Positions 1 to 56,373 of a stretch of DNA of 56,373 bases are shown here, piece by piece. The notes below the pieces were generated by a model. It was not told the origin of the DNA. It saw only the letters and a program-made list of their open reading frames with translations, and did not search any database. Numbering within the stretch: position 1 is the first letter of the stretch; every line of letters starts with the position of its first letter. The DNA is from an uncultured Clostridia bacterium (lineage in GTDB: Bacteria; Bacillota; Clostridia; Oscillospirales; JAAYOS01). The position numbers were made by a program, and so were the translations under genes. The stretch spans positions 1-56,373 of the forward strand of contig CANPWY010000002.1 in the NCBI GenBank assembly GCA_947585215.1, written 5' to 3'.

Positions 1-497
1 GCTATGCGACGCTCAATGCTCACGGCGTTATCCATGTCGTTCTTGAAGTTCTCATCCAGCGTGTTGATCGACCAGGAGACCGTCACCTGACCTAGCTCTT
101 TCAAGAGATTAATATCCCGCAGGACAAGATCGGATTTCGTACAGATCAGGATGTCCGCTCCGCTGCCGCGAAGCTGTTCCAGCAGCTTACGGGTAGCGCC
201 GAAAATTTCCTCCTGTGGATTGTAGCCGTCCGTCACCGAGCCGATTACCACACGTTGCCCAGCATACTTCTGCGGATTTTTAATTTCCGGCCAGTGCTTC
301 ACATCAAGGAAAGTTCCCCATTCCTCCGTATGCCCGGTAAAGCGTTTCATAAACGAAGCATAACAATACTTGCAGGCGTGAGTGCAGCCCACATATGGAT
401 TGACGGAATATCCGCCCACCGGGAGATTGGATTTCGTCATGATGTTTTTTGTCGCGACATCGGCAATCAAAACGCCCTCTTTTTTAATCTCCGACAT
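1..497 (-). CDS. radical SAM protein, 5' part only (3' end runs off the window start)
   Basis: Minus-strand ATG at 497. The N-terminus reads MSEIKKEGVLIADVATKNIMTKSNLPVGGYSVNPYVGCTHACKYCYASF, which carries the CX3CX2C radical SAM motif. It is missing from the ORF track because the frame is open at the window edge. Confidence 0.7.
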   Translation of the reverse strand, partial: MSEIKKEGVLIADVATKNIMTKSNLPVGGYSVNPYVGCTHACKYCYASFMKRFTGHTEEWGTFLDVKHWPEIKNPQKYAGQRVVIGSVTDGYNPQEEIFGATRKLLEQLRGSGADILICTKSDLVLRDINLLKELGQVTVSWSINTLDENFKNDMDNAVSIERRI

Positions 498-531
498 ATG
501 CTCTAGCCTCCGGAATGTTATTTGTTTTATA

Positions 532-738
532 TTATATCTTCGGCAGTCCCGTTTCGCAATCCCCGCACTTTTTAACGATTGCGGCCGGACTCATCGCAAA
601 GCAATTCCTGTAGTGAAGACGTGGGATGGAGGAGATATTGCGTATCTGCGGCGCGCCGTCTTTGTCCACCGTGGCAAAGGCCAGTACGCCGACATATTCC
701 AGTTTTTTCAGACAGGTCTTTGCGTCCATTCCAAGCAC
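532..738 (-). pseudogene. short pyridoxamine 5'-phosphate oxidase-like N-terminal fragment (68 aa), probably truncated
   Basis: VLAFATVDKDGAPQIRN resembles the N-terminus of PNPOx-family proteins. The ORF ends after 68 aa and its tail looks unrelated. It is squeezed between two genes. Confidence 0.3.
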
Positions 739-739
739 C

Positions 740-1318
740 TCATTCGATGATTTTACTGCGTCCCGCTTTTCTCGGCTTTTCCTTGGGATATTCGCCGTCG
801 CAGTATCCGAGTATCACGAAACAGCGGGCGACGTAGTTCTCGGGTATTTCCCACTCCTTCAGGAGCGCCGCGCCTTCATCATTATCAAACGTCTCCTCGC
901 CCCTTGCGATAACGCAGGAGGATATGCCGAGCTCCGCCGCCATCAGCACCATGTTTTCGGCGCAGCAGAAGGCATCCGGGACGCTGTAACGGAAATCTTT
1001 CATTGAAAAGACGGCGCAGACGGCGGGCGCGCCATAGAACCCGCTTTTCATCGTCGGGTCGTCGATGATGCTCGGCTGTTCCGCCGAGACGTACCTTCCG
1101 GCGAGGTTCGAGCGGTCGAACCGCGCGACGTTCAGCCGTCCTATCTTCTCCACGAGCTCCGCGTTCCGAATGCCGAAGATGAGGCTCCGCTGACCGCCTC
1201 CGGCGTTCGGCGCAAACGTCCCTGCCTCGATTATCGTCTCCATATCCTCGCGGGAGATCTGCCTCGTCTGATACTTTCGGATAGAGCGGCGGTATTTCAT
1301 AAGTTCAAACAGTTCCAT
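740..1318 (-). CDS. nitroreductase family protein
   Basis: 192 aa. The N-terminus MELFELMKYRRSIRKYQTRQISREDMETIIEAGTFAPNAGGGQ is the typical nitroreductase signature. Confidence 0.85.
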   Translation of the reverse strand: MELFELMKYRRSIRKYQTRQISREDMETIIEAGTFAPNAGGGQRSLIFGIRNAELVEKIGRLNVARFDRSNLAGRYVSAEQPSIIDDPTMKSGFYGAPAVCAVFSMKDFRYSVPDAFCCAENMVLMAAELGISSCVIARGEETFDNDEGAALLKEWEIPENYVARCFVILGYCDGEYPKEKPRKAGRSKIIE

Positions 1319-1943
1319 TGTCTTTTCCTCCGTCTTCGCAGTTAATTTTCAGATTTCTGAAAAATCCCTCGGTGCCAATATCCACAAAAAGACCCACGGC
1401 CCCATGGGCGAATTCGCCCAGCTTCATATCCCGCACCGTAAGCACCGGCGTTCCGTTGACAAAAAACTGTCCCCGGCAGCCGTGTATCTCCGCCCGGATG
1501 CGGATCCATTCATCCGGCCCGATATCCGCCGGCGCCTCGTATTCGGTTATGCCGTTCTCTCTGAAATACGAGAAAGTATACTTCGGAAATGAAAAATACT
1601 GCACGGCGTGCCGCTTCCTTTCGGGGTCGCCGCATCTTCCGTTTGTTGGGCGGATATAAAACGACTCAAAGCTGTCGTTCCCTTCCGCTATGCGAAAGGC
1701 GATGCCGATAAATCCTCTTGACAAAGCGGGTGCGTCCGGCAGCAGACGGCTGCGCACATCCACTTCGATGCTGCCGTCATGAAAGTCAATGCCGTCTGCT
1801 TTCACATAGCTGTTGGTGTCGTAATCGTGCAGTTTTTCCGTCTTTACAACGCGAAGTACGGGTTCACCGTCGAGCGCCGCAAACTCTGCGCTTGTATGGA
1901 GCGCGGAGAGCTTTGCCTTTGTCAAATCAATCTTACCGTTCAT
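1305..1943 (-). CDS. hypothetical protein, possibly a lectin/glucanase-like (DUF1080-type) fold
   Basis: Start chosen at the internal ATG (MNGKIDL) preceded by GAAAGAAGGAG. 212 aa with no TM segment. The product call is weak. Confidence 0.55.
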   Translation of the reverse strand: MNGKIDLTKAKLSALHTSAEFAALDGEPVLRVVKTEKLHDYDTNSYVKADGIDFHDGSIEVDVRSRLLPDAPALSRGFIGIAFRIAEGNDSFESFYIRPTNGRCGDPERKRHAVQYFSFPKYTFSYFRENGITEYEAPADIGPDEWIRIRAEIHGCRGQFFVNGTPVLTVRDMKLGEFAHGAVGLFVDIGTEGFFRNLKINCEDGGKDNGTV

Positions 1944-1965
1944 AGCTGCTCCTTCTTTCGTACTT

Positions 1966-3000
1966 TCAGATGATTTCCTTCCAGCATTGCGGGTCGGATT
2001 CATAGAAATCTCCGTTTGTTCCCTTTGCCACTGCGGGGCATCCCCGGCAGAATGCTTTCAACTCACATTTCGAGCATTTGCCGAAGCTGTCATACTCCCG
2101 GTACTGCTCCATCTCGCAGATCCACACGTCCGCGAGCCTGTCGCAAAAGACGTTTCCCACCCTGCTCTCCGCCACGCGGCGGCAGGCGTACACGTCGCCG
2201 GTGGGGAGAATGGTGATGTGGCAGTTGCCGCAGTTGCACCCGCCGTAGATCATGCCCTCCTTCGCGCCCTCGGGGATCTTGAAATCTCCTGTCTCGTACT
2301 CGTAGAGCGTCCAGAGGTGGTCCTTTTTGTTGAAGTAGGTCTGACAGCCCTCCGCCTCGTACTCCTTGAACTTCTTATCGCAGACGGCGAGCAGCTCGCG
2401 GTACTCCTGCGGCGTCATGGAGGCGTCCAGATCGCCGCCGCTCGGGACGTAGCGGGAGAATGCAAACACGTTTACCCCCGCCGCCACCACCGCGTCGATA
2501 ATGCCCGGGACTTCCATGCGGTTCGTTTTGGAGACCGTCGTCATAATGACGCTCCGCATCCCGGAGCGGTTGATACAGCCTATCTTTTCCAGCGTGCAGT
2601 CGAAGGAGCCGGGCTTGCGGAACCAGTCGTGCGTCTCGCGGAGACCGTCGAGGGAGAGCTGATACTTTTCACAGCCGTAATACTTCATCTCCCGGCAGAG
2701 CTGATCGTTCAGATGGAACGGGTTGCCCATAATGGTGAATGGGACGTTGTGTTCCTTGAACAGAGCAAGCAGCCGCCAGAAATCCGGGTGCAGGATGGGG
2801 TCGCCGCCGGTGAGATAGAAATAAGGCAGACGTCCATACACCTCGCAGAAGTCGAGACAGTTATAGAAGGTGTCCTCCATCTGCGCCCAGGTCATGGAGT
2901 CCGGCTTTTTGCACACGTCCCCGGAGAAGATATAGCAATGCTTGCACCGCTGGTCGCACTCGTCCGTGATGTGCCACTGAAAAGAAAAATACTGCTTCAT
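1966..3000 (-). CDS. radical SAM/SPASM domain peptide maturase (ACGX-repeat-peptide type suspected)
   Basis: CDQRCKHC is a CX3CX2C motif near the N-terminus. The C-terminal Cys-rich SPASM region reads GGCNCGNCHITILPTGDVYACRR...CSKCELKAFCRGCPA. The gene lies directly downstream of a Cys-rich repeat peptide gene. Confidence 0.9.
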   Translation of the reverse strand: MKQYFSFQWHITDECDQRCKHCYIFSGDVCKKPDSMTWAQMEDTFYNCLDFCEVYGRLPYFYLTGGDPILHPDFWRLLALFKEHNVPFTIMGNPFHLNDQLCREMKYYGCEKYQLSLDGLRETHDWFRKPGSFDCTLEKIGCINRSGMRSVIMTTVSKTNRMEVPGIIDAVVAAGVNVFAFSRYVPSGGDLDASMTPQEYRELLAVCDKKFKEYEAEGCQTYFNKKDHLWTLYEYETGDFKIPEGAKEGMIYGGCNCGNCHITILPTGDVYACRRVAESRVGNVFCDRLADVWICEMEQYREYDSFGKCSKCELKAFCRGCPAVAKGTNGDFYESDPQCWKEII

Positions 3001-3096
3001 CGCAAAGCCCTCACTTCATTATATCAAATCGGCACGGCCGATGAAAGGTTCGGGGGCTTCCGGCGGACAAGCCGCCGGAAACTCCATGGGGTGGAC

Positions 3097-3315
3097 TTAC
3101 TCCGGCTTGTCGGCCGCGCCGCAGGCCGCGGGAGCCTCGGCGGGTTTATCGGCTGCGCCGCAGGCTGTTCCGCAGGCCGCGGGCTTCTTCTCCGGCTTGT
3201 CAGCCGCACCGCAGGCGGCGGGATTCTCCGCAGGCTTGTCGGAAGCGCCGCACGAGGCTCCGCAGGCGGAAGCCGTCTTCTTTTCGGTCCATCCGGCGAG
3301 ATTGGAAAGTGCCAT
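3097..3315 (-). CDS. RiPP precursor candidate, ACGX / CX3D-KP repeat peptide (72 aa)
   Basis: ATG at 3315 preceded by GAGGAGG. Sequence: MALSNLAGWTEKKTASACGASCGASDKPAENPAACGAADKPEKKPAACGTACGAADKPAEAPAACGAADKPE. It has six Cys, four C-x3-D-K-P units, and sits 96 nt upstream of the rSAM/SPASM gene. Confidence 0.7.
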   Translation of the reverse strand: MALSNLAGWTEKKTASACGASCGASDKPAENPAACGAADKPEKKPAACGTACGAADKPAEAPAACGAADKPE

Positions 3316-3403
3316 TTCAGTGTCCTCCTCTGTGAATTCAGGGGGCTTTTGCCTCCTGTACCTACCATTGTACGGATTTTTTCGCCGCGCACAAGTACGC
3401 ACT

Positions 3404-3433
3404 TTTTTATGGGGATACGCACCTTTTTGTAAC
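3404..3433. repeat. 30-bp repeat copy 1 (TTTTTATGGGGATACGCACCTTTTTGTAAC)
   Basis: Identical 30-mer also at 4009-4038. This copy lies between the divergent precursor gene (minus) and the 3564 gene (plus). Confidence 0.8.
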
Positions 3434-3563
3434 CTTTGCGCGTTTGCGGACTTTATAAAATGTCCCATATTGCGTTTTCACAGATGCTGTGGCATAATGT
3501 GAGTACGGTATCCCTTTTTGAAGCGGCGTATGATTTCGAAAGACGGCTGAACGAGGTGACAGT

Positions 3564-3974
3564 ATGCTGAAAACCGACGGGCGAATTACAAGCTGCACGA
3601 TTTCATGGGAAAGTGCCGAGGACATTCTGAGCGTGGTAACGCGGGTGCTTCCGAAGGAGATCCAGGTCAGATTTTACAACGGCCGTGAGCTCATGTTCGG
3701 GAAAATCTGGCCGCTTTCCGAGCCGGAGAAGCAGACTTTATTTAATGTGCTTTACAAATGTCTTGAAGATTGGGACAGCGACAGTTACGCTTCCGATACG
3801 TCTGACAGATTACATTGGCAGTTCAAGATCTGCACAAAAGGGGACTGTCTCAGAACCGTCACCGGCGGCGAGCTGCCTCCGCCGCATGGCGGCGAAATCA
3901 AGGAGATACTCGCCGGAATCATCGGCGAGGAAAACATATATTTCTTTGACTGCCGCGCCCCGATCTTCCGGTGA
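3564..3974 (+). CDS. hypothetical protein (136 aa)
   Basis: Intact ORF flanked by the two 30-bp repeat copies. No recognisable motif. Confidence 0.5.
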   Translation: MLKTDGRITSCTISWESAEDILSVVTRVLPKEIQVRFYNGRELMFGKIWPLSEPEKQTLFNVLYKCLEDWDSDSYASDTSDRLHWQFKICTKGDCLRTVTGGELPPPHGGEIKEILAGIIGEENIYFFDCRAPIFR

Positions 3975-4008
3975 AAAGCGTCAAATGACGGCGCCGCGGA
4001 AAGACGTA

Positions 4009-4038
4009 TTTTTATGGGGATACGCACCTTTTTGTAAC
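4009..4038. repeat. 30-bp repeat copy 2
   Basis: Identical to 3404-3433. Lies immediately upstream of the predicted hxlR-type promoter. Confidence 0.8.
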
Positions 4039-4041
4039 TAC

Positions 4042-4070
4042 TTGACGGGAGAGGAATAATACATTAAAAT
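4042..4070 (+). promoter_or_regulatory. sigma-70-like promoter for the HxlR-family gene
   Basis: TTGACG (4042-4047), 17-nt spacer, TAAAAT (4065-4070). Located 38 nt upstream of the ATG at 4108. Confidence 0.5.
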
Positions 4071-4107
4071 CAGATGTAACATCAGATTTCAATGCAGGAG
4101 GCGCTCT

Positions 4108-4440
4108 ATGAAAACGAAAGCCGAGCTCATCCCCGAATGCCCCGTCGCGGCGACCGTTCAGCTCATCGGCAACAAGTGGAAGCTTCTGATAATACGGAAC
4201 TTGCTCGACCGGCCGTGGCGCTTCAACGAGCTTCAGCGTTCTCTCGAAGGGGTCAGCCAGAAGGTACTTACGGACAGTCTTCGCTCCATGGAGGCGGACG
4301 GAATAATTACCCGCACCGTCTACCCCGAGGTGCCGCCGAGAGTGGAGTATGCGCTGTCCGAGCTGGGCGAGTCGCTGAAGCCAATACTCGACGCCATGAG
4401 AGCGTGGGGCGAGGAATACAAAAAAGATTATAAGTTTTAG
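4108..4440 (+). CDS. HxlR family winged-helix transcriptional regulator
   Basis: CPVAATVQLIGNKWKLLIIRNLL...RFNELQRSL.GVSQKVLTDSLRSMEADGII.R.VYPEVPPRVEY.LSELG is the canonical HxlR pattern. Confidence 0.9.
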   Translation: MKTKAELIPECPVAATVQLIGNKWKLLIIRNLLDRPWRFNELQRSLEGVSQKVLTDSLRSMEADGIITRTVYPEVPPRVEYALSELGESLKPILDAMRAWGEEYKKDYKF

Positions 4441-4800
4441 GGAAATGTTGTTGCTGACAGCACCCCCTGATAGCATTTTGATAGCAGAAAGTTGGATACC
4501 CCATAGGATGTGGATAGCACATATCAAATCGAACCAGATGGAACAAAACCCACTACACAAAAAAGTTTAGAAGCAGCTTTCATTTGGCGAGTGGGAATAA
4601 CACCCATGGCTAAAAGATGCTCGAAAACCCGCATAAACACCGGGCTTTCGGGTATCTTGCTTTTTGAAAATCTTTTTTATTTACAACACTTTTGCAACAG
4701 GTTGGAAGAAAAGAGCTTTTAGACCGGTGGAATCGTTCCGGGCAATTCTGAGGTGCTGCAAGGCAGAACTGCAGCAGCTTGATTTTTGTGCAAAATTGCC

Positions 4801-4830
4801 TTGGCCAAAAACCGAAATATCTGATATACT
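4801..4830 (+). promoter_or_regulatory. putative promoter of the MATE leader
   Basis: TTGGCC, 18-nt spacer, TATACT (4825-4830). Confidence 0.4.
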
Positions 4831-4850
4831 ACACGTAGTGCGCGGCCGAA

Positions 4851-4889
4851 ACGGCGTAAGTCCAGCTTTGGGACTTACGCCGTTTTTTT
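4851..4889 (+). terminator. intrinsic terminator or attenuator hairpin in the MATE 5' leader
   Basis: ACGGCGTAAGTCC / loop AGCTTTG / GGACTTACGCCGT followed by TTTTTT. It ends 24 nt before the ATG at 4913. Confidence 0.6.
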
Positions 4890-4912
4890 GCGCTTATTAA
4901 GGAGGTTTTACG

Positions 4913-6358
4913 ATGGAAGAAAATCAGTCTTATCTCGCCACGGAAAAGGTGAGCAAGCTCATGGGCAAATATGCCGTGCCCTGCATTATTTCACTGCTGG
5001 TCGGCGCTCTTTACAACATCGTCGATCAAATTTTCATTGCCAATGCAAGTTATCTCGGCTCATACGGCAACGCCGCCAATACGGTGGTGTTTCCCCTCAC
5101 GGTCATTGCTCTGGCGATCGCCGTTATGATAGGTGACGGATGCTGTGCATTTGTCAGCCTGAACCTCGGACTGGGCAACAGAGAAGCGGCGGCGGGCAGT
5201 GTCGGACTTTCGGTGTTGATGACTCTCGTTAGCAGCGTTTTTCTCTGCGCCGTATATCTTCTTTTTCAGGAGCCAATCATCGCCGTGTTCGGAGGAACCG
5301 TGAACGAGGAGACTTTTGCGCTTTCAAAAGAATATTTCTTCTATATTGCGCTTGGCATTCCCTTTTATATGTTCGGGCAGGCGATGAATCCCGTCATCCG
5401 AGCAGACGGGAGCCCGAAATTTGCCATGGCTTCCACACTGCTCGGCGCTGTTCTGAATATCATTCTCGATCCGATTTTCATTTTCTGTTTCCGCTGGGGC
5501 ATGATGGGCGCCGCCGTCGCCACGGTGATCGGACAGATCGCGACGGCTCTGCTTTCCCTTTGGTATCTTCTGCATATGAAGTCAGTCAAATTATCAAGGC
5601 ACGCTTTTCGCCCGAATAAGAAAATCGCAGGACGTACGCTGTCACTGGGAATTTGCAGCTTCCTCTCGCAAATATCTCTGGTCGCGGCAATGGCAGCCAT
5701 CAATAATATGGTCCGCAAGTACGGCGCGCTGGATCCCGTATTCGGACAGGCGGCCTATGCGCAGATCCCGATGGCGGTCGTGGGGATCGTCATGAAGGTG
5801 TTTCAAATCGTTATCTCCATAGTCATCGGCATGGCGGCGGGGTGTATTCCGGTTGTGGGATATAACATGGGCGCGGGTCGTCAGGCCCGGGTCAAACGGC
5901 TTTTTTCATACCTGCTCATCTGCGAAGCGGCCGTCGGCTTGATCGCCCTGCTGGTGGTGGAGCTTCTGCCTCGCCGGCTGATCGGCATTTTCGGCTCGGC
6001 AAACGAAAGCATCTACTACACGGAATTTGCAGTCAAAGCCTTTCGGATCTACCTGTGCATGATCGTTTTTGCATGTCTCAACAAGGCAACCTTTATTTTC
6101 CTTCAGGCGATGGGAAGGGCTGTTGCCTCGACGATGCTCTCCATGATCCGTGAAATCGTATTCGGCGTAGGCTTTGCGCTCCTGCTGCCGCTGTTTTTCG
6201 GACTTGACGGCGTGCTGTATTCCATGCCGGTTTCCGATATTTTGACTGCCGCTGTCTCCGCTGTTATTATTGCTTCAACCTATAAACAGCTGTCCCGCAA
6301 GCAGGGGACAGATCCTCTTGCCGTACACGGCGAGGCAGAGACACAAAAGAGCTGTTAA
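4913..6358 (+). CDS. MATE family efflux transporter
   Basis: 481 aa, about 12 TM segments. The N-terminus KLMGKYAVPCIISLLVGALYNIVDQIFI is typical of MATE/MatE proteins. RBS AAGGAGG at 4899-4905. Confidence 0.9.
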   Translation: MEENQSYLATEKVSKLMGKYAVPCIISLLVGALYNIVDQIFIANASYLGSYGNAANTVVFPLTVIALAIAVMIGDGCCAFVSLNLGLGNREAAAGSVGLSVLMTLVSSVFLCAVYLLFQEPIIAVFGGTVNEETFALSKEYFFYIALGIPFYMFGQAMNPVIRADGSPKFAMASTLLGAVLNIILDPIFIFCFRWGMMGAAVATVIGQIATALLSLWYLLHMKSVKLSRHAFRPNKKIAGRTLSLGICSFLSQISLVAAMAAINNMVRKYGALDPVFGQAAYAQIPMAVVGIVMKVFQIVISIVIGMAAGCIPVVGYNMGAGRQARVKRLFSYLLICEAAVGLIALLVVELLPRRLIGIFGSANESIYYTEFAVKAFRIYLCMIVFACLNKATFIFLQAMGRAVASTMLSMIREIVFGVGFALLLPLFFGLDGVLYSMPVSDILTAAVSAVIIASTYKQLSRKQGTDPLAVHGEAETQKSC

Positions 6359-6534
6359 GCATCAAGGAGGAATGCCGTCTCTTGTTCTTCTGAGCGAAAT
6401 TGCTATATATGGCATCATCGGTGACATATCTGCATCGGCGGAGCAAAGTCCCGCGGGCGGCGCTTTACAAAAGCAGCGCGGCGTGGTAGAATTCATTGGG
6501 TTCTAAATTTCGTGAATTTTCATGAAAGGAGTCG

Positions 6535-8028
6535 GTGCGGGTGGTATTCAACAGCGTGGATTTCCTCATATTTTTCCCCGTGGTGTGCCTTGTGTACTTT
6601 ATTATCCCGCGACGCGCCCGCAACGTATGGCTCCTGCTTGCAAGCTACTACTTCTACATGTCCTGGAACCCCAAATACGCCCTGCTTATTCTGGCCTCCA
6701 CCGCTGTCACCTACCTCAGCGGCATTTTCATCGGTTGGGCGGGGACGAAGGAGGCGCGCCGGGCGAGAGCGCTCAAACGTCTCTTCCTTGTGCTGTCCTT
6801 TGGGGTGAATTTGGCGATCTTGTGTGTCTTTAAGTATCTGGGCTTCTTCCTGGACACTGTTGCCGCCCTGCTTGGAGCGGTGGGAATTGATATGAAGGTT
6901 CCCGCTCTGGACATCCTGCTGCCCGTGGGCATCTCTTTCTATACCTTTCAGGCGCTTAGCTACACCGCCGACGTGTACGCCGGAAAGCTGACGCCCAGAC
7001 GGAATTTTATCACCTACGCCCTCTATGTCTCCTTCTTCCCTCAGCTGGTGGCGGGACCCATCGAGCGCTCCGACCACCTGTTGGAGCAGCTGGAGCGGCC
7101 CCGGAGCTTTGACTACCTGCGCGCCCGGGAGGGACTTTTGCGGATGGCGTGGGGCCTGTTCCAGAAGGTCGTGGTGGCCGACCGGGCGGCCGTCTTCGTG
7201 GACGCCGTTTTCGCCTCCCCCGGAGCCGCCCCCGGCAGTGTTGCGGGGACAGCTATGGTGTTCTTCTTTATCCAGATATACTGCGACTTCGGCGGCTACT
7301 CAAACATCGCCATCGGCGCCGCTCAGGTGCTGGGGGTGGAGCTCATCGAGAACTTCCGCCAGCCTTGGCTCGCCGTCTCCATCCGGGACTTCTGGCGGCG
7401 GTGGCATATCTCTCTGTCCACCTGGTTCCGGGACTATGTGTACATACCCTTGGGCGGGAGCCGGAGAGGAAAGGTGCGGAAGTGGCTCAACACCGTCACC
7501 GTCTTCCTGCTCAGCGGCCTGTGGCACGGGGCGCAGTGGCACTTCGTGGCATGGGGTCTTCTCCACGGCGTCTATCAGGTGGCGGGTGACATGACCGACG
7601 GCCCGCGCCGCCGCATCCGCGCCGCTTTGCGGATACGGGAGGACGGCGCCCTCCACCGGGTCTGCGCCGTGGCGGTCACCTTCATTCTGACCACCGCCGC
7701 CTTCTGCGTCTTCCGCGCCGGCTCCGTCCGGGAGGCGGCGCTGATGCTCCGCTCGCTTTTCACCGATTTTGGCCCGAAGGCTCTTTTGTCCGGGCAGATA
7801 TTGGAGTTTGGGCTGGACAAATGGGATCTTGCGGTGTTTGCATGCTCCGTGGCGGCGCTCATGGCGGTGGACCTTCTCAACGAGCGGCGACCCGTTTGGC
7901 CGCTTCTGGAGCGGCAGGTACTGCCCGTTCGGTGGGTCTGCTATCTGGCGCTTATCTTCGCCGTCCTTATATTCGGCGTCTACGGTCCCGGGTACGACGC
8001 CGCAAGCTTCATCTATTTTGCGTTTTAG
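6535..8028 (+). CDS. MBOAT family O-acyltransferase (AlgI/DltB-like)
   Basis: VFNSVDFLIFFPVV N-terminus, multi-TM, and conserved FWRRWHISLSTWFRDYVYIPLGGSR plus the WHG motif. The start may be the GTG at 6541. Confidence 0.9.
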   Translation: MRVVFNSVDFLIFFPVVCLVYFIIPRRARNVWLLLASYYFYMSWNPKYALLILASTAVTYLSGIFIGWAGTKEARRARALKRLFLVLSFGVNLAILCVFKYLGFFLDTVAALLGAVGIDMKVPALDILLPVGISFYTFQALSYTADVYAGKLTPRRNFITYALYVSFFPQLVAGPIERSDHLLEQLERPRSFDYLRAREGLLRMAWGLFQKVVVADRAAVFVDAVFASPGAAPGSVAGTAMVFFFIQIYCDFGGYSNIAIGAAQVLGVELIENFRQPWLAVSIRDFWRRWHISLSTWFRDYVYIPLGGSRRGKVRKWLNTVTVFLLSGLWHGAQWHFVAWGLLHGVYQVAGDMTDGPRRRIRAALRIREDGALHRVCAVAVTFILTTAAFCVFRAGSVREAALMLRSLFTDFGPKALLSGQILEFGLDKWDLAVFACSVAALMAVDLLNERRPVWPLLERQVLPVRWVCYLALIFAVLIFGVYGPGYDAASFIYFAF

Positions 8029-8083
8029 CCCCGGAAGCCGCGGTATACAATGAGTCCTGATTTTTACAAAGGGAGGGGAGACT

Positions 8084-9097
8084 ATGGAAAAGGGAAAGAG
8101 CCGCAGGGCGGTACGGTGCATAGAGGCGCTGGCGTTCCTGCTGATTTTCGTACTTCTCCTCGCCTTTGTCTCCGACGCTCTGCGGGGGCGGGACAGGCCG
8201 GAGTTCTACTCCGAGAGGAAAAACAGTCTGGACGTGCTGTTCCTCGGCTCCTCTCACATGCTCAACGGCGTCTCGCCCATGGAGCTGTGGCACCGGTGCG
8301 GCATAGCCTCCTGCAACCTCTCGGAGAACGGACAGCTCCTGCCCGTCACCTACTACGTACTGCAGGACGCCCTCGACCGCCAAAGCCCAAAGCTGGTGGT
8401 GCTGGACGTGTACAAGGTCATTCAGGACACATTATATGATGAGAAGAGCTATCTTCACACGAGTCTGGACGGCATGCCCTTGGGACTCGGAAAGCTCCGA
8501 GCCGTATACGGTCTCCTGCCCGCCGGGGAGAGAACGGAGTTCCTCTTCGACATCGTCCTCTACCACGACAGATGGAAGGAGTTGGGAAGCCTCGAGCGGG
8601 AGGAGCGGGATCCGGACTTCAAGGGCTACAGCCCCCTCTACACCACGGAGACACATGAGGGATTTCAGATCCTCCCCGAGAGCGACACGTCCGCGCCGCC
8701 CGAAATCCCCGTGGACTACCTCCGAAAAATTGTGGAGCTTTGCCGGGAGCGGGAAGCGGAGCTTCTCCTCGTCGCCACTCCTTTCACCACGCCCGTCCCA
8801 GACGACATGGACAGGCAGCAGCGGGTCAACGCCGTGAAGGAGCTGGCGGAGCAGTGGGACGTGCCCTTTGTGAACATGATGCACTCTCTGGACGAGATGG
8901 ATTTCGATTTGAACGAGGACCTTGCGGACACCTACCACGCCAACGTCTCCGGCATGAAGAAGATAACAGACTTCCTCGGACGGTACATCTCCGAGCGCTA
9001 TGACATCCCCGACCGCCGTGGGGAGCGGGATTACGCCGCCTGGGACGAGACGTACATACGATACGCAGAAAAGCTCGAAAAACTTGAGGATGAATGA
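8084..9097 (+). CDS. membrane-anchored SGNH/GDSL-like protein, likely partner of the MBOAT acyltransferase
   Basis: N-terminal TM helix, block I LFLGSSH, C-terminal DTYHAN (DxxH). Adjacent to and co-oriented with the MBOAT gene. Confidence 0.6.
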   Translation: MEKGKSRRAVRCIEALAFLLIFVLLLAFVSDALRGRDRPEFYSERKNSLDVLFLGSSHMLNGVSPMELWHRCGIASCNLSENGQLLPVTYYVLQDALDRQSPKLVVLDVYKVIQDTLYDEKSYLHTSLDGMPLGLGKLRAVYGLLPAGERTEFLFDIVLYHDRWKELGSLEREERDPDFKGYSPLYTTETHEGFQILPESDTSAPPEIPVDYLRKIVELCREREAELLLVATPFTTPVPDDMDRQQRVNAVKELAEQWDVPFVNMMHSLDEMDFDLNEDLADTYHANVSGMKKITDFLGRYISERYDIPDRRGERDYAAWDETYIRYAEKLEKLEDE

Positions 9098-9197
9098 AAT
9101 ATCGCGGGTAGCTTTGAGGCGCGGCGTCCGGATGGACTGCCGCGCCTCACCTGTCACGTCCGGACGCCGAAGCGTACTCGCGTCCCGTCCGTGATTT

Positions 9198-10841
9198 TTA
9201 CCGCCCGAGCACCACGCTGGTCTGACCGTCCAGAGTGAGGGAGGTCCCGTCCAGAGAGGCGGTCCCCAAGCCGACGGTGCCGTTTATCCTGTCGAGCGTG
9301 ACCCCGGCGGCGGACAAATCCACCGTCGCCGCCTCGTCCCCGACGTTGTGTATAACGGCCACGGTCTCATCCCCGTAGACGGATATGAAGCCGCCAACCT
9401 TGGTGCCCTCAAAGTCGAGGGGAGTGTAGTCGCCTCTGGCGATGGCGGGGTTGGCTTTCCGAATCATAAGCACCCGCTTGTAATAGTTGTAGAGACTGCC
9501 CGCGTCGCTCATCTGCTCCCGGACGGTGGCGGAGACCCGATTGTCGGCGGCGTAGGTGCTGCCCTGCGGGTCTGAGACGGTGTCGCCGTCTCCCCACTCC
9601 ATCTTCAGCCGGCGGTTGGCGTCGGTGTTGGAGCCGCCGCGGGAGCCGCGCATACCGATCTCCTCCCCGTAGTAGATGAAGGGGGAGCCGGGAGAGAGCA
9701 GATAGAGGTTCGCCGCCATCTGCGCCTGACCGGAGGCGGGGCTCAGGAAGCCGGCCGCGCGGTCGGTGTCGTGATTGGCGATGAAGGGGACCATCATAGC
9801 GTCCCCGTTGAGCGCCTTTATCTCGTCCAGATAGCCGTCTACGTAGGATGTGTAAGCGTCTACACTGCCGCCCTTCGCGGCGGCGGACACTTTGCCCTCG
9901 GTCTGACTCATGGTGAAGTCGAAACAGTTGAGGGCGGGGAAGTAGTCGAAGGTGACGCTGTCGGCGTCCCACACCTCGGCCACGGTGTAGATGTCGGGCT
10001 TCAGAGCCTTCAGCTTGTCTATGTACCACACCCAGAACCGGGCGCTCTGCTCGTTGTCGCCGTAGTAGATGTACTTTGCGGCGTCGAAGCGGAAGCCATC
10101 CACGCCGAGATCCAGATAGTGCTTCGCCACGTCCACCACGGCCTCGCGGACGGCGTCGTTGTCATAGTTCAGCTCGGGCATATCGCCGGAGAAGTTGCAC
10201 TCATAGACGTCGTCCGTGCCGGGGATGCGGTTGAAGGTTCTCCCTCCGGGGAGATCGTCCGATTTGTGGTACCATGTGTAGAAGTCATAATAGGGGTCGG
10301 ATGTGTCGCCGCTCCGATGGGCGGCGGTGAAGGCGGTAAACCACGGATTGCCGCTGCCCGTGTGGTTGATGACGAGGTCCATGATGACCTTCACGTCTCG
10401 TTCGTGGCAGAGCTCTGTCAGCTCCTTCAGATCGTCCTCGGTGCCGAAGGCCGGGTCTACCTTATAATAGTCGTCCACGTCGTACTTGTGGTAGCTCTTC
10501 GAGGCGAGAATGGGAGAGAGCCAGATGCCCTCGATGCCCAGACTGAGACCGTCGGCGGGGTCGCCGTCGTTCAGATAGTCCATACGGTCGATGATGCCCC
10601 GCAGGTCGCCGGTGCCGTCCCCGTCGGAGTCGGAGAAGGAACCCACGAATATCTCGTAGAACACCCGGTAGTTGTCGCTCGTGACGTCGCCGTCCTCCAC
10701 GGAAACATCGGTGACGGCGTACTCCGCGGCCGGAGCTTCCGGGGGTTCTGCGGAGGGTTCCCCGGAGGGCGTCCCGACGGGCTCGGAGCAGGCAGAGAGA
10801 AGCAACATAAAGGCGAGAAGCGGCAGAAACAGCTTTTTCAT
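9198..10841 (-). CDS. alpha-amylase family (GH13) glycoside hydrolase, lipoprotein
   Basis: Lipobox MKKLFLPLLAFMLLLSAC. GH13 motifs DLVINHTG, GVDGFRFDAAKY, EVWD, FIANHD. Confidence 0.9.
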   Translation of the reverse strand: MKKLFLPLLAFMLLLSACSEPVGTPSGEPSAEPPEAPAAEYAVTDVSVEDGDVTSDNYRVFYEIFVGSFSDSDGDGTGDLRGIIDRMDYLNDGDPADGLSLGIEGIWLSPILASKSYHKYDVDDYYKVDPAFGTEDDLKELTELCHERDVKVIMDLVINHTGSGNPWFTAFTAAHRSGDTSDPYYDFYTWYHKSDDLPGGRTFNRIPGTDDVYECNFSGDMPELNYDNDAVREAVVDVAKHYLDLGVDGFRFDAAKYIYYGDNEQSARFWVWYIDKLKALKPDIYTVAEVWDADSVTFDYFPALNCFDFTMSQTEGKVSAAAKGGSVDAYTSYVDGYLDEIKALNGDAMMVPFIANHDTDRAAGFLSPASGQAQMAANLYLLSPGSPFIYYGEEIGMRGSRGGSNTDANRRLKMEWGDGDTVSDPQGSTYAADNRVSATVREQMSDAGSLYNYYKRVLMIRKANPAIARGDYTPLDFEGTKVGGFISVYGDETVAVIHNVGDEAATVDLSAAGVTLDRINGTVGLGTASLDGTSLTLDGQTSVVLGR

Positions 10842-10998
10842 ATAAGTACCTCCTTAAAAAGACAGCGGGCGTGTTTGATGTTTTTTCTTATTATGAGCCG
10901 AGCGCGCGGTGGTTGTCAAGCCGAAAAAACGTCCGGCGCGCATCCGCCCTTGAAAATCCCGGCAAACTGTGCTATGTTAAAAAGGAGGTGACGGAGAG

Positions 10999-11490
10999 AT
11001 GGAGCAAAACGTGGCAGAGCTGTATACTGAGGAGGACATCGCCCTTCTTGAGCGGCGGATGAAGCGCCTCCGGACGGCGCTTGTCGTCCTCGGGGCCGCC
11101 GCCTTTGCCGTGTGCGTCGCTCTCGCGGCTCTGACGAACGCCCGGAACGCCGGGAGGATGGAGCTTGCCGCCGTCATCATCAGCACCGTTGTCGGATGGG
11201 TCTGCATCTACGGCGGGATTTTCGGAGTCAGCGCGAAGAAAAAGGAGATAGGCCACGCCCGCATGCTTCGCTCGGAGCCGCGCGAACGCATCGACGGCTC
11301 GGTCACGGTGACGGACGAGCGGCTCAGGATACGGGGCAGCATCACCGTCCGCCGGGTGGAGGTGGCCTCGGAGACGGAGACCCGGCGGGTGCTCGTCCAC
11401 GAGAACCGCGCAGAGCGGCTGGCGGAGCTGCCCGCCACCGCAGTATATGTTGCCCACGGTTACGTGGCGGCAGTGGAGGCGGCAAAATGA
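10999..11490 (+). CDS. hypothetical membrane protein
   Basis: 163 aa with two predicted TM helices. Its stop overlaps the next start (ATGA). Confidence 0.5.
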   Translation: MEQNVAELYTEEDIALLERRMKRLRTALVVLGAAAFAVCVALAALTNARNAGRMELAAVIISTVVGWVCIYGGIFGVSAKKKEIGHARMLRSEPRERIDGSVTVTDERLRIRGSITVRRVEVASETETRRVLVHENRAERLAELPATAVYVAHGYVAAVEAAK

Positions 11491-11981
11491 AAAGAGTGCT
11501 GAAAAACATCCTCTCCCAACTGCACAGCTTTGCCTTGTGGGCTTTGATGTCGGTCCTGCTGTGGGGTTGGATATTCGGCCTTGCCACCGACACGTCCTAC
11601 GATAAAAAGGTGATGATCTACTGCCATGTGCCCGAGCTTCGGGACGTGGAACTGACGATGGCTCTGGAGGACGATCTGCCGGAGGGCATCAAAATGGTGC
11701 AGGTCCGCTCCTTCGACTATGTGATGTTTGACACGGTTTCCATTGCCCGGGCGGATATACTCATCATCCCCGCTATCGACGTATCCAAGATGGGGGACGA
11801 GATCGTTCCGCTTGAGGGAGACGGTGGCGTCGCGGCATACGACCCGGACACCGGCGAGGGCATCCTGCTCGACTACATCACCTACGGGGACGAGGAGTAC
11901 TATCTGTTCCTTGGGGCGGGCTCCGCTCATCTTGAGGACGGGGTAGCCGCACGGATAGCGGAAAAATTGTTGGATATGTGA
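11487..11981 (+). CDS. hypothetical protein with N-terminal TM helix
   Basis: Internal ATG (MKRVLKNILSQL) overlaps the upstream stop. 164 aa. Confidence 0.5.
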   Translation: MKRVLKNILSQLHSFALWALMSVLLWGWIFGLATDTSYDKKVMIYCHVPELRDVELTMALEDDLPEGIKMVQVRSFDYVMFDTVSIARADILIIPAIDVSKMGDEIVPLEGDGGVAAYDPDTGEGILLDYITYGDEEYYLFLGAGSAHLEDGVAARIAEKLLDM

Positions 11982-12100
11982 CAAAGTGGGCGTCCGTATA
12001 GGGACGCTCACCTTGTATATTTACCCATTTTCTGAAAGTTGCACAAATTCGCGTTTGTATTTTTGTACAAAATAAGCTACCCGCTATTAAAAATTATGTA

Positions 12101-12129
12101 TGGACAATGACGGGAAAATCTGCTATAAT
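12101..12129 (+). promoter_or_regulatory. promoter of the sugar ABC transporter operon
   Basis: TGGACA, 17-nt spacer, TATAAT. A perfect palindrome TTTTGTACAAAA lies upstream at 12061-12072. Confidence 0.5.
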
Positions 12130-12236
12130 CTTAGCCGTTGGAGGGCGACATGGGGTACCCCATGTTTTTATCCCTGCCTTGCAGGGATAAGGCTCTACTG
12201 ACGACAAAAATAACAACCAGGAGGAAGAAAAAGAAA

Positions 12237-13589
12237 ATGAAAGTGAGAAAATTTACAGCATTGCTGCTGGTACTTGTCATGGTACTGGCTCTCTGCGCCT
12301 GCGGCTCCGGGACGGAGCAGAGCTCCGAACCGTCCACCCAGCCCACTCAGCAGGGCAGCAGCTCCGGCACCGAGCAGTCGGGCGGAGACAACGAGCAGTC
12401 GGGCGGAGACAGCGAGCAGCAGGGCGACACCGGCAGCGAGCTTGCCGGCACCTATGACATCACCGTCTGGGTCCCGGAGGCCGCCGTTGAGCTGACCAAG
12501 ACTCAGATCGGCAACTTCAACAGCTCCAACGAGTACGGCATCACCATCAACGCCACCGTGGAGCCCGTTTCCGAGGCTGACGCCGCCAACAACATGATAA
12601 CCGACGTGGCCGCCGGCGGAGATATATTCTTCTTCGCGCAGGATCAGCTTTCCCGTATGATCCAGGCCGGCGCTGTCGGCAAGCTCGGTCAGGGCGCCGC
12701 TCAGACCGTGAGCGCCAACAACGATGCCGGTACGGTCATGGCCGCTACCGCCGGCGGAGACATCTATGCCTATCCGCTGACCTCCGATAACGGTTACTTC
12801 ATGTACTACGACAAGTCGGTCATCACCGACGAGTCGCACCTCGGCAGCATGGAGGCTCTTATTGCCGACTGCGAGGCCGCGGGCAAGCTGTTCTCCTTCC
12901 AGCTCGACGACAACGCTTGGTACCTCGCGAGCTTCTTCTTCGGCGCGGGCTGCCACAACGAGTGGACATACGCCGAGGACGGCACCACCATCGAGAAGAT
13001 CGACGATGACTTCAACTCCCCCAACGGCATCATCGCCTGCAAGGGTCTGAAGAAGCTCCTCAGCTCCCCCGCATATAACAACAGCTCCGACGTGTCCGCG
13101 TTCGCCAACGGCTCCGCCATCGTCGTGTCCGGTACCTGGGGCTACAAAGACGCGCTCGATATTCTGGGCGACAACCTCGGCGCCGCCGAGCTGCCCTCCT
13201 TCGAGGTCGACGGACAGAGCTATCACCTCGGCTCCTACAGCGGCTGCAAGCTGCTCGGCGTGAAGCCGCAGGAGGACGCCAAGACCGGCGCCGCGCTGAA
13301 CCAGCTCGCTCTCTACCTGACCGGCAAGGACTGCCAGATGGAGCGCTTCCAGGAGACTACATGGGGCCCCTCCAACCTTGAGGCTCAGGCCGATCCCAGC
13401 GTCTCCACTCCCGCTCTCGTGGCATACGCCGCTCAGAGCGCCTACGCCGTTCCGCAGCCCGTCATCCCCGGCGGTTGGTGGGAGTTCGCCCAGGTCATCG
13501 CCATCGACGTGAAGAACGCCGCTGACGAGACCGGCTATCAGGCCGCGCTTGACAAGTATCAGCAGAGCCTGGACGCTCTGATGGGCTGA
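12237..13589 (+). CDS. sugar ABC transporter substrate-binding lipoprotein (CUT1, maltodextrin/galacto-oligosaccharide type)
   Basis: Start at MKVRKFTALLLVLVMVLALCACGSG (lipobox), then a Ser/Gly/Gln-rich linker and a MalE/CycB-like body. First gene of the transporter operon. Confidence 0.85.
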   Translation: MKVRKFTALLLVLVMVLALCACGSGTEQSSEPSTQPTQQGSSSGTEQSGGDNEQSGGDSEQQGDTGSELAGTYDITVWVPEAAVELTKTQIGNFNSSNEYGITINATVEPVSEADAANNMITDVAAGGDIFFFAQDQLSRMIQAGAVGKLGQGAAQTVSANNDAGTVMAATAGGDIYAYPLTSDNGYFMYYDKSVITDESHLGSMEALIADCEAAGKLFSFQLDDNAWYLASFFFGAGCHNEWTYAEDGTTIEKIDDDFNSPNGIIACKGLKKLLSSPAYNNSSDVSAFANGSAIVVSGTWGYKDALDILGDNLGAAELPSFEVDGQSYHLGSYSGCKLLGVKPQEDAKTGAALNQLALYLTGKDCQMERFQETTWGPSNLEAQADPSVSTPALVAYAAQSAYAVPQPVIPGGWWEFAQVIAIDVKNAADETGYQAALDKYQQSLDALMG

Positions 13590-13660
13590 ACCGCAGGCAG
13601 TCGATCCGTATTCGCGACGACCGAACCGCGTTTGGTTTGACCTGACTCAGCACAGTATGA

Positions 13661-13700
13661 TCGGTCGGAGCTTATGTCCGTAAGCTCCGACCGGTTTTTT
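13661..13700 (+). terminator. intrinsic terminator-like hairpin between the binding-protein and permease genes
   Basis: TCGGTCGGAGCTTA / loop / TAAGCTCCGACCGG followed by TTTTTT. Confidence 0.6.
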
Positions 13701-13714
13701 AGAGGGGTGATTTG

Positions 13715-15250
13715 ATGAAAAGATACAGCGATATGGAGTTCCTTCGCCTATCGAAATGGCAAAAGTTTCTCTACAAACTGGTCTCCTTCCTTGTGGGCAT
13801 CCCGCTGGGAATAGGCCGCTTCTTCAAAAAAATCGGCATCGCCGTCAAGAACGGCGTATTGAGGGTCGTGTCCGAGCTGAAGGATATAGGCGTGACCTTC
13901 GTCCACGGCGACTGGAAGACCAAAGTCTCCTACGTGGTAATGGGATTCGGCAACATAGCCCGGGGACAGGTTCTCCGCGGCCTGCTCTTCCTGCTGTTCG
14001 AGGCGGTGTTCATCTTCTACATGGTGACTACCGGAGGCTACTGGCTGTCAAAGCTGGGGACTCTCGGCACTCAGGGCCCGGAGAGCGTGTACGATCCCAT
14101 CTATGACACGAACACCACCGTGTACCACGACAACTCCTTCAAAATACTGCTCTACGGCGTACTTACGATTTTCTTTATTGTCGCCTTCATCTATACATGG
14201 TGGGTCAACGTGCGGCAGAACAAGCTCGCCGAGCAGATAATCAAATCCGGCAAGAAGCTGAAGTCCGGCAAGGACGATTTGAAGTCCCTTGTGGACGATC
14301 AGTTCCATAAGACCCTGCTCGCTCTGCCCATGGTGGGCATTCTGGTGTTCACCGTGCTGCCCATTGTGTTCATGGTGCTCGTGGCGTTCACCAACTATGA
14401 CGGCTCGCACAACGGCTACTCCAACGCGCTGTTCACGTGGGTGGGCCTGAAGAACTTCAGCACCCTGTTCTCTTGGTCCTCCGCCGGAAGCACCCAGTCC
14501 ATGTCCGCCACCTTCGGCGAGATACTGGTGTGGACCCTGATGTGGGCGTTCTTTGCAACATTTACCAACTACTTCCTCGGCATGGGCGTGGCCATGGCCA
14601 TCAACAAGAAGGGCATCCGCCTGAAGAAGATGTGGCGGACGATCCTCGTCATGACGGTGGCAATACCTCAGTTCATCTCCCTGCTGTACGTCTCAAAGAT
14701 GTTCGCGGCGGACGGACTGATAAACCAGATGCTGCTCAGCTTGGGGTGGATAAAACAGGCTCTGCCCTTCTGGACGGATCCGACATGGGCGAGGATCACG
14801 GTCATAATCATCAACATCTGGATAGGCATCCCGTATCTGATGCTTATCACCACCGGCATTTTGATGAACATCCCTGCCGACCTGTACGAGTCCGCCAAGA
14901 TCGACGGCGCAAATGCGTGGCAGCAGTTCCACAAGATCACTCTGCCCTACATGCTGTTCATCACCGGCCCCTATTTGCTCACCAGCTTTACGGGCAACAT
15001 GAACAACTTCAACGTCATCTACCTGCTGACGGGCGGCGGCCCCACCAACGCGGCGGCCTCCGGCGCGGCGGGTACCGTGGGTCACACGGATCTGTTGATC
15101 ACATGGCTGTTCAAGATAACCACCGGCTCGGACTCCCAGTACTACCTTGCCGCCGTGGTCGGCATAATGGTGTTCGTGGTGGTGGCCATTATCTCCCTTG
15201 TGGTCTACAACGTGCTGCCCTCCATTAAGAACGAGGAGGACTACCAGTGA
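13715..15250 (+). CDS. sugar ABC transporter permease (MalF-like, long N-terminal extension)
   Basis: Multi-TM. EAA-type loop AKIDGANAWQQFHKITLPYM. Confidence 0.9.
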   Translation: MKRYSDMEFLRLSKWQKFLYKLVSFLVGIPLGIGRFFKKIGIAVKNGVLRVVSELKDIGVTFVHGDWKTKVSYVVMGFGNIARGQVLRGLLFLLFEAVFIFYMVTTGGYWLSKLGTLGTQGPESVYDPIYDTNTTVYHDNSFKILLYGVLTIFFIVAFIYTWWVNVRQNKLAEQIIKSGKKLKSGKDDLKSLVDDQFHKTLLALPMVGILVFTVLPIVFMVLVAFTNYDGSHNGYSNALFTWVGLKNFSTLFSWSSAGSTQSMSATFGEILVWTLMWAFFATFTNYFLGMGVAMAINKKGIRLKKMWRTILVMTVAIPQFISLLYVSKMFAADGLINQMLLSLGWIKQALPFWTDPTWARITVIIINIWIGIPYLMLITTGILMNIPADLYESAKIDGANAWQQFHKITLPYMLFITGPYLLTSFTGNMNNFNVIYLLTGGGPTNAAASGAAGTVGHTDLLITWLFKITTGSDSQYYLAAVVGIMVFVVVAIISLVVYNVLPSIKNEEDYQ

Positions 15251-16113
15251 TGAAAAACGAAAAGCGTCACATGGGCTTGAAGGCGACAAACCGCCTGAGC
15301 AATACAGCCATCTATATACTGCTTGTTGTCATCAGCGTTGTCTGGCTGCTCCCCTTTGTCTTTATCCTGCTCCAGTCCTTCCGCGTGGAGTCGACATGGC
15401 AGGTGGGATATGTTATCCCTCAGCAGTGGGGCTTTGACAACTACATAAGGCTCTGGAATTCCGACTTCAAGCGGTGGTATCTGAACACCCTGATAATCGC
15501 TCTGTTCTCCGCGGTGCTGGTGACAGTTATCCAGCTCTGCATGAGCTACACGCTCTCCCGCTTCCGTTTCAAGATGCGCGGCCCGCTGATGCGGTTCATG
15601 CTCATCTTGGGAATGTTCCCCGGGATGCTCACCATGATAATCCTCTACCGCGTTCTGGCCGACCTCGGTCTTACGCAGGCCAACGCGGTGCCCGGCCTTA
15701 TACTGGTGGGCGTGGCGTCCTCCGGCATGGGCTACTATGTGTCCAAGGGCTTCTTTGACACAATACCCAAGTCTCTGGACGAGGCCGCCCGCGTGGACGG
15801 AGCCACCCGTTTTCAGGTGCTGTACAAGATAATCCTGCCGCTCGCAAAGCCCATCGTCATTTACACTATCCTGACCGCTTTCATGGGACCGTGGGGCGAC
15901 TTCGTGTTTGCCCGCTACGTGGCCATGGGTACCTCCGCCGGATACAACGTGGCAGTCGGTATGTACAGCTGGCTCACAAACGACCAGATAAACAGCTGGT
16001 ACACCACCTTCTGCGCCGGCGGCGTGATGGTGGCGCTCCCCGTGACTATCCTCTTCCTGTGCCTGCAGAAGTACTACGTCGAGGGTGTTACCGGCGGCGC
16101 CGTCAAAGGCTGA
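15250..16113 (+). CDS. sugar ABC transporter permease (MalG-like)
   Basis: EAA loop LDEAARVDGATRFQVLYKIILPLAKP. The start overlaps the upstream stop. Confidence 0.9.
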   Translation: MKNEKRHMGLKATNRLSNTAIYILLVVISVVWLLPFVFILLQSFRVESTWQVGYVIPQQWGFDNYIRLWNSDFKRWYLNTLIIALFSAVLVTVIQLCMSYTLSRFRFKMRGPLMRFMLILGMFPGMLTMIILYRVLADLGLTQANAVPGLILVGVASSGMGYYVSKGFFDTIPKSLDEAARVDGATRFQVLYKIILPLAKPIVIYTILTAFMGPWGDFVFARYVAMGTSAGYNVAVGMYSWLTNDQINSWYTTFCAGGVMVALPVTILFLCLQKYYVEGVTGGAVKG

Positions 16114-16134
16114 TTTGAAAGGAGAACAGGACAA

Positions 16135-17256
16135 ATGGCAAGCGTTAAACTCACCGGAGTCAAAAAGATATATGACAACAAGGTCGTGGCCGTCCATGAC
16201 TTCGATTTGGACATCCATGACAAGGAATTCGTGGTCTTCGTCGGCCCTTCCGGATGCGGCAAGTCCACTACCCTGCGCATGATAGCCGGCCTGGAGGACA
16301 TCTCCGAGGGCACCATCGAAATCGACGGCGAGGTCGTCAACGACCTCCAGCCTAAGGACCGCGGTATCGCCATGGTCTTCCAGAACTACGCGCTCTATCC
16401 GCACATGAGCGTCTATGACAACATCGCGTTCTCCCTGCGCCTGAGCAAGGTGCCGGAGGATGTCGTCTACGACAAGGTCACCAAGGCGGCCGAGATACTC
16501 GGCATCACCGAGTACCTGATGCGCAAGCCGAGGGCTCTGTCCGGCGGTCAGCGTCAGCGCGTGGCGATTGGCCGCGCCATGGTGCGGGACTCCAAGGTGT
16601 TCCTGATGGACGAACCCCTCTCCAATCTGGACGCCAAGCTCCGCAACCAGATGCGCGCCGAGATCATTCTCCTCCGCGAGAAGCTGGACACCACCTTCAT
16701 CTACGTCACCCACGACCAGACCGAGGCCATGACCCTGGGCGACCGTATCGTCATCATGAAGGACGGCTACATCATGCAGGTCGGCACCCCCACCGAGGTG
16801 TTCGAGATGCCGAAGAACCTGTTCGTTGCGGGCTTCATCGGCGCTCCGCAGATGAACTTCATCAACACCAAACTCATAAATGAGGGCGGCAAGTACTACG
16901 TCACCCCCTTCGGCGTGAAGCTCCCCGTGGAGGGCGAGAAGGCCGAGATGCTCGCGGCAAAGAACGTCCAGACCAAGGACATCGTCCTGGGCGTGCGGCC
17001 AGAGCACATCCGCCTTGCTGAGGCGGGCGAGCCCGCCATCAAGACCAAGCTGCTCGTCAACGAAATGATGGGCTCCGAGATACATCTCCACGTCTCCACC
17101 GAGGACGATACCCGGCTGATAGTCCGCGTCCCCACTGTGGACCTCTCCAAGGAGGAGCGGACCGCCATGGTGGCGGGGCACGAGCTCGCCGTCACCTTCG
17201 AGGGTAAGGTCATGCACTTCTTCGACCCCGAGAGCTCCGAGAACCTGCTGGTGTAA
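16135..17256 (+). CDS. sugar ABC transporter ATP-binding protein (MsmK/MalK/UgpC family)
   Basis: Walker A GPSGCGKST, signature LSGGQRQR, Walker B FLMDEPLSNLD, and a C-terminal MalK-type regulatory domain. Confidence 0.95.
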   Translation: MASVKLTGVKKIYDNKVVAVHDFDLDIHDKEFVVFVGPSGCGKSTTLRMIAGLEDISEGTIEIDGEVVNDLQPKDRGIAMVFQNYALYPHMSVYDNIAFSLRLSKVPEDVVYDKVTKAAEILGITEYLMRKPRALSGGQRQRVAIGRAMVRDSKVFLMDEPLSNLDAKLRNQMRAEIILLREKLDTTFIYVTHDQTEAMTLGDRIVIMKDGYIMQVGTPTEVFEMPKNLFVAGFIGAPQMNFINTKLINEGGKYYVTPFGVKLPVEGEKAEMLAAKNVQTKDIVLGVRPEHIRLAEAGEPAIKTKLLVNEMMGSEIHLHVSTEDDTRLIVRVPTVDLSKEERTAMVAGHELAVTFEGKVMHFFDPESSENLLV

Positions 17257-17282
17257 GAGCAAAACAAGCGTAACAGACGAGA

Positions 17283-17306
17283 CCCCCGGCTCAAATGAGC
17301 CGGGGG
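17283..17306. terminator. bidirectional terminator hairpin between convergent genes
   Basis: CCCCCGGCTC / AAAT / GAGCCGGGGG followed by a T-rich stretch. Confidence 0.55.
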
Positions 17307-17376
17307 CTTCTTGTTGTTCCTGTTGAATTATCACTGGCGAAATCAGCCGCCGGAAACATTATCCGGAGACCGGCGA

Positions 17377-19425
17377 CTACTCCTTCACGAGCGTGAAGTC
17401 GTCGACGGTGCCCCAGCCGTTGGCGGCGGCCTGTACGCTGATGCCTATGACGAGCGTGCCGCCGGTGACCTGTATGTGCCGAATCGTCGGAGACTGCCAG
17501 TTGGCCCAGCCGTCCACGCTGGCGGAGGCGGTGACGCGCTCCCCGTTCTGCTCTGCAAACAGGAGGAACCGGGCGTTGTCGCCGCAGTCGCCGCCCTGAA
17601 GGAAGCAGGTGAGCGTGTAGGAGCCGTCCTCGAGGCCGGTGACTATCTGCGCGACCTCGAAGCTCTGCTCGGAGGTCGCCCAGAAGTGGAGCGCCGCCGC
17701 GCCGGAGTGTGCGTCGGACTCCTTCTGCTGAATATCCACCGAGGAGGCGCTGTCGCCGGTGACGGTCCAACCGGCAAACCCCTCCTCAAAGCTCTCATTT
17801 GACACAAGGTTGGTGTTCGTCACCGTCACATGCGCGGTGACGGCGCCGCCGCTCTCCAGCGTGCCCTCCACGGTGTACTCGCCGAGCACGGCGGTGTCTA
17901 CGGCGGCCGCCGCGTCGGCGTCCCATGTGACGGAGATGGGCTGCTCGGAGCGGTCGTTCATCACGACGGGGACGGCGTCGGGCAGCTCCAGCGCGGAGCC
18001 GGACATGACCGTTACCTCTACCGCCTCCCAATAGTCGGGAGCGAGCGGCGCGGATGCGCCGGTGGCGAGCAGACCGAACACCTTCAGCGAGGGCAGCGGG
18101 TGACCCGTCCAGTCGAACAGAGCCTGATTGTCCCAGCTCGAGCCGCCGTAGTTTTGGGCGGCGTCTGAGTCGTAACCGCCGGAATAACTTGTCGCCCAGC
18201 CTGCGCCGAGCTCCTCCCAGATGCTCCGGTTCTCGGCGAGAACCCCGGCGGCGTCTGGAGCGGCGGGGTCGTAGACCCTAACGGGTATCCACGCGGGCTC
18301 CCAGTAGAATATGCCGAGACCGGCGTCGCCGACGGACGCCACCGCCGCGGCGACGTCACGCACAGCGTTGGCCTGACTCTGGACGGAGACGCCGTAACCG
18401 GAGGCCGCGGCGCTGTAGGAGTTGCCGCTGCCGTCGCCGTCCTCGGAGGTGTAGGGGTAGGAGACCTCGGCCACCATGACCTCCTTGCCGTAGTCCTCCG
18501 CCACACGCGTGAGCACGTCCGCGAGTCCGCGCGTACCGGCGCTTCCCTCGTGCCAGAATGGATAGTAGGAAGCGCCCACAACGTCAAAATCCAGACCGGC
18601 GTCGTACATCCGGCCTATGCGGGAGAGAAAGCCCTCGGCGTCGTCCACGTTTGTCAGGTGGACGGCGACCTTGACCTCCCTCGCCCCCGCCCACTCGCGG
18701 ACGGCGGCGGAGGCGGCCTTGAGCATGGTAATTATATCGTCCTGATCAGTCTCGCCGCACATGCCGTTGTTTATCTCGTTGCCTATCTGTACCATGCCGA
18801 TGTCGGCTCCGCCGGCGGCGATGGCGTCAAGGCTCTCCTTTGTGTAGTCGGCGATGGCGGCGCACTTCTCCTCAAGCGTCATGCCCGCCCACGCCTTCGG
18901 CGCGGAGTATTTCGCGGGGTCGGACCAGAAGTCGGAGTAGTGGAAGTCCACGAGCAGACGCAGACCCGCGTCGGCGGCGCGTCCGCCGATTTTTGCGGCG
19001 GCCTCGGCGTCGTTGTTGCCGCCGCCGTAGCAGTGACCCTGCCCGTCATACGGGTCGTTCCAGACGCGGACGCGTATCCAGTTCACCCCGGCCTCCGCGA
19101 GCGTGAGGAAGATGTCCTGCTCCCGTCCGTCAAAGCCGTAGTATTTCACTCCGGCGGCCTCCTCCGCAAGCACGCTTGACACGTCCGCGCCGCGGATGAA
19201 CCCGTCCGTCAGGCCGGGAACGGCCTCCACGAACAGCTCGCCCTCCGTGGGCGCGGGAAGCGCGGTCGGCGCGGGCTCCTCCGAGGGTTCGACCGTGGCG
19301 GTCGGGGAAGGTTCCGGCGTCTTTGCGGGCTCTGCGGACTGCCCGACGGACGCGGGCGCGCATCCGGCCGGCGCGAGGCAGAGCGTGAGCGCCAGCGTGA
19401 GCAGAAGAGAAAGTTTCCGTTTCAT
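17377..19425 (-). CDS. arabinogalactan endo-beta-1,4-galactanase (GH53) lipoprotein with C-terminal Ig-like and carbohydrate-binding modules
   Basis: Start at MKRKLSLLLTLALTLCLAPAGC, preceded by AAGGAGG. GH53-like core: FIRGADVSS...GVNWIRVRVWNDP...VDFHYSDFWSDPAKY...VQIGNEINNG. The 215 aa further upstream in the tracked ORF has no coding signal. Confidence 0.8.
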   Translation of the reverse strand: MKRKLSLLLTLALTLCLAPAGCAPASVGQSAEPAKTPEPSPTATVEPSEEPAPTALPAPTEGELFVEAVPGLTDGFIRGADVSSVLAEEAAGVKYYGFDGREQDIFLTLAEAGVNWIRVRVWNDPYDGQGHCYGGGNNDAEAAAKIGGRAADAGLRLLVDFHYSDFWSDPAKYSAPKAWAGMTLEEKCAAIADYTKESLDAIAAGGADIGMVQIGNEINNGMCGETDQDDIITMLKAASAAVREWAGAREVKVAVHLTNVDDAEGFLSRIGRMYDAGLDFDVVGASYYPFWHEGSAGTRGLADVLTRVAEDYGKEVMVAEVSYPYTSEDGDGSGNSYSAAASGYGVSVQSQANAVRDVAAAVASVGDAGLGIFYWEPAWIPVRVYDPAAPDAAGVLAENRSIWEELGAGWATSYSGGYDSDAAQNYGGSSWDNQALFDWTGHPLPSLKVFGLLATGASAPLAPDYWEAVEVTVMSGSALELPDAVPVVMNDRSEQPISVTWDADAAAAVDTAVLGEYTVEGTLESGGAVTAHVTVTNTNLVSNESFEEGFAGWTVTGDSASSVDIQQKESDAHSGAAALHFWATSEQSFEVAQIVTGLEDGSYTLTCFLQGGDCGDNARFLLFAEQNGERVTASASVDGWANWQSPTIRHIQVTGGTLVIGISVQAAANGWGTVDDFTLVKE

Positions 19426-19921
19426 AGTGTCATCCTCCTTGCGAGCGGCGTCCGCCGTTCGCTTCGCCTTCATTGTGTTTATTCCTATTATATCATATCG
19501 CGGAGCAATATGATATAAATTGTCAAACGCCTCGCAGAGTTTCGCCGCGCAAGCGGCGAAATGAAGTCCAATCCGTAAATTTCGGCGGCGTGCATGCGCC
19601 CTTCGACTTGCTACGCGTCGAAACTTTCTACTGGGCGCATCAGACCTCGGCACTTCACGCCGACGTCCATACATTGTACGAACCGTAGGGCGAAATTTAC
19701 ACCTTTCGCGGAGCGTGCGTCGATTTTCCGCCGTAGGCGGAAAACTCGGCGCGTAGCGGAGTGCTTGCTGTCGGCAAGGCTGCGCCTTGTCCGACAGCTT
19801 CACTTGAAATTGCGCAGGCGCAATTTCAAGTGAACTTCTCGCGGCGAAGTGGTAAGCGAGCAAAGCGAGCGCGATTCGCCGCGAACAAAGATTTTGACGA
19901 GGATTTCCACCTCTCCCCGCG

Positions 19922-20476
19922 CTATATCCTCTCCGCCGTCTCGCGGACGATCTTCTCCGCGTCGTTTCCCCAAATATACAGCCCGTCAGCCTTGATGAAA
20001 CGAACCTCGGGGATGGAGAACAGCTCGCACAGCTCACCCACATACAGCTCGAGCGAGCTGCCGTCCGGAACATATCCGCCGGAGGTCGTGATATATGTGA
20101 GCTTTCTGCACGCGCAGGTCTTGACGGTGCGGCCGCCCTCGCCGTAGCGGAACATGATGCCGTTCACGCATATCCGTTCGAGATAAATTTTCAGCAGAGC
20201 GGGAACGGAGCAGTCCCAATACGGCGCGCCGATGAGAATCTCGTCGGCCTCGGCAAATTCCCGGGCGTATGAGTAATCCTCCCCAGAGAGATTTCCGGCG
20301 GCGATGTCCTCGTCCCTCTTTTGCAGACCTTCCCTGTCGAGCGGCAGCAGCGGCTCCGCCGCGACCTCCCGCTCCTTCACGTCCGCGTCCTGCCAGTATT
20401 TTCGGATGTATGCGTCGCAGAGCAACTTCGTTCTGGAATTTTCCCTCACACATGCGTTTACGAACAGCGCTTTCAT
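19922..20476 (-). CDS. flavodoxin-like fold NAD(P)H-dependent oxidoreductase
   Basis: 184 aa. MKALFVNACVRENSRTKLL...ILIGAPYWDCSVPALLKIYLERI is typical of the azoreductase / NAD(P)H dehydrogenase (quinone)-like family. Confidence 0.7.
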   Translation of the reverse strand: MKALFVNACVRENSRTKLLCDAYIRKYWQDADVKEREVAAEPLLPLDREGLQKRDEDIAAGNLSGEDYSYAREFAEADEILIGAPYWDCSVPALLKIYLERICVNGIMFRYGEGGRTVKTCACRKLTYITTSGGYVPDGSSLELYVGELCELFSIPEVRFIKADGLYIWGNDAEKIVRETAERI

Positions 20477-20599
20477 AGCACTTGTTCTCCTCTCGTATTT
20501 TTCGGTGACGCCGCGAGCGGCGGGAACCGTCGGCTCCTCTCAGAGGGTATAACGGCGCGGGAGGTTTGTCAATATCGGCGGCGCGAATCGCCGAAAATG

Positions 20600-20690
20600 C
20601 GACTCGAATTGCATTCGACATGCAATTCGAGTCGTGATTTCGTTGATTCGGGACAAAGCGGTTGACAACCGCCCCAAATTTTCGGATACT
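20600..20690 (+). promoter_or_regulatory. promoter/operator region of the GG-peptide array (repeat copy 1)
   Basis: Perfect 15-bp inverted repeat CGACTCGAATTGCAT-5 nt-ATGCAATTCGAGTCG (20600-20634). Direct repeats ATTCGAG (20625) and ATTCGGG (20646) are 21 bp apart. Then TTGACA (20662-20667), 17 nt, GATACT (20685-20690). The block 20616-20697 recurs at 34925-35006. Confidence 0.6.
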
Positions 20691-20708
20691 GTAACCGTAT
20701 AATAATAT

Positions 20709-20741
20709 CCGGCGGCGGCGGAGAAAAGCCCCCGCCGCCGG
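20709..20741 (+). other. GC-rich hairpin in the 5' UTR of the peptide array
   Basis: CCGGCGGCGG ... CCGCCGCCGG, a 10-bp stem with no following U-run. Confidence 0.45.
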
Positions 20742-20800
20742 CGGTCGGAAGAACGTAATCAACGCGGGAAGCCGCGAATAAAACAAGGAGGAACATACCA

Positions 20801-21031
20801 ATGAGCGAAACCAAAAAATTCCAGCGGGGGGGGGCAACGCCTGATTTAAAAGACACCGCCCTGTCCGAAGAAACTCTGGAGAACGTCACCGGCGGTGAGG
20901 AGGGCGCATTTAAGGACGCCTGCACTTATTGCGCCAATCAGGCCGGAAAATGTCCGTTCATCGACAACATATTCACCGTTCTGGATACGATGGAAGGCAG
21001 GCGCGCATGCGCTTACTTTACCCGAGGCTGA
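20801..21031 (+). CDS. GG-leader peptide P1 (4-Cys core)
   Basis: RBS AAGGAGG. Leader MSETKKFQRGGATPDLKDTALSEETLENVTGG. Core has C-x2-C...C...C. Contains a G9 homopolymer at 20826-20834. Confidence 0.75.
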   Translation: MSETKKFQRGGATPDLKDTALSEETLENVTGGEEGAFKDACTYCANQAGKCPFIDNIFTVLDTMEGRRACAYFTRG

Positions 21032-21061
21032 TTTACGACTATAATTAAGGAGGAACATACC

Positions 21062-21328
21062 ATGCTGAACGAAAAGAAGCCCGACGAGAAGACCCTGGAC
21101 GAAAAGACTCTCGAGGGAGTCACCGGCGGGTACAATCCCGACGTTATCGAGCCCAACCCCAATATCCCCACCGGGCCCGATCCCGCGGCGCAGTTCGCTT
21201 TCCTCGAGACGTTTAGGACCGTCAACTGCAACTCCTGCTCAAGACAGGACTGCCTCGCTCGCACCGATACGAAGGAAGCACTCAATCACTTCGGCGAAGG
21301 CATCTGCCCCCTTCGCGAAAGCAAGTAA
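21062..21328 (+). CDS. GG-leader peptide P2 (4-Cys NCxxC family)
   Basis: RBS AAGGAGGAACATACC-ATG. Leader MLNEKKPDEKTLDEKTLEGVTGG. Core has NCNSC...DC...GICP. Confidence 0.8.
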   Translation: MLNEKKPDEKTLDEKTLEGVTGGYNPDVIEPNPNIPTGPDPAAQFAFLETFRTVNCNSCSRQDCLARTDTKEALNHFGEGICPLRESK

Positions 21329-21341
21329 GGAGGAACATACC

Positions 21342-21563
21342 ATGTTTAACGAAAAGAAGCCAGAAGAGAAGACCGTGGACGAAAAGACCCTTGAGGGAGT
21401 CACCGGCGGATACGATTCCGATGACGAGTACGATTTCGCCGATAGGTTTATAGCGAGCAACTGCAACCGCTGCCGCAACATGGACTGCCCCGAGCGCGGC
21501 TACATAATGGCAATAATCAATCAGCACTACGGCGAAAGCATCTGCCCATCTCGCGAAGACTAG
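21342..21563 (+). CDS. GG-leader peptide P3 (4-Cys NCxxC family)
   Basis: Same RBS block as P2. Leader MFNEKKPEEKTVDEKTLEGVTGG. Core has NCNRC...DCP...SICP and is acidic. Confidence 0.8.
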   Translation: MFNEKKPEEKTVDEKTLEGVTGGYDSDDEYDFADRFIASNCNRCRNMDCPERGYIMAIINQHYGESICPSRED

Positions 21564-21579
21564 TAAGGAGGAAAGAGCG

Positions 21580-21795
21580 ATGGATGAGAAAAAGACCCTC
21601 TCCGATGAGACACTGAAAGACGTGTCCGGGGGAACATATGCGATCAATTATCGGGAACTTGAATACTTTGTAGGAAATAATTGCGCGTCTTGCAGCTTCG
21701 ATCAGCTCATGCACGGCTGCCCCTATGGAGGCAAAGTTTATGCATTTCAGGAGTTGGGCAAGGACGGGATCTGCCCGAAAAAGGAGGCAATGTGA
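21580..21795 (+). CDS. GG-leader peptide P4 (4-Cys NCxxC family)
   Basis: Leader MDEKKTLSDETLKDVSGG. Core has NCASC...GCPYGG...GICPKKE. Confidence 0.8.
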   Translation: MDEKKTLSDETLKDVSGGTYAINYRELEYFVGNNCASCSFDQLMHGCPYGGKVYAFQELGKDGICPKKEAM

Positions 21796-22013
21796 CCGTG
21801 GACGAGGAAAAGACCCTGTCCGACGAGGCGCTCGAAGAAGTGTCCGGGGGAATGACTCCGGCAGTACGCAGGGAGTTTGAGAAGTTTGCAAGAAATAATT
21901 GCATGCATTGCAGCCGCAAGGTAGAGCGAGACTGCCCCTATGGAGATGGCATGGAGGCGCTTCAGGCGTTAGGCGAGGACGGGATCTGCCCGGAAAAGGA
22001 GGCGAGGACATGA
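21792..22013 (+). CDS. GG-leader peptide P5 (4-Cys NCxxC family)
   Basis: GTG start overlapping the P4 stop (ATGTGA). Leader VTVDEEKTLSDEALEEVSGG. Core has NCMHC...DCPYGDG...GICPEKE. Confidence 0.75.
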   Translation: MTVDEEKTLSDEALEEVSGGMTPAVRREFEKFARNNCMHCSRKVERDCPYGDGMEALQALGEDGICPEKEART

Positions 22014-22225
22014 CAGACGAAAAGAAGCTGACTGACGAGACTCTCGAAGAAGTGTCCGGGGGAAAATTTCGGGACTTTTCTTTAGGGGGGGTTAGAAATT
22101 TCCAGAACCAGAATTGTGCGCATTGCCTTCACCAGCTGGACTGTCCCTATGGAGGCGCCTCTCAGGTAATTCAGACGGTGGGCGGCTACGCGACCTGCCC
22201 GAACAAGGAGGAGATACAGCCGTGA
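22010..22225 (+). CDS. GG-leader peptide P6 (4-Cys NCxxC family)
   Basis: ATGA overlap with P5. Leader MTDEKKLTDETLEEVSGG. Core has NCAHC...DCPYGG...ATCPNKE. Confidence 0.8.
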   Translation: MTDEKKLTDETLEEVSGGKFRDFSLGGVRNFQNQNCAHCLHQLDCPYGGASQVIQTVGGYATCPNKEEIQP

Positions 22226-22437
22226 CAGACAAAAAGAAACTGCCCGATGAGACGCTGAAAGATGTGTCCGGGGGAGCATTTGTGGAAATTTCTCCCGGAC
22301 TTGACCGCTTTACAGGAAATAATTGCATATCTTGCAGCAACAACCTGCCCGGGCGCGGCTGCCCCTACGGAAGCAGCGTTTATGCATTTAAGGAGTTGGG
22401 CAGGGACGGGATCTGCCCGAAAAAGGAGGCAATGTGA
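22222..22437 (+). CDS. GG-leader peptide P7 (4-Cys NCxxC family)
   Basis: GTGA overlap with P6. Leader VTDKKKLPDETLKDVSGG. Core has NCISC...GCPYGS...GICPKKE. Confidence 0.75.
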   Translation: MTDKKKLPDETLKDVSGGAFVEISPGLDRFTGNNCISCSNNLPGRGCPYGSSVYAFKELGRDGICPKKEAM

Positions 22438-22658
22438 CCGTGGACGAAGAAAAGAAGCTCGACGAAAAAGCTCTGGGCTCGGTCTCAGGAGGGGAGTACA
22501 CGCCGCCGGTATTTGACCGAAATATACGGGTATTCATATGCCCCGCCTGCGGGGAGACCATCAAAGGGGACGATTTCAGCGGCTTGAAGGTGCAGTGCCC
22601 CGGGTGCGGACATTGGCTCCGCCGCGGCTCGTCCGGGCTTATGCTTATGGAGGGATAA
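22434..22658 (+). CDS. GG-leader peptide P8 (zinc-ribbon-like CPxCG x2 core)
   Basis: GTG overlapping the P7 stop. Leader VTVDEEKKLDEKALGSVSGG. Core has ICPACGETIKGDDFSGLKVQCPGCGHWL. Confidence 0.75.
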   Translation: MTVDEEKKLDEKALGSVSGGEYTPPVFDRNIRVFICPACGETIKGDDFSGLKVQCPGCGHWLRRGSSGLMLMEG

Positions 22659-22662
22659 CGAT

Positions 22663-22905
22663 ATGTTTGATACCGATAAATTCCGTCAGGGGGAGGTTCC
22701 TCCCGAGCAGGAGGATTCCCTTGAGAACGTCGCCGGGGGAACGAACTTCTCAAGGCCAAACTATGAATCCCCGGACGTGTCAATGTACAGATGCCCTGTT
22801 TGCGGGGCTACCGTCAAGGACAACCACCTCAACCACTCGCAGCTGAAGTGCAACGGCTGCGGACGCCGGTTTCATCTCAACGGATCAACACTTGTGGAGG
22901 AATAA
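22663..22905 (+). CDS. GG-leader peptide P9 (zinc-ribbon-like core)
   Basis: Leader MFDTDKFRQGEVPPEQEDSLENVAGG. Core has RCPVCG...LKCNGCGRRFHLNGSTLVEE. Confidence 0.8.
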   Translation: MFDTDKFRQGEVPPEQEDSLENVAGGTNFSRPNYESPDVSMYRCPVCGATVKDNHLNHSQLKCNGCGRRFHLNGSTLVEE

Positions 22906-22910
22906 CGAAT

Positions 22911-23153
22911 ATGACTGATACCAATAAATTCCGGCGGGGCGAGGTACCTCCCGAGCAGGAGGACGCTCTCGAGAGCGTCGCCGGAGGCAAGTTCGAAAGG
23001 ACGAACTATGACTTAGAACAGAATAAATTAACGTTCACATGTCCCGCCTGTGGGCGCACGGTCAAAAGCAGCTTCGCCGACGGCCGGCGGCTGCAGTGCC
23101 CCGAGTGCGGACACCAATTTCATCTCAACGGATCACAACTTGTGGAGGAATAG
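22911..23153 (+). CDS. GG-leader peptide P10 (zinc-ribbon-like core)
   Basis: Leader MTDTNKFRRGEVPPEQEDALESVAGG. Core has TCPACG...LQCPECGHQFHLNGSQLVEE. Confidence 0.8.
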   Translation: MTDTNKFRRGEVPPEQEDALESVAGGKFERTNYDLEQNKLTFTCPACGRTVKSSFADGRRLQCPECGHQFHLNGSQLVEE

Positions 23154-23158
23154 CAAAT

Positions 23159-23409
23159 ATGATAGATACCAATAAATTCCAGCGGGGGGGTGCGTACCTC
23201 CTGAGCAGGAGGACGCTCTCGAGAGCGTCTCCGGAGGAGTAACATTCAAAGGGCCGCAAGTTGACGTGACGGAAATAACGCGCACATGCCCCGTCTGCGG
23301 CGCGACTTTCGCAGACAGCGTCGTCAACGGCCAAATGGTCGAGCGGATGCAGTGCCCCAAGTGCAAACGTGTGTTGCGTCTCGTCGGATCAACACTCGTG
23401 GAGGAATAG
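23159..23409 (+). pseudogene. GG-leader peptide P11 (zinc-ribbon-like core), frameshifted at a G7 tract
   Basis: It starts MIDTNKFQRGG, then the frame is lost at 23184-23190. The shifted downstream frame reads VPPEQEDALESVSGGVTFKGPQVDVTEITRTCPVCG...MQCPKCKRVLRLVGSTLVEE and stops at 23407-23409. One extra G would restore the frame. Confidence 0.7.
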
Positions 23410-23411
23410 TC

Positions 23412-23597
23412 ATGAACGAGGATAAAAAGCTCCGCCATGGCGCCTCCCCCAAGCCGCAGGACGCCGCGCTCGATGACAACGCCGTTGAGGCCGTCACCGG
23501 GGGAGTGAAGATGACAAGCAAGGCCCGTGCAGAAAAGGCGTTGGACAAAATCGAGCAGATGCTCGATAATCAGAAAGGCAAGGAGGATCAACCGTGA
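23412..23597 (+). CDS. GG-leader peptide P12 (Cys-free charged core)
   Basis: Leader MNEDKKLRHGASPKPQDAALDDNAVEAVTGG. Core VKMTSKARAEKALDKIEQMLDNQKGKEDQP. Confidence 0.75.
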   Translation: MNEDKKLRHGASPKPQDAALDDNAVEAVTGGVKMTSKARAEKALDKIEQMLDNQKGKEDQP

Positions 23598-23779
23598 ACG
23601 AGGATAAAAAACTCCGCCATGGCGCCTCCCCCAAGCCGCAGGACGCCGCGCTCGACGACGCCTCCGTTGAGGCCGTCACCGGGGGAACGAGGAGGTCAAG
23701 CAATGACTTGGCACAAGATGCATGGGACAAATTAAATCGGGTGCTCGATAATCAGAAAGACAAGGAGGATCAACCGTGA
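23594..23779 (+). CDS. GG-leader peptide P13 (Cys-free charged core)
   Basis: GTGA overlap with P12 and a near-identical leader. Core TRRSSNDLAQDAWDKLNRVLDNQKDKEDQP. Confidence 0.75.
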   Translation: MNEDKKLRHGASPKPQDAALDDASVEAVTGGTRRSSNDLAQDAWDKLNRVLDNQKDKEDQP

Positions 23780-24039
23780 ACGACGAAAAGAAGCTCAACG
23801 AGAAGGAGCTTGAAAACGTATCCGGCGGCGCGGCCGGAGCGGAGGGCTTCGAGGCCGCGTGGGCGGCCTACGCCGCCGAGCACTGCGGCAGATGCTACCA
23901 CCAAAATAAGGCACATCATGTAGAGGCATATACGGGCGAAATGACCGATTTGATGTGCGAAGGCGGAAAGATCTCGGCCGCCGAGGACTGGGCAGCGGGC
24001 ATGCCCATTCGCTGCCCGGCCTTCCTCGAACCGTGCTGA
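23776..24039 (+). CDS. GG-leader peptide P14 (5-Cys core)
   Basis: GTGA overlap with P13. Leader VNDEKKLNEKELENVSGG. Core has HCGRC...MC...RCPAFLEPC. Confidence 0.75.
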   Translation: MNDEKKLNEKELENVSGGAAGAEGFEAAWAAYAAEHCGRCYHQNKAHHVEAYTGEMTDLMCEGGKISAAEDWAAGMPIRCPAFLEPC

Positions 24040-24054
24040 GAAGGAGGAAAAGTT

Positions 24055-24282
24055 ATGAGCGAGAAAAAGAAGATAGACGAGAGGGAGCTGGAAAACGTGA
24101 ACGGCGGCGCAGACGCCGCCTCGGACAGCTTCGACGCCGTCTGGGAGGCGTTCGCCGTCACCCATTGCCACCAATGCGCCGTGCCGTACAAAGACACCTG
24201 CGCCGCGGAAATAAGGCGTGTGCGCGCGCAGTGGGAGGCGGGCAAGCCCCTCAAGTGCATGGCCTTTATCGACAAGTGCTGA
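24055..24282 (+). CDS. GG-leader peptide P15 (5-Cys core)
   Basis: RBS AAGGAGGAAAAG. Leader MSEKKKIDERELENVNGG. Core has HCHQC...TC...KCMAFIDKC. Confidence 0.8.
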   Translation: MSEKKKIDERELENVNGGADAASDSFDAVWEAFAVTHCHQCAVPYKDTCAAEIRRVRAQWEAGKPLKCMAFIDKC

Positions 24283-24373
24283 GCCGGCAGAGCCGCAGAG
24301 AGAGAAACGGCGCGGCGTAGAGAGAAAAAGCGTCCCCGCGTGACGCGAAACGGTCGGAAAGAGAGGGAAAGGT

Positions 24374-26275
24374 ATGAAAAGAAATACCAGGCGGCGGTAT
24401 CTGCTCGGCGCGGCGGTCATTCTTGCCGTGGCGGCGCTGATACTCGTCGTGTTCTCCCTGCTCAGTATGACCGACAAGAACGACATGGCGCTCGGCGACA
24501 AGGAAACGGAGCGCTTCGGCTGGAGCTATGAGCTCCTCACCGACGAGGGTGTGCGTCCCTACGACCCGGTGTTCCTGAACTGGTACTACATCCAGCTGCC
24601 GGAGGACACACGCGCCGTTCGGATAACCCGCGTCATGACCGAGGACATTCCGACGGCGGAGCTCACCTGGATGAGCTTTCGGGACGGCGTCGAGGTATCT
24701 CTTGACGGTATCCTGCTCTACACCGACTTCCCGTCGCTCGCGCGGGACGAGAACGGCTTCGTTCACCCCGACGAGACGGAGTGGGAGCGCATCTGGCGGC
24801 AGGGCGGCGAGGAGAACGTGCGCTCCACGCGCATGACCCTCCCTGAGGACTACGTCGGCATGACCCTCACCGTCACGACCTACTTCCGCGAGGGATACAT
24901 CGGCACGCCGGAATATCCGTACATCGGCGAGGCGGACGCGATGCTCGCGGCCTCCACCATAGTCCTCTCGGTGCGCTACAACGCCGTTATGACCCTCTAT
25001 GCGCTGCTCGCGCTGCTGATGGCGGGCGTGTTCCTCGTGGAGGTGTACAACGGCACCGGGGACGGCAGGACGCTCCTGCTCTGCCTCTACTTCCTGCTCC
25101 TGTTCCTGAAGGAGGCCTACGGCTCTATCGCCGGATATTACAGCGTGCTCACCGCGCGGCTGGATCTGCGGTTCCTGAGCGCGGTGTACATGGCGCCGCT
25201 CTATCTCTACCTCGTGCTCCGTATGCGGAGCCGGTGGAAGTGGCCGCTGTGCGCCGCCGTCACGGCGTGGGCGGTGTTTGAGAGCGTGTGGGAGCTGAGA
25301 CAGCCGGAGGGAATTGCGGTGCTCGTCGGGCCGGAGACGCTTGCGGTGCTCCTCGTCGTGACGGCGGCGCTCGCCGCCGACGGTCTCCGCCGCAAGGGAC
25401 GCACGGAGCAGGAGAAGAAGCGCCTCCTCGTCTACGGAATAATCGCCGCCGTACTCACGGCGGGATACATGCTGAACCGCATCCGCTCGTGGGACGGCGA
25501 CTTCGTCGGCTACTTCCGCGACGAGCTGTGGAACGGACTGAGCGTCGGCAACTGCTGGCCGGTGGTGAGTCTGCTCACCGGTGTCATATCGTGGATGACC
25601 GTTATCGTCGTCGTGTCCGAGGCCGTCCGCAGGACGCTTGCGACCCACCGCACGATGGACGTGCTCCGCGAGCGGGAACGTCAGACCGTGGCGGGCTACG
25701 AGAGATTGCTCGCGTCGGAGGACGACACCCGCGCCCTGCACCACGAGATGCGCCACCACATGCTCGCGCTCGAGGCTATCCTTGCCGACGGAGATACGGA
25801 GCGCGCCCGGCGGTACGTCGGCGCCGTCGCCGAGGACCTGGCGCAGGTGCCCACAGGGCGGTACTGCCGGAACATTCTCGTGGACATGATAGCCGGGAGC
25901 TTTCTCGACCGTGCGGCGGCGCAGGGCATCCGTGTGGAGCAGCACTTGGACCTGCCCGAGACGCTGAACATCGCCGACGAGGACTTGAGCGTCTTCCTCA
26001 GCAACATGCTCCAAAACGCTCTGGAGGCATGCGAGCGTATGAACCCGGAGCAGGATAGGTATATATGGGTCGATATGCACCTGCGGGGGAACTTCCTCTG
26101 CATACAGTGCGTCAACAGCCGTCCCGAGGGCGAGGAGCCGCGGGAGCGGGAGGGTCACGGCTACGGCCTCACGGCCATGCGCGCCGTGGCTGAAAAATAC
26201 AACAGCGCCCTGCTCATAGAGCGGGCGCCGAAGAGATTTTCGGTTACAAGCGACTTCTGCCTCGAGAAGTTTTGA
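24374..26275 (+). CDS. membrane sensor histidine kinase (GHKL, LytTR-partner type) with a large extracytoplasmic N-terminal domain
   Basis: One TM, an extracytoplasmic segment of about 170 aa, then about 6-7 TM helices. H-box LHHEMRHHMLAL, N-box FLSNMLQNALEA, G-box GHGYGL. Confidence 0.85.
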   Translation: MKRNTRRRYLLGAAVILAVAALILVVFSLLSMTDKNDMALGDKETERFGWSYELLTDEGVRPYDPVFLNWYYIQLPEDTRAVRITRVMTEDIPTAELTWMSFRDGVEVSLDGILLYTDFPSLARDENGFVHPDETEWERIWRQGGEENVRSTRMTLPEDYVGMTLTVTTYFREGYIGTPEYPYIGEADAMLAASTIVLSVRYNAVMTLYALLALLMAGVFLVEVYNGTGDGRTLLLCLYFLLLFLKEAYGSIAGYYSVLTARLDLRFLSAVYMAPLYLYLVLRMRSRWKWPLCAAVTAWAVFESVWELRQPEGIAVLVGPETLAVLLVVTAALAADGLRRKGRTEQEKKRLLVYGIIAAVLTAGYMLNRIRSWDGDFVGYFRDELWNGLSVGNCWPVVSLLTGVISWMTVIVVVSEAVRRTLATHRTMDVLRERERQTVAGYERLLASEDDTRALHHEMRHHMLALEAILADGDTERARRYVGAVAEDLAQVPTGRYCRNILVDMIAGSFLDRAAAQGIRVEQHLDLPETLNIADEDLSVFLSNMLQNALEACERMNPEQDRYIWVDMHLRGNFLCIQCVNSRPEGEEPREREGHGYGLTAMRAVAEKYNSALLIERAPKRFSVTSDFCLEKF

Positions 26276-26278
26276 CGC

Positions 26279-26995
26279 TCAGACCGGCGGACGCCGCCGG
26301 TCGAAGGCGGCGAGAGCCATCTGTATGCCGGAGTAGTCGGAGCGGCCGAGCGGAATGACGTCCCCGGAGGTCAGGCGCAGACGGTCGCGGCTCAGCACGG
26401 CGATGTGCTCGAGGTTGACGAGATAGCTGCGGTGTACGCGCACAAACCTACCCGCGGGAAGCTCGCGCTCAAGCTCCTGAAGCGTGCCCCGCCACGAGCT
26501 CTCGCTGCCGTCCAGGCGGTGGAGCTCCACGACATGGTTGTAAACCTCGAAGTAGAGCGCGTCCGCGACGGGCAGGCGCACGTCGCCCAAGGGCGTCGTG
26601 AGAGACAGCATCTGCGGCGCGTGCCGCTCGAGGAACTGACAGAGCACGCTCTCAAGCTGCTCCGGACGCAGCGGCTTTAGCAGATAGTGCAGGGGACGGA
26701 CGTCATAGCCGTCCACGGCGTATCTCTCGCTCGAGGACATGAGTACCAAGTCGAGATCGAGGTTCCGCTCGCGGAGGAGCTTGCCGAAGCGGATGCCCTT
26801 CTCCTCGCCGAAGAGAATATCGAGGAACAGAAGGTCGCACGGATCGCCCCGGTCCAGCGCGGAAAGCGTCAGGGACGGGTCGGGATAGCAGGTGATATTG
26901 CAGTCCGCGTCCCGCTCTCCGAAGAAGCGGGACAGGGTGGACGAAAGCGCCGAGGCAAAGGCGCTGTCGTCATCACATATAATGATTTCGTACAT
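26279..26995 (-). CDS. LytTR family response regulator
   Basis: Receiver domain MYEIIICDDD...DLLFLDI. C-terminal LytTR domain with FVRVHRSYLVNLEHI. Convergent with the kinase gene, 3 nt apart. Confidence 0.9.
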   Translation of the reverse strand: MYEIIICDDDSAFASALSSTLSRFFGERDADCNITCYPDPSLTLSALDRGDPCDLLFLDILFGEEKGIRFGKLLRERNLDLDLVLMSSSERYAVDGYDVRPLHYLLKPLRPEQLESVLCQFLERHAPQMLSLTTPLGDVRLPVADALYFEVYNHVVELHRLDGSESSWRGTLQELERELPAGRFVRVHRSYLVNLEHIAVLSRDRLRLTSGDVIPLGRSDYSGIQMALAAFDRRRPPV

Positions 26996-27110
26996 GCAGG
27001 TCACCCCCACTGTCTTACGGGAACAAACATTACTTTATCACATTTTTTGCAATAAATCAAGAGGATCCGCCGCGCAGAAAGCATGGCGGACGATACAAGG
27101 AGGAACAACA

Positions 27111-27407
27111 ATGACCATCACCAAGAACCTGAACGGGACACATCTCGACCTCGCGCTCGAGGGACGGCTGGACACCACCACCGCGCCCCTGCTTGAGGCG
27201 GAACTGAAGCAGAGCATAAACGGCGTCACCGAGCTGACGCTGGATTTCGGCGAGCTGGAGTATATCTCCTCCGCGGGACTGAGGGTGCTCCTCAGCGCCC
27301 AGAAGGTCATGAACCGGCAGGACTCCATGGTCATCAAAAATGTTAACGAGACGATAATGGAGATCTTCGAGGTCACCGGCTTCGCGGACATCCTGACTAT
27401 AGAGTGA
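27111..27407 (+). CDS. STAS domain protein (anti-sigma-factor antagonist, SpoIIAA/RsbV-like)
   Basis: 98 aa. RLDTTTAPLLEAEL...LDFGELEYISSAGLRVLL contains the conserved phosphorylatable Ser. RBS AAGGAGG. Confidence 0.85.
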   Translation: MTITKNLNGTHLDLALEGRLDTTTAPLLEAELKQSINGVTELTLDFGELEYISSAGLRVLLSAQKVMNRQDSMVIKNVNETIMEIFEVTGFADILTIE

Positions 27408-27408
27408 C

Positions 27409-29973
27409 ATGACGGGTGAGAAGCAAAACGATATGAAGCGCACGCCAATCCGCCGTCAGGTACAGCGGATGGTACTTCTGCTGTGCGTGGCGGCGCTGGT
27501 AGTCACGGGCGTGCTGTGGGCGGGGAGCCTCTTCGCTCTGCGGGACACGGTCCAGCGGGACAGCCAGGACTTGGGCGAGAGCGCGGCCTCCGCCGGCGGC
27601 GAGGCTCTGCTTTCCCAGATGGAGCAGAACCTCTATCAGGGCGTGCGGAGCGAGGCCGCTGTTGTGGACGAGAAGCTGGAGCGCTACGCCGCCGACGTGC
27701 GGGACTTCGCCTTCTACGCCGGGCGGCTCTATGAGGAGCCGGAGGCATACGTGCCGAAGGAGGTCCTGCCCCCGGACGCGGCGAGTCAGTATACCTTTAC
27801 TATGCAGCTCGTGTGGCGGGACAAGAGTACAGACAAGACCGCCGTGCAGGAGGAGATAGGCCTCCTTGCGAATCTTGTCCACATATGGCAGCCGGTGATG
27901 ACCGGCGACACGGAGAACATCGCGTCCATCTATCTCTGCACCGAGAGCGGGTTCATGATAAACTACGACGAGCGCTCCGACCTGACGCCGGATTACTTTG
28001 ACTATGAGCAGTCCGCATGGTATCAGGCCGCGAGGGACACCGGGGACGTTATCTTCACGGTGCCCTATATGGACACCTTCGGCCGCGGGCTCATGCTCAC
28101 CTGCGCCGCGCCGATCCACGACGCGGACGGCCGCTTCGCCGGCGTGGTGTGCATGGACATGATGGTGGAGGATCTTGTGGAGAAGGTGCTCGACATCGAC
28201 TTCGGCGAGGGCTCCTACGGCTTCCTGGTGGACGGAACGGGGAACATCATCGTCTCCCCGCAGATGGAGTACGACGGGACGTTTGAAAACGTCCGCGACC
28301 CGGACTGCCTTGCAAAGGAGGCGGCGGAGAGCATCATGAGCGGCGAGGCGGGCGTCACGCCCACCTCCGAAGGTCTCTACTATGCCTACGCGCCCATCGA
28401 CGCGTCGAACTGGACGCTTGCCGTCCACATGCCGGCGGATATGATAACCGCGCCGGCGGAGAACATCCGCACGGACATAACCGAGCGGACGGAGTCTACC
28501 GCCGGAACCATCGACAGCAATATCGCGCGGACGGGGCTCATTTCGCTTGCGGTATTCGTGGTGATAATCGGAGCGGTAGTCGCCCTGAGCGGAGGATTTT
28601 CCCGGAAGCTCACGGGGCCGCTTCTGGAGTTGCGCTCCGACGTGGAGCACATAAGCGGCGGCGACCTTGCTCATCAGGCCGCCGTGCGGCGCAACGACGA
28701 GATAGGCGACTTGGCGGCGGCTTTCAACGGCATGGCGGGGTCGCTTGACAGGTACATAAAGGATTTGACCGCCGTGACGGCGGAGAAGGAGCGCATCGGC
28801 GCGGAGCTGGACATCGCCACACACATTCAGGCGTCCATGCTGCCCTGTATCTTCCCCGCCTTTCCGAACCGGCGGGAATTCGACGTCTACGCATCAATGA
28901 CGCCCGCCAAGGAGGTAGGCGGCGACTTCTACGACTTCTTCATGGTGGACGACACGCACCTCGCCGTCGTGGTGGCGGACGTGTCCGGCAAGGGCGTTCC
29001 GGCGGCGCTGTTCATGGTCATCGGCAAGACGCTCATCAAGGACCACACCACCCCGAACAGAGACCTGGGCGAGGTGTTCATGGAGGTGAACCGCCTCCTG
29101 TGCGAAGGAAACGCCGAGGAGATGTTCATCACCGCCTTCGAGGGAGTGCTGGACCTTGAGACAGGCCGGTTCGACTTCGGCAACGCCGGCCATGAGACGC
29201 CGTTCATTTGCAGAAAGGGCGAGGGCTACGCCCCCTATAAGATACGCGCGGGCTTCGTGCTTGCGGGCATGGAGGGAACGCGCTACCGCATGGGCTCCTT
29301 GCAGCTTGAACCCGGCGACAAGCTGTTCCAGTACACGGACGGCGTCACCGAGGCCACAAACAGCCGGAGCGAGCTGTACGGCATGGAGCGGCTTGAGGCG
29401 GTGCTGAACCGCAACGCCGCCGCAGCGCCTGACGAGCTTCTCCTGAAGGTGAAGGCGGATATCGACGCCTTCGTGGGCGGAGCGCCGCAATTCGACGACA
29501 TCACGATGCTGTGCTTGGAGTTCAGTGAAAGAATGCGCGCATCCGACCAAAGCGAGCTCACCGTGGAGGCGGAGACGGAGAACATCCCCGTCGTGACGGC
29601 CTTTGTTGACGGCAAGCTGGAAGCGCTCGACTGCCCCGCGAAGGCCAAGACGCAGATAGACGTCGCCATCGACGAGCTGTTCGGCAACATCGCCCGGTAC
29701 GCTTACGACCCATCCGGCCCGGTGACCGTTCGGGTGGAAACGGAGAGGGAGCCAAAGACCGTGCGCATCACCTTCATCGACCGAGGAAAGCCCTACGACC
29801 CGCTTGCAAAGCCCGACCCGGACGTGACATTGCCCGCGGAGGAGCGGCCCATCGGGGGACTCGGCGTCTACATGGTGAAAAAGAGCATGGACGACGTGCG
29901 CTACGAGTACAGGGACGGCCAAAATATCCTGACGGTGGAAAAGCGTTTGCAGGACACGTCGGGAAAAGAATGA
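27409..29973 (+). CDS. dCache-HAMP-PP2C (SpoIIE) phosphatase fused to an RsbW-like HATPase Ser/Thr kinase domain
   Basis: TM1, extracytoplasmic Cache-like region of about 330 aa, TM2, and a HAMP domain (NDEIGDLAAAFNGMAGSL). PP2C motifs EVGGDFYDF and VADVSGKGVPAALFM. C-terminal region VAIDELFGNIARYAY...GGLGVYMVKKSMD. Starts 1 nt after the STAS stop. Confidence 0.8.
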   Translation: MTGEKQNDMKRTPIRRQVQRMVLLLCVAALVVTGVLWAGSLFALRDTVQRDSQDLGESAASAGGEALLSQMEQNLYQGVRSEAAVVDEKLERYAADVRDFAFYAGRLYEEPEAYVPKEVLPPDAASQYTFTMQLVWRDKSTDKTAVQEEIGLLANLVHIWQPVMTGDTENIASIYLCTESGFMINYDERSDLTPDYFDYEQSAWYQAARDTGDVIFTVPYMDTFGRGLMLTCAAPIHDADGRFAGVVCMDMMVEDLVEKVLDIDFGEGSYGFLVDGTGNIIVSPQMEYDGTFENVRDPDCLAKEAAESIMSGEAGVTPTSEGLYYAYAPIDASNWTLAVHMPADMITAPAENIRTDITERTESTAGTIDSNIARTGLISLAVFVVIIGAVVALSGGFSRKLTGPLLELRSDVEHISGGDLAHQAAVRRNDEIGDLAAAFNGMAGSLDRYIKDLTAVTAEKERIGAELDIATHIQASMLPCIFPAFPNRREFDVYASMTPAKEVGGDFYDFFMVDDTHLAVVVADVSGKGVPAALFMVIGKTLIKDHTTPNRDLGEVFMEVNRLLCEGNAEEMFITAFEGVLDLETGRFDFGNAGHETPFICRKGEGYAPYKIRAGFVLAGMEGTRYRMGSLQLEPGDKLFQYTDGVTEATNSRSELYGMERLEAVLNRNAAAAPDELLLKVKADIDAFVGGAPQFDDITMLCLEFSERMRASDQSELTVEAETENIPVVTAFVDGKLEALDCPAKAKTQIDVAIDELFGNIARYAYDPSGPVTVRVETEREPKTVRITFIDRGKPYDPLAKPDPDVTLPAEERPIGGLGVYMVKKSMDDVRYEYRDGQNILTVEKRLQDTSGKE

Positions 29974-29993
29974 TCACAGCGGAGGAAACGACT

Positions 29994-30470
29994 ATGGACA
30001 ACGGACTGTTTCGTCGGAAGACGCTGGACAAGGTGTCCAGCCCGGAGCAGATGAACGACTATATCCGGGTGACAAGTCCCGGCGTGTGGTTGGTACTGGC
30101 GGCGGTTATAGCGCTCCTTGCGGGGCTCATCATCTGGTCGGCGCTCGGCCGCTTGGAGACTACGGTGACGGCCGTGGCGGTGGCCGGGCCGGACGGCGGC
30201 CCCGTGTGTTACATAGCCGAGGACGACATGGACGCCGTCCGCGCGGGTCAGACCGTGCACATCGCGGGGAAGGACTATACCCTTTCCGGGGTGGCGGCGA
30301 AGCCGGTTCCGGCGGACGGAAGTCTCGACGCCTACGCCCTGCACGTGGGCGGCATGGAGGCGGACGGGTGGGTGTACCCCGCCGAGCTTGACGCGGTTCT
30401 TTCCGAAGGCATCTACGAGGCGCGGATAGTGGTGGACAGCGTGGCGCCAATCTCGTTTCTGCTGAACTGA
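29994..30470 (+). CDS. short HlyD-like secretion adaptor (NHLP bacteriocin system type)
   Basis: Start at MDNGLFRRKTLDKVSSPEQMNDYIRVTSPGVWLVL with RBS GGAGGAAA, followed by a single TM helix. An alternative ATG at 29970 overlaps the upstream stop. Confidence 0.7.
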   Translation: MDNGLFRRKTLDKVSSPEQMNDYIRVTSPGVWLVLAAVIALLAGLIIWSALGRLETTVTAVAVAGPDGGPVCYIAEDDMDAVRAGQTVHIAGKDYTLSGVAAKPVPADGSLDAYALHVGGMEADGWVYPAELDAVLSEGIYEARIVVDSVAPISFLLN

Positions 30471-30477
30471 GGCGCGT

Positions 30478-32652
30478 ATGAGAAAACAGGAGATAAAAAA
30501 GCCCGTCACAAAGGGCGTGGCGAAGGTGCCGGTCGTCATGCAGATGGAGACGCTGGAGTGCGGCGCGGCCTCCCTTGCCATGGTGCTGGCATTCTATAAC
30601 AAGTGGGTGCCGCTCGAGCAGGTGCGCGCGGACTGCGGCGTGAGCCGGGACGGCTCCAACGCAAAGAACGTGCTGAAAGCCGCGAGAAGCTACGGCCTCA
30701 CGGCAAACGCGTACCGTCTGGAGCCGGAGGATCTGCGGGAGAACGGAAGCTTCCCCTGCATCATCCACTGGAACTTCAATCACTTCGTGGTGCTCGACGG
30801 CTTCAAGGGCGGCAAGGCCATACTGAACGACCCTGCTCGGGGCATCGTCCCGGTGAGCATGGAGAACTTCGACGAATCCTTCACCGGTATCTGTCTGACG
30901 TTCGAGCCGGGGGAGGATTTCCGACCCGGCGGCAGTCCCAAGAGCATGGTGGGCTACGCGAAAAAGCGCCTCACCGGAGCGGGCGCAGCGCTCGTGTTCG
31001 TGATGCTGACGACGCTGATAAGCTCCCTCTTCGGCGTGATAAACCCCGCCTTCTCCCGCATCTTCATGGATCGGCTCCTGACGGGCGAGAACCCGGAGTG
31101 GCTGTGGCCGTTCATTCTGGTGCTGGCGGGTGTGAGCATACTTCAGCTTGTAGTGGCATGGGTGCAGGCGATATGGTCGCTTCGCATCACGGGAAAGCTT
31201 GCCGCGGTGGGCTCGGCCACTTTCCTTTGGAAGGTACTGCACATGCCGATGGAGTTCTTCTCCCAACGCATGGCGGGCGACATACGTCAGCGGCAGTCCA
31301 CCAACGCCTCCATCGCTCAGGAGCTGGTGAACACTCAGGGTCCGCTGGTGCTGAACGCCATCATGATGGTGTTCTATCTGGTGGTCATGCTGCGGTATTC
31401 GTGGATACTCACCATAGTGGGTCTCTCGTCCGTACTCATCACTCTGGTGGTGAGCCGGTATATCTCAAAGAAGCGGGTGAACATCACCCGCGTGCAGATG
31501 CGCGACTCCGGCAAGCTGACGTCTTCCACCATGGCGGCCATCGAGATGATAGAGACCATCAAGGCCGCCGGAGCGGAGAACGGCTATTTTGAGCGCTGGG
31601 CGGGGTATCAGGCAAGCGTCAACACCCAGCAGATGCGATATGCAAAGACGGACGCGTACCTCGGACTCATTCCGTCCGTCGTGAGCGTCATCAGGGACGC
31701 TGTCTTCCTGTTCCTCGGCGTGCTGTTTGTCATGCAGGGTGAGTTCACCATCGGTATGGTCATGGCGTTTCAGGGCTTTCTCATGAGCTTCACCGCCCCG
31801 GCGACGACGCTCATCGACGCCGGGCAGACCATTCAGGAAATGCGCACCGAGATGGAACGCGTGGAGGACGTGATGGAGTACCCCGAGGACAGCAACATGA
31901 CCGAGTCGGAGGAGCAGGAAAACTGCGACAAGCTCACGGGAGCCTTGGAGATGAAGCACGTCACCTTCGGCTAATCCAAGCTAGCCGAGCCGCTCATTGA
32001 GGACTTCAATCTTAGCCTGAAGCCGGGAAGCCGTGTGGCCTTCGTCGGCGGCTCCGGCTGCGGAAAATCGACGCTCAGCAAGCTCATCTCGGGCCTTTAC
32101 CGACCGTGGAGCGGAGAGATACTCTTCGACGGCAAGCCGATACGCGAGATCGACCGGAGCGTGTTTACCGGGTCGCTCGCCGTCGTTGATCAGGACGTCA
32201 TCCTCTTCGAGGACACCATCGCCGAGAACATAAAGATGTGGGACAAGTCCATAGAGGACTTTGAGATGATCCTCGCGGCTCGGGACGCAGGCATACACAG
32301 CGACATCATAAAGCGCGAGGGCGGCTACGACCACAAGCTCGTCGAGGGCGGCCGGGACTTCTCCGGCGGCCAGCGCCAGCGCATGGAGATAGCGCGCGTC
32401 CTCGCGCAGGACCCCACCATCATCATACTTGACGAAGCCACGTCCGCTCTGGACGCCAAGACGGAATACGAGGTAGTGAAGTCCATCAAGGACAGGGGCG
32501 TCACCTGCATCGTGGTGGCTCACCGGCTCTCTACCATCCGGGACTGCGACGAGATAATCGTCCTGGACCACGGCAAGGTGGTGGAGCGCGGCACCCATGA
32601 CGAGCTTTACGCCATGGGTGGGTACTACACCCGTCTGGTGTCCAACGACTGA
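30478..32652 (+). pseudogene. bacteriocin-type ABC exporter with N-terminal C39 peptidase domain, interrupted by one in-frame TAA (31972-31974)
   Basis: C39 motifs VVMQMETLECGAASLAMVL and IIHWNFNHFVVL, followed by 6 TM helices. [40 protein letters not shown] continues in the same frame through Walker A, LSGGQRQR and [10 protein letters not shown]. Confidence 0.8.
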
Positions 32653-32666
32653 GGAGGTGTGACGCA

Positions 32667-34865
32667 ATGGGATGGTTTGACGAACAGATAAGAGAGCGCC
32701 GGCGCCGCGATCAGCAGGCCTTCGAGGAGGGCGTTGAATCCATCGCGGGGGCGGTACTGGGCCGTCGCGGCGCACCGGGCGGCGGGAGCCGTCAGGCACA
32801 GAGCGCCATGGACGAGATCCTGCGATACTACCACGCAAAGAGTCGGGAACTGCCCGACTCGGTGAAGGACTTAAACGAACAGCTCGAATTTCTCCTGCGT
32901 CCCTACGGCATCATGCGCCGGACGGTGAACTTGGAGAAGGGCTGGTACAAGGACGCCGTCGGGGCGATGCTCGCCCGACGGAAGTCGGACGGAGCCCTCG
33001 CGGCCATGATCCCCACGGGGCTTTCGGGCTACACCTACGCCGACCCGGACACGGGCAGGCGCCGCCGGGTGAACGCCCGGACGGAGGAGCTCTTTGAAAG
33101 GGAAGCCATTGCTTTCTATAAGCCCTTCCCGCAGGGGAAGATAGGCATCCCGGGTCTGATGAAATACATAGTTTCCAGCACCTCGGTTGCGGACTGGATA
33201 CTCTTTGCCGCGTCCGCACTCGCGGTGAGCCTTGTGGGACTGCTCCTGCCCCGGCTTAACAACCTCCTGTTTTCACGGGTGGCGGCGAGCGGGAGCGTGA
33301 CGGTGCTCGCGGCGCTGGTGAGCTTCATGCTGCTCGTGAACGTCAGCTCCCTCCTTTTGGGGGCGGTGAAGAAGATACTCACCACGCGCATGAACACGAA
33401 GGTCTCCGTGTCGGTGGAGGCCGCGGCGATGATGCGCCTTTTCTCCCTGCCCGCAAACTTCTTCCGGCAGTACAGCACCGGCGAGATGTCGAGCCGCGTC
33501 ATGAATATCAAGACGCTTTCTACTCTGCTCATCTCCTCGGTGGCGGCGGTGGGAATTACGAGCCTCTTCTCCCTCCTGCAGATAACCCAGATCTTCGCCT
33601 ACGCCCCGGCGCTTGTGGCGCCGGCGCTTATCATCGTCGCCGTGACGCTCGTGTTCTCGGTGCTGACGACGGTGCGTCAGCGGAGCGTCACCCAACAGAA
33701 GATGGAGCAGAGCGCCAAGGAGAACGGACTCTCCTACGCCCTCATCAGCGGCGTGCAGAAGGTGAAGCTCTCCGGCGCGGAGAAAAGGGCGTTCGCAAAG
33801 TGGAGCGAGCAGTACGCCAAGGGCGCGCGTCTTCAGTACGACCCGCCCATGTTTTTGAAGGTGAACGGCGTTATCAGCCTCGCCATCTCCCTCACCGGGA
33901 CGCTCGTGATGTACGCTGTGGCGGTGAAGAGCGGCGTGTCTGCGGCGGAATACTACGCCTTCAACTCCGCCTACGCCATGATAAGCGGCGCGTTTATGTC
34001 CCTTGCCGGAATTGCGGCCATGGTGGGTCAGATAATCCCCATCCTCAATATGGCAAAGCCCATCTTGGAGGCGGAGCCGGAGATAGCGGAGGAGAAGCAG
34101 ATGGTGGGCCGTCTCGCCGGAGGCATCGAGCTCAACAACGTCTCCTTCCGTTACTCGGAGGATATGCCGAACGTCCTCGACGACCTGAGCCTCAAGATAC
34201 GCCCCGGCCAGTATGTGGCAATCGTCGGAAAGACCGGCTGCGGCAAATCGACGCTCATGCGCCTGCTTCTCGGCTTCGAGACGCCCCAGAGGGGCGCCGT
34301 CTATTACGACGGGCGGGACATGGCGGGGCTTGATTTGAAAAGCCTGCGGCGGCGCATGGGCGTCGTTATGCAGGACGGCAAGCTCTTTCAGGGCGACATC
34401 TACTCCAACATCACCATCTCCGCGCCGTGGCTCACCATGGACGACGCGTGGGAAGCGGCGGAGATGGCGGGCGTGGCGGAGGACATCCGGCGCATGCCCA
34501 TGGGGATGCACACCCTCATCTCCGAGGGAAGCGGCGGCATCTCCGGCGGTCAGCGCCAGAGACTGCTGATTGCCCGCGCAATCGCGCCGAAGCCGCGCAT
34601 ACTCATGTTTGATGAGGCGACCTCTGCGCTCGACAACATCACTCAGCGGGTGGTGTCCGAGTCGCTCGACAAGCTCAAATGCACCCGCATCGTGATAGCC
34701 CACCGGCTCAGCACCATCCGCCACTGCGACCGGATAATCGTGCTTGACGGCGGCCATATCGTGGAGGACGGCACCTACGACGAGCTTATAGCCCAAAACG
34801 GCTTCTTTGCGGAGCTGGTGTCGCGTCAGCGGCTGGATACGGACGCCGCCGCGAGTGACAATTAA
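32667..34865 (+). CDS. second bacteriocin-type ABC exporter permease/ATPase (no C39 domain; N-terminal accessory domain)
   Basis: 732 aa. An N-terminal domain of about 150 aa, 6 TM helices, Walker [28 protein letters not shown]. The pairing with a C39-ABC and a HlyD-like gene matches NHLP-type exporters. Confidence 0.85.
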   Translation: MGWFDEQIRERRRRDQQAFEEGVESIAGAVLGRRGAPGGGSRQAQSAMDEILRYYHAKSRELPDSVKDLNEQLEFLLRPYGIMRRTVNLEKGWYKDAVGAMLARRKSDGALAAMIPTGLSGYTYADPDTGRRRRVNARTEELFEREAIAFYKPFPQGKIGIPGLMKYIVSSTSVADWILFAASALAVSLVGLLLPRLNNLLFSRVAASGSVTVLAALVSFMLLVNVSSLLLGAVKKILTTRMNTKVSVSVEAAAMMRLFSLPANFFRQYSTGEMSSRVMNIKTLSTLLISSVAAVGITSLFSLLQITQIFAYAPALVAPALIIVAVTLVFSVLTTVRQRSVTQQKMEQSAKENGLSYALISGVQKVKLSGAEKRAFAKWSEQYAKGARLQYDPPMFLKVNGVISLAISLTGTLVMYAVAVKSGVSAAEYYAFNSAYAMISGAFMSLAGIAAMVGQIIPILNMAKPILEAEPEIAEEKQMVGRLAGGIELNNVSFRYSEDMPNVLDDLSLKIRPGQYVAIVGKTGCGKSTLMRLLLGFETPQRGAVYYDGRDMAGLDLKSLRRRMGVVMQDGKLFQGDIYSNITISAPWLTMDDAWEAAEMAGVAEDIRRMPMGMHTLISEGSGGISGGQRQRLLIARAIAPKPRILMFDEATSALDNITQRVVSESLDKLKCTRIVIAHRLSTIRHCDRIIVLDGGHIVEDGTYDELIAQNGFFAELVSRQRLDTDAAASDN

Positions 34866-34924
34866 TACTAATATTTTACAGAAAATAGAATTTTTTAGCG
34901 GTGAGGAAAGAGAAAAGTGCCGCG

Positions 34925-35006
34925 CGACATGCAATTCGAGTCGTGATTTCGTCGATTCGGGACAAAGCGGTTGACAACCGCCCCAAAGTTTCGGATACTT
35001 AAACCG
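34925..35006 (+). promoter_or_regulatory. promoter/operator repeat copy 2 (upstream of the methyltransferase-STAS gene)
   Basis: 82 bp with about 4 mismatches to 20616-20697. ATTCGAG (34934) and ATTCGGG (34955) are 21 bp apart. TTGACA (34971-34976), 17 nt, GATACT (34994-34999). Confidence 0.6.
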
Positions 35007-35061
35007 AATTGATTTTGACTTACCGCAAAATCATAAACTCATCGGAAAGGACGGCATCAAA

Positions 35062-36300
35062 ATGGACGAACTGAGAGCAAGGACAAATCCCGCCTTCAAC
35101 GGAGCCAAGTCGACGCTGGTGTACCTCGTGGAGGCCGGGGACGGGAACGCGGCCATGATGGCGGGGGAGCTGAACATCGACCCCAACGCCGTGTTCGGCG
35201 GCGAGAAGAGGGACGCTCTGAGTATGGGCATGATGGCCACCGTGGACGCCGGCTACGAGATCATGAACAAGATCATGTCCTCCGTGCCGGAGAAGACCAT
35301 CGTCGATCTGGGCTGCGGCTACACTCCCCGGGCGCTGATCCCGGAGCTTGAAAACAAGCACTACATAGGCTGTGACCTGCCCATCGTCATCGACGAGATG
35401 GCTCCGCTCGCAAAGAAGCTTCTTGCGGGCAAAAACCGCCCCGCCCCGGCGGAGTACAAGGCGGCGGACTTCACAAACTACGACTCTCTGCGCGCCGCTC
35501 TGAACGGCGTGGAGGGGCCGGTGTGCCTCGAAAGTCAGAGCACGCTGGACTACCTCACTCAGTCGGAGGTGCGTCAGCTCTGCGCCAACGTGCGCCGGGT
35601 GCTTGTGGAGTTCGGCGGCCGCTGGCTCACCCCGGACGTTGAGGCGGGCGACCGCACGGTGAACACGCTGATGGCCGTCGTGGGCGCGGACGCCCTGCGG
35701 GATGTTATGAGCGCCTTCACCACGCTGTCCTCCGAGACGGACGTAGTGGTGGGTGACAATGATATGATCATCCGCTACGGCTATACGGATGACATTCCCA
35801 AGTGCGCGGCTCTGCTGAAAGAGGTCGGTCTGAAGGCAAAGAAGATCACCATGAGCGATTACATGCCCGAGCTGAAGGTGTTTGGAAAGCTCAACGATGA
35901 ACAGCGGGCGGCCATGAAGAAGGCATACGAAAGCCTGAACGCGTGGGAGCTGACCCCTGACCCCGACTGGACCGAGCCCGAGGCGAAGACGGGCGGCGAA
36001 TTCGGCATTGACACCGCCGTGAACGGCTCTGACCTCACCGTCACCCTGCGGGGCCGGGTGGACTCGCTCACTGCGCCGGAGTTCCTCGCCGCCTTTGAAA
36101 AGGTCGCCGGGGAGAACGCCCTCGCCGCCGCGACGGTGGATATGTCGAACCTTGAGTACATCTCCTCCGCCGGACTCCGTGTCCTGCTCATCATGACGAA
36201 GCGCCTCGGCGCGGGCCATGTGATCGTCACCGGCGCAAACGAGCTAATCCGCTCCATCTTCGAGCAGACCGGCTATGACGACATTCTGAGGATACGATAA
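35062..36300 (+). CDS. class I SAM-dependent methyltransferase-like domain fused to a C-terminal STAS domain
   Basis: N-terminal region with IVDLGCGYTPRAL (motif I, Leu-carboxyl/TcmP-like). The C-terminal 100 aa reads LRGRVDSLTAPEFLAAF...VDMSNLEYISSAGLRVLLIM, paralogous to the stand-alone STAS protein. Confidence 0.7.
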   Translation: MDELRARTNPAFNGAKSTLVYLVEAGDGNAAMMAGELNIDPNAVFGGEKRDALSMGMMATVDAGYEIMNKIMSSVPEKTIVDLGCGYTPRALIPELENKHYIGCDLPIVIDEMAPLAKKLLAGKNRPAPAEYKAADFTNYDSLRAALNGVEGPVCLESQSTLDYLTQSEVRQLCANVRRVLVEFGGRWLTPDVEAGDRTVNTLMAVVGADALRDVMSAFTTLSSETDVVVGDNDMIIRYGYTDDIPKCAALLKEVGLKAKKITMSDYMPELKVFGKLNDEQRAAMKKAYESLNAWELTPDPDWTEPEAKTGGEFGIDTAVNGSDLTVTLRGRVDSLTAPEFLAAFEKVAGENALAAATVDMSNLEYISSAGLRVLLIMTKRLGAGHVIVTGANELIRSIFEQTGYDDILRIR

Positions 36301-36328
36301 CACAACAAATCACAAGGAGGAACAAAAA

Positions 36329-36577
36329 ATGAACGACGAAAAGAAACTGAACGAAAAGAAGCTGGACGAAAAGACCTTGGAAGAGGTCACCGGCGGGAAC
36401 AGCATATCGGATGAGTATAAGGCGGAAGAGTGGTACTTTATCGTTGACAACTGCATCGGCTACTGCGTCTACGAGGGTCCGGGGGGCTGCCCCTACGCAG
36501 ATAAGCACGCCGCCTACGCCGCCAGAAACCCCGACGGCTCCTGCCCCGGTCAGAAGAAGCACAAAGACTTAATGTAA
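36329..36577 (+). CDS. GG-leader peptide P16 (4-Cys family, orphan copy)
   Basis: RBS AAGGAGGAACAAAAA-ATG. Leader MNDEKKLNEKKLDEKTLEEVTGG. Core has NCIGYC...GGCPY...GSCP. Confidence 0.8.
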   Translation: MNDEKKLNEKKLDEKTLEEVTGGNSISDEYKAEEWYFIVDNCIGYCVYEGPGGCPYADKHAAYAARNPDGSCPGQKKHKDLM

Positions 36578-36584
36578 AAACTTT

Positions 36585-36606
36585 CCCCGCCGCGTCTGCG
36601 GCGGGG
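36585..36606 (+). terminator. hairpin after P16
   Basis: CCCCGCCGC / GTCT / GCGGCGGGG. The U-run is weak. Confidence 0.45.
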
Positions 36607-36669
36607 AGTCTCTTGCGCGCGGAGGGGACGTAAAAACCGCCGCCGTGCGAAAAACAGGGAGGAAATATC

Positions 36670-37629
36670 ATGGACATAAACTATCTTTTGTTCCTGCAGG
36701 ACTTGAGGGAAAAGACGGGCGGTGTGATGGACGGCGTCTTCGGCTTCATAACGAAGCTCGGCGAGTCCTCCGCCGTCCTGCTCGTGCTCGCTCTGCTCTA
36801 CTGGTGCCTGGAGAAGCGCGAGGGGATACTGCTGATGCTCGGCTTCTTCGGCAATCGGCTCGTGAACGGCTTCGTGAAGATCACCGCCTGCGTCTACCGT
36901 CCGTGGATACGGGACGCGCGGGTGACCCCGGTTCCGTCGGCCATGGCGGACGCCACCGGCTACTCCTTCCCCAGCGGCCACTCCGCCAACGCCACGAGCC
37001 TCTGGGGCGGCCTCGCCGCGGATAAGAAGATGCCGAAGGCCGCAAGGGTACTGCTCGTCGTGCTCGTGGTGCTTATAGGCTTTTCGCGCAACTATCTCGG
37101 CGTACACACGCCGCAGGACGTGGCGGTGTCCATCGTTCTGGGCGCGGCGACGCTCTTCGCGGCGTACAAGATAATGGCGATGCTCGATAGTCACCCCAAT
37201 AGGGACGTCTGGGTGCTCCTCGGCGGCGTTATATTGAGCCTCCTGCTCGTGCTGTATGCGGCGCTCAAGTCCTACCCCACGGACTACGACGCGGCGGGAG
37301 CGCTCATCGTCGACCCCGCCAAGATGGCGGCGGACTCCTACAAGAACGCCGGAATGGCGCTCGGCTTCTTTGTCGGCTGGTTTTTGGATCGCCGCGTCAT
37401 CAAGATGCCCGACTGCGCGAATAACAACACGCGCATCGTGCGTGCCATACTCGGTGCTGCGGTCTTCGGGCTCGTGGAGAACTACGCCGCGCCGTGGCTC
37501 GGCTCCGTCGTGGGCGGGAACATGGGCAAGTTCATTCAGCAGTTCGCCCTTGTGTTCTTCATTCTGGCGCTCATGCCGCTGGTGTTCAAGCTCACCGACC
37601 GCCTGACGGCCGGGGGCAAGAAAGCCTGA
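36670..37629 (+). CDS. PAP2 family membrane phosphatase
   Basis: Multi-TM. PAP2 motifs CVYRPW, PSGHSANA, SRNYLGVHTPQD. Confidence 0.85.
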   Translation: MDINYLLFLQDLREKTGGVMDGVFGFITKLGESSAVLLVLALLYWCLEKREGILLMLGFFGNRLVNGFVKITACVYRPWIRDARVTPVPSAMADATGYSFPSGHSANATSLWGGLAADKKMPKAARVLLVVLVVLIGFSRNYLGVHTPQDVAVSIVLGAATLFAAYKIMAMLDSHPNRDVWVLLGGVILSLLLVLYAALKSYPTDYDAAGALIVDPAKMAADSYKNAGMALGFFVGWFLDRRVIKMPDCANNNTRIVRAILGAAVFGLVENYAAPWLGSVVGGNMGKFIQQFALVFFILALMPLVFKLTDRLTAGGKKA

Positions 37630-37666
37630 GAGCGCGAAACCTTTACAGATACATACAGGTACAACG

Positions 37667-37691
37667 AGAGGCGGGCATAATGCCCGCCTCT
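37667..37691. terminator. bidirectional terminator hairpin between convergent genes
   Basis: AGAGGCGGGCA / TAA / TGCCCGCCTCT, an 11-bp stem. Confidence 0.55.
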
Positions 37692-37708
37692 TCGCACACC
37701 GGAAGACT

Positions 37709-38131
37709 CTACTCGTCTGCCGCTTTTTCGTCTGCCTTGGCTTTTCTTACTCGGTCATAAAAGGTGGACATGCCTATGCCGCAAAGGCTTGCGGCCGCGT
37801 CCGCCGAGATGCGCTTTTCCAGGTACAGCTTCATTACCTCCGGGAAGTTCTTCGGCAAAACCGCGGGACGGCGTCCAACATGTATGCCCGCGGTTTTGGC
37901 GCGCATGATGCCGTCGGCCTGAGCGGCTTTTTGCCGCGTCTTTCTGCCTTCCTCCAGCGCTGTGGCTATCATGGGAAGCAGCCGGTCCACTATCCGTTCC
38001 GGGGTGTCCGTTTCGTCCAAAATCTCCCGCGCCTGCTCCGCGAGCTGTTCATAAGTCCCCGGAAGCAGGTATTCCTGCATATCACGCTTATCCACCTTCT
38101 GTGATCCTCCCTTCGTATACTTTGCGCCCAT
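37709..38131 (-). CDS. small DNA-binding protein with a resolvase-type C-terminal HTH; no recombinase catalytic domain
   Basis: 140 aa. The C-terminus KRISADAAASLCGIGMSTFYDRVRK resembles HTH_7. The N-terminus has no serine-recombinase motif. Confidence 0.5.
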   Translation of the reverse strand: MGAKYTKGGSQKVDKRDMQEYLLPGTYEQLAEQAREILDETDTPERIVDRLLPMIATALEEGRKTRQKAAQADGIMRAKTAGIHVGRRPAVLPKNFPEVMKLYLEKRISADAAASLCGIGMSTFYDRVRKAKADEKAADE

Positions 38132-38150
38132 CTGCCCCGCTCCGGGGGCG

Positions 38151-39251
38151 TCATGTATTCCATTTCAGCCGGCCGTAGCCTAAGATACAAGCGTCGTCCA
38201 TGTCGTAGCTCCGCACGGCCGCGCGTCCCTTACTGCCGCTGTTGCCTTCGATGGTGTACACTCTGCCATTTTCCGTGAACAGCACGACTCCCACGTGGTC
38301 AGGGTCAGTGTCGTTCTTCCAGTCGAAGAATATCAGGTCGCCGGGGATAATGCCTTTTAGTGGCGGTGTGTCAATCGTTTCGGCTCTTGTAATCCATTCT
38401 CCGTAATTTCCGCTGCTTCCGCCGGTGCCTTGGAATCCTTCCATACCTTCCTTTACGTTCGCAAACTTTGGCGGCGTGGTATAGTCCAGATTATCCTTTA
38501 CCTGCTCTATTCCCCAAGACACGAAGCAGGCGCACCACGGGGTATTTTCGTCCCAGCCTCCGGAGTATGTGCCGTTCTGATACCACTGAGAGAAATATTG
38601 TGGATCACCCGCCGAGGCACCGCGTATCTCGCCTGTGCTTCCGATCTGACCGAGGAGGGCGTACAACATATCAAATCTGGCATCAATCTCCGTTTGGTTA
38701 CTACCCGTTGTGAAACTGCTCTTTTTACTATTCAGTATATTTTTGATATTCTCTGCCGTCGCTGTGCTCGCGACGTCGCCGGTGCGGCAATACACGCTCG
38801 TCGAGAAGACCTCATCCTCCGACATTTTCAGCGTAAATGTCAGGAGACCGCCATTCAGCTCCGCCTCAAAGCCTTGTACATCCTCCATCAGCACGGAGCC
38901 GCCGGAGCATGTCTCGGCTACGGAGTCATAACTTCCGCCGGTGCAGATGGTATTGCCGCTTGCATCGAAGTAGAGCAGAACGGGAGCGCCGCCGGCCGTC
39001 TTATCGCCGAGCAGGGCGACGTCGCCATCGACGGCCGTCCGCACATTCTTCACCGCATCGTCCTCGGCGAAGCTTTCCATCGCGGTGAGGATTATGCGCT
39101 CTGTCTCCTGCCGGCCGATGTCCTCCTGAGCGGAAGCCCACAGCCTCATGCACATCAGCAGAAAGGACATGGCCGTCAGGGTGACGATAGAGGCGCACAC
39201 TATCGTCGCAAGCATCTCAACGAGCGTAAAGCCTCCGTTCTTCTTTCCCAC
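38151..39251 (-). CDS. prepilin-type minor pilin fused to a C-terminal CHAP (Cys/His amidohydrolase-peptidase) domain
   Basis: GTG start with RBS GAAAGGAGG. Class III signal KKNGG/FTLVEML. The C-terminal domain has PWCACFVSWG (catalytic Cys), PDHVGVVL (His) and TIEGNSG. Confidence 0.8.
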   Translation of the reverse strand: MGKKNGGFTLVEMLATIVCASIVTLTAMSFLLMCMRLWASAQEDIGRQETERIILTAMESFAEDDAVKNVRTAVDGDVALLGDKTAGGAPVLLYFDASGNTICTGGSYDSVAETCSGGSVLMEDVQGFEAELNGGLLTFTLKMSEDEVFSTSVYCRTGDVASTATAENIKNILNSKKSSFTTGSNQTEIDARFDMLYALLGQIGSTGEIRGASAGDPQYFSQWYQNGTYSGGWDENTPWCACFVSWGIEQVKDNLDYTTPPKFANVKEGMEGFQGTGGSSGNYGEWITRAETIDTPPLKGIIPGDLIFFDWKNDTDPDHVGVVLFTENGRVYTIEGNSGSKGRAAVRSYDMDDACILGYGRLKWNT

Positions 39252-39270
39252 GGGAACCCGTCCTCCTTTC

Positions 39271-39690
39271 CTATGCGCCGGATGTGCCGATCGTGTATGA
39301 TTCGTACTCTATTCCGAGGATGTCACCGCCGGAAGTAACGACATCTACCTTGAGCTTCGCCGTCACCGTCACGGAGCCGGACGTTGCCGTGACCGTGACC
39401 GAACTGCTGCCCGCCGGATCTACGATCGCGCTCGTGCCTGGCACTGGTGCGTGATAACCTGTCACCACATCCGCAAATGTGGGGTCGACCTTTTGCTCGA
39501 GAAGCCACGCGCAGAAGCGCTCGATTTCCCCCTCCGCCGTGTATTTGTCCTTCATCTGCCGCACCGCCGCCGCCTGGACCTGCAGGTTCCGAAGCGAGGC
39601 GGAACAGACCGCAAGCCCCAGCGCCGACACGATAACTATGACTATGAGCACATATACGAGCACATAGCCGCCCTTGCGTCCCTTCATCAT
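39271..39690 (-). CDS. PilX/ComGG-like minor pilin
   Basis: N-terminus MMKGRKGGYVLVYVLIVIVIVSALGLAV, a hydrophobic pilin-like helix without Glu5. Operon context. Confidence 0.55.
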   Translation of the reverse strand: MMKGRKGGYVLVYVLIVIVIVSALGLAVCSASLRNLQVQAAAVRQMKDKYTAEGEIERFCAWLLEQKVDPTFADVVTGYHAPVPGTSAIVDPAGSSSVTVTATSGSVTVTAKLKVDVVTSGGDILGIEYESYTIGTSGA

Positions 39691-39692
39691 TC

Positions 39693-40088
39693 TCAGCCTC
39701 CCGAAACCGCCGCCGCACGGATGCAGGTCGTGACCGTCACGTCCTCCGCGACGGTGCTTGTCACCGTCACATCGTAGGCGTTGAGACCGGAGCCCGTCGG
39801 CACATTCGCCGGTTCCGCCGACACGGTGACTTTATAATCGCCCGAAAGACCGTTGTATGTGCCGCCCGTGCTAGGCAAGAGTTTGGTGGTGTCGATACCC
39901 TCGGCCATCAGAGTCTCGACCGCCCGGGAGACGTCCCACCGCGCCTGCATTATCTGCTCACTGCGGGCGTTTATCCTGTGCGCCATGACAAGACAGCCTC
40001 CCAGCGCCGCCGCGACTATCCCCAATACAGCTATTGCCGTCAACACTTCCACCAGGCTGAAGCCTGCACTGCCGTGTTTTCTCTCCAT
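39693..40088 (-). CDS. prepilin-type N-terminal cleavage/methylation domain minor pilin
   Basis: ATG with RBS GAGGAAA. MERKHGSAG/FSLVEVLTAIAVLGIV. Confidence 0.75.
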   Translation of the reverse strand: MERKHGSAGFSLVEVLTAIAVLGIVAAALGGCLVMAHRINARSEQIMQARWDVSRAVETLMAEGIDTTKLLPSTGGTYNGLSGDYKVTVSAEPANVPTGSGLNAYDVTVTSTVAEDVTVTTCIRAAAVSGG

Positions 40089-40098
40089 AGCCGTTTCC

Positions 40099-40761
40099 TC
40101 AGTCAAAGATGTTCTGCTTGCCGGGCTCCGTGCCGCCGCTCACATCCGGCTGTTCATACTCCTGTTCGTGGTCGAGCAGGTAGAGCCGAAGCGTCATCGT
40201 GCCCTGAGCGGTGTCGGTCTCGGGGTCGTACTGCAGCGTGCATCCCTCGATGGAGGTGATGTACTCGGTGTCGGTGGCAAATCGGTTTATCACGTCCTTG
40301 AAGCCCTGATATGTGGTCTTATAGCCCACCGTGAGGGTGAGCGCGCCGAGTGTCGAACCGTCGCCGAGCGGGGCGATGCCGCTCGGCGAGCCGAAGCTGA
40401 ACGTTCCTCCCGTTTCGGTGACGTAGGGCAGGATCTCTCCGTCCTTAAACACGTCCTCGAGGTATATGATGTAGAGAATCTGATCCTCCTCTTTCATTTC
40501 TGCGGGGAAATGGCTGTAAAGCTCCTCGCGGCTCTCGTCAAGAGCCGCCTTTTCGCTTTCGAGCAGATCCTGGACCTCGGCGTAGACGGTCTCCTCCGCT
40601 ATCTCGTTCTGAAGCATCGCTATCTGACCGTCGAGCATGGAGGAGGTCGTACGATACGCTTCGCTTGCGGGGCGATAGAGCGAGAAAGCGATGTACGCGC
40701 CCACCGCGAGCATCAGCACTGAGAGGACGGCTATCCAGTATTTAGAGAAGAACTTCTTCAT
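40099..40761 (-). CDS. pilO: PilO-like pilus assembly protein
   Basis: One N-terminal TM, a coiled-coil segment, then an alpha/beta domain. ATGA overlap with the upstream pilM/N gene. Confidence 0.6.
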   Translation of the reverse strand: MKKFFSKYWIAVLSVLMLAVGAYIAFSLYRPASEAYRTTSSMLDGQIAMLQNEIAEETVYAEVQDLLESEKAALDESREELYSHFPAEMKEEDQILYIIYLEDVFKDGEILPYVTETGGTFSFGSPSGIAPLGDGSTLGALTLTVGYKTTYQGFKDVINRFATDTEYITSIEGCTLQYDPETDTAQGTMTLRLYLLDHEQEYEQPDVSGGTEPGKQNIFD

Positions 40762-43700
40762 TCAAACGCCACCTCCAGCCTCTGCCGCATATCCGCCCTC
40801 GAAAGTCCCTTGCGCTCAAGCTCGGCCTGGATAAGCGACTCCTTGTAGGGCAGGGCGACGGTAAAGAATATCCGATTGTCCTGCGGCTGCTCCTGCTCGC
40901 CGCCGCCGAGCTCTCCGGGGAATGCGCCTCCGCTCAGCTGCTGCATGACCTGACCCAGCAGGTTTTGCAGGCCCTCCTGGTTCCAGTTTTCTATGTCTAT
41001 GCCGCGCCAGTCGATGGCGCTCCAATCCACGCCGCTGAGGTCGATGCCGTTCTGTTCGTAAACTGCTCCCGTCAGATACTCGATCACCGGCGCGATCGTC
41101 GGGACATCCATCGGGTCGACCGGGTTCCCGTCCGCGTCGACGAGGCGGCCGGTATTCGGGTCGGCGTGAACTCCGACGGTCTCTCCGACGTCGGGCTCCG
41201 GCGATACATCCGGCTCCGGTTCCGTCACATCCGGCAGCGGCCAAAGGTCGTCCGCGATTCGCTCGGCATTTTCCTCGGACGCAAGCGTGTTCCAATTTAA
41301 CTCCCGCCAGTCTACTAAGCTCCAGTCGGCGGTGTTGACGTCCGCGTCTACGCCCGCAAACCTGCGGATCACCGCCTCCTGCCGAACCCCATCAAGAAGT
41401 TCGTCCAGCTCGGAACGCTTGGTCGGGTCTATGACCGCGCCGCTTGAGTCCACGAGCCGCCCCGTCCTGCTTGCAATGCGCAGACCCGTCCTCGGGTCGA
41501 GGTAGAGACTGCTGTTGTTCGGGTCGGCATAGAGAGTGTAATAATAGCGGTTTGTCTGTGGGTTATAGGCAATATCCAAAAGCTGAATCCAAGCCTGCTC
41601 GCACAGGGTTTCCACTATCTCGTCCATAGACATCACGCGCCAGTTTATACTTGTCCAGTCGGTTTTCTCCCAGTTGACGTCATTAGCGTCGATCCCTACT
41701 CTCGTCTGAAGAACGCCGGTCACGAGCAGGGAGTACTTATCCATCTTGTCAATATAAATCGGGTCCGGATAGACAAACTCCCCGGTCTCCGGGTCGATGA
41801 GCTTCTTCGTTTCCCTGTCTATATTCAGGTTCGTCCGCAGGTCGAAGAGCTGCTTCGTGTCCCGGTGGATATACTCGAGGGTCGCTCTGTCGACGTACTG
41901 CTTGGTCTCCTTCTCGTACAGGAGGTCGTCACTGCCCGAGACGATGAGCAGTCCGGTCTCCGGGTCGATGTACATCCCGGTCTCGGGATCTCTCTCGGTC
42001 GGCTTCTGCGCGGTGCCGCTGCCGCTGCCGGAGCCGGTACCGGTGCCGGTTCCAGTACCTGTACCCGTGCCCGTACTGCTTCCGCTGCCTGTCCCCGAGC
42101 TGCTGCCGGTACTGAGGTCAAGACCCATCTCCGCCGCGAGGTAGTACGCGAGCACCCGGCTGAGGTCGCTGTCCTTCATGACGAGTGCCTCGCAGTCGGT
42201 GAGGTGGGCCGCGGTGAACTCGGTCATCAGCTGCTTCACACTGCTGAGGTCCATGTCCTTCATTATCGGGATGAGCTCCCTCAGCGCGTCGGTGTTTCCT
42301 GTCTGAGCGCCCGCGAACGCCGCCGCGGCCTTGTCCATGATCCCGGGAGGCAGGAGGTTCTGGTGCAGGAAGCCGAAGCCGAGTATACTGCCTATCATCT
42401 CCGGGCTGTCCCAGACCTGCTCACCGAACAGGTAGAGCGCGAAGGGATTCTCGAGCATCGCCATGAACGCGTCCTCACGCTGTGCTTCGGTGGCGCGTCC
42501 CATCAGATAGCCGAGGGTATACTTCTCCGTGCTCGTCTCCGCGCACATGGAAACGGCGACGGCCCTGCGCTTCTCCTCCGGCACCTTCCCGATGATGTCC
42601 TTCACGGCGTCGACGTCGCTTGAATTTATCCGCTCTCCCGCCGCCACACGCCTTGCGATGTCCTTGAGGGTATTCTTGTCCTGAGTGGTGAGCTCGCTTA
42701 TGCCGTCGAGCGCGTCGACGGCGTCAAGTACGGCGGAGCCGCTGCCCTTGACGGGCGGCTCCTCGGACGATGTTCCGTAGGCGGCGAGATCCTCCATTCC
42801 GGGCAGAGTAAGGTCGAGACCTTCGGGCAGGGTGACGCCGGCATTTTCCAAGCCGGTCCCGCCGGACGCCGCAGAGCCTGCGGCGGGAAGTCCCGCACCG
42901 GAGAGCACCGACAGCACCTCCGAGCCGCTCGGGGCGTTCGGGCCCCGCGTCAGGTCGGAGATGTACAGCGGCTCCCCGGCGTACTCGAGCGAGCGCAGCG
43001 CCTGGATGGTATACGCCGCGTCTATCTCGTCCTCGCAGACAAAGCGCAGGCCGAGACCGTTGGGGGCGATGCCGATGTCGTACACGCTCACGCCCTCGGG
43101 CAGAACGCGCTCCAGCTCCTCGAGTATCAGGACGAGGTTGTCGTTGTATGTACGGAGCGCACCGGGCGACTCCGCGCCCTCCTCGTCCGAGCCGAGGAGG
43201 GTCTGCCAGTCGGAGGTGTAGCTGTTGTAATAGTTCACATAGCTGTTCCAGTTCTGCTCATAGCCGCTTATCGGCGCAAGCTGGACTTCGAGCGTCTGCA
43301 AAGTTTGATTCTTTCCGGCAAGTGAGGTGCTCCACTGGAACGCCGAGCCGAAGTATGTAAGGAGCGTCACCGCGAGAACGCCGCCCGCCGCAAGGAGCAG
43401 TCCGTACTGCCAGAACTTGCTGAGGAGGTTCGGGCGGCCGGGGAAGTTCATCTCCACGTCGCCGAAGTCGAGCCGCGTCCTCGCCACACCGGCGCAGAGG
43501 CACCATTCGGTGCCGATAAGCCCGCTCTGACCCTCCGCCGGCTTCCGGAGCGTACTCGCCACGCGCTCGATGTATTCCGGGTCGCCGGAGCCCGCGCCGC
43601 AGACGACGACGCGGATATTGTTCTCCCCCTGCCGCTCGGTCTCGTAGAGCTCGAGCACCATCCGCGCGTCGCCGAGCTCGTCAACATACGGGCCGCCCTG

Positions 43701-44618
43701 CGCGAGTATGCGCTGATGCACCACCTGACCCTCGCGCACGAAGGTCATCATCAGGAAGTCGCTCACCGACAGGAGGTACAGCACCGTCTCCGGCGTCTTC
43801 GTCTCCGGCGTCTTCTCCTCCGGCGGAGCCATGACCGCGACCGCCGCGCCGCCTGCGGCGGCTTCGGCGGGGGAGACCGCGCTCTCGCCCGCGTCAACGG
43901 GTACGACGGCGTCCGCGCCGTCAGGCGCGGCAGGCGCGTCCGACGCGGACGGAGCCGCGGGCGCGGTCTTCGCCTTCTTCGGGGCGTGCTCTTTCTTCGG
44001 GGCGCGCGCCTTCTTCTGCTTTTGCTCCTTCTTCGGCGCGGGCACGGCGAAGCTCGCGCCGACGGCGTTTGCGAAGCTGTTTCCGCAGTAGTCGAGGCGC
44101 AGAACCTTCAGCCCGCAGTCGTTTGCGAGCCGGTAGTAGCTTTTGATTATCGTCTCCGGGACGGCCCAGAGCTGCACGGACTCCGCCGGTTCCTCCTCGG
44201 TCGAGTCCATGGGGCCGATGTCCGTCCAGACGAGGCGGCTGCCGCGCGTGTCCACGGGGAAGTAGATGTCGCGGTTGGTTTCGAGAGTCTTGCCGAGCAG
44301 CTTATCCTTCTGCGCGGCGGAGGTGAAGCGACCCTTCGCCGTGCGGACGGCCACCGTCTCGCTCAGCACCTGCGTGGAGCAGAGTATGAACACTGCGTTC
44401 TTCGTTCCCTTCAGCTCGGGACGGGCGAGCGCGGAGCGCAGAAGCTCGCGCACGGCCTCCGGCCGAAGGATGACGCCGTCCTCCACCGCGCCCTCCGGCA
44501 CGGGCAGAACGGCGGTGCCTCTCGGCTTCGGCTTCCTGCCGAGAGTCATGCAGGCTATGCGCATCTCCCGGCTCGAAAGCTGGATGACGAGCGCGCGGCC
44601 CGACAGTTTTTTATTCAT
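40758..44618 (-). CDS. pilM: giant PilM-PilN fusion protein with a C-terminal extension of about 700 aa
   Basis: Start at MNKKLSGRALVIQLSS with RBS GGAGGA. PilM actin-like N-terminal part split by a Lys/Pro/Ala-rich insert, a TM (FWQYGLLLAAGGVLAVTLL) and a PilN-like domain. Then a GTGSGS linker, DPxTG repeats and three Trp-rich repeats. Confidence 0.7.
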   Translation of the reverse strand: MNKKLSGRALVIQLSSREMRIACMTLGRKPKPRGTAVLPVPEGAVEDGVILRPEAVRELLRSALARPELKGTKNAVFILCSTQVLSETVAVRTAKGRFTSAAQKDKLLGKTLETNRDIYFPVDTRGSRLVWTDIGPMDSTEEEPAESVQLWAVPETIIKSYYRLANDCGLKVLRLDYCGNSFANAVGASFAVPAPKKEQKQKKARAPKKEHAPKKAKTAPAAPSASDAPAAPDGADAVVPVDAGESAVSPAEAAAGGAAVAVMAPPEEKTPETKTPETVLYLLSVSDFLMMTFVREGQVVHQRILAQGGPYVDELGDARMVLELYETERQGENNIRVVVCGAGSGDPEYIERVASTLRKPAEGQSGLIGTEWCLCAGVARTRLDFGDVEMNFPGRPNLLSKFWQYGLLLAAGGVLAVTLLTYFGSAFQWSTSLAGKNQTLQTLEVQLAPISGYEQNWNSYVNYYNSYTSDWQTLLGSDEEGAESPGALRTYNDNLVLILEELERVLPEGVSVYDIGIAPNGLGLRFVCEDEIDAAYTIQALRSLEYAGEPLYISDLTRGPNAPSGSEVLSVLSGAGLPAAGSAASGGTGLENAGVTLPEGLDLTLPGMEDLAAYGTSSEEPPVKGSGSAVLDAVDALDGISELTTQDKNTLKDIARRVAAGERINSSDVDAVKDIIGKVPEEKRRAVAVSMCAETSTEKYTLGYLMGRATEAQREDAFMAMLENPFALYLFGEQVWDSPEMIGSILGFGFLHQNLLPPGIMDKAAAAFAGAQTGNTDALRELIPIMKDMDLSSVKQLMTEFTAAHLTDCEALVMKDSDLSRVLAYYLAAEMGLDLSTGSSSGTGSGSSTGTGTGTGTGTGTGSGSGSGTAQKPTERDPETGMYIDPETGLLIVSGSDDLLYEKETKQYVDRATLEYIHRDTKQLFDLRTNLNIDRETKKLIDPETGEFVYPDPIYIDKMDKYSLLVTGVLQTRVGIDANDVNWEKTDWTSINWRVMSMDEIVETLCEQAWIQLLDIAYNPQTNRYYYTLYADPNNSSLYLDPRTGLRIASRTGRLVDSSGAVIDPTKRSELDELLDGVRQEAVIRRFAGVDADVNTADWSLVDWRELNWNTLASEENAERIADDLWPLPDVTEPEPDVSPEPDVGETVGVHADPNTGRLVDADGNPVDPMDVPTIAPVIEYLTGAVYEQNGIDLSGVDWSAIDWRGIDIENWNQEGLQNLLGQVMQQLSGGAFPGELGGGEQEQPQDNRIFFTVALPYKESLIQAELERKGLSRADMRQRLEVAFE

Positions 44619-44695
44619 CAGGTATCCTCCTTGCGTAAGTGGGTACGGCAGGGACGGCAGGAACGTTTCCGCCGGCTCTGCCGCGCCCACGGCGC

Positions 44696-45457
44696 TTAAA
44701 ACCCGAAAAGCCCCAGATATGCGGCGATGGCCCGCTCCCCGAACAGGGCGGCAAGCCATATCCCCGCCGAGAGGTAGGGTCCGAAGGCGAGCATGTGTTC
44801 CGCGCCGCGCGCCATCCGTATCAGATGGTGGACGCAGCCGATGAGGCTGCCGACCGCGAGCGCCGGAAGTATCCTCTGCCACCCGAGCAGCAGTCCGGCC
44901 GCCGCGAGCAGCTTCACGTCCCCGAGGCCGATGAGCCTTCCCCCGGAGGCGAGCCAGAGGAGCAGGAGCGGAACGCTCACGCACGCGGCGCCGATGAGGT
45001 ACGAGTACCAATGCGGATAGTCCGCCGCGAGCTGCACGAGCCCGAGCACAGCCACGGCTATGGTGAGCCCGTTCGGTATCTCCATGGTGCGCGCGTCTAT
45101 GACGGCGATAACTGTGAGCACCGACGAGAGCGCGCAGTACAGCGCGGCGCGCACCGGCTCCTCCCAAAAGAGCAGGCAGCACAGGAGCCACGCGGCTCCG
45201 TTCAGTGCCTCCACCGCCGGGTACTGCGGTGAGAGCTTCGCGCCGCAGGCGCGGCACCGTCCGCGCTGGAGGACGAAGCTCACGACCGGGATGAGCTCGT
45301 ACCACCGCAGAGTGTGGCCGCAGGACATGCAGTGCGAGCGGGTGCGGACGAAGTCCTCGCCCTTCGGTATGCGGAAGATGAGCACGTTGCAGAAGCTGCC
45401 TGCGCACATACCCACAAGCGTTATAAAGCAGAGCGCGAGAGCCCGCATACGGCTCAT
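44696..45457 (-). CDS. pilD: prepilin peptidase (A24 family)
   Basis: GSFCNVLIFRIP, Zn-finger-like CMSCGHTL...CRACGAKL, multi-TM, GLGDVKLL. The start is 45457 or the ATG at 45448. Confidence 0.85.
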   Translation of the reverse strand: MSRMRALALCFITLVGMCAGSFCNVLIFRIPKGEDFVRTRSHCMSCGHTLRWYELIPVVSFVLQRGRCRACGAKLSPQYPAVEALNGAAWLLCCLLFWEEPVRAALYCALSSVLTVIAVIDARTMEIPNGLTIAVAVLGLVQLAADYPHWYSYLIGAACVSVPLLLLWLASGGRLIGLGDVKLLAAAGLLLGWQRILPALAVGSLIGCVHHLIRMARGAEHMLAFGPYLSAGIWLAALFGERAIAAYLGLFGF

Positions 45458-45576
45458 CTCCTTTCGGCTTTTGTCTGGGTTTCCGAGACACGAGCCCGAC
45501 CCGCCCGGTCGATAGGAGCCGAGCGGGCCGGAAATTATAGTGGTACGGAATGGTACTGTTGGGTATTGGTTAGAAA

Positions 45577-46020
45577 TCAGGTAGTGGGCTTCCATTCATT
45601 AGCGGTCCAAGTAGCCCCTTTAGTCTTGTATGTTTCACTCTTGAATGTCACAACCGATTCTGCAGTGGAATTAGCGTCACCAAAATACAGAAGCTTGAAA
45701 GTATTCTGCTGAGTTGGCGAAGCATTGGCGCCCGTACCAAAAAGAACAGTATTGTTCACTGTTACCGTCTTTTCATCTGCGCTGACTATAATTTTGGTAA
45801 TCCCCTCGGTGAAACTGCTGTCCGCAGACATAGCAGCCGAGGCGGCAGAGGATACGCCTGCAAGACTGGTCAGGTCAGCGGCTTCGTCAGCCTTCTTTAT
45901 GTAGCCGGTGTAGGCCGGGTAGGCTACTGCGGCGAGTATCGCGAGGATGGCGATGACCACAACAAGCTCCACCAGAGTAAAGCCTTCACGGGCGGCCATC
46001 CTTCTCCAGAAGTTTTTCAT
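45577..46020 (-). CDS. type IV major pilin candidate (147 aa)
   Basis: MKNFWRRMAAREG/FTLVELVVVIAILAILAAVAYPAYTGYIKKA. RBS AAAGGA upstream of the ATG at 46020. Confidence 0.8.
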   Translation of the reverse strand: MKNFWRRMAAREGFTLVELVVVIAILAILAAVAYPAYTGYIKKADEAADLTSLAGVSSAASAAMSADSSFTEGITKIIVSADEKTVTVNNTVLFGTGANASPTQQNTFKLLYFGDANSTAESVVTFKSETYKTKGATWTANEWKPTT

Positions 46021-46122
46021 GGTGATCAATCCTTTCATAAAGAGTTTTCGCTTTGTATCTTCAAGCGGAGCGCCTATCCGCCCCGCAGGATACCGTTTCC
46101 GGGTGCGCCCGGGCGGGCGCGG

Positions 46123-47340
46123 TTACAGGTACTGGTCGTATGCGTGGGTCATGCTGAGCATCGGCAGGAATATCGAGAGCACGATGATGACGACGAACAC
46201 CGCCATCAGCAGTATGACCGCCGGCTCCATCAGCGCGAGGAGACGGTCGGTCGCCTCCTGAACCTCCTCGTCGTAGTAGTCCGCGACCTTGGAGAGCGAG
46301 CCCTGAAGGTCGCCGGCCTCCTCGCCGACGCTGACGAGGTTTATCACCATCGCGGGGAACATCCCCGTGTCCCGCAGGCTCACGGCGAGCGGCCAGCCCT
46401 GCGAGATGAGGCCGCTCACGGTGTGCAGCGCGTCCTCAAACCAGATGTTTGTCATGTTGCCTGCGGTGAGGTCGAGACTTTCGAGCAGCGTCAGTCCCGA
46501 GCCGAGCAGCAGCGAGAGCGTGCGGGTCATCGTGGCGCAGGCGGAGCGGACGGTGAGCCGTCCGAACACCGGGGCCTTCCGCGCGATGAGGCCGAAGAAG
46601 TGCCGCCCCCTGCTCGTCCTGTTGAACATTATGCCGCCGACGACGAGCGCCACGAGCGTGCCGACGAGCAGCCACCACCACGCGACGAACCAGTCGCTCA
46701 CCGCCATGACGCACTGCGTAAGGAACGGCAGCTCGACATCCATCTGCGTGAAGGTCTCAAGGAAGCTCGGGATTATCTTTGTCATCATCACGATGAGCAC
46801 CGCTATCATAACGACGAGGAGGATGCACGGGTAGATCATCGCCTTGCCGACGGCGCCTTTCGTGCGCCGCGCCTTGTCGAAGTAGGTCTCCATCTGCCTG
46901 AAGGAGTCCTCGAGGTTGCCGGAGTCCTCGCCGGCGGCGACCATGTTTGACATCATCGGCGGGAATATCTTTCCCTGCCGCCGCATCGCGCCCGCGAGCG
47001 TCTCGCCCTTCTCGACGTCCGCCTGTATCTCGCGTATGGCGGCGGCGAGGCGCTTGTTCTCGGTCTGCTGACCGAGCATCGACAGCACCGACGCGAGCGG
47101 CACGCCCGCCCGCAGTATCGACACGAACTGGCGGCAGAATACCGCCATATCCTTCGAGGAGGGCTTGCCGAATATCGGAATGTTTATGTCCCGCTCCAAA
47201 AGGCCCGGCCGCTTTATCTCGACGACGGTGTAGCCAACTCCGCGCAGGGAGAGCTTCGCCATCTCCATCGTCGCCGCCTCTATTGAGCCGTGTATCGGCT
47301 TTCCCGTCACGTTTATGGCGGTGTAGGAAAACGCGGGCAT
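46123..47340 (-). CDS. pilC: type IV pilus platform protein (GspF/PilC family)
   Basis: 405 aa, two GspF-type repeats, 3 TM segments. Typical motifs FCRQFVSILRAGVPL and GEEAGDL. Confidence 0.9.
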   Translation of the reverse strand: MPAFSYTAINVTGKPIHGSIEAATMEMAKLSLRGVGYTVVEIKRPGLLERDINIPIFGKPSSKDMAVFCRQFVSILRAGVPLASVLSMLGQQTENKRLAAAIREIQADVEKGETLAGAMRRQGKIFPPMMSNMVAAGEDSGNLEDSFRQMETYFDKARRTKGAVGKAMIYPCILLVVMIAVLIVMMTKIIPSFLETFTQMDVELPFLTQCVMAVSDWFVAWWWLLVGTLVALVVGGIMFNRTSRGRHFFGLIARKAPVFGRLTVRSACATMTRTLSLLLGSGLTLLESLDLTAGNMTNIWFEDALHTVSGLISQGWPLAVSLRDTGMFPAMVINLVSVGEEAGDLQGSLSKVADYYDEEVQEATDRLLALMEPAVILLMAVFVVIIVLSIFLPMLSMTHAYDQYL

Positions 47341-47363
47341 ATTCCTCTCCTCCTCTCCTGAAA

Positions 47364-48425
47364 TTACAATCTGACCCGCTGGACCGCGCCGACGGCGTCC
47401 GGGTCGTTTGCGGCGGAAGCCGCCGTCTTTGCGTCTATCTCGCCGGAGCGGACGAGCGCCGCGAGCGCGTCGTCAAGCGGGGCCATGCCCTGCTTCTTGC
47501 CCGTCTGCATGGCGTTGGGTATCTGGAAGGACTTGTTCTGCCGGATGAGGCTCTTTACGGCGGGCGTTCCGACCATTATCTCGAAGACCGCCCTGCGCCC
47601 TCCTCCGATCTTGGGCAGGAGCGTCTGCCCGATGACGCATTCGAGCACGTCCGCGAGCTGTATGCGTATCTGCTCCTGCTGTTCGGCGGGGAAGACGTCG
47701 ATGATTCGGTCGATGGTGTTCGCCGCGCCCTTGGTGTGGAGCGTTCCGAAAACGAGGTGGCCGGTCTCGGCGGCGGTGATGGCGGTCGATATCGTCTCAA
47801 GGTCGCGCATCTCGCCGAGGAGTATCACGTCCGGGTCCTGACGGAGGGCGGCGCGCAGTCCGGCGGCGAAGCTGCCGGTGTCGCGCCCGATCTCGCGCTG
47901 GTTGATGATGCACCCGGCGGGACGGTGGACGTACTCGATGGGGTTCTCAAGGGTGATGATGTGCCGCCGCGCCGTTCGGTTGACGTGGTCGAGCAGCGCC
48001 GCGAGCGTCGAGCTCTTGCCGGAGCCTGTCGGCCCCGTCACAAGCACGAGCCCGCGCGGCTTTTCCGCCTGCTCGATTATCACCGGGGGCAGGAGCAGGT
48101 CCTTTGCCGTCGGCACCGTGAGCGGAAGCAGACGGAGCGCGAGGGCGGTGTGCCCCTGCTGGCGGAAGATGTTGCAGCGCATGCGCACGGTCTCAAGAAC
48201 GGTGACGGCGAAATCGGTCTCGCCGAGGTCGTGCAGCTCGCGCATCTGCGCGTCGTCCGCAAGCTCGCGGGCGGCGGCGTCGAGCTCACGGTCGGTGAGG
48301 GGCTTGTCCCCAAAGTCGGTGAGCGCGCCGTCGATGCGGAGGATGGGCGGCACGCCCTCGGTGAGGTGAATATCGCTCGCGCCGCGCCGCCGCGCCGCGT
48401 CGATAAGCGCTGTAAGGTCCATCAC
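47364..48425 (-). CDS. pilT: type IV pilus retraction ATPase PilT
   Basis: 353 aa. ASDIHL, Walker A GPTGSGKSTT, ITLENPIEY, ILLGEMRD, GHLVFGTLHT. Confidence 0.9.
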   Translation of the reverse strand: MMDLTALIDAARRRGASDIHLTEGVPPILRIDGALTDFGDKPLTDRELDAAARELADDAQMRELHDLGETDFAVTVLETVRMRCNIFRQQGHTALALRLLPLTVPTAKDLLLPPVIIEQAEKPRGLVLVTGPTGSGKSSTLAALLDHVNRTARRHIITLENPIEYVHRPAGCIINQREIGRDTGSFAAGLRAALRQDPDVILLGEMRDLETISTAITAAETGHLVFGTLHTKGAANTIDRIIDVFPAEQQEQIRIQLADVLECVIGQTLLPKIGGGRRAVFEIMVGTPAVKSLIRQNKSFQIPNAMQTGKKQGMAPLDDALAALVRSGEIDAKTAASAANDPDAVGAVQRVRL

Positions 48426-50170
48426 GGCATTCCTCCGAGAATGTCGTCCGCCTCGCCGAAGTCGTCCTCCATGCTTATCCGCTGCATTTCACTGAGGCTC
48501 GTCGTTCCGTCGAGGACGAGACTGCGCGCGTTCTCGCGGATGGTGTGCATTCCCTCCTGCATGGCCGCGCGGCGGAGCGCGTCGGTCGTGCTTCGGCGGG
48601 CGATGAGCGCGCGGAGAGCCGGGGTTATCTCCATTATCTCGTAGACGGCGATGCGGTCGTAGTAGCCGGTGCCGCCGCAGCGCGTGCAGCCGTGCGGCTC
48701 CCAGAGGACGGTCGAGTCGCGCTCCTCCTCCGGGATGTCGAGGTAGTCCGCCTCGTGCGGAAGTATCGGACGGCTCGTGCGGCAGCTGGGACAGAGACGG
48801 CGCACGAGGCGCTGGGCGATGATGCCCGCGGTCGCGTCCGCGATGAGGTAGCTTTCAACGCCCATGTCTAAGAGGCGCGTGACACTGCTCGCAGTGTCGT
48901 TCGTGTGGAGCGTGCTCACCACGAGGTGGCCGGTGATGGACGCCTGCACCGCGATCTCGGCGGTCTCTCCGTCGCGTATCTCGCCTATCATGATGATGTC
49001 CGGGTCCTGACGGAGTATGGAGCGCAGCGCGCTTGCGAAGGTGAGGTTTGCGCGGGGGTTCACCTGTACCTGATTGACGCCCTCGATGTTAGCCTCTATA
49101 GGGTCCTCGACGGTGACGATGTTTACCGCCTCGCTGTTGAGGCCGCTGAGGGCGGTGTACAGCGTGGTCGACTTGCCGGAGCCCGTCGGCCCGGTGACGA
49201 GGACGATTCCGTTCGGCTTCTCGAGTATCTTGTCAAACTTCCGCAGGTTCTCGCCCGTGAGACCGAGCGACTCCTTGTCGCGGCTGAGGGCGCGCTTCTG
49301 CGCAAGACGCATCACGCACTTCTCGCCGTAGGCGGTCGGCAGCGTCGAGACGCGCACCTCGTACTCCATGTGGTCGACGGTGATGGAAAAACGTCCGTCC
49401 TGCGGGATGCGCTTCTCCGAGATGTCCAGCCCGCTTATTATCTTCACGCGGGTGACGATGGCGGCGAGCAGGCTCGTGTCGTATGTGGACTGGAGGTAGA
49501 GCACGCCGTCCACGCGGAACCGCACGCGGACGCGGTCGGCCTCCGGCTCGATATGTATGTCGCTCGCCCTCTGGCGCACCGCCTGCTCAACAAGCGAGTT
49601 GACGAGCATGACGACCGGGGAGGAGCTGACGTCCGCATGGATGAGCTCGTCCTCGAGGGTGTGCTGCTGCTCGCCCACCTGCGCGCTTGCGTACTGCTCC
49701 GCCGCCGCGGCCATCTCCTGGCGGCCGTAGTAGCGGTCGATGGTGCGGAGGATGTCCGCCGTGGTCGCGAGGAACGGGCGCACCCTGTACTTGCTCGTGA
49801 GGGCGACGACGTCGCGCCCCTTCATGTTCATCGGGTCGCTTATCGCGACGCGGAGGGTGCCGCTGTCCGCTGGGTCGACGGCGAAGGGTATGACCTCGTT
49901 TGCGCGGAGCAGCTCCGCCGGGACGAGCCGCCGCACCTCCGGCGGTATCTTTACCTCGTAGAGCTGCACCATCGGGAAATGCGACAGGCGCGAGAGTATC
50001 TCTATTATCTTTTCCTCGGGGACGAGGCCCCTTTCAAGCAGCAGCTCGCGCACCGCGCGGTGGGAGCTCTGATGCTCCTGCCACAGCTCCTGCGCCTGCT
50101 CGCGGTCTATGAGACCCTGCCGGTAGAGTATTCTAAGCAGTTGTTCGTTCAATGTCGGGCCTCCTTTCAT
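48422..50170 (-). CDS. pilB: type IV pilus assembly ATPase (GspE/PilB family)
   Basis: N-terminal MshEN-like domain, Walker A GPTGSGKSTT, IMIGEIRD, a tetra-Cys motif CPSC...CTRCGGTGY. An alternative TTG start at 50152 has a strong AAAGGAGG RBS. Confidence 0.9.
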   Translation of the reverse strand: MKGGPTLNEQLLRILYRQGLIDREQAQELWQEHQSSHRAVRELLLERGLVPEEKIIEILSRLSHFPMVQLYEVKIPPEVRRLVPAELLRANEVIPFAVDPADSGTLRVAISDPMNMKGRDVVALTSKYRVRPFLATTADILRTIDRYYGRQEMAAAAEQYASAQVGEQQHTLEDELIHADVSSSPVVMLVNSLVEQAVRQRASDIHIEPEADRVRVRFRVDGVLYLQSTYDTSLLAAIVTRVKIISGLDISEKRIPQDGRFSITVDHMEYEVRVSTLPTAYGEKCVMRLAQKRALSRDKESLGLTGENLRKFDKILEKPNGIVLVTGPTGSGKSTTLYTALSGLNSEAVNIVTVEDPIEANIEGVNQVQVNPRANLTFASALRSILRQDPDIIMIGEIRDGETAEIAVQASITGHLVVSTLHTNDTASSVTRLLDMGVESYLIADATAGIIAQRLVRRLCPSCRTSRPILPHEADYLDIPEEERDSTVLWEPHGCTRCGGTGYYDRIAVYEIMEITPALRALIARRSTTDALRRAAMQEGMHTIRENARSLVLDGTTSLSEMQRISMEDDFGEADDILGGMP

Positions 50171-50278
50171 GGTGTGGGAGCGCTCAAGCCGCAGCCGGCA
50201 GCCTCCGGCCGCAGCTTCGGCGTTCCCCTTGGGGGTGGGGGCGCTTTCGCGCCCCCACACGGGCGTAAGGGGAGGGAT

Positions 50279-53200
50279 TTACGGAATTTCAATCACCGGA
50301 ACAACCGTGATCGGGGTGTTGCTGTTGCCGGATGTGACGGTGATGGTGCAGAAGTCCTCGTCAAAGTAGTTCAACTTGAGTTCTGCAAGCTTCAAATCTT
50401 GGATAGCCTTGAGGAAGTCCAAGAGTTTTGTCTGAGGCTGCTTAGCAATATCCTCCAGAGCCTGCTTTGTAAGCGTCTTTTCGGTATTGATAGTTCCACC
50501 AAATTTGACTGTGACCTCCACGTTACGGTTTGCAAGAGCGTTGGCGCCTCTCTTGATATAGCTAATAATCGACTGACCGTACTTATCGATCAGGGAAGTG
50601 CCGTCCCCTCCGCCGGCAGTACCGGTAGAGGCAAGTTTAGTGATGTTGTCGAGCGTCGTAATCAGTTCTTCAACCGTGAGGTTGGCGATGGACTCGATGC
50701 TGCCAAGGCCGGCAAGTTCTCCAAGCACGGTACCGAGCTCGACACCGTTGACTTTCCCTTCAAGCTGATGGTCGAGCTGATCCCCGATAGTCTCGTCAAG
50801 AACCTCCGTCATAGCAACGTAGCAATTTGTCTTCTCGACGTTGTTGCCCCAGTGGTCGTCAATGATAGCAGCATAGACGAAGTTGCTAATAGCAGGATCC
50901 AACTCGTCCAACACATCAAAGTTTAATCCGCCACTCGTTGCGCTGCCGCTCTGCGACTGCGAGTTGATCAGGCCAAGGAAACTTGTGATTGCATCCTCAA
51001 AGTCAGCAAGAGGAGTCTTATTGTTCTCATCACCAAATATGGTTTCAACAAAGCCGTCAAACATTGCTTCCATGGCAGGTCTACCGTTGGCAAAATCGCT
51101 CTTCAGCCTTGTCATTTCGGTATTGAAGTAACTTACAGCGCCTTTCGTAACTTCTCCAATGAGCCCTGCGTCAGTAGCGGTGGTTCCGTAGAAGGCAGAG
51201 TTGTCCAACTTGTCAGCCAGATTGCCTGTGTTCGCGTTCGGACCCCAATAGTGCTCATACAGCACGTTGTTATTCAGGTCTGTGGAATTGAGGTTTGCGG
51301 TAATCCAACTGCTAATAGCGGTCGTTACCTGAGTTGTAGCCGCAGTTTTATCAGTTGTGTTGTTGAACTGAGCGATTGCATCAATCAGCTGTTTGAAAGA
51401 CGCATCTTTTACTATCGAACTCTCAACCCCGCTGATCTTATCGGTAAAGGCTTTGCTCTTCATGAAGCTCTCGACGACCGTATTGATCTCCGCGCTGTAA
51501 TTGCCCTGAACCGAGGTCGGGATAGTCACCTTTATGTAGTCGGCGCCCGCTACGTGTTTGTAGGACAGAACCTTACCCTCATCGGAAAGCGTCAGAGCCA
51601 CAACGACGTCATACTTGTACGGATACTTATCGAGGTTCTTGACGCTTACAGTCTTAAACTCCAGCTCAATGGTGGCACCCATCTTGACGTCCGAGGTGTA
51701 GTCCTGCGTATTATTCTCCTGCGCGCTCTTATAGAGTTCCTTTGCAAGAGCGACACCGAGGTTCTTCGCAACCGTCGTTTTGTCTCCGTCAAGCGTGAGA
51801 GCGTGAGTGGTTTCGTCAACCGTTATCTTCGCGCTTGCACCGTTGACCTCGACGGTCATTTCGCTGATCGCATCGGTCAGGCCACAGCCTGCAAGTATCT
51901 TATTGCGAGCCTGCTGAGCGCCCCATGTGTACAGGCTGTCAACGATAGCGCGCACGCCGCTGCCGTCGATGGGCGCACCGATCGCTTCCGCTACGTCCTC
52001 AACAAGCTTGGTGAGCTGCTCCCTGTAATAGCTCACATCCTTTGCAGCTTCCTCGCCGAGAGCGCCGCTTGCAATTTGCGCTGCGATCTCAACGATCTTG
52101 TTCTCCATCGTGAGACCCTGAATGGAAGCAGAGCCGTCAACGTAGATGTTACGAGTATTAGCTGCCGTGTCGGTGTCGGTGCCGGTAACTGCCACACGGT
52201 CAAGAGTAACGTTGCCGTATGTCAGCGCCGCCTTCGCGTCCGGGTCGTTTTCTACCGCAAGGTGCTTGCCGTTGAACCAACCCTTGGCGTTCTGCTCGGC
52301 GTTCTGCATGGCCGCAAAGAGCAGATCCTCAGTATTGACAAACTGCGGGACGAGGGTGACGTTGCCGGTGAGGGTGATAACGTCGCCAGCGGTGTACTTT
52401 TTCTCTGCGTTGTTTTTGTCGACCCAGTTAGCAAATGCCTCATTCACTGGTGCTTCGGGGTTTCCGGCGACCGGGTCTTTTACGTATGTATCCCAGCTCA
52501 GAACGGTATGCGTTACATCGGCACCGGTTTCCTTCTGCGTCTCAGTCCTGGTGATGCTGTGACCGCCGTTGGGCATGTCATAAGTCACGGTGAAGGAATC
52601 GAGACTAGGCTCGCTCGGACCGCTCGGGGTGCTTGGATAGTAGTAGCCGCCACCGGACGTATCCGGCTTCTTCTCCTCGGTCTTGGCCGCGAAGCGGGCG
52701 ACGACCGTGGCGACCTCAGCACGGGTCGCGCCGTTGTTCGGCTTGAAGGTGCCGTCCGCGTAGCCGCCGATGAGGCCGTAGGCGACGCAGTTCGTCAGCG
52801 CGTCCATGTAGGACTCGGAGAGGCTCGCCGTGTCGGTAAAGGTCTTCGTCTCCTTGGAGGCCTCGGGGGTCTTGCCGGTCTCGGCGGCGAGATACTTGAC
52901 GTACCTGCTCATGATGATGCACATTTCGATACGGGTAATGGCCGTGTTCGGGTCAAAAACCGTTTCGGAACGGCCGAGAACGATGCCGTTCTCATTTGCC
53001 CACGTCACCGCGCCGGTGTACCACGTATTTACGGGCACATCCGGGAATTTGGTGACGGAGTTGTCCGTCTCGGCCTTCGCCATACGGCTGATGACCGTGA
53101 CGAACATCGCGCGGGTCATGGCGTCGGACGGCTTGAAGGTTCCATCGGCATAGCCGTTGAAATAGCCGCTCTTCGTGACCGTGTCCACGCTCTCGTAGAA

Positions 53201-53368
53201 CCACGAATTTTCGGGAACGTCGCTGTACAGCTTCGCGCCCTGCTCCGTGGCGGTGGTCGCCTTCTCGGTGTCGGCGGCGGTCGTGGTACCGTTCGCCGCG
53301 AAGGCTGCGGGCGCCATCGATACGACGAGGCACACAGCCAGCAGAAGGCTTAACATCCTTTTTTTCAT
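50279..53368 (-). CDS. large SLH-domain cell-surface protein (1029 aa)
   Basis: Signal peptide ending AAFA. Three N-terminal SLH repeats: YSDVPENSWFYESV..., FPDVPVNTWYTGAV..., FTDTASLSESYMDAL... The remainder is a long region of unknown function. Confidence 0.85.
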   Translation of the reverse strand: MKKRMLSLLLAVCLVVSMAPAAFAANGTTTAADTEKATTATEQGAKLYSDVPENSWFYESVDTVTKSGYFNGYADGTFKPSDAMTRAMFVTVISRMAKAETDNSVTKFPDVPVNTWYTGAVTWANENGIVLGRSETVFDPNTAITRIEMCIIMSRYVKYLAAETGKTPEASKETKTFTDTASLSESYMDALTNCVAYGLIGGYADGTFKPNNGATRAEVATVVARFAAKTEEKKPDTSGGGYYYPSTPSGPSEPSLDSFTVTYDMPNGGHSITRTETQKETGADVTHTVLSWDTYVKDPVAGNPEAPVNEAFANWVDKNNAEKKYTAGDVITLTGNVTLVPQFVNTEDLLFAAMQNAEQNAKGWFNGKHLAVENDPDAKAALTYGNVTLDRVAVTGTDTDTAANTRNIYVDGSASIQGLTMENKIVEIAAQIASGALGEEAAKDVSYYREQLTKLVEDVAEAIGAPIDGSGVRAIVDSLYTWGAQQARNKILAGCGLTDAISEMTVEVNGASAKITVDETTHALTLDGDKTTVAKNLGVALAKELYKSAQENNTQDYTSDVKMGATIELEFKTVSVKNLDKYPYKYDVVVALTLSDEGKVLSYKHVAGADYIKVTIPTSVQGNYSAEINTVVESFMKSKAFTDKISGVESSIVKDASFKQLIDAIAQFNNTTDKTAATTQVTTAISSWITANLNSTDLNNNVLYEHYWGPNANTGNLADKLDNSAFYGTTATDAGLIGEVTKGAVSYFNTEMTRLKSDFANGRPAMEAMFDGFVETIFGDENNKTPLADFEDAITSFLGLINSQSQSGSATSGGLNFDVLDELDPAISNFVYAAIIDDHWGNNVEKTNCYVAMTEVLDETIGDQLDHQLEGKVNGVELGTVLGELAGLGSIESIANLTVEELITTLDNITKLASTGTAGGGDGTSLIDKYGQSIISYIKRGANALANRNVEVTVKFGGTINTEKTLTKQALEDIAKQPQTKLLDFLKAIQDLKLAELKLNYFDEDFCTITVTSGNSNTPITVVPVIEIP

Positions 53369-53450
53369 GTGCTGCTCTACTCCTTCCTTTTGTGAGGTTC
53401 ATTGCGAACCCCTGTTGTATTCCTCGGCGGGTTTCCCCGCCGTTGAGGAC

Positions 53451-54710
53451 TTAGTTGCCGAACAATGCGTCAAGGATAGCTCCGAGGTCTTCGTCAGTAA
53501 AGCCGCTGTCCAGCACGCCTTGGTTTACTAGTGCGTCTCTGTTTCCGGACAAAGCGTTCATTGCAGAGAAGTAACCGTTCAGATCCTCTGCGTAAGCCCC
53601 CGAGTCTTTATACTCGGCCATTCCGTCTGAGCCATCGATGTCTGATAACATTCCGAAAATAATACTAATAGCATCGGTAGGATTGGTGAGCTCGCGCAAT
53701 GCTTGTGATTGCTTGTCATAGTATTCCTTTACCGTCATTGTTTCTCCGTTATAGGTAATGTTTGAACTTTTACCTATGTCAGAGTTGGCATAGCCGGTTG
53801 CGATACCATAGGTCGCGGCCATCATAGCAAGCAGATTGTCGTTCCCGAAATCCTTCCACTTTTGAGTCTTGTTAATTACATCGTCAGCGGTCAGACCGGC
53901 GGAGGCATCAGCCACGTTCATCACGACAGCGTTTGTCAGCGCCTGCAAATATGCATCGTTGTCCCCGGCGTAGTCTTCCTTTTTCAGGCCCAAGGATTCC
54001 AGATAGTCTGCGCCAAGCAATCCTTCAAGTTGTTCGGGAGTACCGCCGGTAACCAGAACGCCTTTCAGCGCCTGAACCACATTGTCCACCTCGCCCAGAA
54101 GCTCGGGCATAGACATCTCGGTGCCAAATGAAGAGTTGCCGAAACTATCTTTGTCCACGTTGTCAAGAGTGTACTCAACGGTTTCTCCACCCGGAAGCTC
54201 AACCTCAACAGTTGTCTTCCCGTTCTTTACAACCGGAGGTTTCATCTTCATACCGGTTTTAGTTGTAATCGACCCATCGTCAAGCATTCCGTAGAAGCCG
54301 CCCAGGCCACGGCTGTAGCCAAGACCCTTATAGACTTTGAACGGCGTGTTCTGGTTCCCCTCGAAGTACTTCAGGAACGCAGTGTTCAGAGCATCATTTC
54401 CTGCGCTTACGTCGTCAGACCATACTTCGGTCAACTTGTAATCATCGGTCAGAGCGGCCCCGGCCGCCTCCGGCAGCCCATCATTGTACCCCACGTCGTA
54501 CAGCGCGGAGGTAAACGACTCGTTCACCGCACCGAGCAGCGCGAGGTCCGCAGCCTCGTTGGCCTTGGTGATGTAGCCGGTGTACACCGGGTAAGCGACG
54601 CCGGCGAGTACCGCAAGAATCGCGATGACGACGATGAGCTCGACGAGCGTGAAGCCCCACGTCCTGCGCTTCTCTCCTGCGGCGGAAGACCTTGTCCTGT
54701 TCTCTTCCAA
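53451..54710 (-). CDS. large type IV pilin paralog 1 (about 419 aa)
   Basis: TTG start preceded by AAAGGAG. MEENRTRSSAAGEKRRTWG/FTLVELIVVIAILAVLAGVAYPVYTGYITKA. Conserved C-terminal DLGAILDALFG. Confidence 0.75.
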   Translation of the reverse strand: MEENRTRSSAAGEKRRTWGFTLVELIVVIAILAVLAGVAYPVYTGYITKANEAADLALLGAVNESFTSALYDVGYNDGLPEAAGAALTDDYKLTEVWSDDVSAGNDALNTAFLKYFEGNQNTPFKVYKGLGYSRGLGGFYGMLDDGSITTKTGMKMKPPVVKNGKTTVEVELPGGETVEYTLDNVDKDSFGNSSFGTEMSMPELLGEVDNVVQALKGVLVTGGTPEQLEGLLGADYLESLGLKKEDYAGDNDAYLQALTNAVVMNVADASAGLTADDVINKTQKWKDFGNDNLLAMMAATYGIATGYANSDIGKSSNITYNGETMTVKEYYDKQSQALRELTNPTDAISIIFGMLSDIDGSDGMAEYKDSGAYAEDLNGYFSAMNALSGNRDALVNQGVLDSGFTDEDLGAILDALFGN

Positions 54711-54880
54711 AATCGATCCACTCCTTTCGGTTTTATCCTTCCCGAGAAGGGCCGCGCGCCGTATGGCGCGCTCCCCCGAGGGTAAGAATATACGGGTGGA
54801 ACGGTTTCTGTCGCAGAACTTTTTCTTCCGCGCGATTTTGTCCCTGCGGCGCGCGAAACGCGCGCCGCAGAACGCTTTCA
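54470..54880. repeat. duplicated roughly 410-bp block (pilin 5' coding part plus upstream leader), copy 1
   Basis: Near-identical to 55957-56368. Covers the upstream leader with GC hairpins, the RBS and about the first 80 codons. Confidence 0.8.
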
Positions 54881-54943
54881 CTGCGCCTCCGCCGCATTTT
54901 GACGGCTTAATGTGACGGCTTAAAAATCAAAGGGACTTTGGAC

Positions 54944-56197
54944 TTAGTTGCCGGAGCCAAAGAGTGCGTCAAGGATAGCGCCAAGATCATCGTCCGCAAA
55001 TCCTTCTGCGTTGTTCACAACATTGTTTCCGGATTCAAGCGTATCTCTATTATTTTTAATAGCATCCAATGCGCCCAGATATCCTTCGATATCCGCTTCT
55101 CCGGCAGCTGCGTAATATTTTCTATAACCATCGCTTTCTATCATAGTACCCAGCATAGTTTGAATGGCCTGAAGCGCATCGAATCCTGTCTTACCGCTAA
55201 AGGTAGCAGTCTGCTGTTTATAATACTCTGCTGCGGTCATGGTTTCTCCGCCAAAGTTAAACTCCTGCGTCTTGCCGATTTCAGAATTAGCAAATCCGGT
55301 AGCCAAAGCGTAACCCAGCGCTAATTGAGCGGCCGTATTATTCAAATTTTTCGTATCAAGGCTAACACTGTATTTCGTTGTCCATGCGTCAGCTATACTT
55401 TTCGCATTAAACCCACCATCAAAGGAAGCATCAGCCACACCAAGGACCATAGCGTTTCCGAGCTTCTTATAGTAATCCGGGTCGTTTGCGTCTAACGACA
55501 CACCCAATGCGTCAGCAAACTTAGATGCATAACTGGAAAAAGGAGAGGGCGGCTTCATGAAATTCGCAAAAGTCTCTGCCACGTTATCAATGTCTTTCAT
55601 AAGTCCGCTGGCAGTCATATTCTGACCAAAGGTTGACGCACTGTAGGCTTCCATTGACGTGTTGTTAAGGGTATATTCATACTCGTTGCCCTCGTCATCT
55701 GTCACGGTGTAAGTCACTGTGCCGTTTCCGTTGTCCTTAGGTTTCATCTTCCAACCGTTCGAAAGAGCTATCGTACCGTCGGAAAGCTTTCCATAGAAGC
55801 CGCCCAAGGTGCGGTCGTAGCCAAGCCCCGTATAGACCTTGAACTCCGTGTTCTCGTTGCCCGCGAAGTATTTCATGAACGCTTCGTTCAGGCCGTCTAT
55901 GCCATCAGACGATACTTCGGACAACTTTTTCTCGGTCAGAGTTGCCTCTGCTGTCTCCGGCAGCCCATCATTGTACCCCACGTCGTACAGCGCGGAGGTG
56001 AACGACTCGTTCACCTGACCGAGCAGCGCGAGGTCCGCGGCCTCATTGGCCTTGGTGATGTAGCCGGTGTACACCGGGTAAGCGACGCCGGCGAGTACCG
56101 CAAGTATCGCGATGACGACGATGAGCTCAACGAGTGTGAAGCCCCACGTCCTGCGCTTCTCTCCTGCGGCGGAAGACCTTGTCCTGTTCTCTTCCAA
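54944..56197 (-). CDS. large type IV pilin paralog 2 (about 417 aa)
   Basis: Same leader, TTG start and N-terminal 80 aa as paralog 1. Divergent central region. C-terminal DLGAILDALFG. Confidence 0.75.
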   Translation of the reverse strand: MEENRTRSSAAGEKRRTWGFTLVELIVVIAILAVLAGVAYPVYTGYITKANEAADLALLGQVNESFTSALYDVGYNDGLPETAEATLTEKKLSEVSSDGIDGLNEAFMKYFAGNENTEFKVYTGLGYDRTLGGFYGKLSDGTIALSNGWKMKPKDNGNGTVTYTVTDDEGNEYEYTLNNTSMEAYSASTFGQNMTASGLMKDIDNVAETFANFMKPPSPFSSYASKFADALGVSLDANDPDYYKKLGNAMVLGVADASFDGGFNAKSIADAWTTKYSVSLDTKNLNNTAAQLALGYALATGFANSEIGKTQEFNFGGETMTAAEYYKQQTATFSGKTGFDALQAIQTMLGTMIESDGYRKYYAAAGEADIEGYLGALDAIKNNRDTLESGNNVVNNAEGFADDDLGAILDALFGSGN

Positions 56198-56368
56198 AAT
56201 CGATCCACTCCTTTCGGTTTTATCCTTCCCGAGAAGGGCCGCGCGCCGTATGGCGCGCTCCCCCGAGGGTAAGAATATACGGGTGGAACGGTTTCTGTCG
56301 CAGAACTTTTTCTTCCGCGCGATTTTGTCCCTGCGGCGCGCGAAACGCGCGCCGCAGAACGCTTTCAC
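55957..56368. repeat. duplicated roughly 410-bp block, copy 2
   Basis: Near-identical to 54470-54880. The two tracked ORFs share an identical 57-aa upstream pseudo-translation. Confidence 0.8.
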
Positions 56369-56373
56369 GGCAC

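Follow-up and report, generated by a model that had tools for sequence, protein, structure and literature searches.

The peptide operon lies in an uncultured rabbit-gut Oscillospiraceae bacterium, on a 56,373-nt stretch of DNA (the window). Fourteen intact small genes and a broken one follow each other on the plus strand from 20801, the ATG of P1, to 24282, the final base of the P15 stop codon, exactly the limits given in the preliminary description. The 15 consecutive peptide genes counted there hold for the 14 intact ones, all of 61–88 codons, but not for P11, which is frameshifted at a poly-G run, and a 16th double-glycine (GG) peptide gene nearby, P16 (36329–36577, plus strand), had escaped notice. 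GGAGG or AAGGAGG stands 6–9 nt 5′ of the start of every intact array gene, and 4-nt ATGA/GTGA overlaps occur at six array junctions, in line with the earlier claim of a ribosome-binding site or a coupled overlap for each gene. Intergenic gaps are at most 30 nt, so that the array has no space for an interleaved immunity or modification gene, whose absence had also been proposed; adjacent to the array, neither an immunity gene nor a RiPP enzyme was found. A scan for the leader motif combined with a ribosome-binding site, run over the 56-kb window on both strands, matched these peptide genes only.

The four core classes distinguished previously (4-Cys, CPxCG, Cys-free, and 5-Cys) all stand, with P1 belonging to the first only as a divergent member. 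P1 (20801–21031) combines a long, 32-aa GG leader, which contains a G9 run, with a 44-aa core of the pattern CxxC...CP...C. It is followed by P2 (21062–21328; 65-aa 4-Cys core), P3 (21342–21563; 50-aa acidic 4-Cys core), and P4 (21580–21795; 53-aa 4-Cys core, NCxxC...CPYG...CPKKE), each with a GG leader. The AF2 model of P4 has three short helices at only moderate confidence (pLDDT 66), and no structural match was found for this moderate-confidence model. P5 (21792–22013) starts at a GTG at 21792 (or 21798) that overlaps the P4 stop, and with P6 (22010–22225) and P7 (22222–22437) it belongs to the same 4-Cys family; in the related locus L001, a P5-like core takes the place of the P7 core. P16 also carries a GG leader and a 4-Cys core (59 aa, DNCIGYC...CPY...CP), with an orthologous subfamily in L015 and L017, and P0046 was recovered with the 4-Cys profile (E 1.6e-11).

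The zinc-ribbon-type class comprises P8 (22434–22658; short leader, C4 core with CPACG...CPGCG), P9 (22663–22905), and P10 (22911–23153), the latter two with long GG leaders; P10 scores above the Pfam gathering threshold for both DUF7836 (30.9 versus 26.7) and DUF7560 (28.6 versus 27). P11 (23159–23409) is the broken member of the class: its ATG at 23159 opens 27 codons that end at a stop at 23240–23242, while the −1 frame, open from 23176 to 23409, encodes the end of the leader and the core. The break falls at a G7 run (23184–23190); orthologs with G8 are in frame and intact (P0008; L032 and L033), and that of L001, with G6, is out of frame. P12 (23412–23597) has a long GG leader and a 30-aa Cys-free, charged core, with relatives in L015 and L027, and P13 (23594–23779) is its paralog. 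P14 (23776–24039) and P15 (24055–24282) have short GG leaders and 5-Cys cores of 69 and 57 aa, and hhalign did not relate this class to the 4-Cys one.

The leaders are 18–32 aa long and the cores 30–69 aa. Of the leader ending L-x-x-V-x-G-G proposed at first, V-x-G-G is present throughout, with Val at −4 in 16/16, but Leu at −7 is replaced by Val in P12 and P13, so that this position is Leu or Val in all 16; a hydrophobic residue stands at −12 in 13 of them. The leader of P14 scores above the TIGR01847 cut-off (17.6 versus 15.7).

The cores were said to be hydrophilic and unlike any recognized family, and both statements are upheld. GRAVY values range from −1.88 to 0.07 and pI values from 4.4 to 8.3; all 47 distinct cores across loci are hydrophilic (median GRAVY −0.5, longest hydrophobic run of at most six residues), and 42 of them contain at least four Cys. 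No core matched a curated bacteriocin or RiPP family, and Pfam and NCBIfam matches were confined to leaders or, for P8–P11, to generic zinc ribbons. When 1.84 billion proteins were searched exhaustively with HMMER, the 4-Cys family had only 12 distant relatives, each with a GG leader and with the four Cys invariant; the zinc-ribbon family has 15 relatives, and the relatives of both come from rabbit-gut Oscillospiraceae. By these comparisons the cargo is a coherent class that belongs to no described family, mostly with four or more Cys and including zinc-ribbon cores. Relative to L001, pN/pS is 0.21 for P2 and 0.03 for P3, values that bracket those of P2–P4 and P9 (0.03–0.21), compared with 0.56 for all peptides together and 0.09–0.13 for flanking genes. 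The values of at least 0.8 for P7 and P12–P15 would fit either diversifying or relaxed selection. The array, the kinase, the LytTR regulator, the Cache-PP2C gene, and MT_STAS (the latter four described below) are syntenic in L023 and L024 at ~70–85% protein identity; this synteny, the conserved relatives, and the pN/pS of P2–P4 and P9 count for the peptide genes being real.

Upstream of P1, a LytTR-type box, a −35, and a −10 element occupy 20625–20690 on the plus strand. The box (20625–20654) consists of the direct repeats ATTCGAGTC-N12-ATTCGGGAC and is followed by TTGACA at 20662–20667, a 17-nt spacer, and GATACT at 20685–20690; the single promoter postulated for the array is thus seen as one sigma-70-like promoter with an activator box. 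A mirror box on the minus strand (20580–20609, ATTCGAGTC-N12-ATTCGCGCC), the left arm of a 56-nt imperfect palindrome, and its TTGACA are directed toward a divergent Flavodoxin_2/FMN-reductase-like gene (19922..20476, minus strand; Pfam Flavodoxin_2 E 1.7e-20). A third copy (plus strand, 34934–34999; box 34934–34963, −35 TTGACA 34971–34976, −10 GATACT 34994–34999) precedes the MT_STAS-P16 operon. The window thus holds three sites of the form ATTCGAGTC-N12-ATTCGGGAC versus 0.07 expected. TTGACA starts 7 nt past the second repeat in all three copies, and in both plus-strand copies GATACT lies 17 nt beyond it. With 9-nt repeats, a 12-nt spacer, and hence a 21-nt periodicity ahead of the −35, the box equals in geometry the LytTR consensus of 9-bp repeats and a 12-bp spacer (PMC2766830). 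In 12 loci besides the present one, which include several repeat assemblies of the same loci, it precedes the kinase gene, an array, or an MT_STAS operon, and it is kept before the arrays of L001, L002, L003, L023, and L024. No recognizable box was found before the exporter operon. The flavodoxin-like gene, which adjoins the array only in the close relatives L001, L002, and L034, is a candidate for co-regulation with it.

Downstream of the array lies a membrane histidine kinase gene (24374..26275, plus strand; GHKL HATPase_c_5, Pfam E 4.9e-11), whose product has multiple TM segments and a ~170-aa extracytoplasmic domain; the sensor domain gave no family match. The next gene encodes a response regulator with a LytTR DNA-binding domain (26279..27010, minus strand; Pfam LytTR E 3.8e-16, Response_reg E 9.8e-10). 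Then follow, on the plus strand, a stand-alone STAS protein of the anti-sigma-factor-antagonist type (27111..27407; TIGR00377, 67.5 bits) bearing the phospho-serine motif YISSAGL, and a dCache-HAMP-PP2C(SpoIIE)-HATPase_c_2 fusion (27409..29973), a membrane sensor that combines partner-switching phosphatase and kinase domains. MT_STAS (35062..36300, plus strand) joins an LCM-type SAM methyltransferase-like domain to a C-terminal STAS domain (E 2.8e-12); 11 of the 13 members of its family match LCM (best E 7.2e-7). It adjoins GG peptide genes in L013–L015, L017, L018, L026, and L027. In relatives it repeatedly shares a transcription unit with such peptides, and it is a candidate tailoring or regulatory enzyme.

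The C39 ABC exporter postulated for the GG leaders is encoded at the locus itself (30478–34865, plus strand). ABC1 (30478..32652; NHLM_micro_ABC1 type, TIGR03796) comprises a C39 peptidase, a TMD, and an NBD, and ABC2 (32667..34865; NHLM_micro_ABC2 type, TIGR03797, 735.8 versus 709.4 bits) is a permease/ATPase without the peptidase domain. They are preceded by a 166-aa accessory protein (29970..30470, plus strand) whose only resemblance, below the cut-off, is to the N-terminus of the HlyD protein of NHLP systems (TIGR03794, E 1.4e-10, 40.7 versus 156.2 bits). The C39 domain is 73% identical (106/145 residues, E 3e-69) to LahT, a crystallized, substrate-tolerant protease (PDB: 6MPZ); Q22, C28, H102, and D118 are kept, leaving the catalytic triad Cys28/His102/Asp118 intact, and the leaders carry the residues V-4/L-7/L-12 that would fit its pocket. 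In this strain, an in-frame TAA (31972–31974) replaces a Tyr codon of ABC1, which is TAC in L034. Together with the P11 frameshift, this strain-specific nonsense codon means that export here may be impaired or need another transporter. In the L001/L034 lineage, frameshifts affect ABC1 as well as the kinase and HlyD-like genes, and the secretion machinery may be decaying; blp-type loci tolerate broken transporter genes (PMC4739728).

The reading we favor, with somewhat better than even confidence, is an autoinducible system for peptide secretion, of blp/pln-like layout, in which the array serves as the operon for a different cargo. The array appears to be switched on through a quorum-sensing regulator, and a dedicated transporter appears both to cleave the peptides and to export them. 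The kinase would phosphorylate the LytTR regulator, which would bind the paired repeats directly upstream of the −35 and activate the array, the MT_STAS-P16 operon, and the divergent flavodoxin-like gene. No terminator was found between P15 and the kinase gene; transcription from the array promoter probably runs on into this gene, which would close a positive feedback loop. Each precursor would be translated from its own strong ribosome-binding site, its leader docking into the LahT-like C39 domain; after predicted cleavage behind Gly-Gly, the cores would leave through the ABC1/ABC2/short-HlyD machinery. Once exported, the cores, which are hydrophilic and mostly have four Cys, may fold by forming disulfides or, as in the CPxCG zinc-ribbon class, around a metal ion, and could act extracellularly as an effector cocktail for competition or communication among related gut bacteria.

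In blp-type loci, many GG peptides are found together with a C39 ABC exporter, a kinase, and a LytTR regulator (PMC12943804). The present locus shares this layout of histidine kinase, LytTR regulator, PCAT, and peptide cocktail with blp/pln class II bacteriocin loci and is therefore not without precedent, but its cargo differs: judged from sequence, it is a predicted PCAT-exported cocktail with novel cores, zinc-ribbon ones included. An antimicrobial role of the peptides is unsupported, because an immunity gene is lacking and none of the cores is cationic or amphiphilic. One of the peptides might serve as the inducing signal; formally, the candidates are P12 and P13, the only ones with short cores that lack Cys. 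Their cores diverge by ~30% between strains with kinases of 97% identity, which argues against strict pherotype pairing.

The array occupies 20801-24282 on the forward strand of the window and consists of tandem genes, P1-P15, for peptides with a double-glycine (GG) leader. The preliminary description counted fifteen consecutive genes; 14 of these are intact frames of 61-88 codons, whereas P11 is broken and a further peptide gene, P16 (36329-36577, +), had been overlooked. Apart from one broken and one missed gene, the observation is real. A GGAGG or AAGGAGG sequence lies 6-9 nt before each ATG or GTG start and there are six 4-nt stop-start overlaps, as expected from the earlier claim that each gene has its own ribosome-binding site or a coupled overlap. 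Gaps within the array reach 30 nt at most, and in several genes the ribosome-binding site of the next gene is built from the last codons of the preceding one (KKEAM or KEDQP followed by the stop codon). The Lys/Glu-rich leaders are also as described, with a V-x-G-G end on every product: when P11 and P16 are counted, GG and a valine at -4 are present in 16 of 16, leucine or valine at -7 in 16 of 16, and a hydrophobic residue at -12 in 13 of 16. The positions -4, -7, and -12 match the pocket positions of the LahT co-crystal (PMC6363468). The leaders are 18-32 residues long and of the class II type, and a combined scan for ribosome-binding site and leader motif on both strands of the window matched only these peptide genes.

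Pfam and NCBIfam scans covered 13 of the 16 peptides, with all core classes represented. The bacteriocin_sig profile TIGR01847 was passed by P14 (17.6 bits; cut-off, 15.7), P4 and P15 scored below it (12.8-13.0), and the remaining scanned peptides gave no match to this profile. None of the scanned peptides matched an NHLP- or Nif11-type leader domain, and an Rfam scan of the window found neither a riboswitch nor any other structured RNA, the leader region included. P11 starts at ATG 23159 and meets an in-frame stop at 23240-23242, the remainder being read in the -1 frame as far as 23409. A G7 run (23184-23190) marks the break; the orthologous run is G8, and in frame, in the related contigs L032 and L033, and G6, and out of frame, in the related locus L001. 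P1 carries a comparable tract at 20826-20834, which reads G9 with A6 in the window and G7 with A5 in L001. These poly-G tracts inside leader-coding regions thus differ in length among assemblies; slipped-strand on/off switching is one possible cause, and homopolymer error in the assemblies another.

The exporter genes follow at 29970-34865. A 166-aa HlyD-like protein (29970-30470, +) matches only the N-terminus of the NHLP-system HlyD (40.7 bits; cut-off, 156.2). ABC1 (30478-32652, +) is an NHLM_micro_ABC1 protein with C39 peptidase, transmembrane (TMD), and nucleotide-binding (NBD) domains, and its profile score comes in two pieces of 544.3 and 339.6 bits against a cut-off of 853.3; ABC2 (32667-34865, +), an NHLM_micro_ABC2 permease/ATPase without peptidase, scores 735.8 bits against 709.4. 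The C39 domain of ABC1 (Peptidase_C39, E 4e-33) is identical at 106 of 145 positions (73%; E 3e-69) to LahT147, from the crystallized C39 protease of the lah cluster (PDB 6MPZ), with the oxyanion glutamine Q22 and the triad C28/H102/D118 conserved, and ABC1 also matches a clostridial peptidase-containing ABC transporter (PCAT; 4RY2 and related entries, E 2e-42). From a LahT-like C39 domain with an intact triad and leaders that carry the pocket residues we infer cleavage after the GG and export, a strong prediction by homology that supports the proposal that the leaders would be cut by a C39 ABC exporter.

The division of the cores into four classes was confirmed. P1-P7 have four invariant cysteines, CxxC...C...C, and P2-P7 and their relatives share the motif F-x3-N-C-x2-C-x4-8-C-P-Y-G-x4-A-x3-L-G-x2-4-C-P-x-K-E, of which P1 is a divergent member. 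The aligned P8-P11 carry two CPxCG-type knuckles with 14-20 residues between them; for two small zinc-ribbon families, DUF7836 and DUF7560, P10 scores above the Pfam gathering threshold, and many further zinc-ribbon matches to P8-P11 lie below threshold. Knuckles and profile match together suggest that the P8-P11 cores would form a C4 zinc ribbon. P12 and P13 have charged, Cys-free cores of 30 aa, and P14 and P15 have five cysteines. A shared origin of the 4-Cys and 5-Cys classes was rejected (hhalign probability, 0.8%). The zinc-ribbon class of the window carries both short (P8) and long (P9-P11) leader types, and in the related locus L027 (3045-3299) a long P12-type leader (MTDKRKILGGGGSTSELED...) precedes a zinc-ribbon core, a shuffling of leaders with cores.

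Core GRAVY ranges from -1.88 to 0.07 and pI from 4.4 to 8.3, in agreement with the description of the cores as hydrophilic, neutral to acidic, and unlike class II bacteriocins, and within these ranges no cationic, amphiphilic, or hydrophobic membrane-active core was found in the array. The 47 distinct cores collected across loci have a median GRAVY of -0.5, and only three exceed a charge of +2; since at least four cysteines are present in 42 of the 47 and no hydrophobic run is longer than 6, the cargo is a coherent class and not a random assortment. Profile searches found no core match to a curated bacteriocin or RiPP family, which supports the statement that the cores were not recognized as any characterized bacteriocin: the matches among the 13 scanned peptides were to leaders or to generic zinc ribbons, and those to Bacteriocin_IIc, ComC, bact_IIb_cerein, and cyan_ocin_like were sub-threshold and confined to the leader region. 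An AF2 model of the 4-Cys core (19-sequence alignment; pLDDT 66) gave no Foldseek match in the PDB at E <=10, and the literature searched on GG-leader zinc-ribbon peptides and on GG-leader peptides in Oscillospiraceae held nothing relevant.

Array gaps of at most 30 nt and the lack of any unassigned ORF in 20.8-36.6 kb uphold the statement that no immunity gene or modification enzyme is interleaved, and no small membrane immunity gene lies beside the structural genes in this interval. A PAP2 membrane phosphatase gene after P16 was considered as an immunity gene and rejected, because none of the related loci has a counterpart.

Directly behind the array lie genes for a membrane histidine kinase (24374-26275, +; GHKL HATPase_c_5, E 4.9e-11), whose sensor part matched no family, and for a LytTR response regulator (26279-27010, -; LytTR E 3.8e-16, plus Response_reg). 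The array promoter upstream of P1 is sigma-70-like (TTGACA, 17 nt, GATACT; 20662-20690), and a box of two 9-nt direct repeats, ATTCGAGTC-N12-ATTCGGGAC, is located 7 nt ahead of its -35. A second copy (34934-34963) precedes the gene of the methyltransferase-STAS fusion MT_STAS and P16, with its own TTGACA-17-GATACT, and a mirror copy with its own TTGACA is directed at a divergent flavodoxin-like gene (19922-20476), giving three sites in the window against 0.07 expected. The consensus site of LytTR regulators comprises two 9-bp repeats with a 12-bp spacer beside the -35 (PMC2766830), a geometry that the window boxes fit, with a distance of ~21 bp between repeats that sit immediately before the -35. 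The box recurs before peptide arrays in six related loci (L001-L004, L023, and L024), before MT_STAS-peptide operons in five (L013-L015, L017, and L018), and before the kinase gene in two (L019 and L022), and the proteins of these loci are 44-97% identical to their window counterparts. The geometry of the box makes it very likely that the array would be a target of the adjacent kinase/LytTR pair. There is no terminator between P15 and the kinase gene, so positive feedback through read-through into the latter is plausible. Internal promoter-like matches number five, the array promoter included, against 2.0 +/- 1.4 expected, a modest excess over chance. The array promoter is also the right half of an imperfect palindrome with 56-nt arms (20559-20675), whose left half holds the mirror LytTR-type box and the TTGACA facing the flavodoxin-like gene, which encodes an NAD(P)H-flavin reductase-like protein; co-regulation in both directions would follow, in the window's species only.

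The best-supported reading is that the peptides are an autoinduced, PCAT-exported cocktail of small Cys-rich peptides organized like the blp and pln loci, and the interpretation of the preliminary description is supported. Like the blp loci of Streptococcus pneumoniae and S. oralis subsp. dentisani and the pln locus of Lactiplantibacillus plantarum, the window combines many GG-leader genes with a C39 ABC exporter and accessory protein, a membrane kinase with a LytTR regulator, direct-repeat boxes before several operons, strain-variable peptide content, and, as is often seen there, broken transporter genes (PMC12943804; PMC4739728; PMC2766830). Unlike them, its cores are hydrophilic, neutral to acidic, and mostly 4-5-Cys, zinc ribbons among them, instead of cationic or amphiphilic, and none matches a blp or pln family; immunity genes are not interleaved, up to 15 peptides share a single operon, the exporter is of the two-ABC NHLM type, and the locus additionally has a dCache-PP2C-kinase/STAS partner-switching module, as well as methyltransferase-STAS proteins that belong to the regulon.

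An indexed search with P4 yielded two clusters, and the 4-Cys core profile, run exhaustively with HMMER against 1.84 billion representatives, yielded 18 proteins. Five of these are close orthologs and one is a spurious repeat protein; the other 12, of 63-80 aa, are distant relatives, every one with a GG leader and the four cysteines. The zinc-ribbon family has 15 relatives. MT_STAS relatives from named genome records all come from rabbit-gut ("Lapin") uncultured Oscillospiraceae MAGs; the other peptide-bearing loci are metagenome contigs from ENA and Logan, and NCBI has matching MAG records for two of these. JGI metagenome scans with the box pattern and with the MT_STAS profile found nothing, and the ABC2 protein is not on record from other assemblies of the window's exact strain. 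The system is so far confined to rabbit-gut Oscillospiraceae. Synteny extends to L023 and L024, where arrays of eight and six GG peptides are followed by kinase, LytTR regulator, Cache-PP2C, and MT_STAS genes, and in L013-L015 and L018 peptides are intermixed with two MT_STAS genes beside ABC1/ABC2.

Several of these loci hold further genes. In L013-L015 and L018 (for example, L015 1043-8081; MAG GCA_947584295.1), the peptide and MT_STAS genes are mixed with those of an AIM24-family protein, a D-Ala-D-Ala dipeptidase-like secreted Peptidase_M15, and a 1131-aa SBP_bac_3-permease-ABC ATPase fusion. Two paired 4-Cys GG-leader genes are found immediately downstream of spo0A in L010, L011, and L012 (for example, L012 4036-4427), with no box, exporter, or kinase nearby; L012 and L001 are from the same sample. 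In L019 (5628-5925) and L022 (5935 onward), the first ORF after the box encodes an 86-aa zinc-ribbon protein that lacks a GG leader; genes for the kinase, the LytTR regulator, and two MT_STAS proteins come next, and no upstream peptide array was found in either.

Selection on the small genes was assessed against the L001 locus, which is 93-94% identical to the window. Purifying selection, expected if the small ORFs are conserved as coding sequence, is strong in several peptides (pN/pS 0.03-0.21 for P2-P4 and P9) but not in P7 and P12-P15, at 0.8 or above; the value is 0.56 for all peptide genes combined, 0.09 for the kinase, and 0.13 for the Cache-PP2C. Peptide content also varies: L001 has a P5-like core in place of that of P7, an additional zinc-ribbon gene, and a single P12/13 copy, and L002 lacks P1 and has a broken P7. 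In the window, a TAA at 31972-31974 replaces the tyrosine of VTFGYSKL in ABC1, ~25 residues before Walker A (TAC in L034), parting C39+TMD (498 aa) from the NBD; the lesion thus lies downstream of C39. L001 and L034, from different samples, share 1-nt deletions in the kinase and HlyD-like genes (window-equivalent 24924 and 30272) and a 16-nt net deletion (window-equivalent 30962-30986) that splits ABC1 just after C39 into a stand-alone 169-aa C39 protease and a 549-aa ABC protein, and their peptide genes are intact save for a frameshifted P11 ortholog.

These lesions could mean that the locus of the window strain is a decaying remnant, in which peptides are still encoded and export has been lost through the truncated ABC1, a reading that we take seriously and nevertheless judge somewhat unlikely. 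The P11 frameshift, the independent lesions of the sister lineage, reproduced in two samples, and the raised peptide pN/pS also speak for it. Yet in the window the lesions spare 14 of the 15 small genes, every ribosome-binding site, the promoter boxes, the kinase, the regulator, and ABC2; purifying selection on several peptides is strong, and the single-base lesions of the window may be errors of a low-coverage metagenome assembly. Moreover, blpAB is frameshifted in more than 75% of pneumococcal strains, in which the locus is still expressed and export proceeds via a paralogous transporter (PMC4739728), a situation that independent machinery lesions with retained peptide genes would recall.

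Judged from sequence, the peptides may be weapons, signals, metal binders, or methylation substrates. If they were signals rather than weapons, they would be secreted pheromone-like mini-proteins read by the kinase, the dCache-PP2C-kinase, or both, with methyltransferase-STAS as the partner-switching output. A STAS protein (27111-27407, +) and a dCache-HAMP-PP2C-HATPase_c_2 fusion (27409-29973, +; 854 aa) precede the exporter genes, with which the latter is co-transcribed (gaps <=8 nt). In the operons of the exporter and peptides, two of the encoded proteins are extracytoplasmic sensors and two are STAS proteins. L019, L022, L023, and L024 also keep the kinase, the LytTR regulator, and MT_STAS together, immunity genes are absent, and the hydrophilic cores are not membrane-active. 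P12 and P13 are formal inducing-peptide candidates by size and absence of Cys; they diverge by ~30% between strains with 97% identical kinases. Against a signaling role, 16 paralogous signals of at least four families in one strain would be far above any known quorum system, copies turn over fast among strains, as in bacteriocin cocktails, and dCache_1 domains usually bind small molecules. We regard this role as possible and, on balance, doubtful.

MT_STAS itself (35062-36300, +; 412 aa) has a C-terminal STAS domain, and its N-terminal 310 residues form a domain like LCM-type SAM methyltransferases, an assignment that rests on Pfam LCM matches in 11 of 13 family members (best E 7e-7); a single-sequence structure model (pLDDT 41) was left unused. 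P16, with a 4-Cys core, lies directly after it. The arrangement raises the alternative, which we hold to be unlikely, that the peptides are RiPP precursors whose cysteines or carboxylates are modified before export, either by O-methylation through MT_STAS or by some unlinked enzyme (radical SAM or otherwise), in a multi-substrate cluster like those of prochlorosin and lah. MT_STAS directly precedes GG peptides in the window, L013-L015, L017, and L027, under a common promoter box in all of these except L027; NHLM-type exporters such as this one accompany RiPP clusters, its protease shares 73% identity with the one from the lah lanthipeptide cluster, and the cores are Cys-rich, as are sactipeptide and ranthipeptide precursors. 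On the other hand, no RiPP enzyme was found in window 20-53 kb, and no LanM, cyclodehydratase, radical SAM enzyme, or glycosyltransferase in the locus or ~12 related loci; the leaders are short and of class II type, and pairs of CPxCG are typical metal-binding knuckles. In L019 and L022, MT_STAS directly follows the kinase and regulator with no peptides nearby, and its STAS domain bears the phospho-serine motif of partner-switching proteins; motif and peptide-free occurrence point to a regulatory role. The sole rSAM/SPASM gene of the window (1966-3000, -; TIGR04340, 579 bits against a cut-off of 400) belongs to an ACGX system, with an ACGX-repeat peptide gene (3097-3315, -; TIGR04341, 79.5 bits against 28) directly upstream as its own substrate, and tailoring of the array peptides by this enzyme was rejected. 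This RiPP-like pair is 17 kb from the array, with unrelated genes between.

The lah cluster of Lachnospiraceae bacterium C6A11 (LahT/LahA1-9) and the prochlorosin NHLP/Nif11 systems resemble the window in that one tolerant protease/exporter serves many precursors with conserved leaders and diverse cores; the likeness to lah extends to the C39 domain and to NHLM_micro ABC1/ABC2 membership, and LahT strips double-glycine leaders from highly diverse substrates. They differ in their ~70-aa Nif11/NHLP leader domains and in having a lanthionine synthetase or other RiPP enzyme, whereas the window cores resemble small folded Cys4 domains. Glycocins (sublancin, glycocin F), sactipeptides, and ranthipeptides share GG-type leaders, C39 exporters, and hydrophilic Cys-containing cores, a comparison that takes in cores of 35-45 aa and helical hairpins; the window locus has no glycosyltransferase, thiol-disulfide oxidoreductase, or radical SAM maturase, and its Cys spacing is CxxC...CP...CP or 2x CPxCG and not paired Cx6C. 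PCAT1 of Clostridium (Acetivibrio) thermocellum, the clostridial PCAT of 4RY2 and related entries, exports CtA, a GG-leader peptide that is a hydrophilic cargo of no known function, with one substrate gene and one homodimeric ABC; to our knowledge, neither a quorum module nor Cys-rich cargo has been described for it.

Returning to an exported cocktail of Cys-rich peptides, we tentatively suggest, at a likelihood well below even, that it would represent a kind of PCAT cargo not described before. Its members would be hydrophilic, GG-leader-exported Cys4 mini-domains folding outside the cell around metal ions, as zinc ribbons and a new helical NCxxC...CPYG...CP fold. They would serve as extracellular effectors or signals within a circuit peculiar to Oscillospiraceae, made up of LytTR quorum system, dCache-PP2C/STAS partner switch, and carboxyl-methyltransferase-STAS outputs, and the system would then count neither among RiPP clusters nor among classical bacteriocin loci. 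That the cores are instead secreted metal-binding or redox peptides (zinc or iron scavengers, extracellular electron carriers), neither toxins nor signals, is very improbable: at least four cysteines in most cores, the P8-P11 knuckles with zinc-ribbon thresholds passed by P10, an anoxic gut in which disulfides are disfavored, and an NAD(P)H-flavin reductase-like gene on the bidirectional box promoter would fit, but neither a receptor nor an uptake system for metal-loaded peptides is encoded in the locus, the flavodoxin-like neighbor is not kept in more distant loci, quorum control and copy-number turnover are atypical of metallophores, and the reading is purely inferential.

Oscillospiraceae are abundant, hard-to-culture gut anaerobes whose competition and communication are little known. 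The locus offers a complete sequence-defined candidate circuit of signal box, kinase and regulator, exporter, and 16 cargo peptides, with novel cargo families that resemble no known bacteriocin; if secreted zinc-ribbon or Cys4 mini-proteins are indeed extracellular effectors, the known range of PCAT-exported molecules would widen. The peptides are short enough for synthesis or expression in E. coli and LahT150, the nearest protease relative, is already a laboratory reagent, and the main predictions are therefore testable in vitro without culturing the organism.

Elsewhere in the window (40758-45491, 45577-50260, and 50279-53368, all -), the gene of a 1577-aa protein without Pfam match neighbors both a set of type IV pilus genes, for T2SSF, two T2SSE ATPases, and a pilin that carries an N_methyl motif, and the gene of an SLH-domain protein of 1029 aa.

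Follow-up and report, generated by a model that had tools for sequence, protein, structure and literature searches.

The region described here, from an uncultured bacterium of the rabbit gut, is a bacteriocin-type locus in which genes for small secreted peptides stand in tandem. It encodes mini-proteins for export that belong to an unnamed family of uncultured Oscillospiraceae from the gut and whose cores carry four invariant cysteines. This four-Cys core family is new, but it belongs to a kind of system that is already known. We consider it probable that the members of the family leave the cell unmodified, as mini-proteins with a Cys clamp and a variable surface, and act as effectors of competition or signalling. 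The window, that is the whole stretch of DNA that was analyzed, is 56,373 nucleotides long, and its relevant features are collected in Table 1.

The ORFs P1-P7 and P16 proved to be real, with the coordinates first given to them, and P16 lies beyond the segment 20801-22437 that holds the other seven. Alignment of the window ORFs showed that P2-P7 (21062-22437), P16 and, loosely, P1 are paralogs. Each of these precursor genes is preceded by an AAGGAGG-type ribosome-binding site, and 4-nt overlaps (ATGA/GTGA) join P4 through P8. P1-P15 form a 15-gene operon-like array, in which the translationally coupled four-Cys genes stand together with three other families of double-glycine (GG) peptides; the array is followed by a kinase/LytTR pair, a STAS/SpoIIE module and an NHLP-type C39-peptidase ABC exporter pair.

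Table 1. Features of the array, its surroundings and the ACGX system of the window
Feature	Position	Strand	Basis or remark
Radical SAM/SPASM gene	1966-3000	-	TIGR04340 of the ACGX system
ACGX-repeat peptide gene	3097-3468		beside the radical SAM gene
Upstream palindrome, 17-bp stem	20598-20636	+	consensus match only; putative control function
Promoter-like TTGACA-17-GATACT	20662-20690	+	consensus match only; putative function
P1: 32-residue GG leader, 44-residue core, C-x2-C-x6-CPF-x18-C	20801-21031	+	divergent sister subfamily
P2 precursor, NCNSC...CL...ICPLRE, 23-residue leader	21062-21328	+	alignment
P3 precursor, NCNRC...CPE...ICPSRE	21342-21563	+	alignment
P4 precursor, NCASC...CPYG...ICPKKE	21580-21795	+	alignment; core modelled by AF2
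P5 precursor, GTG start overlapping P4 stop	21792-22013	+	alignment
P6 precursor	22010-22225	+	alignment
P7 precursor, GTG start	22222-22437	+	alignment
P8-P11, GG-leader peptides, zinc-ribbon-like CPxCG...CxxCG cores	22434-23409	+	same operon, separate core family; P11 frameshifted at G7 run (23184-23190)
P12, P13, Cys-free charged GG-leader peptides	23412-23779	+	putative pheromone candidates
P14, P15, five-Cys GG-leader peptides ending in Cys	23776-24282	+	separate core family
Membrane histidine kinase, GHKL HATPase_c_5 domain (AgrC/ComD type)	24374-26275	+	domain match
LytTR-type response regulator	26279-27010	-	L003 ortholog is Response_reg + LytTR
STAS anti-sigma-antagonist	27111-27407	+	partner-switching module
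Cache-HAMP-SpoIIE(PP2C)-HATPase_c_2 protein	27409-29973	+	partner-switching module
Short membrane protein, 166 residues, N-terminus only of NHLP-system HlyD-like secretion protein	29970-30470	+	TIGR03794, E 1.4e-10
ABC1, NHLP-type C39-peptidase/permease/ATPase exporter	30478-32652	+	TIGR03796, 544 + 340 bits in two halves; Peptidase_C39, E 4e-33
ABC2, NHLP-type exporter permease/ATPase subunit	32667-34865	+	TIGR03797, 735.8 bits (cut-off 709.4)
412-residue protein, weakly methyltransferase-like N-terminal part, C-terminal STAS	35062-36300	+	domain match
P16 precursor, NCIGYC...CPYA...SCPGQKK, C-x3-C variant of the four-Cys family	36329-36577	+	alignment
PAP2 phosphatase	36670-37629	+	weak match to undecaprenyl-diphosphatases; adjoins in L008 too

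The sequence-only reading had described a four-Cys scaffold common to P2-P7, P16 and loosely P1, with strongly divergent residues between fixed cysteines, and the alignment bears out both statements. In fact, the four Cys and the leader residues L, V, G and G are invariant across all eight window sequences, and the seven cores P2-P7 and P16 agree throughout at F12, N16, C17, C20, C29, C47 and P48; the paralog consensus is F-x3-N-C-x2/3-C-x4-8-C-P-Y-G-x~16-C-P-x-K-E. Some details of the pattern as first drawn require amendment. The order of the four cysteines stands, but the gap between the second and the third is 4-8 residues in the window (4 in P2 and P3, 5 in P6) and not 6-9; Cys-Pro at the third cysteine holds for most members but not for P2, which reads C-L; and the C-terminal (K/R)-E fails in P16, which ends CPGQKK. 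P1 is indeed a relative, but one belonging to a sister subfamily without the Asn and without the second Pro; peptides like P1 are present also in the related locus L001.

A core-only profile, searched against 1.84 billion representative proteins, gave 29 matches at E<=1e-3, the non-window members having E values from 7e-14 to 5e-4. When 33 sequences were aligned, F, N and all four Cys showed no variation, and conservation of the P and Y in CPY was at least 90%. The family comprises about 78 distinct sequences in all, and every homolog has the four Cys; the scaffold is therefore kept in the proteins of other genomes, and the loss of Cys spacing that the sequence-only reading had named as an objection was not observed. 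Among the 78 distinct sequences, the spacing between C1 and C2 is two residues in 67 and three in 11, that between C2 and C3 is 4-10 (mode 7) and that between C3 and C4 is 15-22 (mode 17); Pro follows C3 in 72 and C4 in 55, and 13 have five Cys, the additional one adjoining a scaffold Cys. The cores, of 44-65 residues, are hydrophilic, with a mean GRAVY of -0.63, and tend slightly to the acidic side, their net charge averaging -0.5 and ranging from -7 to +5.

Only a few gut lineages have the family, and a genome or array may contain as many as seven or eight hypervariable copies; the finds so far are mostly from rabbit-gut and other gut metagenomes. The four-Cys core has no Pfam or NCBIfam match, and the family is undescribed in the literature searched. 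A known disulfide-stabilised bacteriocin family, the other objection raised beforehand, did not appear in Pfam, NCBIfam or the PDB profile search. Three of the homologs (P0012, P0013 and P0014) sit on contigs of only 0.7-2.3 kb.

The divergence between the cysteines had been taken to fit diversifying selection, which is not demonstrated. Among paralogs, omega is 0.4-2.0 for the cores versus 0.1-0.7 for the leaders, which are more constrained, many pairs being saturated at synonymous sites; in no paralog pair does the core dN exceed dS significantly (for omega above 1, Fisher p >= 0.23). When the cores of P2-P6 are compared with their orthologs in the sister strain L003, pN/pS is 0.20 (Fisher p 0.0016), so that the genes are under selection, and this selection is purifying. 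The P7 slot in the same strain is occupied by a mosaic paralog, cassette-like, with the same leader, the same 3' end and a different middle.

The other GG peptides of the array belong to separate core families. P8-P11 have two CPxCG-type knuckles, with only sub-threshold Pfam matches. The AF2 model of P10, built, as for these zinc-ribbon-like peptides generally, from window sequences only, gave no significant fold match in Foldseek; its higher-probability matches, below significance and suggestive only, are zinc-ribbon ribosomal proteins and HOIP zinc fingers. Peptides of this CPxCG...CxxCG type share arrays with the four-Cys family in four loci. A peptide analogous to P12 and P13 is present in L020, another MAG. 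P14 and P15 do keep the CxxC pair, as had been claimed, but not the same scaffold: their likeness is limited to the leader and a helix-CxxC stretch, and hhalign stops at column 43.

Each precursor has a GG leader of 18-32 residues, ending in ...L-E/K-x-V-S/T-G-G, with hydrophobic residues at -4, -7 and -12; the pattern ...L(-12)...L(-7)-E-x-V(-4)-S/T-G-G is found in all eight window members and in all homologs. Weak NCBIfam and Pfam matches to TIGR01847, the bacteriocin-type signal, and to ComC are confined to the leader. P4, P5 and P6 score 12.0-13.9 bits with TIGR01847, below its cut-off of 15.7, which is a weak test because the model is only 15 positions long; the neighbour P14 alone passes (17.6 bits).

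The C39 domain is predicted to cut after GG, and the ABC pair would then export the core unmodified. The motifs LECG, NHF and NDP in the ABC1 translation, assigned by eye, presumably hold the C39 catalytic residues. ABC1 is broken by an in-frame TAA at 31972-31974, where related strains read TAT (Tyr), and the L003 gene is annotated as two ORFs, so that export cannot be taken for granted in either strain. The short membrane protein upstream covers positions 1-48 of the 421 of the TIGR03794 profile. Around the arrays in L015 and L018, no exporter or regulator was found within 10 kb.

Structure prediction had been proposed as a check, and AF2 gave for the P4 core a model with pLDDT 84.7 and pTM 0.69, with helices at 6-17 and 34-41 and a bridge from C20 to residue 52; on this model, the core is confidently predicted to be a two-helix mini-protein. 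Foldseek found no PDB match to it at E<=0.001, and a PDB sequence-profile search with the core gave nothing at E<0.9, the best and non-significant match being the zinc knuckle of PRDM4 (2l9z, E 0.93). In the predicted fold the CxxC would end helix 1, the CPYG would be part of the loop between the helices and the CP would be close to the C-terminus, and the three together would form one clamp, which may be either (i) a Zn(Cys)4-type site or (ii) two disulfides; we hold the two to be about equally plausible, each somewhat short of an even chance. The co-occurrence with zinc-ribbon-like GG peptides, the members with a fifth Cys beside the scaffold and the lack of a thiol-oxidoreductase gene at the locus all point to a metal/thiol clamp. 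The tolerance of two or three residues between C1 and C2 points to disulfides, as does the fact that other exported GG peptides, including bacteroidetocin A of gut anaerobes, are disulfide-bonded (PMC12648112). Simple Zn binding by the four Cys is a live possibility.

A broader proposal is that the four-Cys family and the zinc-ribbon-like GG peptides together constitute a new class of PCAT-exported metallo-mini-proteins, which would fold extracellularly round a Zn(Cys)4-type or other metal/thiol centre in the reducing gut lumen and have a metal-dependent activity, possibly on cell-envelope precursors. The last element is suggested by the PAP2 and M15 neighbours. We regard this proposal as tentative and rather doubtful as a whole. 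To our knowledge, known zinc ribbons are intracellular. Zinc-ribbon and zinc-knuckle mini-domains share with the family a CxxC with two further Cys and the Cys-Pro dipeptides, and the neighbours P8-P11 have two knuckles; they differ in that the four-Cys core has a single CxxC, a predicted helical fold and not a beta-hairpin one, and no significant match to a zinc-finger model (best E 0.93).

As to function, the variable residues between the cysteines would form the surface, and the paralogs would thus be effectors that differ from one another. They most likely serve in competition between bacteria, in the manner of bacteriocins, probably by acting on a receptor rather than by lysing membranes, and the kinase/regulator pair would give density-dependent control. 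Class II bacteriocins and GG peptides exported via PCATs have the same GG leader with hydrophobic residues at -4, -7 and -12, the same C39-peptidase ABC exporter, the same AgrC/ComD-type kinase with LytTR regulator and the same several precursor genes per operon without a modifying enzyme. The cores are different: the four-Cys core, with its four invariant Cys, matches no class II family and has neither YGNGV nor a GxxxG-rich helix, and it is hydrophilic and slightly acidic on average, whereas class II bacteriocins are cationic or amphiphilic. In fact, known bacteriocin core families (pediocin-like, glycocins, lactococcin 972 and others) gave no Pfam or NCBIfam match. Several points count against the effector explanation preferred here: besides the hydrophilic, non-cationic cores, there are the absence of small immunity genes interspersed among the peptide genes of the array, unlike the paired ones of class II systems, the exporter-less arrays L015 and L018, the in-frame stop in ABC1 and the TIGR01847 scores below cut-off. 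A search for RNA runs that contain the region found none.

Some of these features would be expected if the peptides were exported but not antibiotic, serving as signals, as matrix or adhesion mini-proteins, or as metal scavengers. Near-neutral or acidic cores, immunity genes that are not interspersed, giant lipoprotein-like genes preceding some arrays and the large number of regulatory genes (for a kinase, the LytTR regulator, a pair of STAS proteins and a SpoIIE phosphatase-kinase) would all suit such functions, and small secreted GG-motif proteins with a role in biofilm formation are a precedent (PMC4997328). We judge this unlikely all the same, since arrays with many divergent paralogs, and the exchange of cassettes from strain to strain, would be expected of an arms-race effector more than of a signal, P12 and P13, which lack Cys, are more convincing as candidate pheromones, and the cell-wall-type genes beside peptide genes (PAP2 here, Peptidase_M15 in L006 and L020) could serve immunity.

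The exporter raises a second alternative, namely that the peptides are RiPP precursors whose Cys or other residues are modified (e.g. to thioethers or cross-links) by an enzyme encoded elsewhere or unrecognised, the NHLP-type exporter handling the modified product. NHLP-type exporter trios are classically tied to modified peptides and hypervariable precursor arrays (Haft et al. 2010, PMC2887384). The locus has the same TIGR03796, TIGR03797 and N-terminal TIGR03794 fragment, and as in NHLP/Nif11 systems and prochlorosin-type arrays many paralogous precursors combine a conserved leader with a hypervariable core; three proteins have no assigned role, the 412-residue and 166-residue proteins of the window and a 258-residue one in L020. 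The leader domains of those systems are about 80 residues long, however, against 18-32 here, where the leaders are short and of the classic GG kind, without NHLP or Nif11 models among the NCBIfam matches at E<=1; their LanM, cyclodehydratase or radical SAM partners are missing, and the HlyD-like protein has only 166 residues. Between 20.5 and 37.6 kb no radical SAM, LanM, YcaO, glycosyltransferase or Dsb gene was found, and no maturase is recognisable in the related loci L001, L012, L015, L018 and L020. The only radical SAM gene of the window was rejected as maturase because it is the enzyme of an ACGX system with its own ACGX-repeat substrate gene adjoining it, 17 kb from the array across unrelated genes; no radical SAM/SPASM maturase of the kind that marks sactipeptides and ranthipeptides adjoins the array. 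The cores, moreover, are predicted to fold unaided. We therefore consider the modified-peptide alternative improbable.

It is very unlikely that the family consists of cytoplasmic ferredoxin-like or other Fe-S/metal-cluster proteins rather than bacteriocins, although the sequence-only reading had seen in the Cys pattern more likeness to a ferredoxin or metal-cluster ligand set: the four invariant Cys with CxxC and two Cys-Pro, the extra Cys of some members and the non-significant PRDM4 match speak for it, but all of the about 78 members, which occur in arrays, bear a GG export leader, the locus is of bacteriocin type with a dedicated C39 ABC exporter, no Fer4, rubredoxin, ferredoxin or HiPIP model matches at E<=1, the spacing C-x2/3-C-x4-10-C-x15-22-C is neither CxxCxxCxxxCP nor any other Fe-S motif, and seven or eight hypervariable copies in few gut lineages are unlike a housekeeping redox protein.

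Glycocins such as sublancin 168 and glycocin F offer another comparison for the exported, Cys-clamped mini-proteins. They have nested Cx6C...Cx6C disulfides and an S- or O-linked sugar, with a glycosyltransferase and thiol-disulfide oxidoreductases encoded in the locus. The GG leader, the SunT-type PCAT export and a two-helix core of about 40-50 residues braced by four Cys are common to both; the four-Cys family differs in its CxxC...C...C spacing and in a locus without a glycosyltransferase or a Bdb/Dsb gene.

GG peptide loci are common, and the four-Cys core has no name, model or structural relative. Its design is not that of the usual cationic bacteriocin that acts on membranes: the scaffold is soluble and clamped by Cys, accepts almost any surface, and comes in arrays with as many as seven or eight variants, alongside genes for zinc-ribbon-like peptides that also carry export tags. 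Were the clamp a metal site, the family would be an unusual example of zinc mini-proteins secreted by bacteria; were it made of disulfides, strict anaerobes would have supplied a compact scaffold of a new kind. In both cases the family offers a tractable way into the chemical ecology of Oscillospiraceae that are still uncultured, and it might serve as a scaffold for engineering.

The surroundings of the array are partly conserved. The PAP2 phosphatase is a possible immunity gene. The 412-residue STAS protein is encoded immediately ahead of GG-peptide genes both here and in L001, where its counterpart is 85% identical; the L001 contig was the only one returned by a contig search with this protein. 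Some arrays lie after giant lipoprotein-like genes, and the kinase/regulator/STAS/SpoIIE set recurs beside an array in L020.

The four cysteines shared by the short peptides of this locus are a real family signature, since they are kept in homologs of other genomes. Eight members are present in the window, P1-P7 and P16, all small genes whose products carry a double-glycine (GG) leader, and their alignment gives four invariant cysteines (C1-C4); in P2-P7 and P16 the residues F12, N16, C17, C20, C29, C47 and P48 are invariant, in the numbering of the P4 core, the part that follows the leader. The pattern proposed in the sequence-only reading was essentially right, and the alignment corrects its details: the gap between C2 and C3 measures 4-8 residues rather than 6-9, the Cys-Pro at C3, expected in every member, is C-L in P2, the terminal (K/R)-E, also expected throughout, is missing from P16, and P1, a divergent relative, has neither the Asn nor the second Pro of the scaffold.

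A core-only profile retrieved 10 proteins from a 5.8-billion word-indexed collection. When 1.84 billion representatives were scanned exhaustively with HMMER, the homolog search that had been proposed together with the scaffold, 29 proteins matched at E<=1e-3 (7 of these at E<=1e-10); their lengths are 63-88 residues, a GG leader is present in each, and F-x3-N-C-x2/3-C...C-P-Y-G...C-P-x-K-E is retained throughout. Searching again with a profile of 43 sequences yielded 40 matches, none of them named or assigned a Pfam domain by any source. When the search matches were pooled with array neighbours read from related loci (78 distinct sequences), 63 cores had four cysteines, 13 had five and 2 had six; C1 and C2 were separated by two residues in 67 sequences and by three in 11, C2 and C3 by 4-10 (mode 7), C3 and C4 by 15-22 (mode 17), and Pro followed C3 in 72/78 and C4 in 55/78. 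Almost all sources are rabbit-gut or gut metagenome assemblies, in addition to three NCBI MAG records. The core family has no match in Pfam/NCBIfam, and no description of it was found in the literature searched; by the tests applied, the core belongs to no family of bacteriocins, RiPPs, ferredoxins or zinc fingers described so far.

Structure prediction, also suggested earlier, gave a confident AlphaFold2 model of the P4 core from a 33-sequence alignment (pLDDT 84.7, pTM 0.69), in which residues 6-17 and 34-41 are helical and C20 is bridged to residue 52. Foldseek found no relative of this model in the PDB, and the family's sequence profile matched there only a PRDM4 zinc knuckle, non-significantly (E 0.93). 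Class II bacteriocins are cationic and amphiphilic, whereas the four-Cys cores are hydrophilic (mean GRAVY -0.63), with a mean net charge of -0.5 (range -7 to +5). A Zn(Cys)4-type clamp is a live option: the family co-occurs with peptides that have a pair of classic CPxCG-type knuckles, an odd fifth cysteine is frequent and adjoins a scaffold cysteine, the locus is without any oxidoreductase, and the habitat of the carriers is reducing. Two disulfides are likewise a live option, with precedent among exported GG peptides, those of gut anaerobes included (PMC12648112), and with both the x2 and x3 spacings tolerated between C1 and C2. An Fe-S cluster, the ferredoxin-like reading first put forward, is very unlikely: the cysteine spacing does not fit one, there is no match to an Fe-S model, an export leader is found on all members, and there are many hypervariable copies per genome. 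The family is of moderate interest, and would gain more should the clamp turn out to be a metal site.

Divergence among the paralogs had been attributed to diversifying selection on a fixed scaffold. Fast divergence with the scaffold kept constant is borne out; diversifying selection is not demonstrated: in the seven pairs with unsaturated dS, core omega was 0.44 (P4-P5), 0.55 (P5-P6), 0.79 (P5-P7), 1.03 (P4-P6), 1.30 (P6-P7), 1.36 (P2-P3) and 2.04 (P4-P7), in no case significantly above 1, and leader omega was 0.13-0.67. The P2-P6 genes are real and currently constrained, because their cores compared with those of L003, the locus syntenic to this one in a closely related strain, give a pN/pS of 0.20 (Sd 9.0, Nd 7.0, Fisher p 0.0016). 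Between the same two strains the P7 slot is a cassette-like mosaic, in which the core middle alone differs and the leader and last ~40 nt are identical.

Features of the window at and around the peptide array
Feature	Position	Strand	Remark
Radical SAM/SPASM enzyme, ACGX system	1966-3000	-	TIGR04340, 579 bits
ACGX-repeat peptide gene	3097-3468	-	directly upstream of radical SAM/SPASM gene
Palindrome	20598-20636		near-perfect, 17-bp stem
TTGACA-17-GATACT	20662-20690		promoter-like
Array, 15 short genes	20801-24282	+	back to back
P1-P7	20801-22437	+	stretch of the sequence-only finding
G9 run, P1 leader	20826-20834
P8-P11	22434-23409	+	zinc-ribbon-like
G7 run, P11	23184-23190
P12, P13	23412-23779	+	Cys-free
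P14, P15	23776-24282	+	five-Cys
Membrane kinase	24374-26275	+	HATPase_c_5
Response regulator	26279-27010	-	LytTR-type
STAS protein	27111-27407	+
Cache-HAMP-SpoIIE-HATPase_c_2 protein	27409-29973	+
166-residue membrane protein	29970-30470	+	matches N-terminus only of NHLP-system HlyD-like protein
NHLP-type C39-peptidase/permease/ATPase	30478-32652	+	TIGR03796, 544 + 340 bits
In-frame TAA	31972-31974		between membrane and ATPase domains
Partner exporter gene	32667-34865	+	TIGR03797, 735.8 bits, cut-off 709.4
412-residue protein	35062-36300	+	C-terminal STAS domain
P16	36329-36577	+	eighth family member
PAP2 phosphatase	36670-37629	+	weak match to undecaprenyl-diphosphatases

Each of the 15 array genes is preceded by an AAGGAGG-type ribosome-binding site; 4-nt overlaps (ATGA/GTGA) join P4 to P8 and P12 to P14, the other gaps are of 2-30 nt, and all 15 leaders end in ...L-E/K-x-V-S/T-G-G. 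The palindrome, which lies within a 56-nt imperfect inverted repeat just upstream of the promoter-like site, may be an operator of the array. P11 is out of frame through its G7 run, where an additional G is present in a strain from run X5; this run and that of P1 could reflect slipped-strand variation or assembly error. The in-frame TAA breaks the C39-peptidase exporter gene; related strains' contigs have TAT (Tyr) there, and in L003 two ORFs are called in place of this gene, with the break falling between the C39 domain and what remains. The remainder of the window contains genes for sugar utilisation on the upstream side and, downstream, a type IV pilus cluster. Genes for a lanthipeptide synthetase, a YcaO protein, a glycosyltransferase or a thiol-disulfide oxidoreductase were looked for and not found; the window's only radical SAM/SPASM gene is treated as part of a separate RiPP-like system, since it adjoins its own peptide gene (product ending ...AACGAADKPEKKPAACGTACGAADKPAEAPAACGAADKPE) and lies 17 kb and unrelated genes away from the array.

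In the related loci L001, L003, L012, L015, L018 and L020 the family always occurs in multi-paralog arrays, and it is often accompanied by GG peptides of the zinc-ribbon-like type and by the same set of regulators. In L001, from an Oscillospiraceae MAG, five GG peptides come after a 412-residue STAS protein: one is zinc-ribbon-like, one resembles P1, one has NCxxC and two resemble P16. L020, from another MAG, has a seven-gene array whose products include family members, three peptides of the zinc-ribbon-like type and a charged one lacking Cys, and then STAS, an M15 peptidase, another peptide, a kinase of the same type, a LytTR regulator and a Cache-HAMP-SpoIIE protein; the mixed array of L012 is similar. 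Those of L015 and L018 directly follow giant genes of 2804-3077 residues and have no exporter within 10 kb. The giant genes (L015 600-9014; L018 691-9924), from gut genomes, have a lipoprotein-like signal, then repeat-rich sequence, and no Pfam match. The 412-residue protein, whose N-terminal part is weakly methyltransferase-like (Methyltransf_25, E 0.029), is 85% identical between the window and L001 (508-1746), and in both GG-peptide genes lie directly downstream.

The array operon would be transcribed from the promoter-like site, and the C39 domain would cut the precursors after GG for export by the ABC pair; the locus would work as class II and other GG-peptide loci do, with an NHLP-type exporter. 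The cores are modelled as Cys-clamped two-helix mini-proteins, whose variable surfaces could direct every paralog to a different target. Array expression would be controlled by the kinase/LytTR pair, which perhaps senses P12/P13, candidate pheromones of the adjacent kinase, and by the STAS/SpoIIE partner-switching module. Cell-wall-type enzymes adjoin family peptide genes, PAP2 in the window and VanY-like M15 peptidases in L020 (15417-16151) and L006 (618-1361); these enzymes may provide immunity, and they may point to a target in the cell envelope.

The array holds other peptide families. P8-P11 have two zinc-ribbon-type knuckles (CPxCG...CxxCG), and similar GG peptides occur elsewhere (L001 1764-1961; L012 6147-6368; L020 10402-11050); together with the four-Cys family they are found in four loci. 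A zinc-ribbon-like domain would not be expected to carry an export leader. The P10 AlphaFold2 model is all-beta (pLDDT 75.8); for this type Pfam zinc-ribbon matches are sub-threshold and Foldseek gave no significant match. P12, P13 and a peptide of L020 (10253-10405) are highly charged and end in KEDQP, and the P12 core diverges between strains about equally at non-synonymous and synonymous sites (pN 0.275 vs pS 0.229). P14 and P15 have Cys as C-terminal residue, and their strain differences are mostly non-synonymous (cores vs L003, 12259-12762: P14 Nd 19.8, Sd 6.2; P15 Nd 10, Sd 2), whereas orthologs of the four-Cys family are conserved.

Follow-up and report, generated by a model that had tools for sequence, protein, structure and literature searches.

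The window, that is, the whole 56-kb stretch of DNA analysed, holds a gut Clostridia locus that is best read as a bacteriocin-like, multi-peptide cluster of the quorum-sensing type. Four parts make it up, namely double-glycine (GG)-leader peptides, a histidine kinase, a LytTR regulator and a double-ABC exporter of the NHLP/Nif11 type (Table 1). The peptide array includes four zinc-ribbon-like members and one member frameshifted near 23160-23409, and the peptide encoded at 23776-24039 matches the bacteriocin GG-signal model TIGR01847 (E 0.004, 17.6 bits versus a cut-off of 15.7). The histidine kinase is of the type that partners LytTR regulators.

Table 1 Features of the peptide, switch and exporter locus
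Feature	Position	Strand	Basis or detail
Diverged inverted promoter copy	20559-20614	-	Inverted repeat of 56 nt with 71% complementarity to 20620-20675
Promoter copy 1, upstream of peptide array	20620-20678	+	ATTCG-N16-ATTCGG direct repeats (21-bp spacing), then TTGACA -35
Array of ~15 small GG-leader peptide genes	20801-24282	+	Mostly Cys-rich
Membrane histidine kinase, HATPase_c_5 (GHKL)	24374-26275	+	PF14501, E 4.9e-11
Response regulator, LytTR DNA-binding domain	26279-27010	-	PF00072 and PF04397
Single-domain STAS protein, 98 aa	27111-27407	+	PF01740, E 1.7e-13; TIGR00377, 67.5 bits (above cut-off)
Membrane sensor fusion, 854 aa	27409-29973	+	TM, dCache_1, TM, HAMP, PP2C (SpoIIE family), RsbW-like Ser kinase (HATPase_c_2)
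Short single-TM HlyD-like protein, 166 aa	29970-30470	+	TIGR03794, positions 1-48 of 421 only
C39 peptidase-ABC exporter	30478-32652	+	TIGR03796 type; in-frame TAA at 31972-31974
Second ABC permease/ATPase (ABC2), intact	32667-34865	+	TIGR03797, 735.8 bits versus cut-off 709.4
Promoter copy 2, upstream of methyltransferase-STAS gene	34929-34987	+	Matches 20620-20678 at 58 of 59 positions
Putative LCM-type class I methyltransferase, C-terminal STAS, 412 aa	35062-36300	+	STAS profile; family LCM matches; structure model
Extra GG-leader peptide gene	36329-36577	+	Directly 3' of methyltransferase-STAS gene

The five genes from the STAS gene to the ABC2 gene (27111-34865) constitute a single tightly packed operon in the order STAS, dCache-HAMP-PP2C-RsbW-like kinase fusion, short HlyD-like protein, C39-ABC and second ABC. 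They are separated successively by 1 nt, a 4-nt ATGA overlap that translationally couples the fusion and HlyD-like genes, 7 nt and 14 nt. The packing and domain order read from this region in the initial annotation were borne out by this spacing and by Pfam and TIGR profile matches, which in the fusion cover dCache_1 (E 1e-24), HAMP, SpoIIE/PP2C (E 2.9e-44) and HATPase_c_2 (E 7.7e-21). The PP2C aspartates D506, D524, D644 and D696/D697 of the fusion are invariant in 19 homologues, and the N, G1 and G2 boxes of its kinase domain align with those of RsbW (6m36_A). By alignment of the STAS family motif to SpoIIAA, Ser54 is the predicted phospho-acceptor of the small STAS protein; that of the methyltransferase-STAS protein is predicted to be Ser369. 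Judged from their sequences, phosphatase, kinase and STAS elements all appear functional. The annotation had further pointed to an identical acceptor segment in the two STAS domains. Indeed, LEYISSAGLRVLL is present in both proteins, but it is merely the consensus of the whole STAS family (LEY[ILV]SSAGLRVLL, 52 loci), and the two domains are only ~41% identical overall.

The methyltransferase-STAS gene was confirmed to lie behind the promoter type of the peptide array, the 59-nt element occurring twice and no more in the window, where chance would give 0 copies. No sequence in the region resembles a sigma-70 promoter more closely than TTGACA-17-GATACT within the second copy. We infer that the LytTR regulator binds the promoter repeats; a relative (L084) has kept the repeat pair, its two members having changed in step (GATTCAGG-N13-GATTCAGG). 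The diverged inverted copy points at a Flavodoxin_2 gene (19922-20476, minus strand) and may also work as a promoter. In the methyltransferase-STAS protein, the STAS domain spans residues 316-411. The assignment of the remainder as a methyltransferase draws on LCM Pfam matches in 26 of the 33 family members, the window's own sequence giving no significant methyltransferase match in Pfam, and on a structure model (pLDDT 86.6). Foldseek related the N-domain of this model to TYW4, Rv0731c, ML2640c and LCMT1, and its C-domain to SpoIIAA with an rmsd of 1.1 Å. A GG-leader peptide gene also follows the methyltransferase-STAS gene(s) in three relatives (L081, L084 and L087). Distant methyltransferase-STAS homologues (38-47% identical) are encoded by stand-alone genes whose contexts are unrelated, which argues that the methyltransferase is not a dedicated peptide-modifying enzyme.

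Random juxtaposition, which the initial annotation had set against its own reading, was not upheld by the synteny in relatives. Anchored on the phosphatase, the exporter adjoins the STAS/PP2C/kinase module in 9 of 80 species, against at most ~1.3% expected (p about 1e-6); anchored on the exporter, STAS, PP2C or kinase genes occur in at least 22 of 45 metagenome clusters (8 of the 12 with long flanks), against ~7% expected (p about 1e-14), both expected rates being rough estimates of our own. The linkage is found in at least three clades of the PP2C tree, survives rearrangement of the gene order, and persists across families down to ~41% phosphatase and 48% ABC2 identity. In locus L171 (70% identical to the fusion), the dCache fusion lies within an intact exporter operon beside radical-SAM and GG-peptide genes. 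In L088 (86% identical), the phosphatase lies between a LytTR regulator and two methyltransferase-STAS genes, without exporter, small STAS or kinase domain. In the close relatives L001 and L082 and the somewhat more distant L172 (66-77% identity), STAS and fusion stand alone among housekeeping genes with neither exporter nor methyltransferase nearby, and the methyltransferase domain occurs in 0 of the 80 phosphatase-anchored loci. Many related bacteria share the pairing of switch and exporter, which is so far undescribed; in the literature we found no paper that connects partner switching with the export of bacteriocins or RiPPs, in agreement with the earlier statement.

The HlyD-like, C39-ABC and ABC2 genes together match the NHLP/Nif11 export trio of the NCBIfam models, and a 157-177-aa gene ahead of the exporter, the HlyD-like stub, is conserved in 11 of 83 loci. 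At the position of the in-frame TAA in the C39-ABC gene, a 96%-related strain has Tyr. The gene is disrupted at two other sites in two further related assemblies, in L081 by a frameshift near codon 165 and in L087 by one of +1 within a C7 run. C39-ABC is interrupted in the window and two relatives, and the system may be decaying in the window's lineage. These lesions, the frameshifted array peptide, the missing sigma factor and radical-SAM maturase of related clusters (see below) and the close relatives with the switch pair alone would all suit a history in which the switch genes arrived with the exporter block of an ancestral Nif11/radical-SAM cluster and play no part in a decaying locus. We regard such a history as improbable. 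Four genes (STAS, fusion, ABC2 and methyltransferase-STAS) have no lesion and keep their catalytic residues, the linkage is kept at the low identities given above and across gene orders, and wrong assembly in metagenome bins of low coverage (~7x for L081) could account for the lesions. The nonsense codon had been missed in the first reading of the sequence.

The absence of a sigma factor noted in the initial annotation holds for the window, where Pfam scans of plausible ORFs revealed no sigma-70-family member and an ECF-sigma profile run over all 434 six-frame segments 60 aa or longer reached E 1.4 at best, but it is a peculiarity of the window's lineage. Related clusters often carry a ~160-aa ECF-type sigma (TIGR02937, 100-108 bits) adjoining the exporter or radical-SAM gene, together with a radical-SAM/SPASM maturase and Nif11-leader precursors (TIGR03798, 35.6 bits versus a cut-off of 32.3); maturase and sigma are both absent in the window. 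In L006 the sigma gene follows the kinase gene directly after 27 nt, and of the 12 exporter clusters whose flanks are long, 8 bear the switch and 6 of these also encode the sigma. For the wider family, a classical output at the level of transcription is therefore plausible. The RsbW-like domain would then be an anti-sigma, in the window for a sigma whose gene lies elsewhere in the genome and in relatives for the cluster's own ECF sigma. Dephosphorylated STAS would free the sigma for transcription of peptide, maturase or exporter genes. We consider this classical scheme unlikely for the window, however, since the 56 kb encode no sigma-70-family protein and the two peptide-type promoters look LytTR-activated, with a sigma-70-type TTGACA -35. 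Moreover, sigma and switch show no significant association (Fisher p = 0.22), no switch genes accompany the sigma in the commonest exporter cluster (20 contigs with 10-kb flanks), and the sigma has its own translationally coupled ~78-aa partner in loci with and without the switch. RsbW-type anti-sigmas act on group 3 sigmas and are not known to act on ECF sigmas.

The STAS protein MlaB binds the ABC ATPase MlaF. By likeness, the small STAS protein could dock on the exporter ATPase or N-terminal cytoplasmic domain in a phosphorylation-dependent manner, and a Cache-sensed signal would license peptide export. Of all the switch genes, STAS keeps closest to the exporter, lying directly 3' of ABC2 in L006 and L008 and flush with an ABC2 or HlyD-like gene, with no phosphatase in the available flanks, in for example L103, L122, L153, L155, L160 and L162. 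The coupling of the fusion to the HlyD-like gene is also consistent with direct gating. However, the flanks of many STAS-only loci are short and the phosphatase may be off the contig, and adjacency fits co-regulation equally well. The match of the STAS protein to the MlaB model NF033618 (E 1.9e-4) is weak, its 21.8 bits being far under the cut-off of 90, and the commonest STAS-docking-domain neighbour in the wider family is a MatE-HATPase_c_2 fusion (33 of 83 loci) rather than the ABC pair. Switch proteins that act on secretion have a precedent in Bordetella BtrU/BtrV/BtrW, which lie in a secretion locus, are needed for secretion and have no defined sigma target (PMC8256260). They are separate proteins serving type III secretion in a Gram-negative pathogen, in contrast to the fused sensor and ABC peptide exporter of this Clostridia locus. 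Overall, we judge direct gating of export to be quite unlikely.

We tentatively propose, as a possibility somewhat short of probable, that the sensor controls how far the two STAS domains are phosphorylated, with outputs other than a sigma factor. The exporter operon would carry a partner-switching-like phospho-switch, in which a putative extracellular ligand is sensed by the dCache domain and the signal, passing through HAMP, shifts the balance between PP2C phosphatase and RsbW-like kinase. These two activities would set the phosphorylation of the conserved serines in two clients, the small STAS and the methyltransferase-STAS protein, the latter being induced with the peptides from the shared LytTR-type promoter. 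Phosphorylation would turn the methyltransferase-STAS protein, and its action on a presumed substrate, on or off, or free it from the kinase domain, and the small STAS would be a competing or buffering partner, possibly an exporter adaptor. The output would be post-translational, bypassing any sigma factor. Tight spacing, the recurrent linkage of module and exporter and the L171 locus support such a switch, and the lack of a sigma in the window supports a non-sigma output. The latter also fits the wider family, where fusions of STAS or HATPase_c_2 modules with enzymes and transporters occur repeatedly, including STAS-APH kinases in at least 12 loci and the MatE-HATPase_c_2 fusions noted above. 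The methyltransferase-STAS protein is the best-supported client in the window's lineage because L088 keeps phosphatase and methyltransferase-STAS without the other switch and exporter genes; the common promoter and the 3' GG-leader gene in the window and three relatives also argue for its role. In contrast, the 80 phosphatase-anchored loci without methyltransferase, the stand-alone genes of distant methyltransferase-STAS homologues, the isolated pairs in L001, L082 and L172 and the interrupted C39-ABC genes weaken the phospho-switch proposal, and the ECF sigma of related exporter clusters weakens its non-sigma part by keeping a transcriptional output possible.

The components resemble those of RsbU/RsbV/RsbW and SpoIIE/SpoIIAA/SpoIIAB in Bacillota, with a Ser-loop STAS (superimposing on SpoIIAA in the methyltransferase fusion model), a SpoIIE-family PPM/PP2C phosphatase and a GHKL Ser kinase with RsbW-like N/G1/G2 boxes. 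In contrast to these systems, phosphatase and kinase are fused here in a membrane protein with an extracellular dCache domain, and the genes lie inside a peptide-exporter operon without a nearby sigma. HsbR is a cytoplasmic protein with receiver-domain input. SypE is likewise cytoplasmic with a receiver-domain input, differing from the membrane dCache-HAMP input of the window, and the SypE and HsbR outputs are biofilm or flagella rather than a peptide locus. As in the window, the SypE/SypA (Vibrio fischeri) and HsbR/HsbA types join RsbW-like kinase and PP2C in one polypeptide, and their STAS protein is itself the output with no sigma identified (PMC8256260). SypE, a dual kinase/phosphatase with SypA as output, is a precedent for the proposed phospho-switch (PMC8256260). 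Another is found in Anabaena, where the phosphatase HenR and the kinases Alr3423/All2284 control the STAS-glycosyltransferase All4160 through phosphorylation of its STAS serine (PMC13555669). All4160 similarly has STAS fused to an enzyme within a partner-switching-like module, but its STAS is N-terminal and its enzyme a glycosyltransferase, whereas the window would place an LCM-type methyltransferase, with C-terminal STAS, under such control.

By the NCBIfam models, the exporter corresponds to the three-gene NHLP/Nif11 (N11P) cassette TIGR03794/03796/03797, described by Haft et al. 2010 (PMC2887384) without reference to a STAS, phosphatase or sigma partner. It differs in that the HlyD-like gene encodes a single-TM stub of ~160 aa, and the window's precursors have short GG leaders instead of NHLP/Nif11 leaders. 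The regulatory part resembles class II bacteriocin three-component systems in its HATPase_c_5 kinase, LytTR regulator and GG-leader peptides, and in the 21-bp-spaced direct repeats just upstream of the -35 in both promoters. Such systems, for example Pln, Blp and Com, comprise a GG-leader peptide, an HPK10-type kinase and a LytTR regulator. Compared with class II systems, the window has a two-ABC NHLP-type exporter in place of a single ComA/BlpA-type transporter, and adds the putative phospho-switch and a STAS-fused methyltransferase under the peptide promoter type.

A single peptide locus extends from 20.8 to 36.6 kb on the plus strand of the window, and its features are collected in the table below. 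The genes between 27111 and 34865 had been described in the initial annotation as closely packed, and their spacings (1 nt, a 4-nt overlap, 7 nt and 14 nt) bear this out.

Features of the peptide locus and their positions in the window
Feature	Position (nt)	Strand	Domains and remarks
About 15 small peptide genes with short double-glycine (GG) leaders such as MNDEKKLNEKELENVSGG	20801-24282	+	Cores mostly Cys-rich; one gene frameshifted
Membrane histidine kinase	24374-26275	+	HATPase_c_5 (PF14501)
LytTR response regulator	26279-27010	-	PF04397 + PF00072; convergent with histidine kinase
STAS, first operon gene	27111-27407	+	PF01740, TIGR00377; divergent from LytTR regulator
854-aa fusion	27409-29973	+	dCache_1, HAMP, SpoIIE/PP2C, HATPase_c_2
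166-aa single-TM protein	29970-30470	+	TIGR03794, N-terminal positions only
C39-peptidase ABC transporter (C39-ABC)	30478-32652	+	TIGR03796 type; in-frame TAA
Second ABC transporter (ABC2)	32667-34865	+	TIGR03797
Methyltransferase-STAS, 412 aa	35062-36300	+	STAS at residues 316-411; 196-nt gap after ABC2
Additional GG-leader peptide gene	36329-36577	+	Immediately 3' of methyltransferase-STAS

The switch genes carry the residues of known partner-switching proteins. The small STAS is a single-domain STAS protein (PF01740, E 1.7e-13; TIGR00377, 67.5 bits, cut-off 53.45), and its SSAGL motif aligns to DSSGL of SpoIIAA, the phosphorylatable Ser loop. The PP2C domain of the fusion belongs to the SpoIIE/RsbU family (PF07228, E 2.9e-44, model positions 1-191 of 192), with aspartates D506, D524, D644 and D696/D697 invariant among 19 homologues. 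The kinase domain is of the RsbW/SpoIIAB-like GHKL type (PF13581, E 7.7e-21) and, aligned with RsbW (6m36_A), retains E..N, DxGxxxD and GGLG of the N, G1 and G2 boxes. As in SypE/HsbR-type proteins, kinase and PP2C domains are joined in one protein; in contrast to these, the fusion lacks receiver-domain control, since a Pfam search of it for Response_reg found none, and its input domains are dCache and HAMP. The acceptor segment reported as identical in the two STAS domains is indeed present in both, but LEY[ILV]SSAGLRVLL is the consensus of the STAS family across 52 loci. The segment is thus uninformative on the two STAS domains, and was ruled out as the mark of a special tie between them.

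The methyltransferase assignment stands on homologues and structure rather than on the window protein itself, whose best Pfam methyltransferase match was not significant (Methyltransf_25, E 0.049). PF04072 (LCM) was matched by 26 of 33 full-length homologues (best E 9e-7), and in an AlphaFold model (pLDDT 86.6, pTM 0.84) the N-domain matched TYW4, Rv0731c, ML2640c and human LCMT1 in structure comparison and the C-domain matched SpoIIAA and RsbV at ~1.1 A. G86, D105 and D136 are invariant in the family, as are S368/S369. The protein shares the features of enzyme-STAS proteins of the All4160 type, namely the fusion, a conserved Ser and a PP2C-kinase encoded 5 kb upstream, and its regulation is predicted.

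The promoter proposed to be common to the peptide array and the methyltransferase-STAS gene was confirmed. Its copies at 20620-20678 and 34929-34987, the only two in the window, are the same at 58 of 59 positions, and both contain ATTCG-N16-ATTCGG direct repeats with 21-bp spacing (chance expectation, 0.04 matches) followed by TTGACA. The repeats fit LytTR sites, with binding predicted from the sequence, and paired repeats (GATTCAGG-N13-GATTCAGG) are kept 5' of the kinase gene in L084, a related locus. Together, the PF14501 kinase, the PF04397 + PF00072 regulator and the promoter direct repeats make up the three-component regulation of class II bacteriocins, the LytTR binding again being a prediction. 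A third, diverged promoter copy (20559-20614, minus strand) lies inverted beside the first and faces a Flavodoxin_2/FMN-reductase-like gene (19922-20476, minus strand), which therefore may belong to the same LytTR-type regulon.

The NCBIfam models matched by the last three operon genes are those of the NHLP/Nif11 export trio, TIGR03794/03796/03797. ABC2 is a full match (735.8 bits, cut-off 709.4, model positions 27-685 of 686). The 166-aa protein covers positions 1-48 of 421 in TIGR03794 and scores 40.7 bits (cut-off 156.2), too low for the HlyD-like family; this short form is conserved among relatives too. C39-ABC matches TIGR03796 (cut-off 853.3) in two fragments of 544.3 and 339.6 bits (positions 1-486 and 508-709), the gene being split by an in-frame TAA at 31972-31974 that the initial annotation overlooked. 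At this place L081, a strain related at 96%, encodes the Tyr of VTFGY, but its own C39-ABC gene has a frameshift near codon 165 (near 13560-13590). In L087 (88% identical), the gene is broken by a +1 frameshift at a C7 run near codon 505 (12690-12700). Breaks at three sites in three related assemblies are either real pseudogenisation or assembly error; the gene is intact in L171 and in more distant loci. We consider it quite unlikely that the module was inherited as a remnant and sits in a locus that is breaking down.

GG-leader peptides were searched for in the window with a ribosome-binding-site filter. The three window peptides scanned gave no match to NHLP (TIGR03793) or Nif11 (TIGR03798) leaders, their leaders being of the short GG type; a Nif11 leader is present in the related locus L095. 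Four GG-leader peptides (22434-23409) have two CPxCG-type pairs each and are zinc-ribbon-like, with a weak match (E 2.6e-6) to the zinc-binding ECs_2282 family, NF047912. Such peptides are not what a bacteriocin-type exporter usually carries. In the frameshifted array gene (23160-23409), a stop closes the reading frame of the leader MIDTNKFQRGG..., and MTEITRTCPVCG..., the zinc-ribbon-like core, resumes in another frame.

Whether the switch genes and the exporter stand together by chance was addressed from both sides of the operon. Homologues of the fusion number >3,700, and a phosphatase-anchored set of 80 loci was drawn from one-genome-per-species contigs, with neighbour genes found by tblastn with the proteins of the window and by clustering all against all. 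In L006, L007, L008, L032, L034, L063, L076 and L079, the exporter trio comes immediately 3' of the phosphatase, and in L050 the exporter is 4 kb away on the opposite strand; the exporter-linked loci also carry GG-leader Cys-rich peptides. This linkage (9/80) compares with at most ~1.3% by chance on our own estimate (p ~1e-6, for loci that are not independent). The exporter-anchored set consisted of 80 metagenome loci identified through ABC2 (60-67% identity), which collapsed to 45 clusters. STAS, PP2C or kinase genes were present in at least 22 of these with whatever flank was available, and, among the 12 whose flanks reach at least 6.5 kb upstream and 6 kb downstream, in 8. Some exporter loci have the order STAS-PP2C-kinase-HlyD-like-C39ABC-ABC2, others the order ABC2-STAS-(LPG_synthase_C-like)-MatE-PP2C-kinase, and further ones a lone STAS flush with the exporter. 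Neighbour-joining of the PP2C domains places exporter-linked members in at least three clades, interspersed with unlinked ones. The co-occurrence is therefore recurrent among relatives in varied gene orders, and the synteny goes beyond the random juxtaposition that non-conservation would have indicated. The linkage has outlasted both changes of gene order and deep divergence, which, as judged from gene content, favours a functional tie between the switch module and the exporter. Across the family, no other gene is tied to the exporter as tightly as the small STAS. That the exporter is directly gated in the manner of MlaB seems to us unlikely.

The methyltransferase shows a narrower distribution. 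It is missing from all 80 genome loci in which it was sought beside phosphatase homologues, and because of this it was ruled out as a general partner of the phosphatase family; distant methyltransferase-STAS homologues are stand-alone genes. In the window's own lineage, the predicted client with the best link to the phosphatase is methyltransferase-STAS, because the two genes directly adjoin in L088, the methyltransferase-STAS gene has the LytTR-type promoter of the peptide array and a GG peptide gene is paired with it. L088 (86%) encodes peptides, the kinase, the LytTR regulator, a phosphatase without kinase domain and two methyltransferase-STAS genes, and is devoid of exporter and small STAS. 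L084 combines the kinase and the LytTR regulator with two methyltransferase-STAS genes and a GG peptide; its surroundings lack the phosphatase. The arrangement in L087 is as in the window, and L171 (70%) has the order radical-SAM, GG peptides, STAS, dCache fusion, STAS-APH, intact exporter and further peptides. In L001, L082 and L172 (66-77%), only STAS and the fusion are found, amid housekeeping genes. A ~432-aa HxxxDG protein (FHALTDGAG; condensation/acyltransferase-like, no Pfam match) is encoded near the STAS-fusion pair in three window-clade relatives (L087 6535-7797, L171 19257-20555, L172 8299-9600), immediately 5' of STAS in L087 and L172, and is absent from the window.

Unbiased neighbour clustering over 83 phosphatase loci placed STAS beside the phosphatase in 52, a MatE transporter in 33, a separate RsbW-like kinase in 27, an LPG_synthase_C-like protein in 16, a STAS-APH kinase fusion in at least 12 and the exporter trio in 11. 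By these counts, therefore, the predicted STAS and RsbW-like modules of the family are often joined to enzymes and transporters. The MatE transporters measure ~560-610 aa and are encoded between the genes for STAS and PP2C (L075 2647-4407; L076 7587-9260). The L075 protein, the member scanned, weakly matches HATPase_c_2 (RsbW-like) at its C-terminus (E 7e-4), which suggests a transporter with an in-built STAS docking domain, of which we know no description. The STAS-APH fusions (~390-450 aa; APH, aminoglycoside/choline-kinase-like phosphotransferase) recur beside PP2C-kinase genes in L003, L014, L016, L030, L031, L039, L058, L066, L067, L071 and L078, and that of L171 (12572-13750) lies inside the exporter operon.

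Partner switching of the Rsb/SpoIIA type includes a sigma factor, and the initial annotation had found none. For the window this holds: neither Pfam scans of ORFs nor an ECF-sigma profile run on all six-frame segments (best E 1.4) detected a sigma-70-family ORF. It does not extend to the relatives, as many exporter loci encode a ~160-aa ECF-type sigma (TIGR02937) along with Nif11-leader precursors (TIGR03798) and a radical-SAM/SPASM maturase; the absence is therefore lineage-specific. These sigma genes, one of which directly follows the kinase gene in L006, are what speaks for the kinase domain being a classical anti-sigma for an unlinked sigma. However, the most abundant exporter cluster has the sigma without switch genes, the association of sigma and switch genes is not significant (table cells of 6, 1, 2 and 3 clusters; Fisher p = 0.22), and the sigma has a coupled ~78-aa partner of its own in loci with and without switch genes, so that we regard this alternative as somewhat unlikely. 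The ~78-aa partner is a conserved ORF with no Pfam match that overlaps the 5' end of the ECF sigma gene in 40 exporter loci (e.g., L109 12301-12537 and L095 12295-12534) and may be a small cognate anti-sigma or co-factor. Replacement of a conventional anti-sigma by the RsbW-like kinase was also considered, and gave no distinguishing signal, clusters with and without switch genes sharing the same sigma-coupled ORF.

Partner switching is a textbook route to alternative sigma factors, and to our knowledge the non-sigma outputs known are a handful, namely SypA, BtrV, HsbA and a STAS-glycosyltransferase (2026). For the window, the reading with most support, which we put forward tentatively, is that a bifunctional sensor may set the phosphorylation state of two STAS clients, the small STAS and methyltransferase-STAS, with outputs that would be post-translational and bypass any sigma factor. 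Precedents are SypE/SypA and BtrU/V/W with type III secretion (PMC8256260), and the Anabaena STAS-glycosyltransferase All4160 under HenR and RsbW-like kinases (PMC13555669). A broader proposal, which we regard as doubtful, is that a STAS protein would be a phosphorylation-controlled accessory subunit of the two-ABC NHLP/Nif11 exporter in widespread RiPP and bacteriocin clusters of gut Clostridia. The membrane sensor phosphatase-kinase would on this view license export and STAS-fused tailoring enzymes post-translationally on an extracellular cue, as a secretion checkpoint free of sigma factors.

The component parts are all of known kinds. A literature search for any connection of partner switching, STAS or SpoIIE with bacteriocins, RiPPs or Nif11 found nothing relevant, in agreement with the initial annotation, which knew of no bacteriocin or RiPP system with STAS/PP2C/RsbW logic, and the description of the export cassette by Haft 2010 (PMC2887384) mentions no STAS, phosphatase or sigma partner beside it. 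Recurrent wiring of partner switching into NHLP/Nif11-type export and RiPP clusters of gut Clostridia thus appears undescribed, as does an LCM-methyltransferase-STAS fusion under a quorum-sensing-type promoter. The link recurs in dozens of gut Clostridia lineages and, if functional, would place bacteriocin and RiPP production by gut microbes under a further level of signalling and aid heterologous expression of silent clusters; L171 and L076, for instance, with intact exporters, would then be compact test systems for STAS phosphorylation control of non-sigma targets.

Elsewhere in the window, a radical-SAM/SPASM gene (1966-3000, minus strand) lies 18 kb from the peptide array and is probably unrelated to the locus, since its product shares just ~27% identity, over 162 aa, with the maturases that related clusters encode. 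At 38151-56368 (minus strand), a cluster resembling those for type IV pili encodes two T2SSE ATPases, T2SSF and several N_methyl pilins, one of them fused to a CHAP domain, as well as a domain-less 1577-aa protein and a 1029-aa SLH protein.
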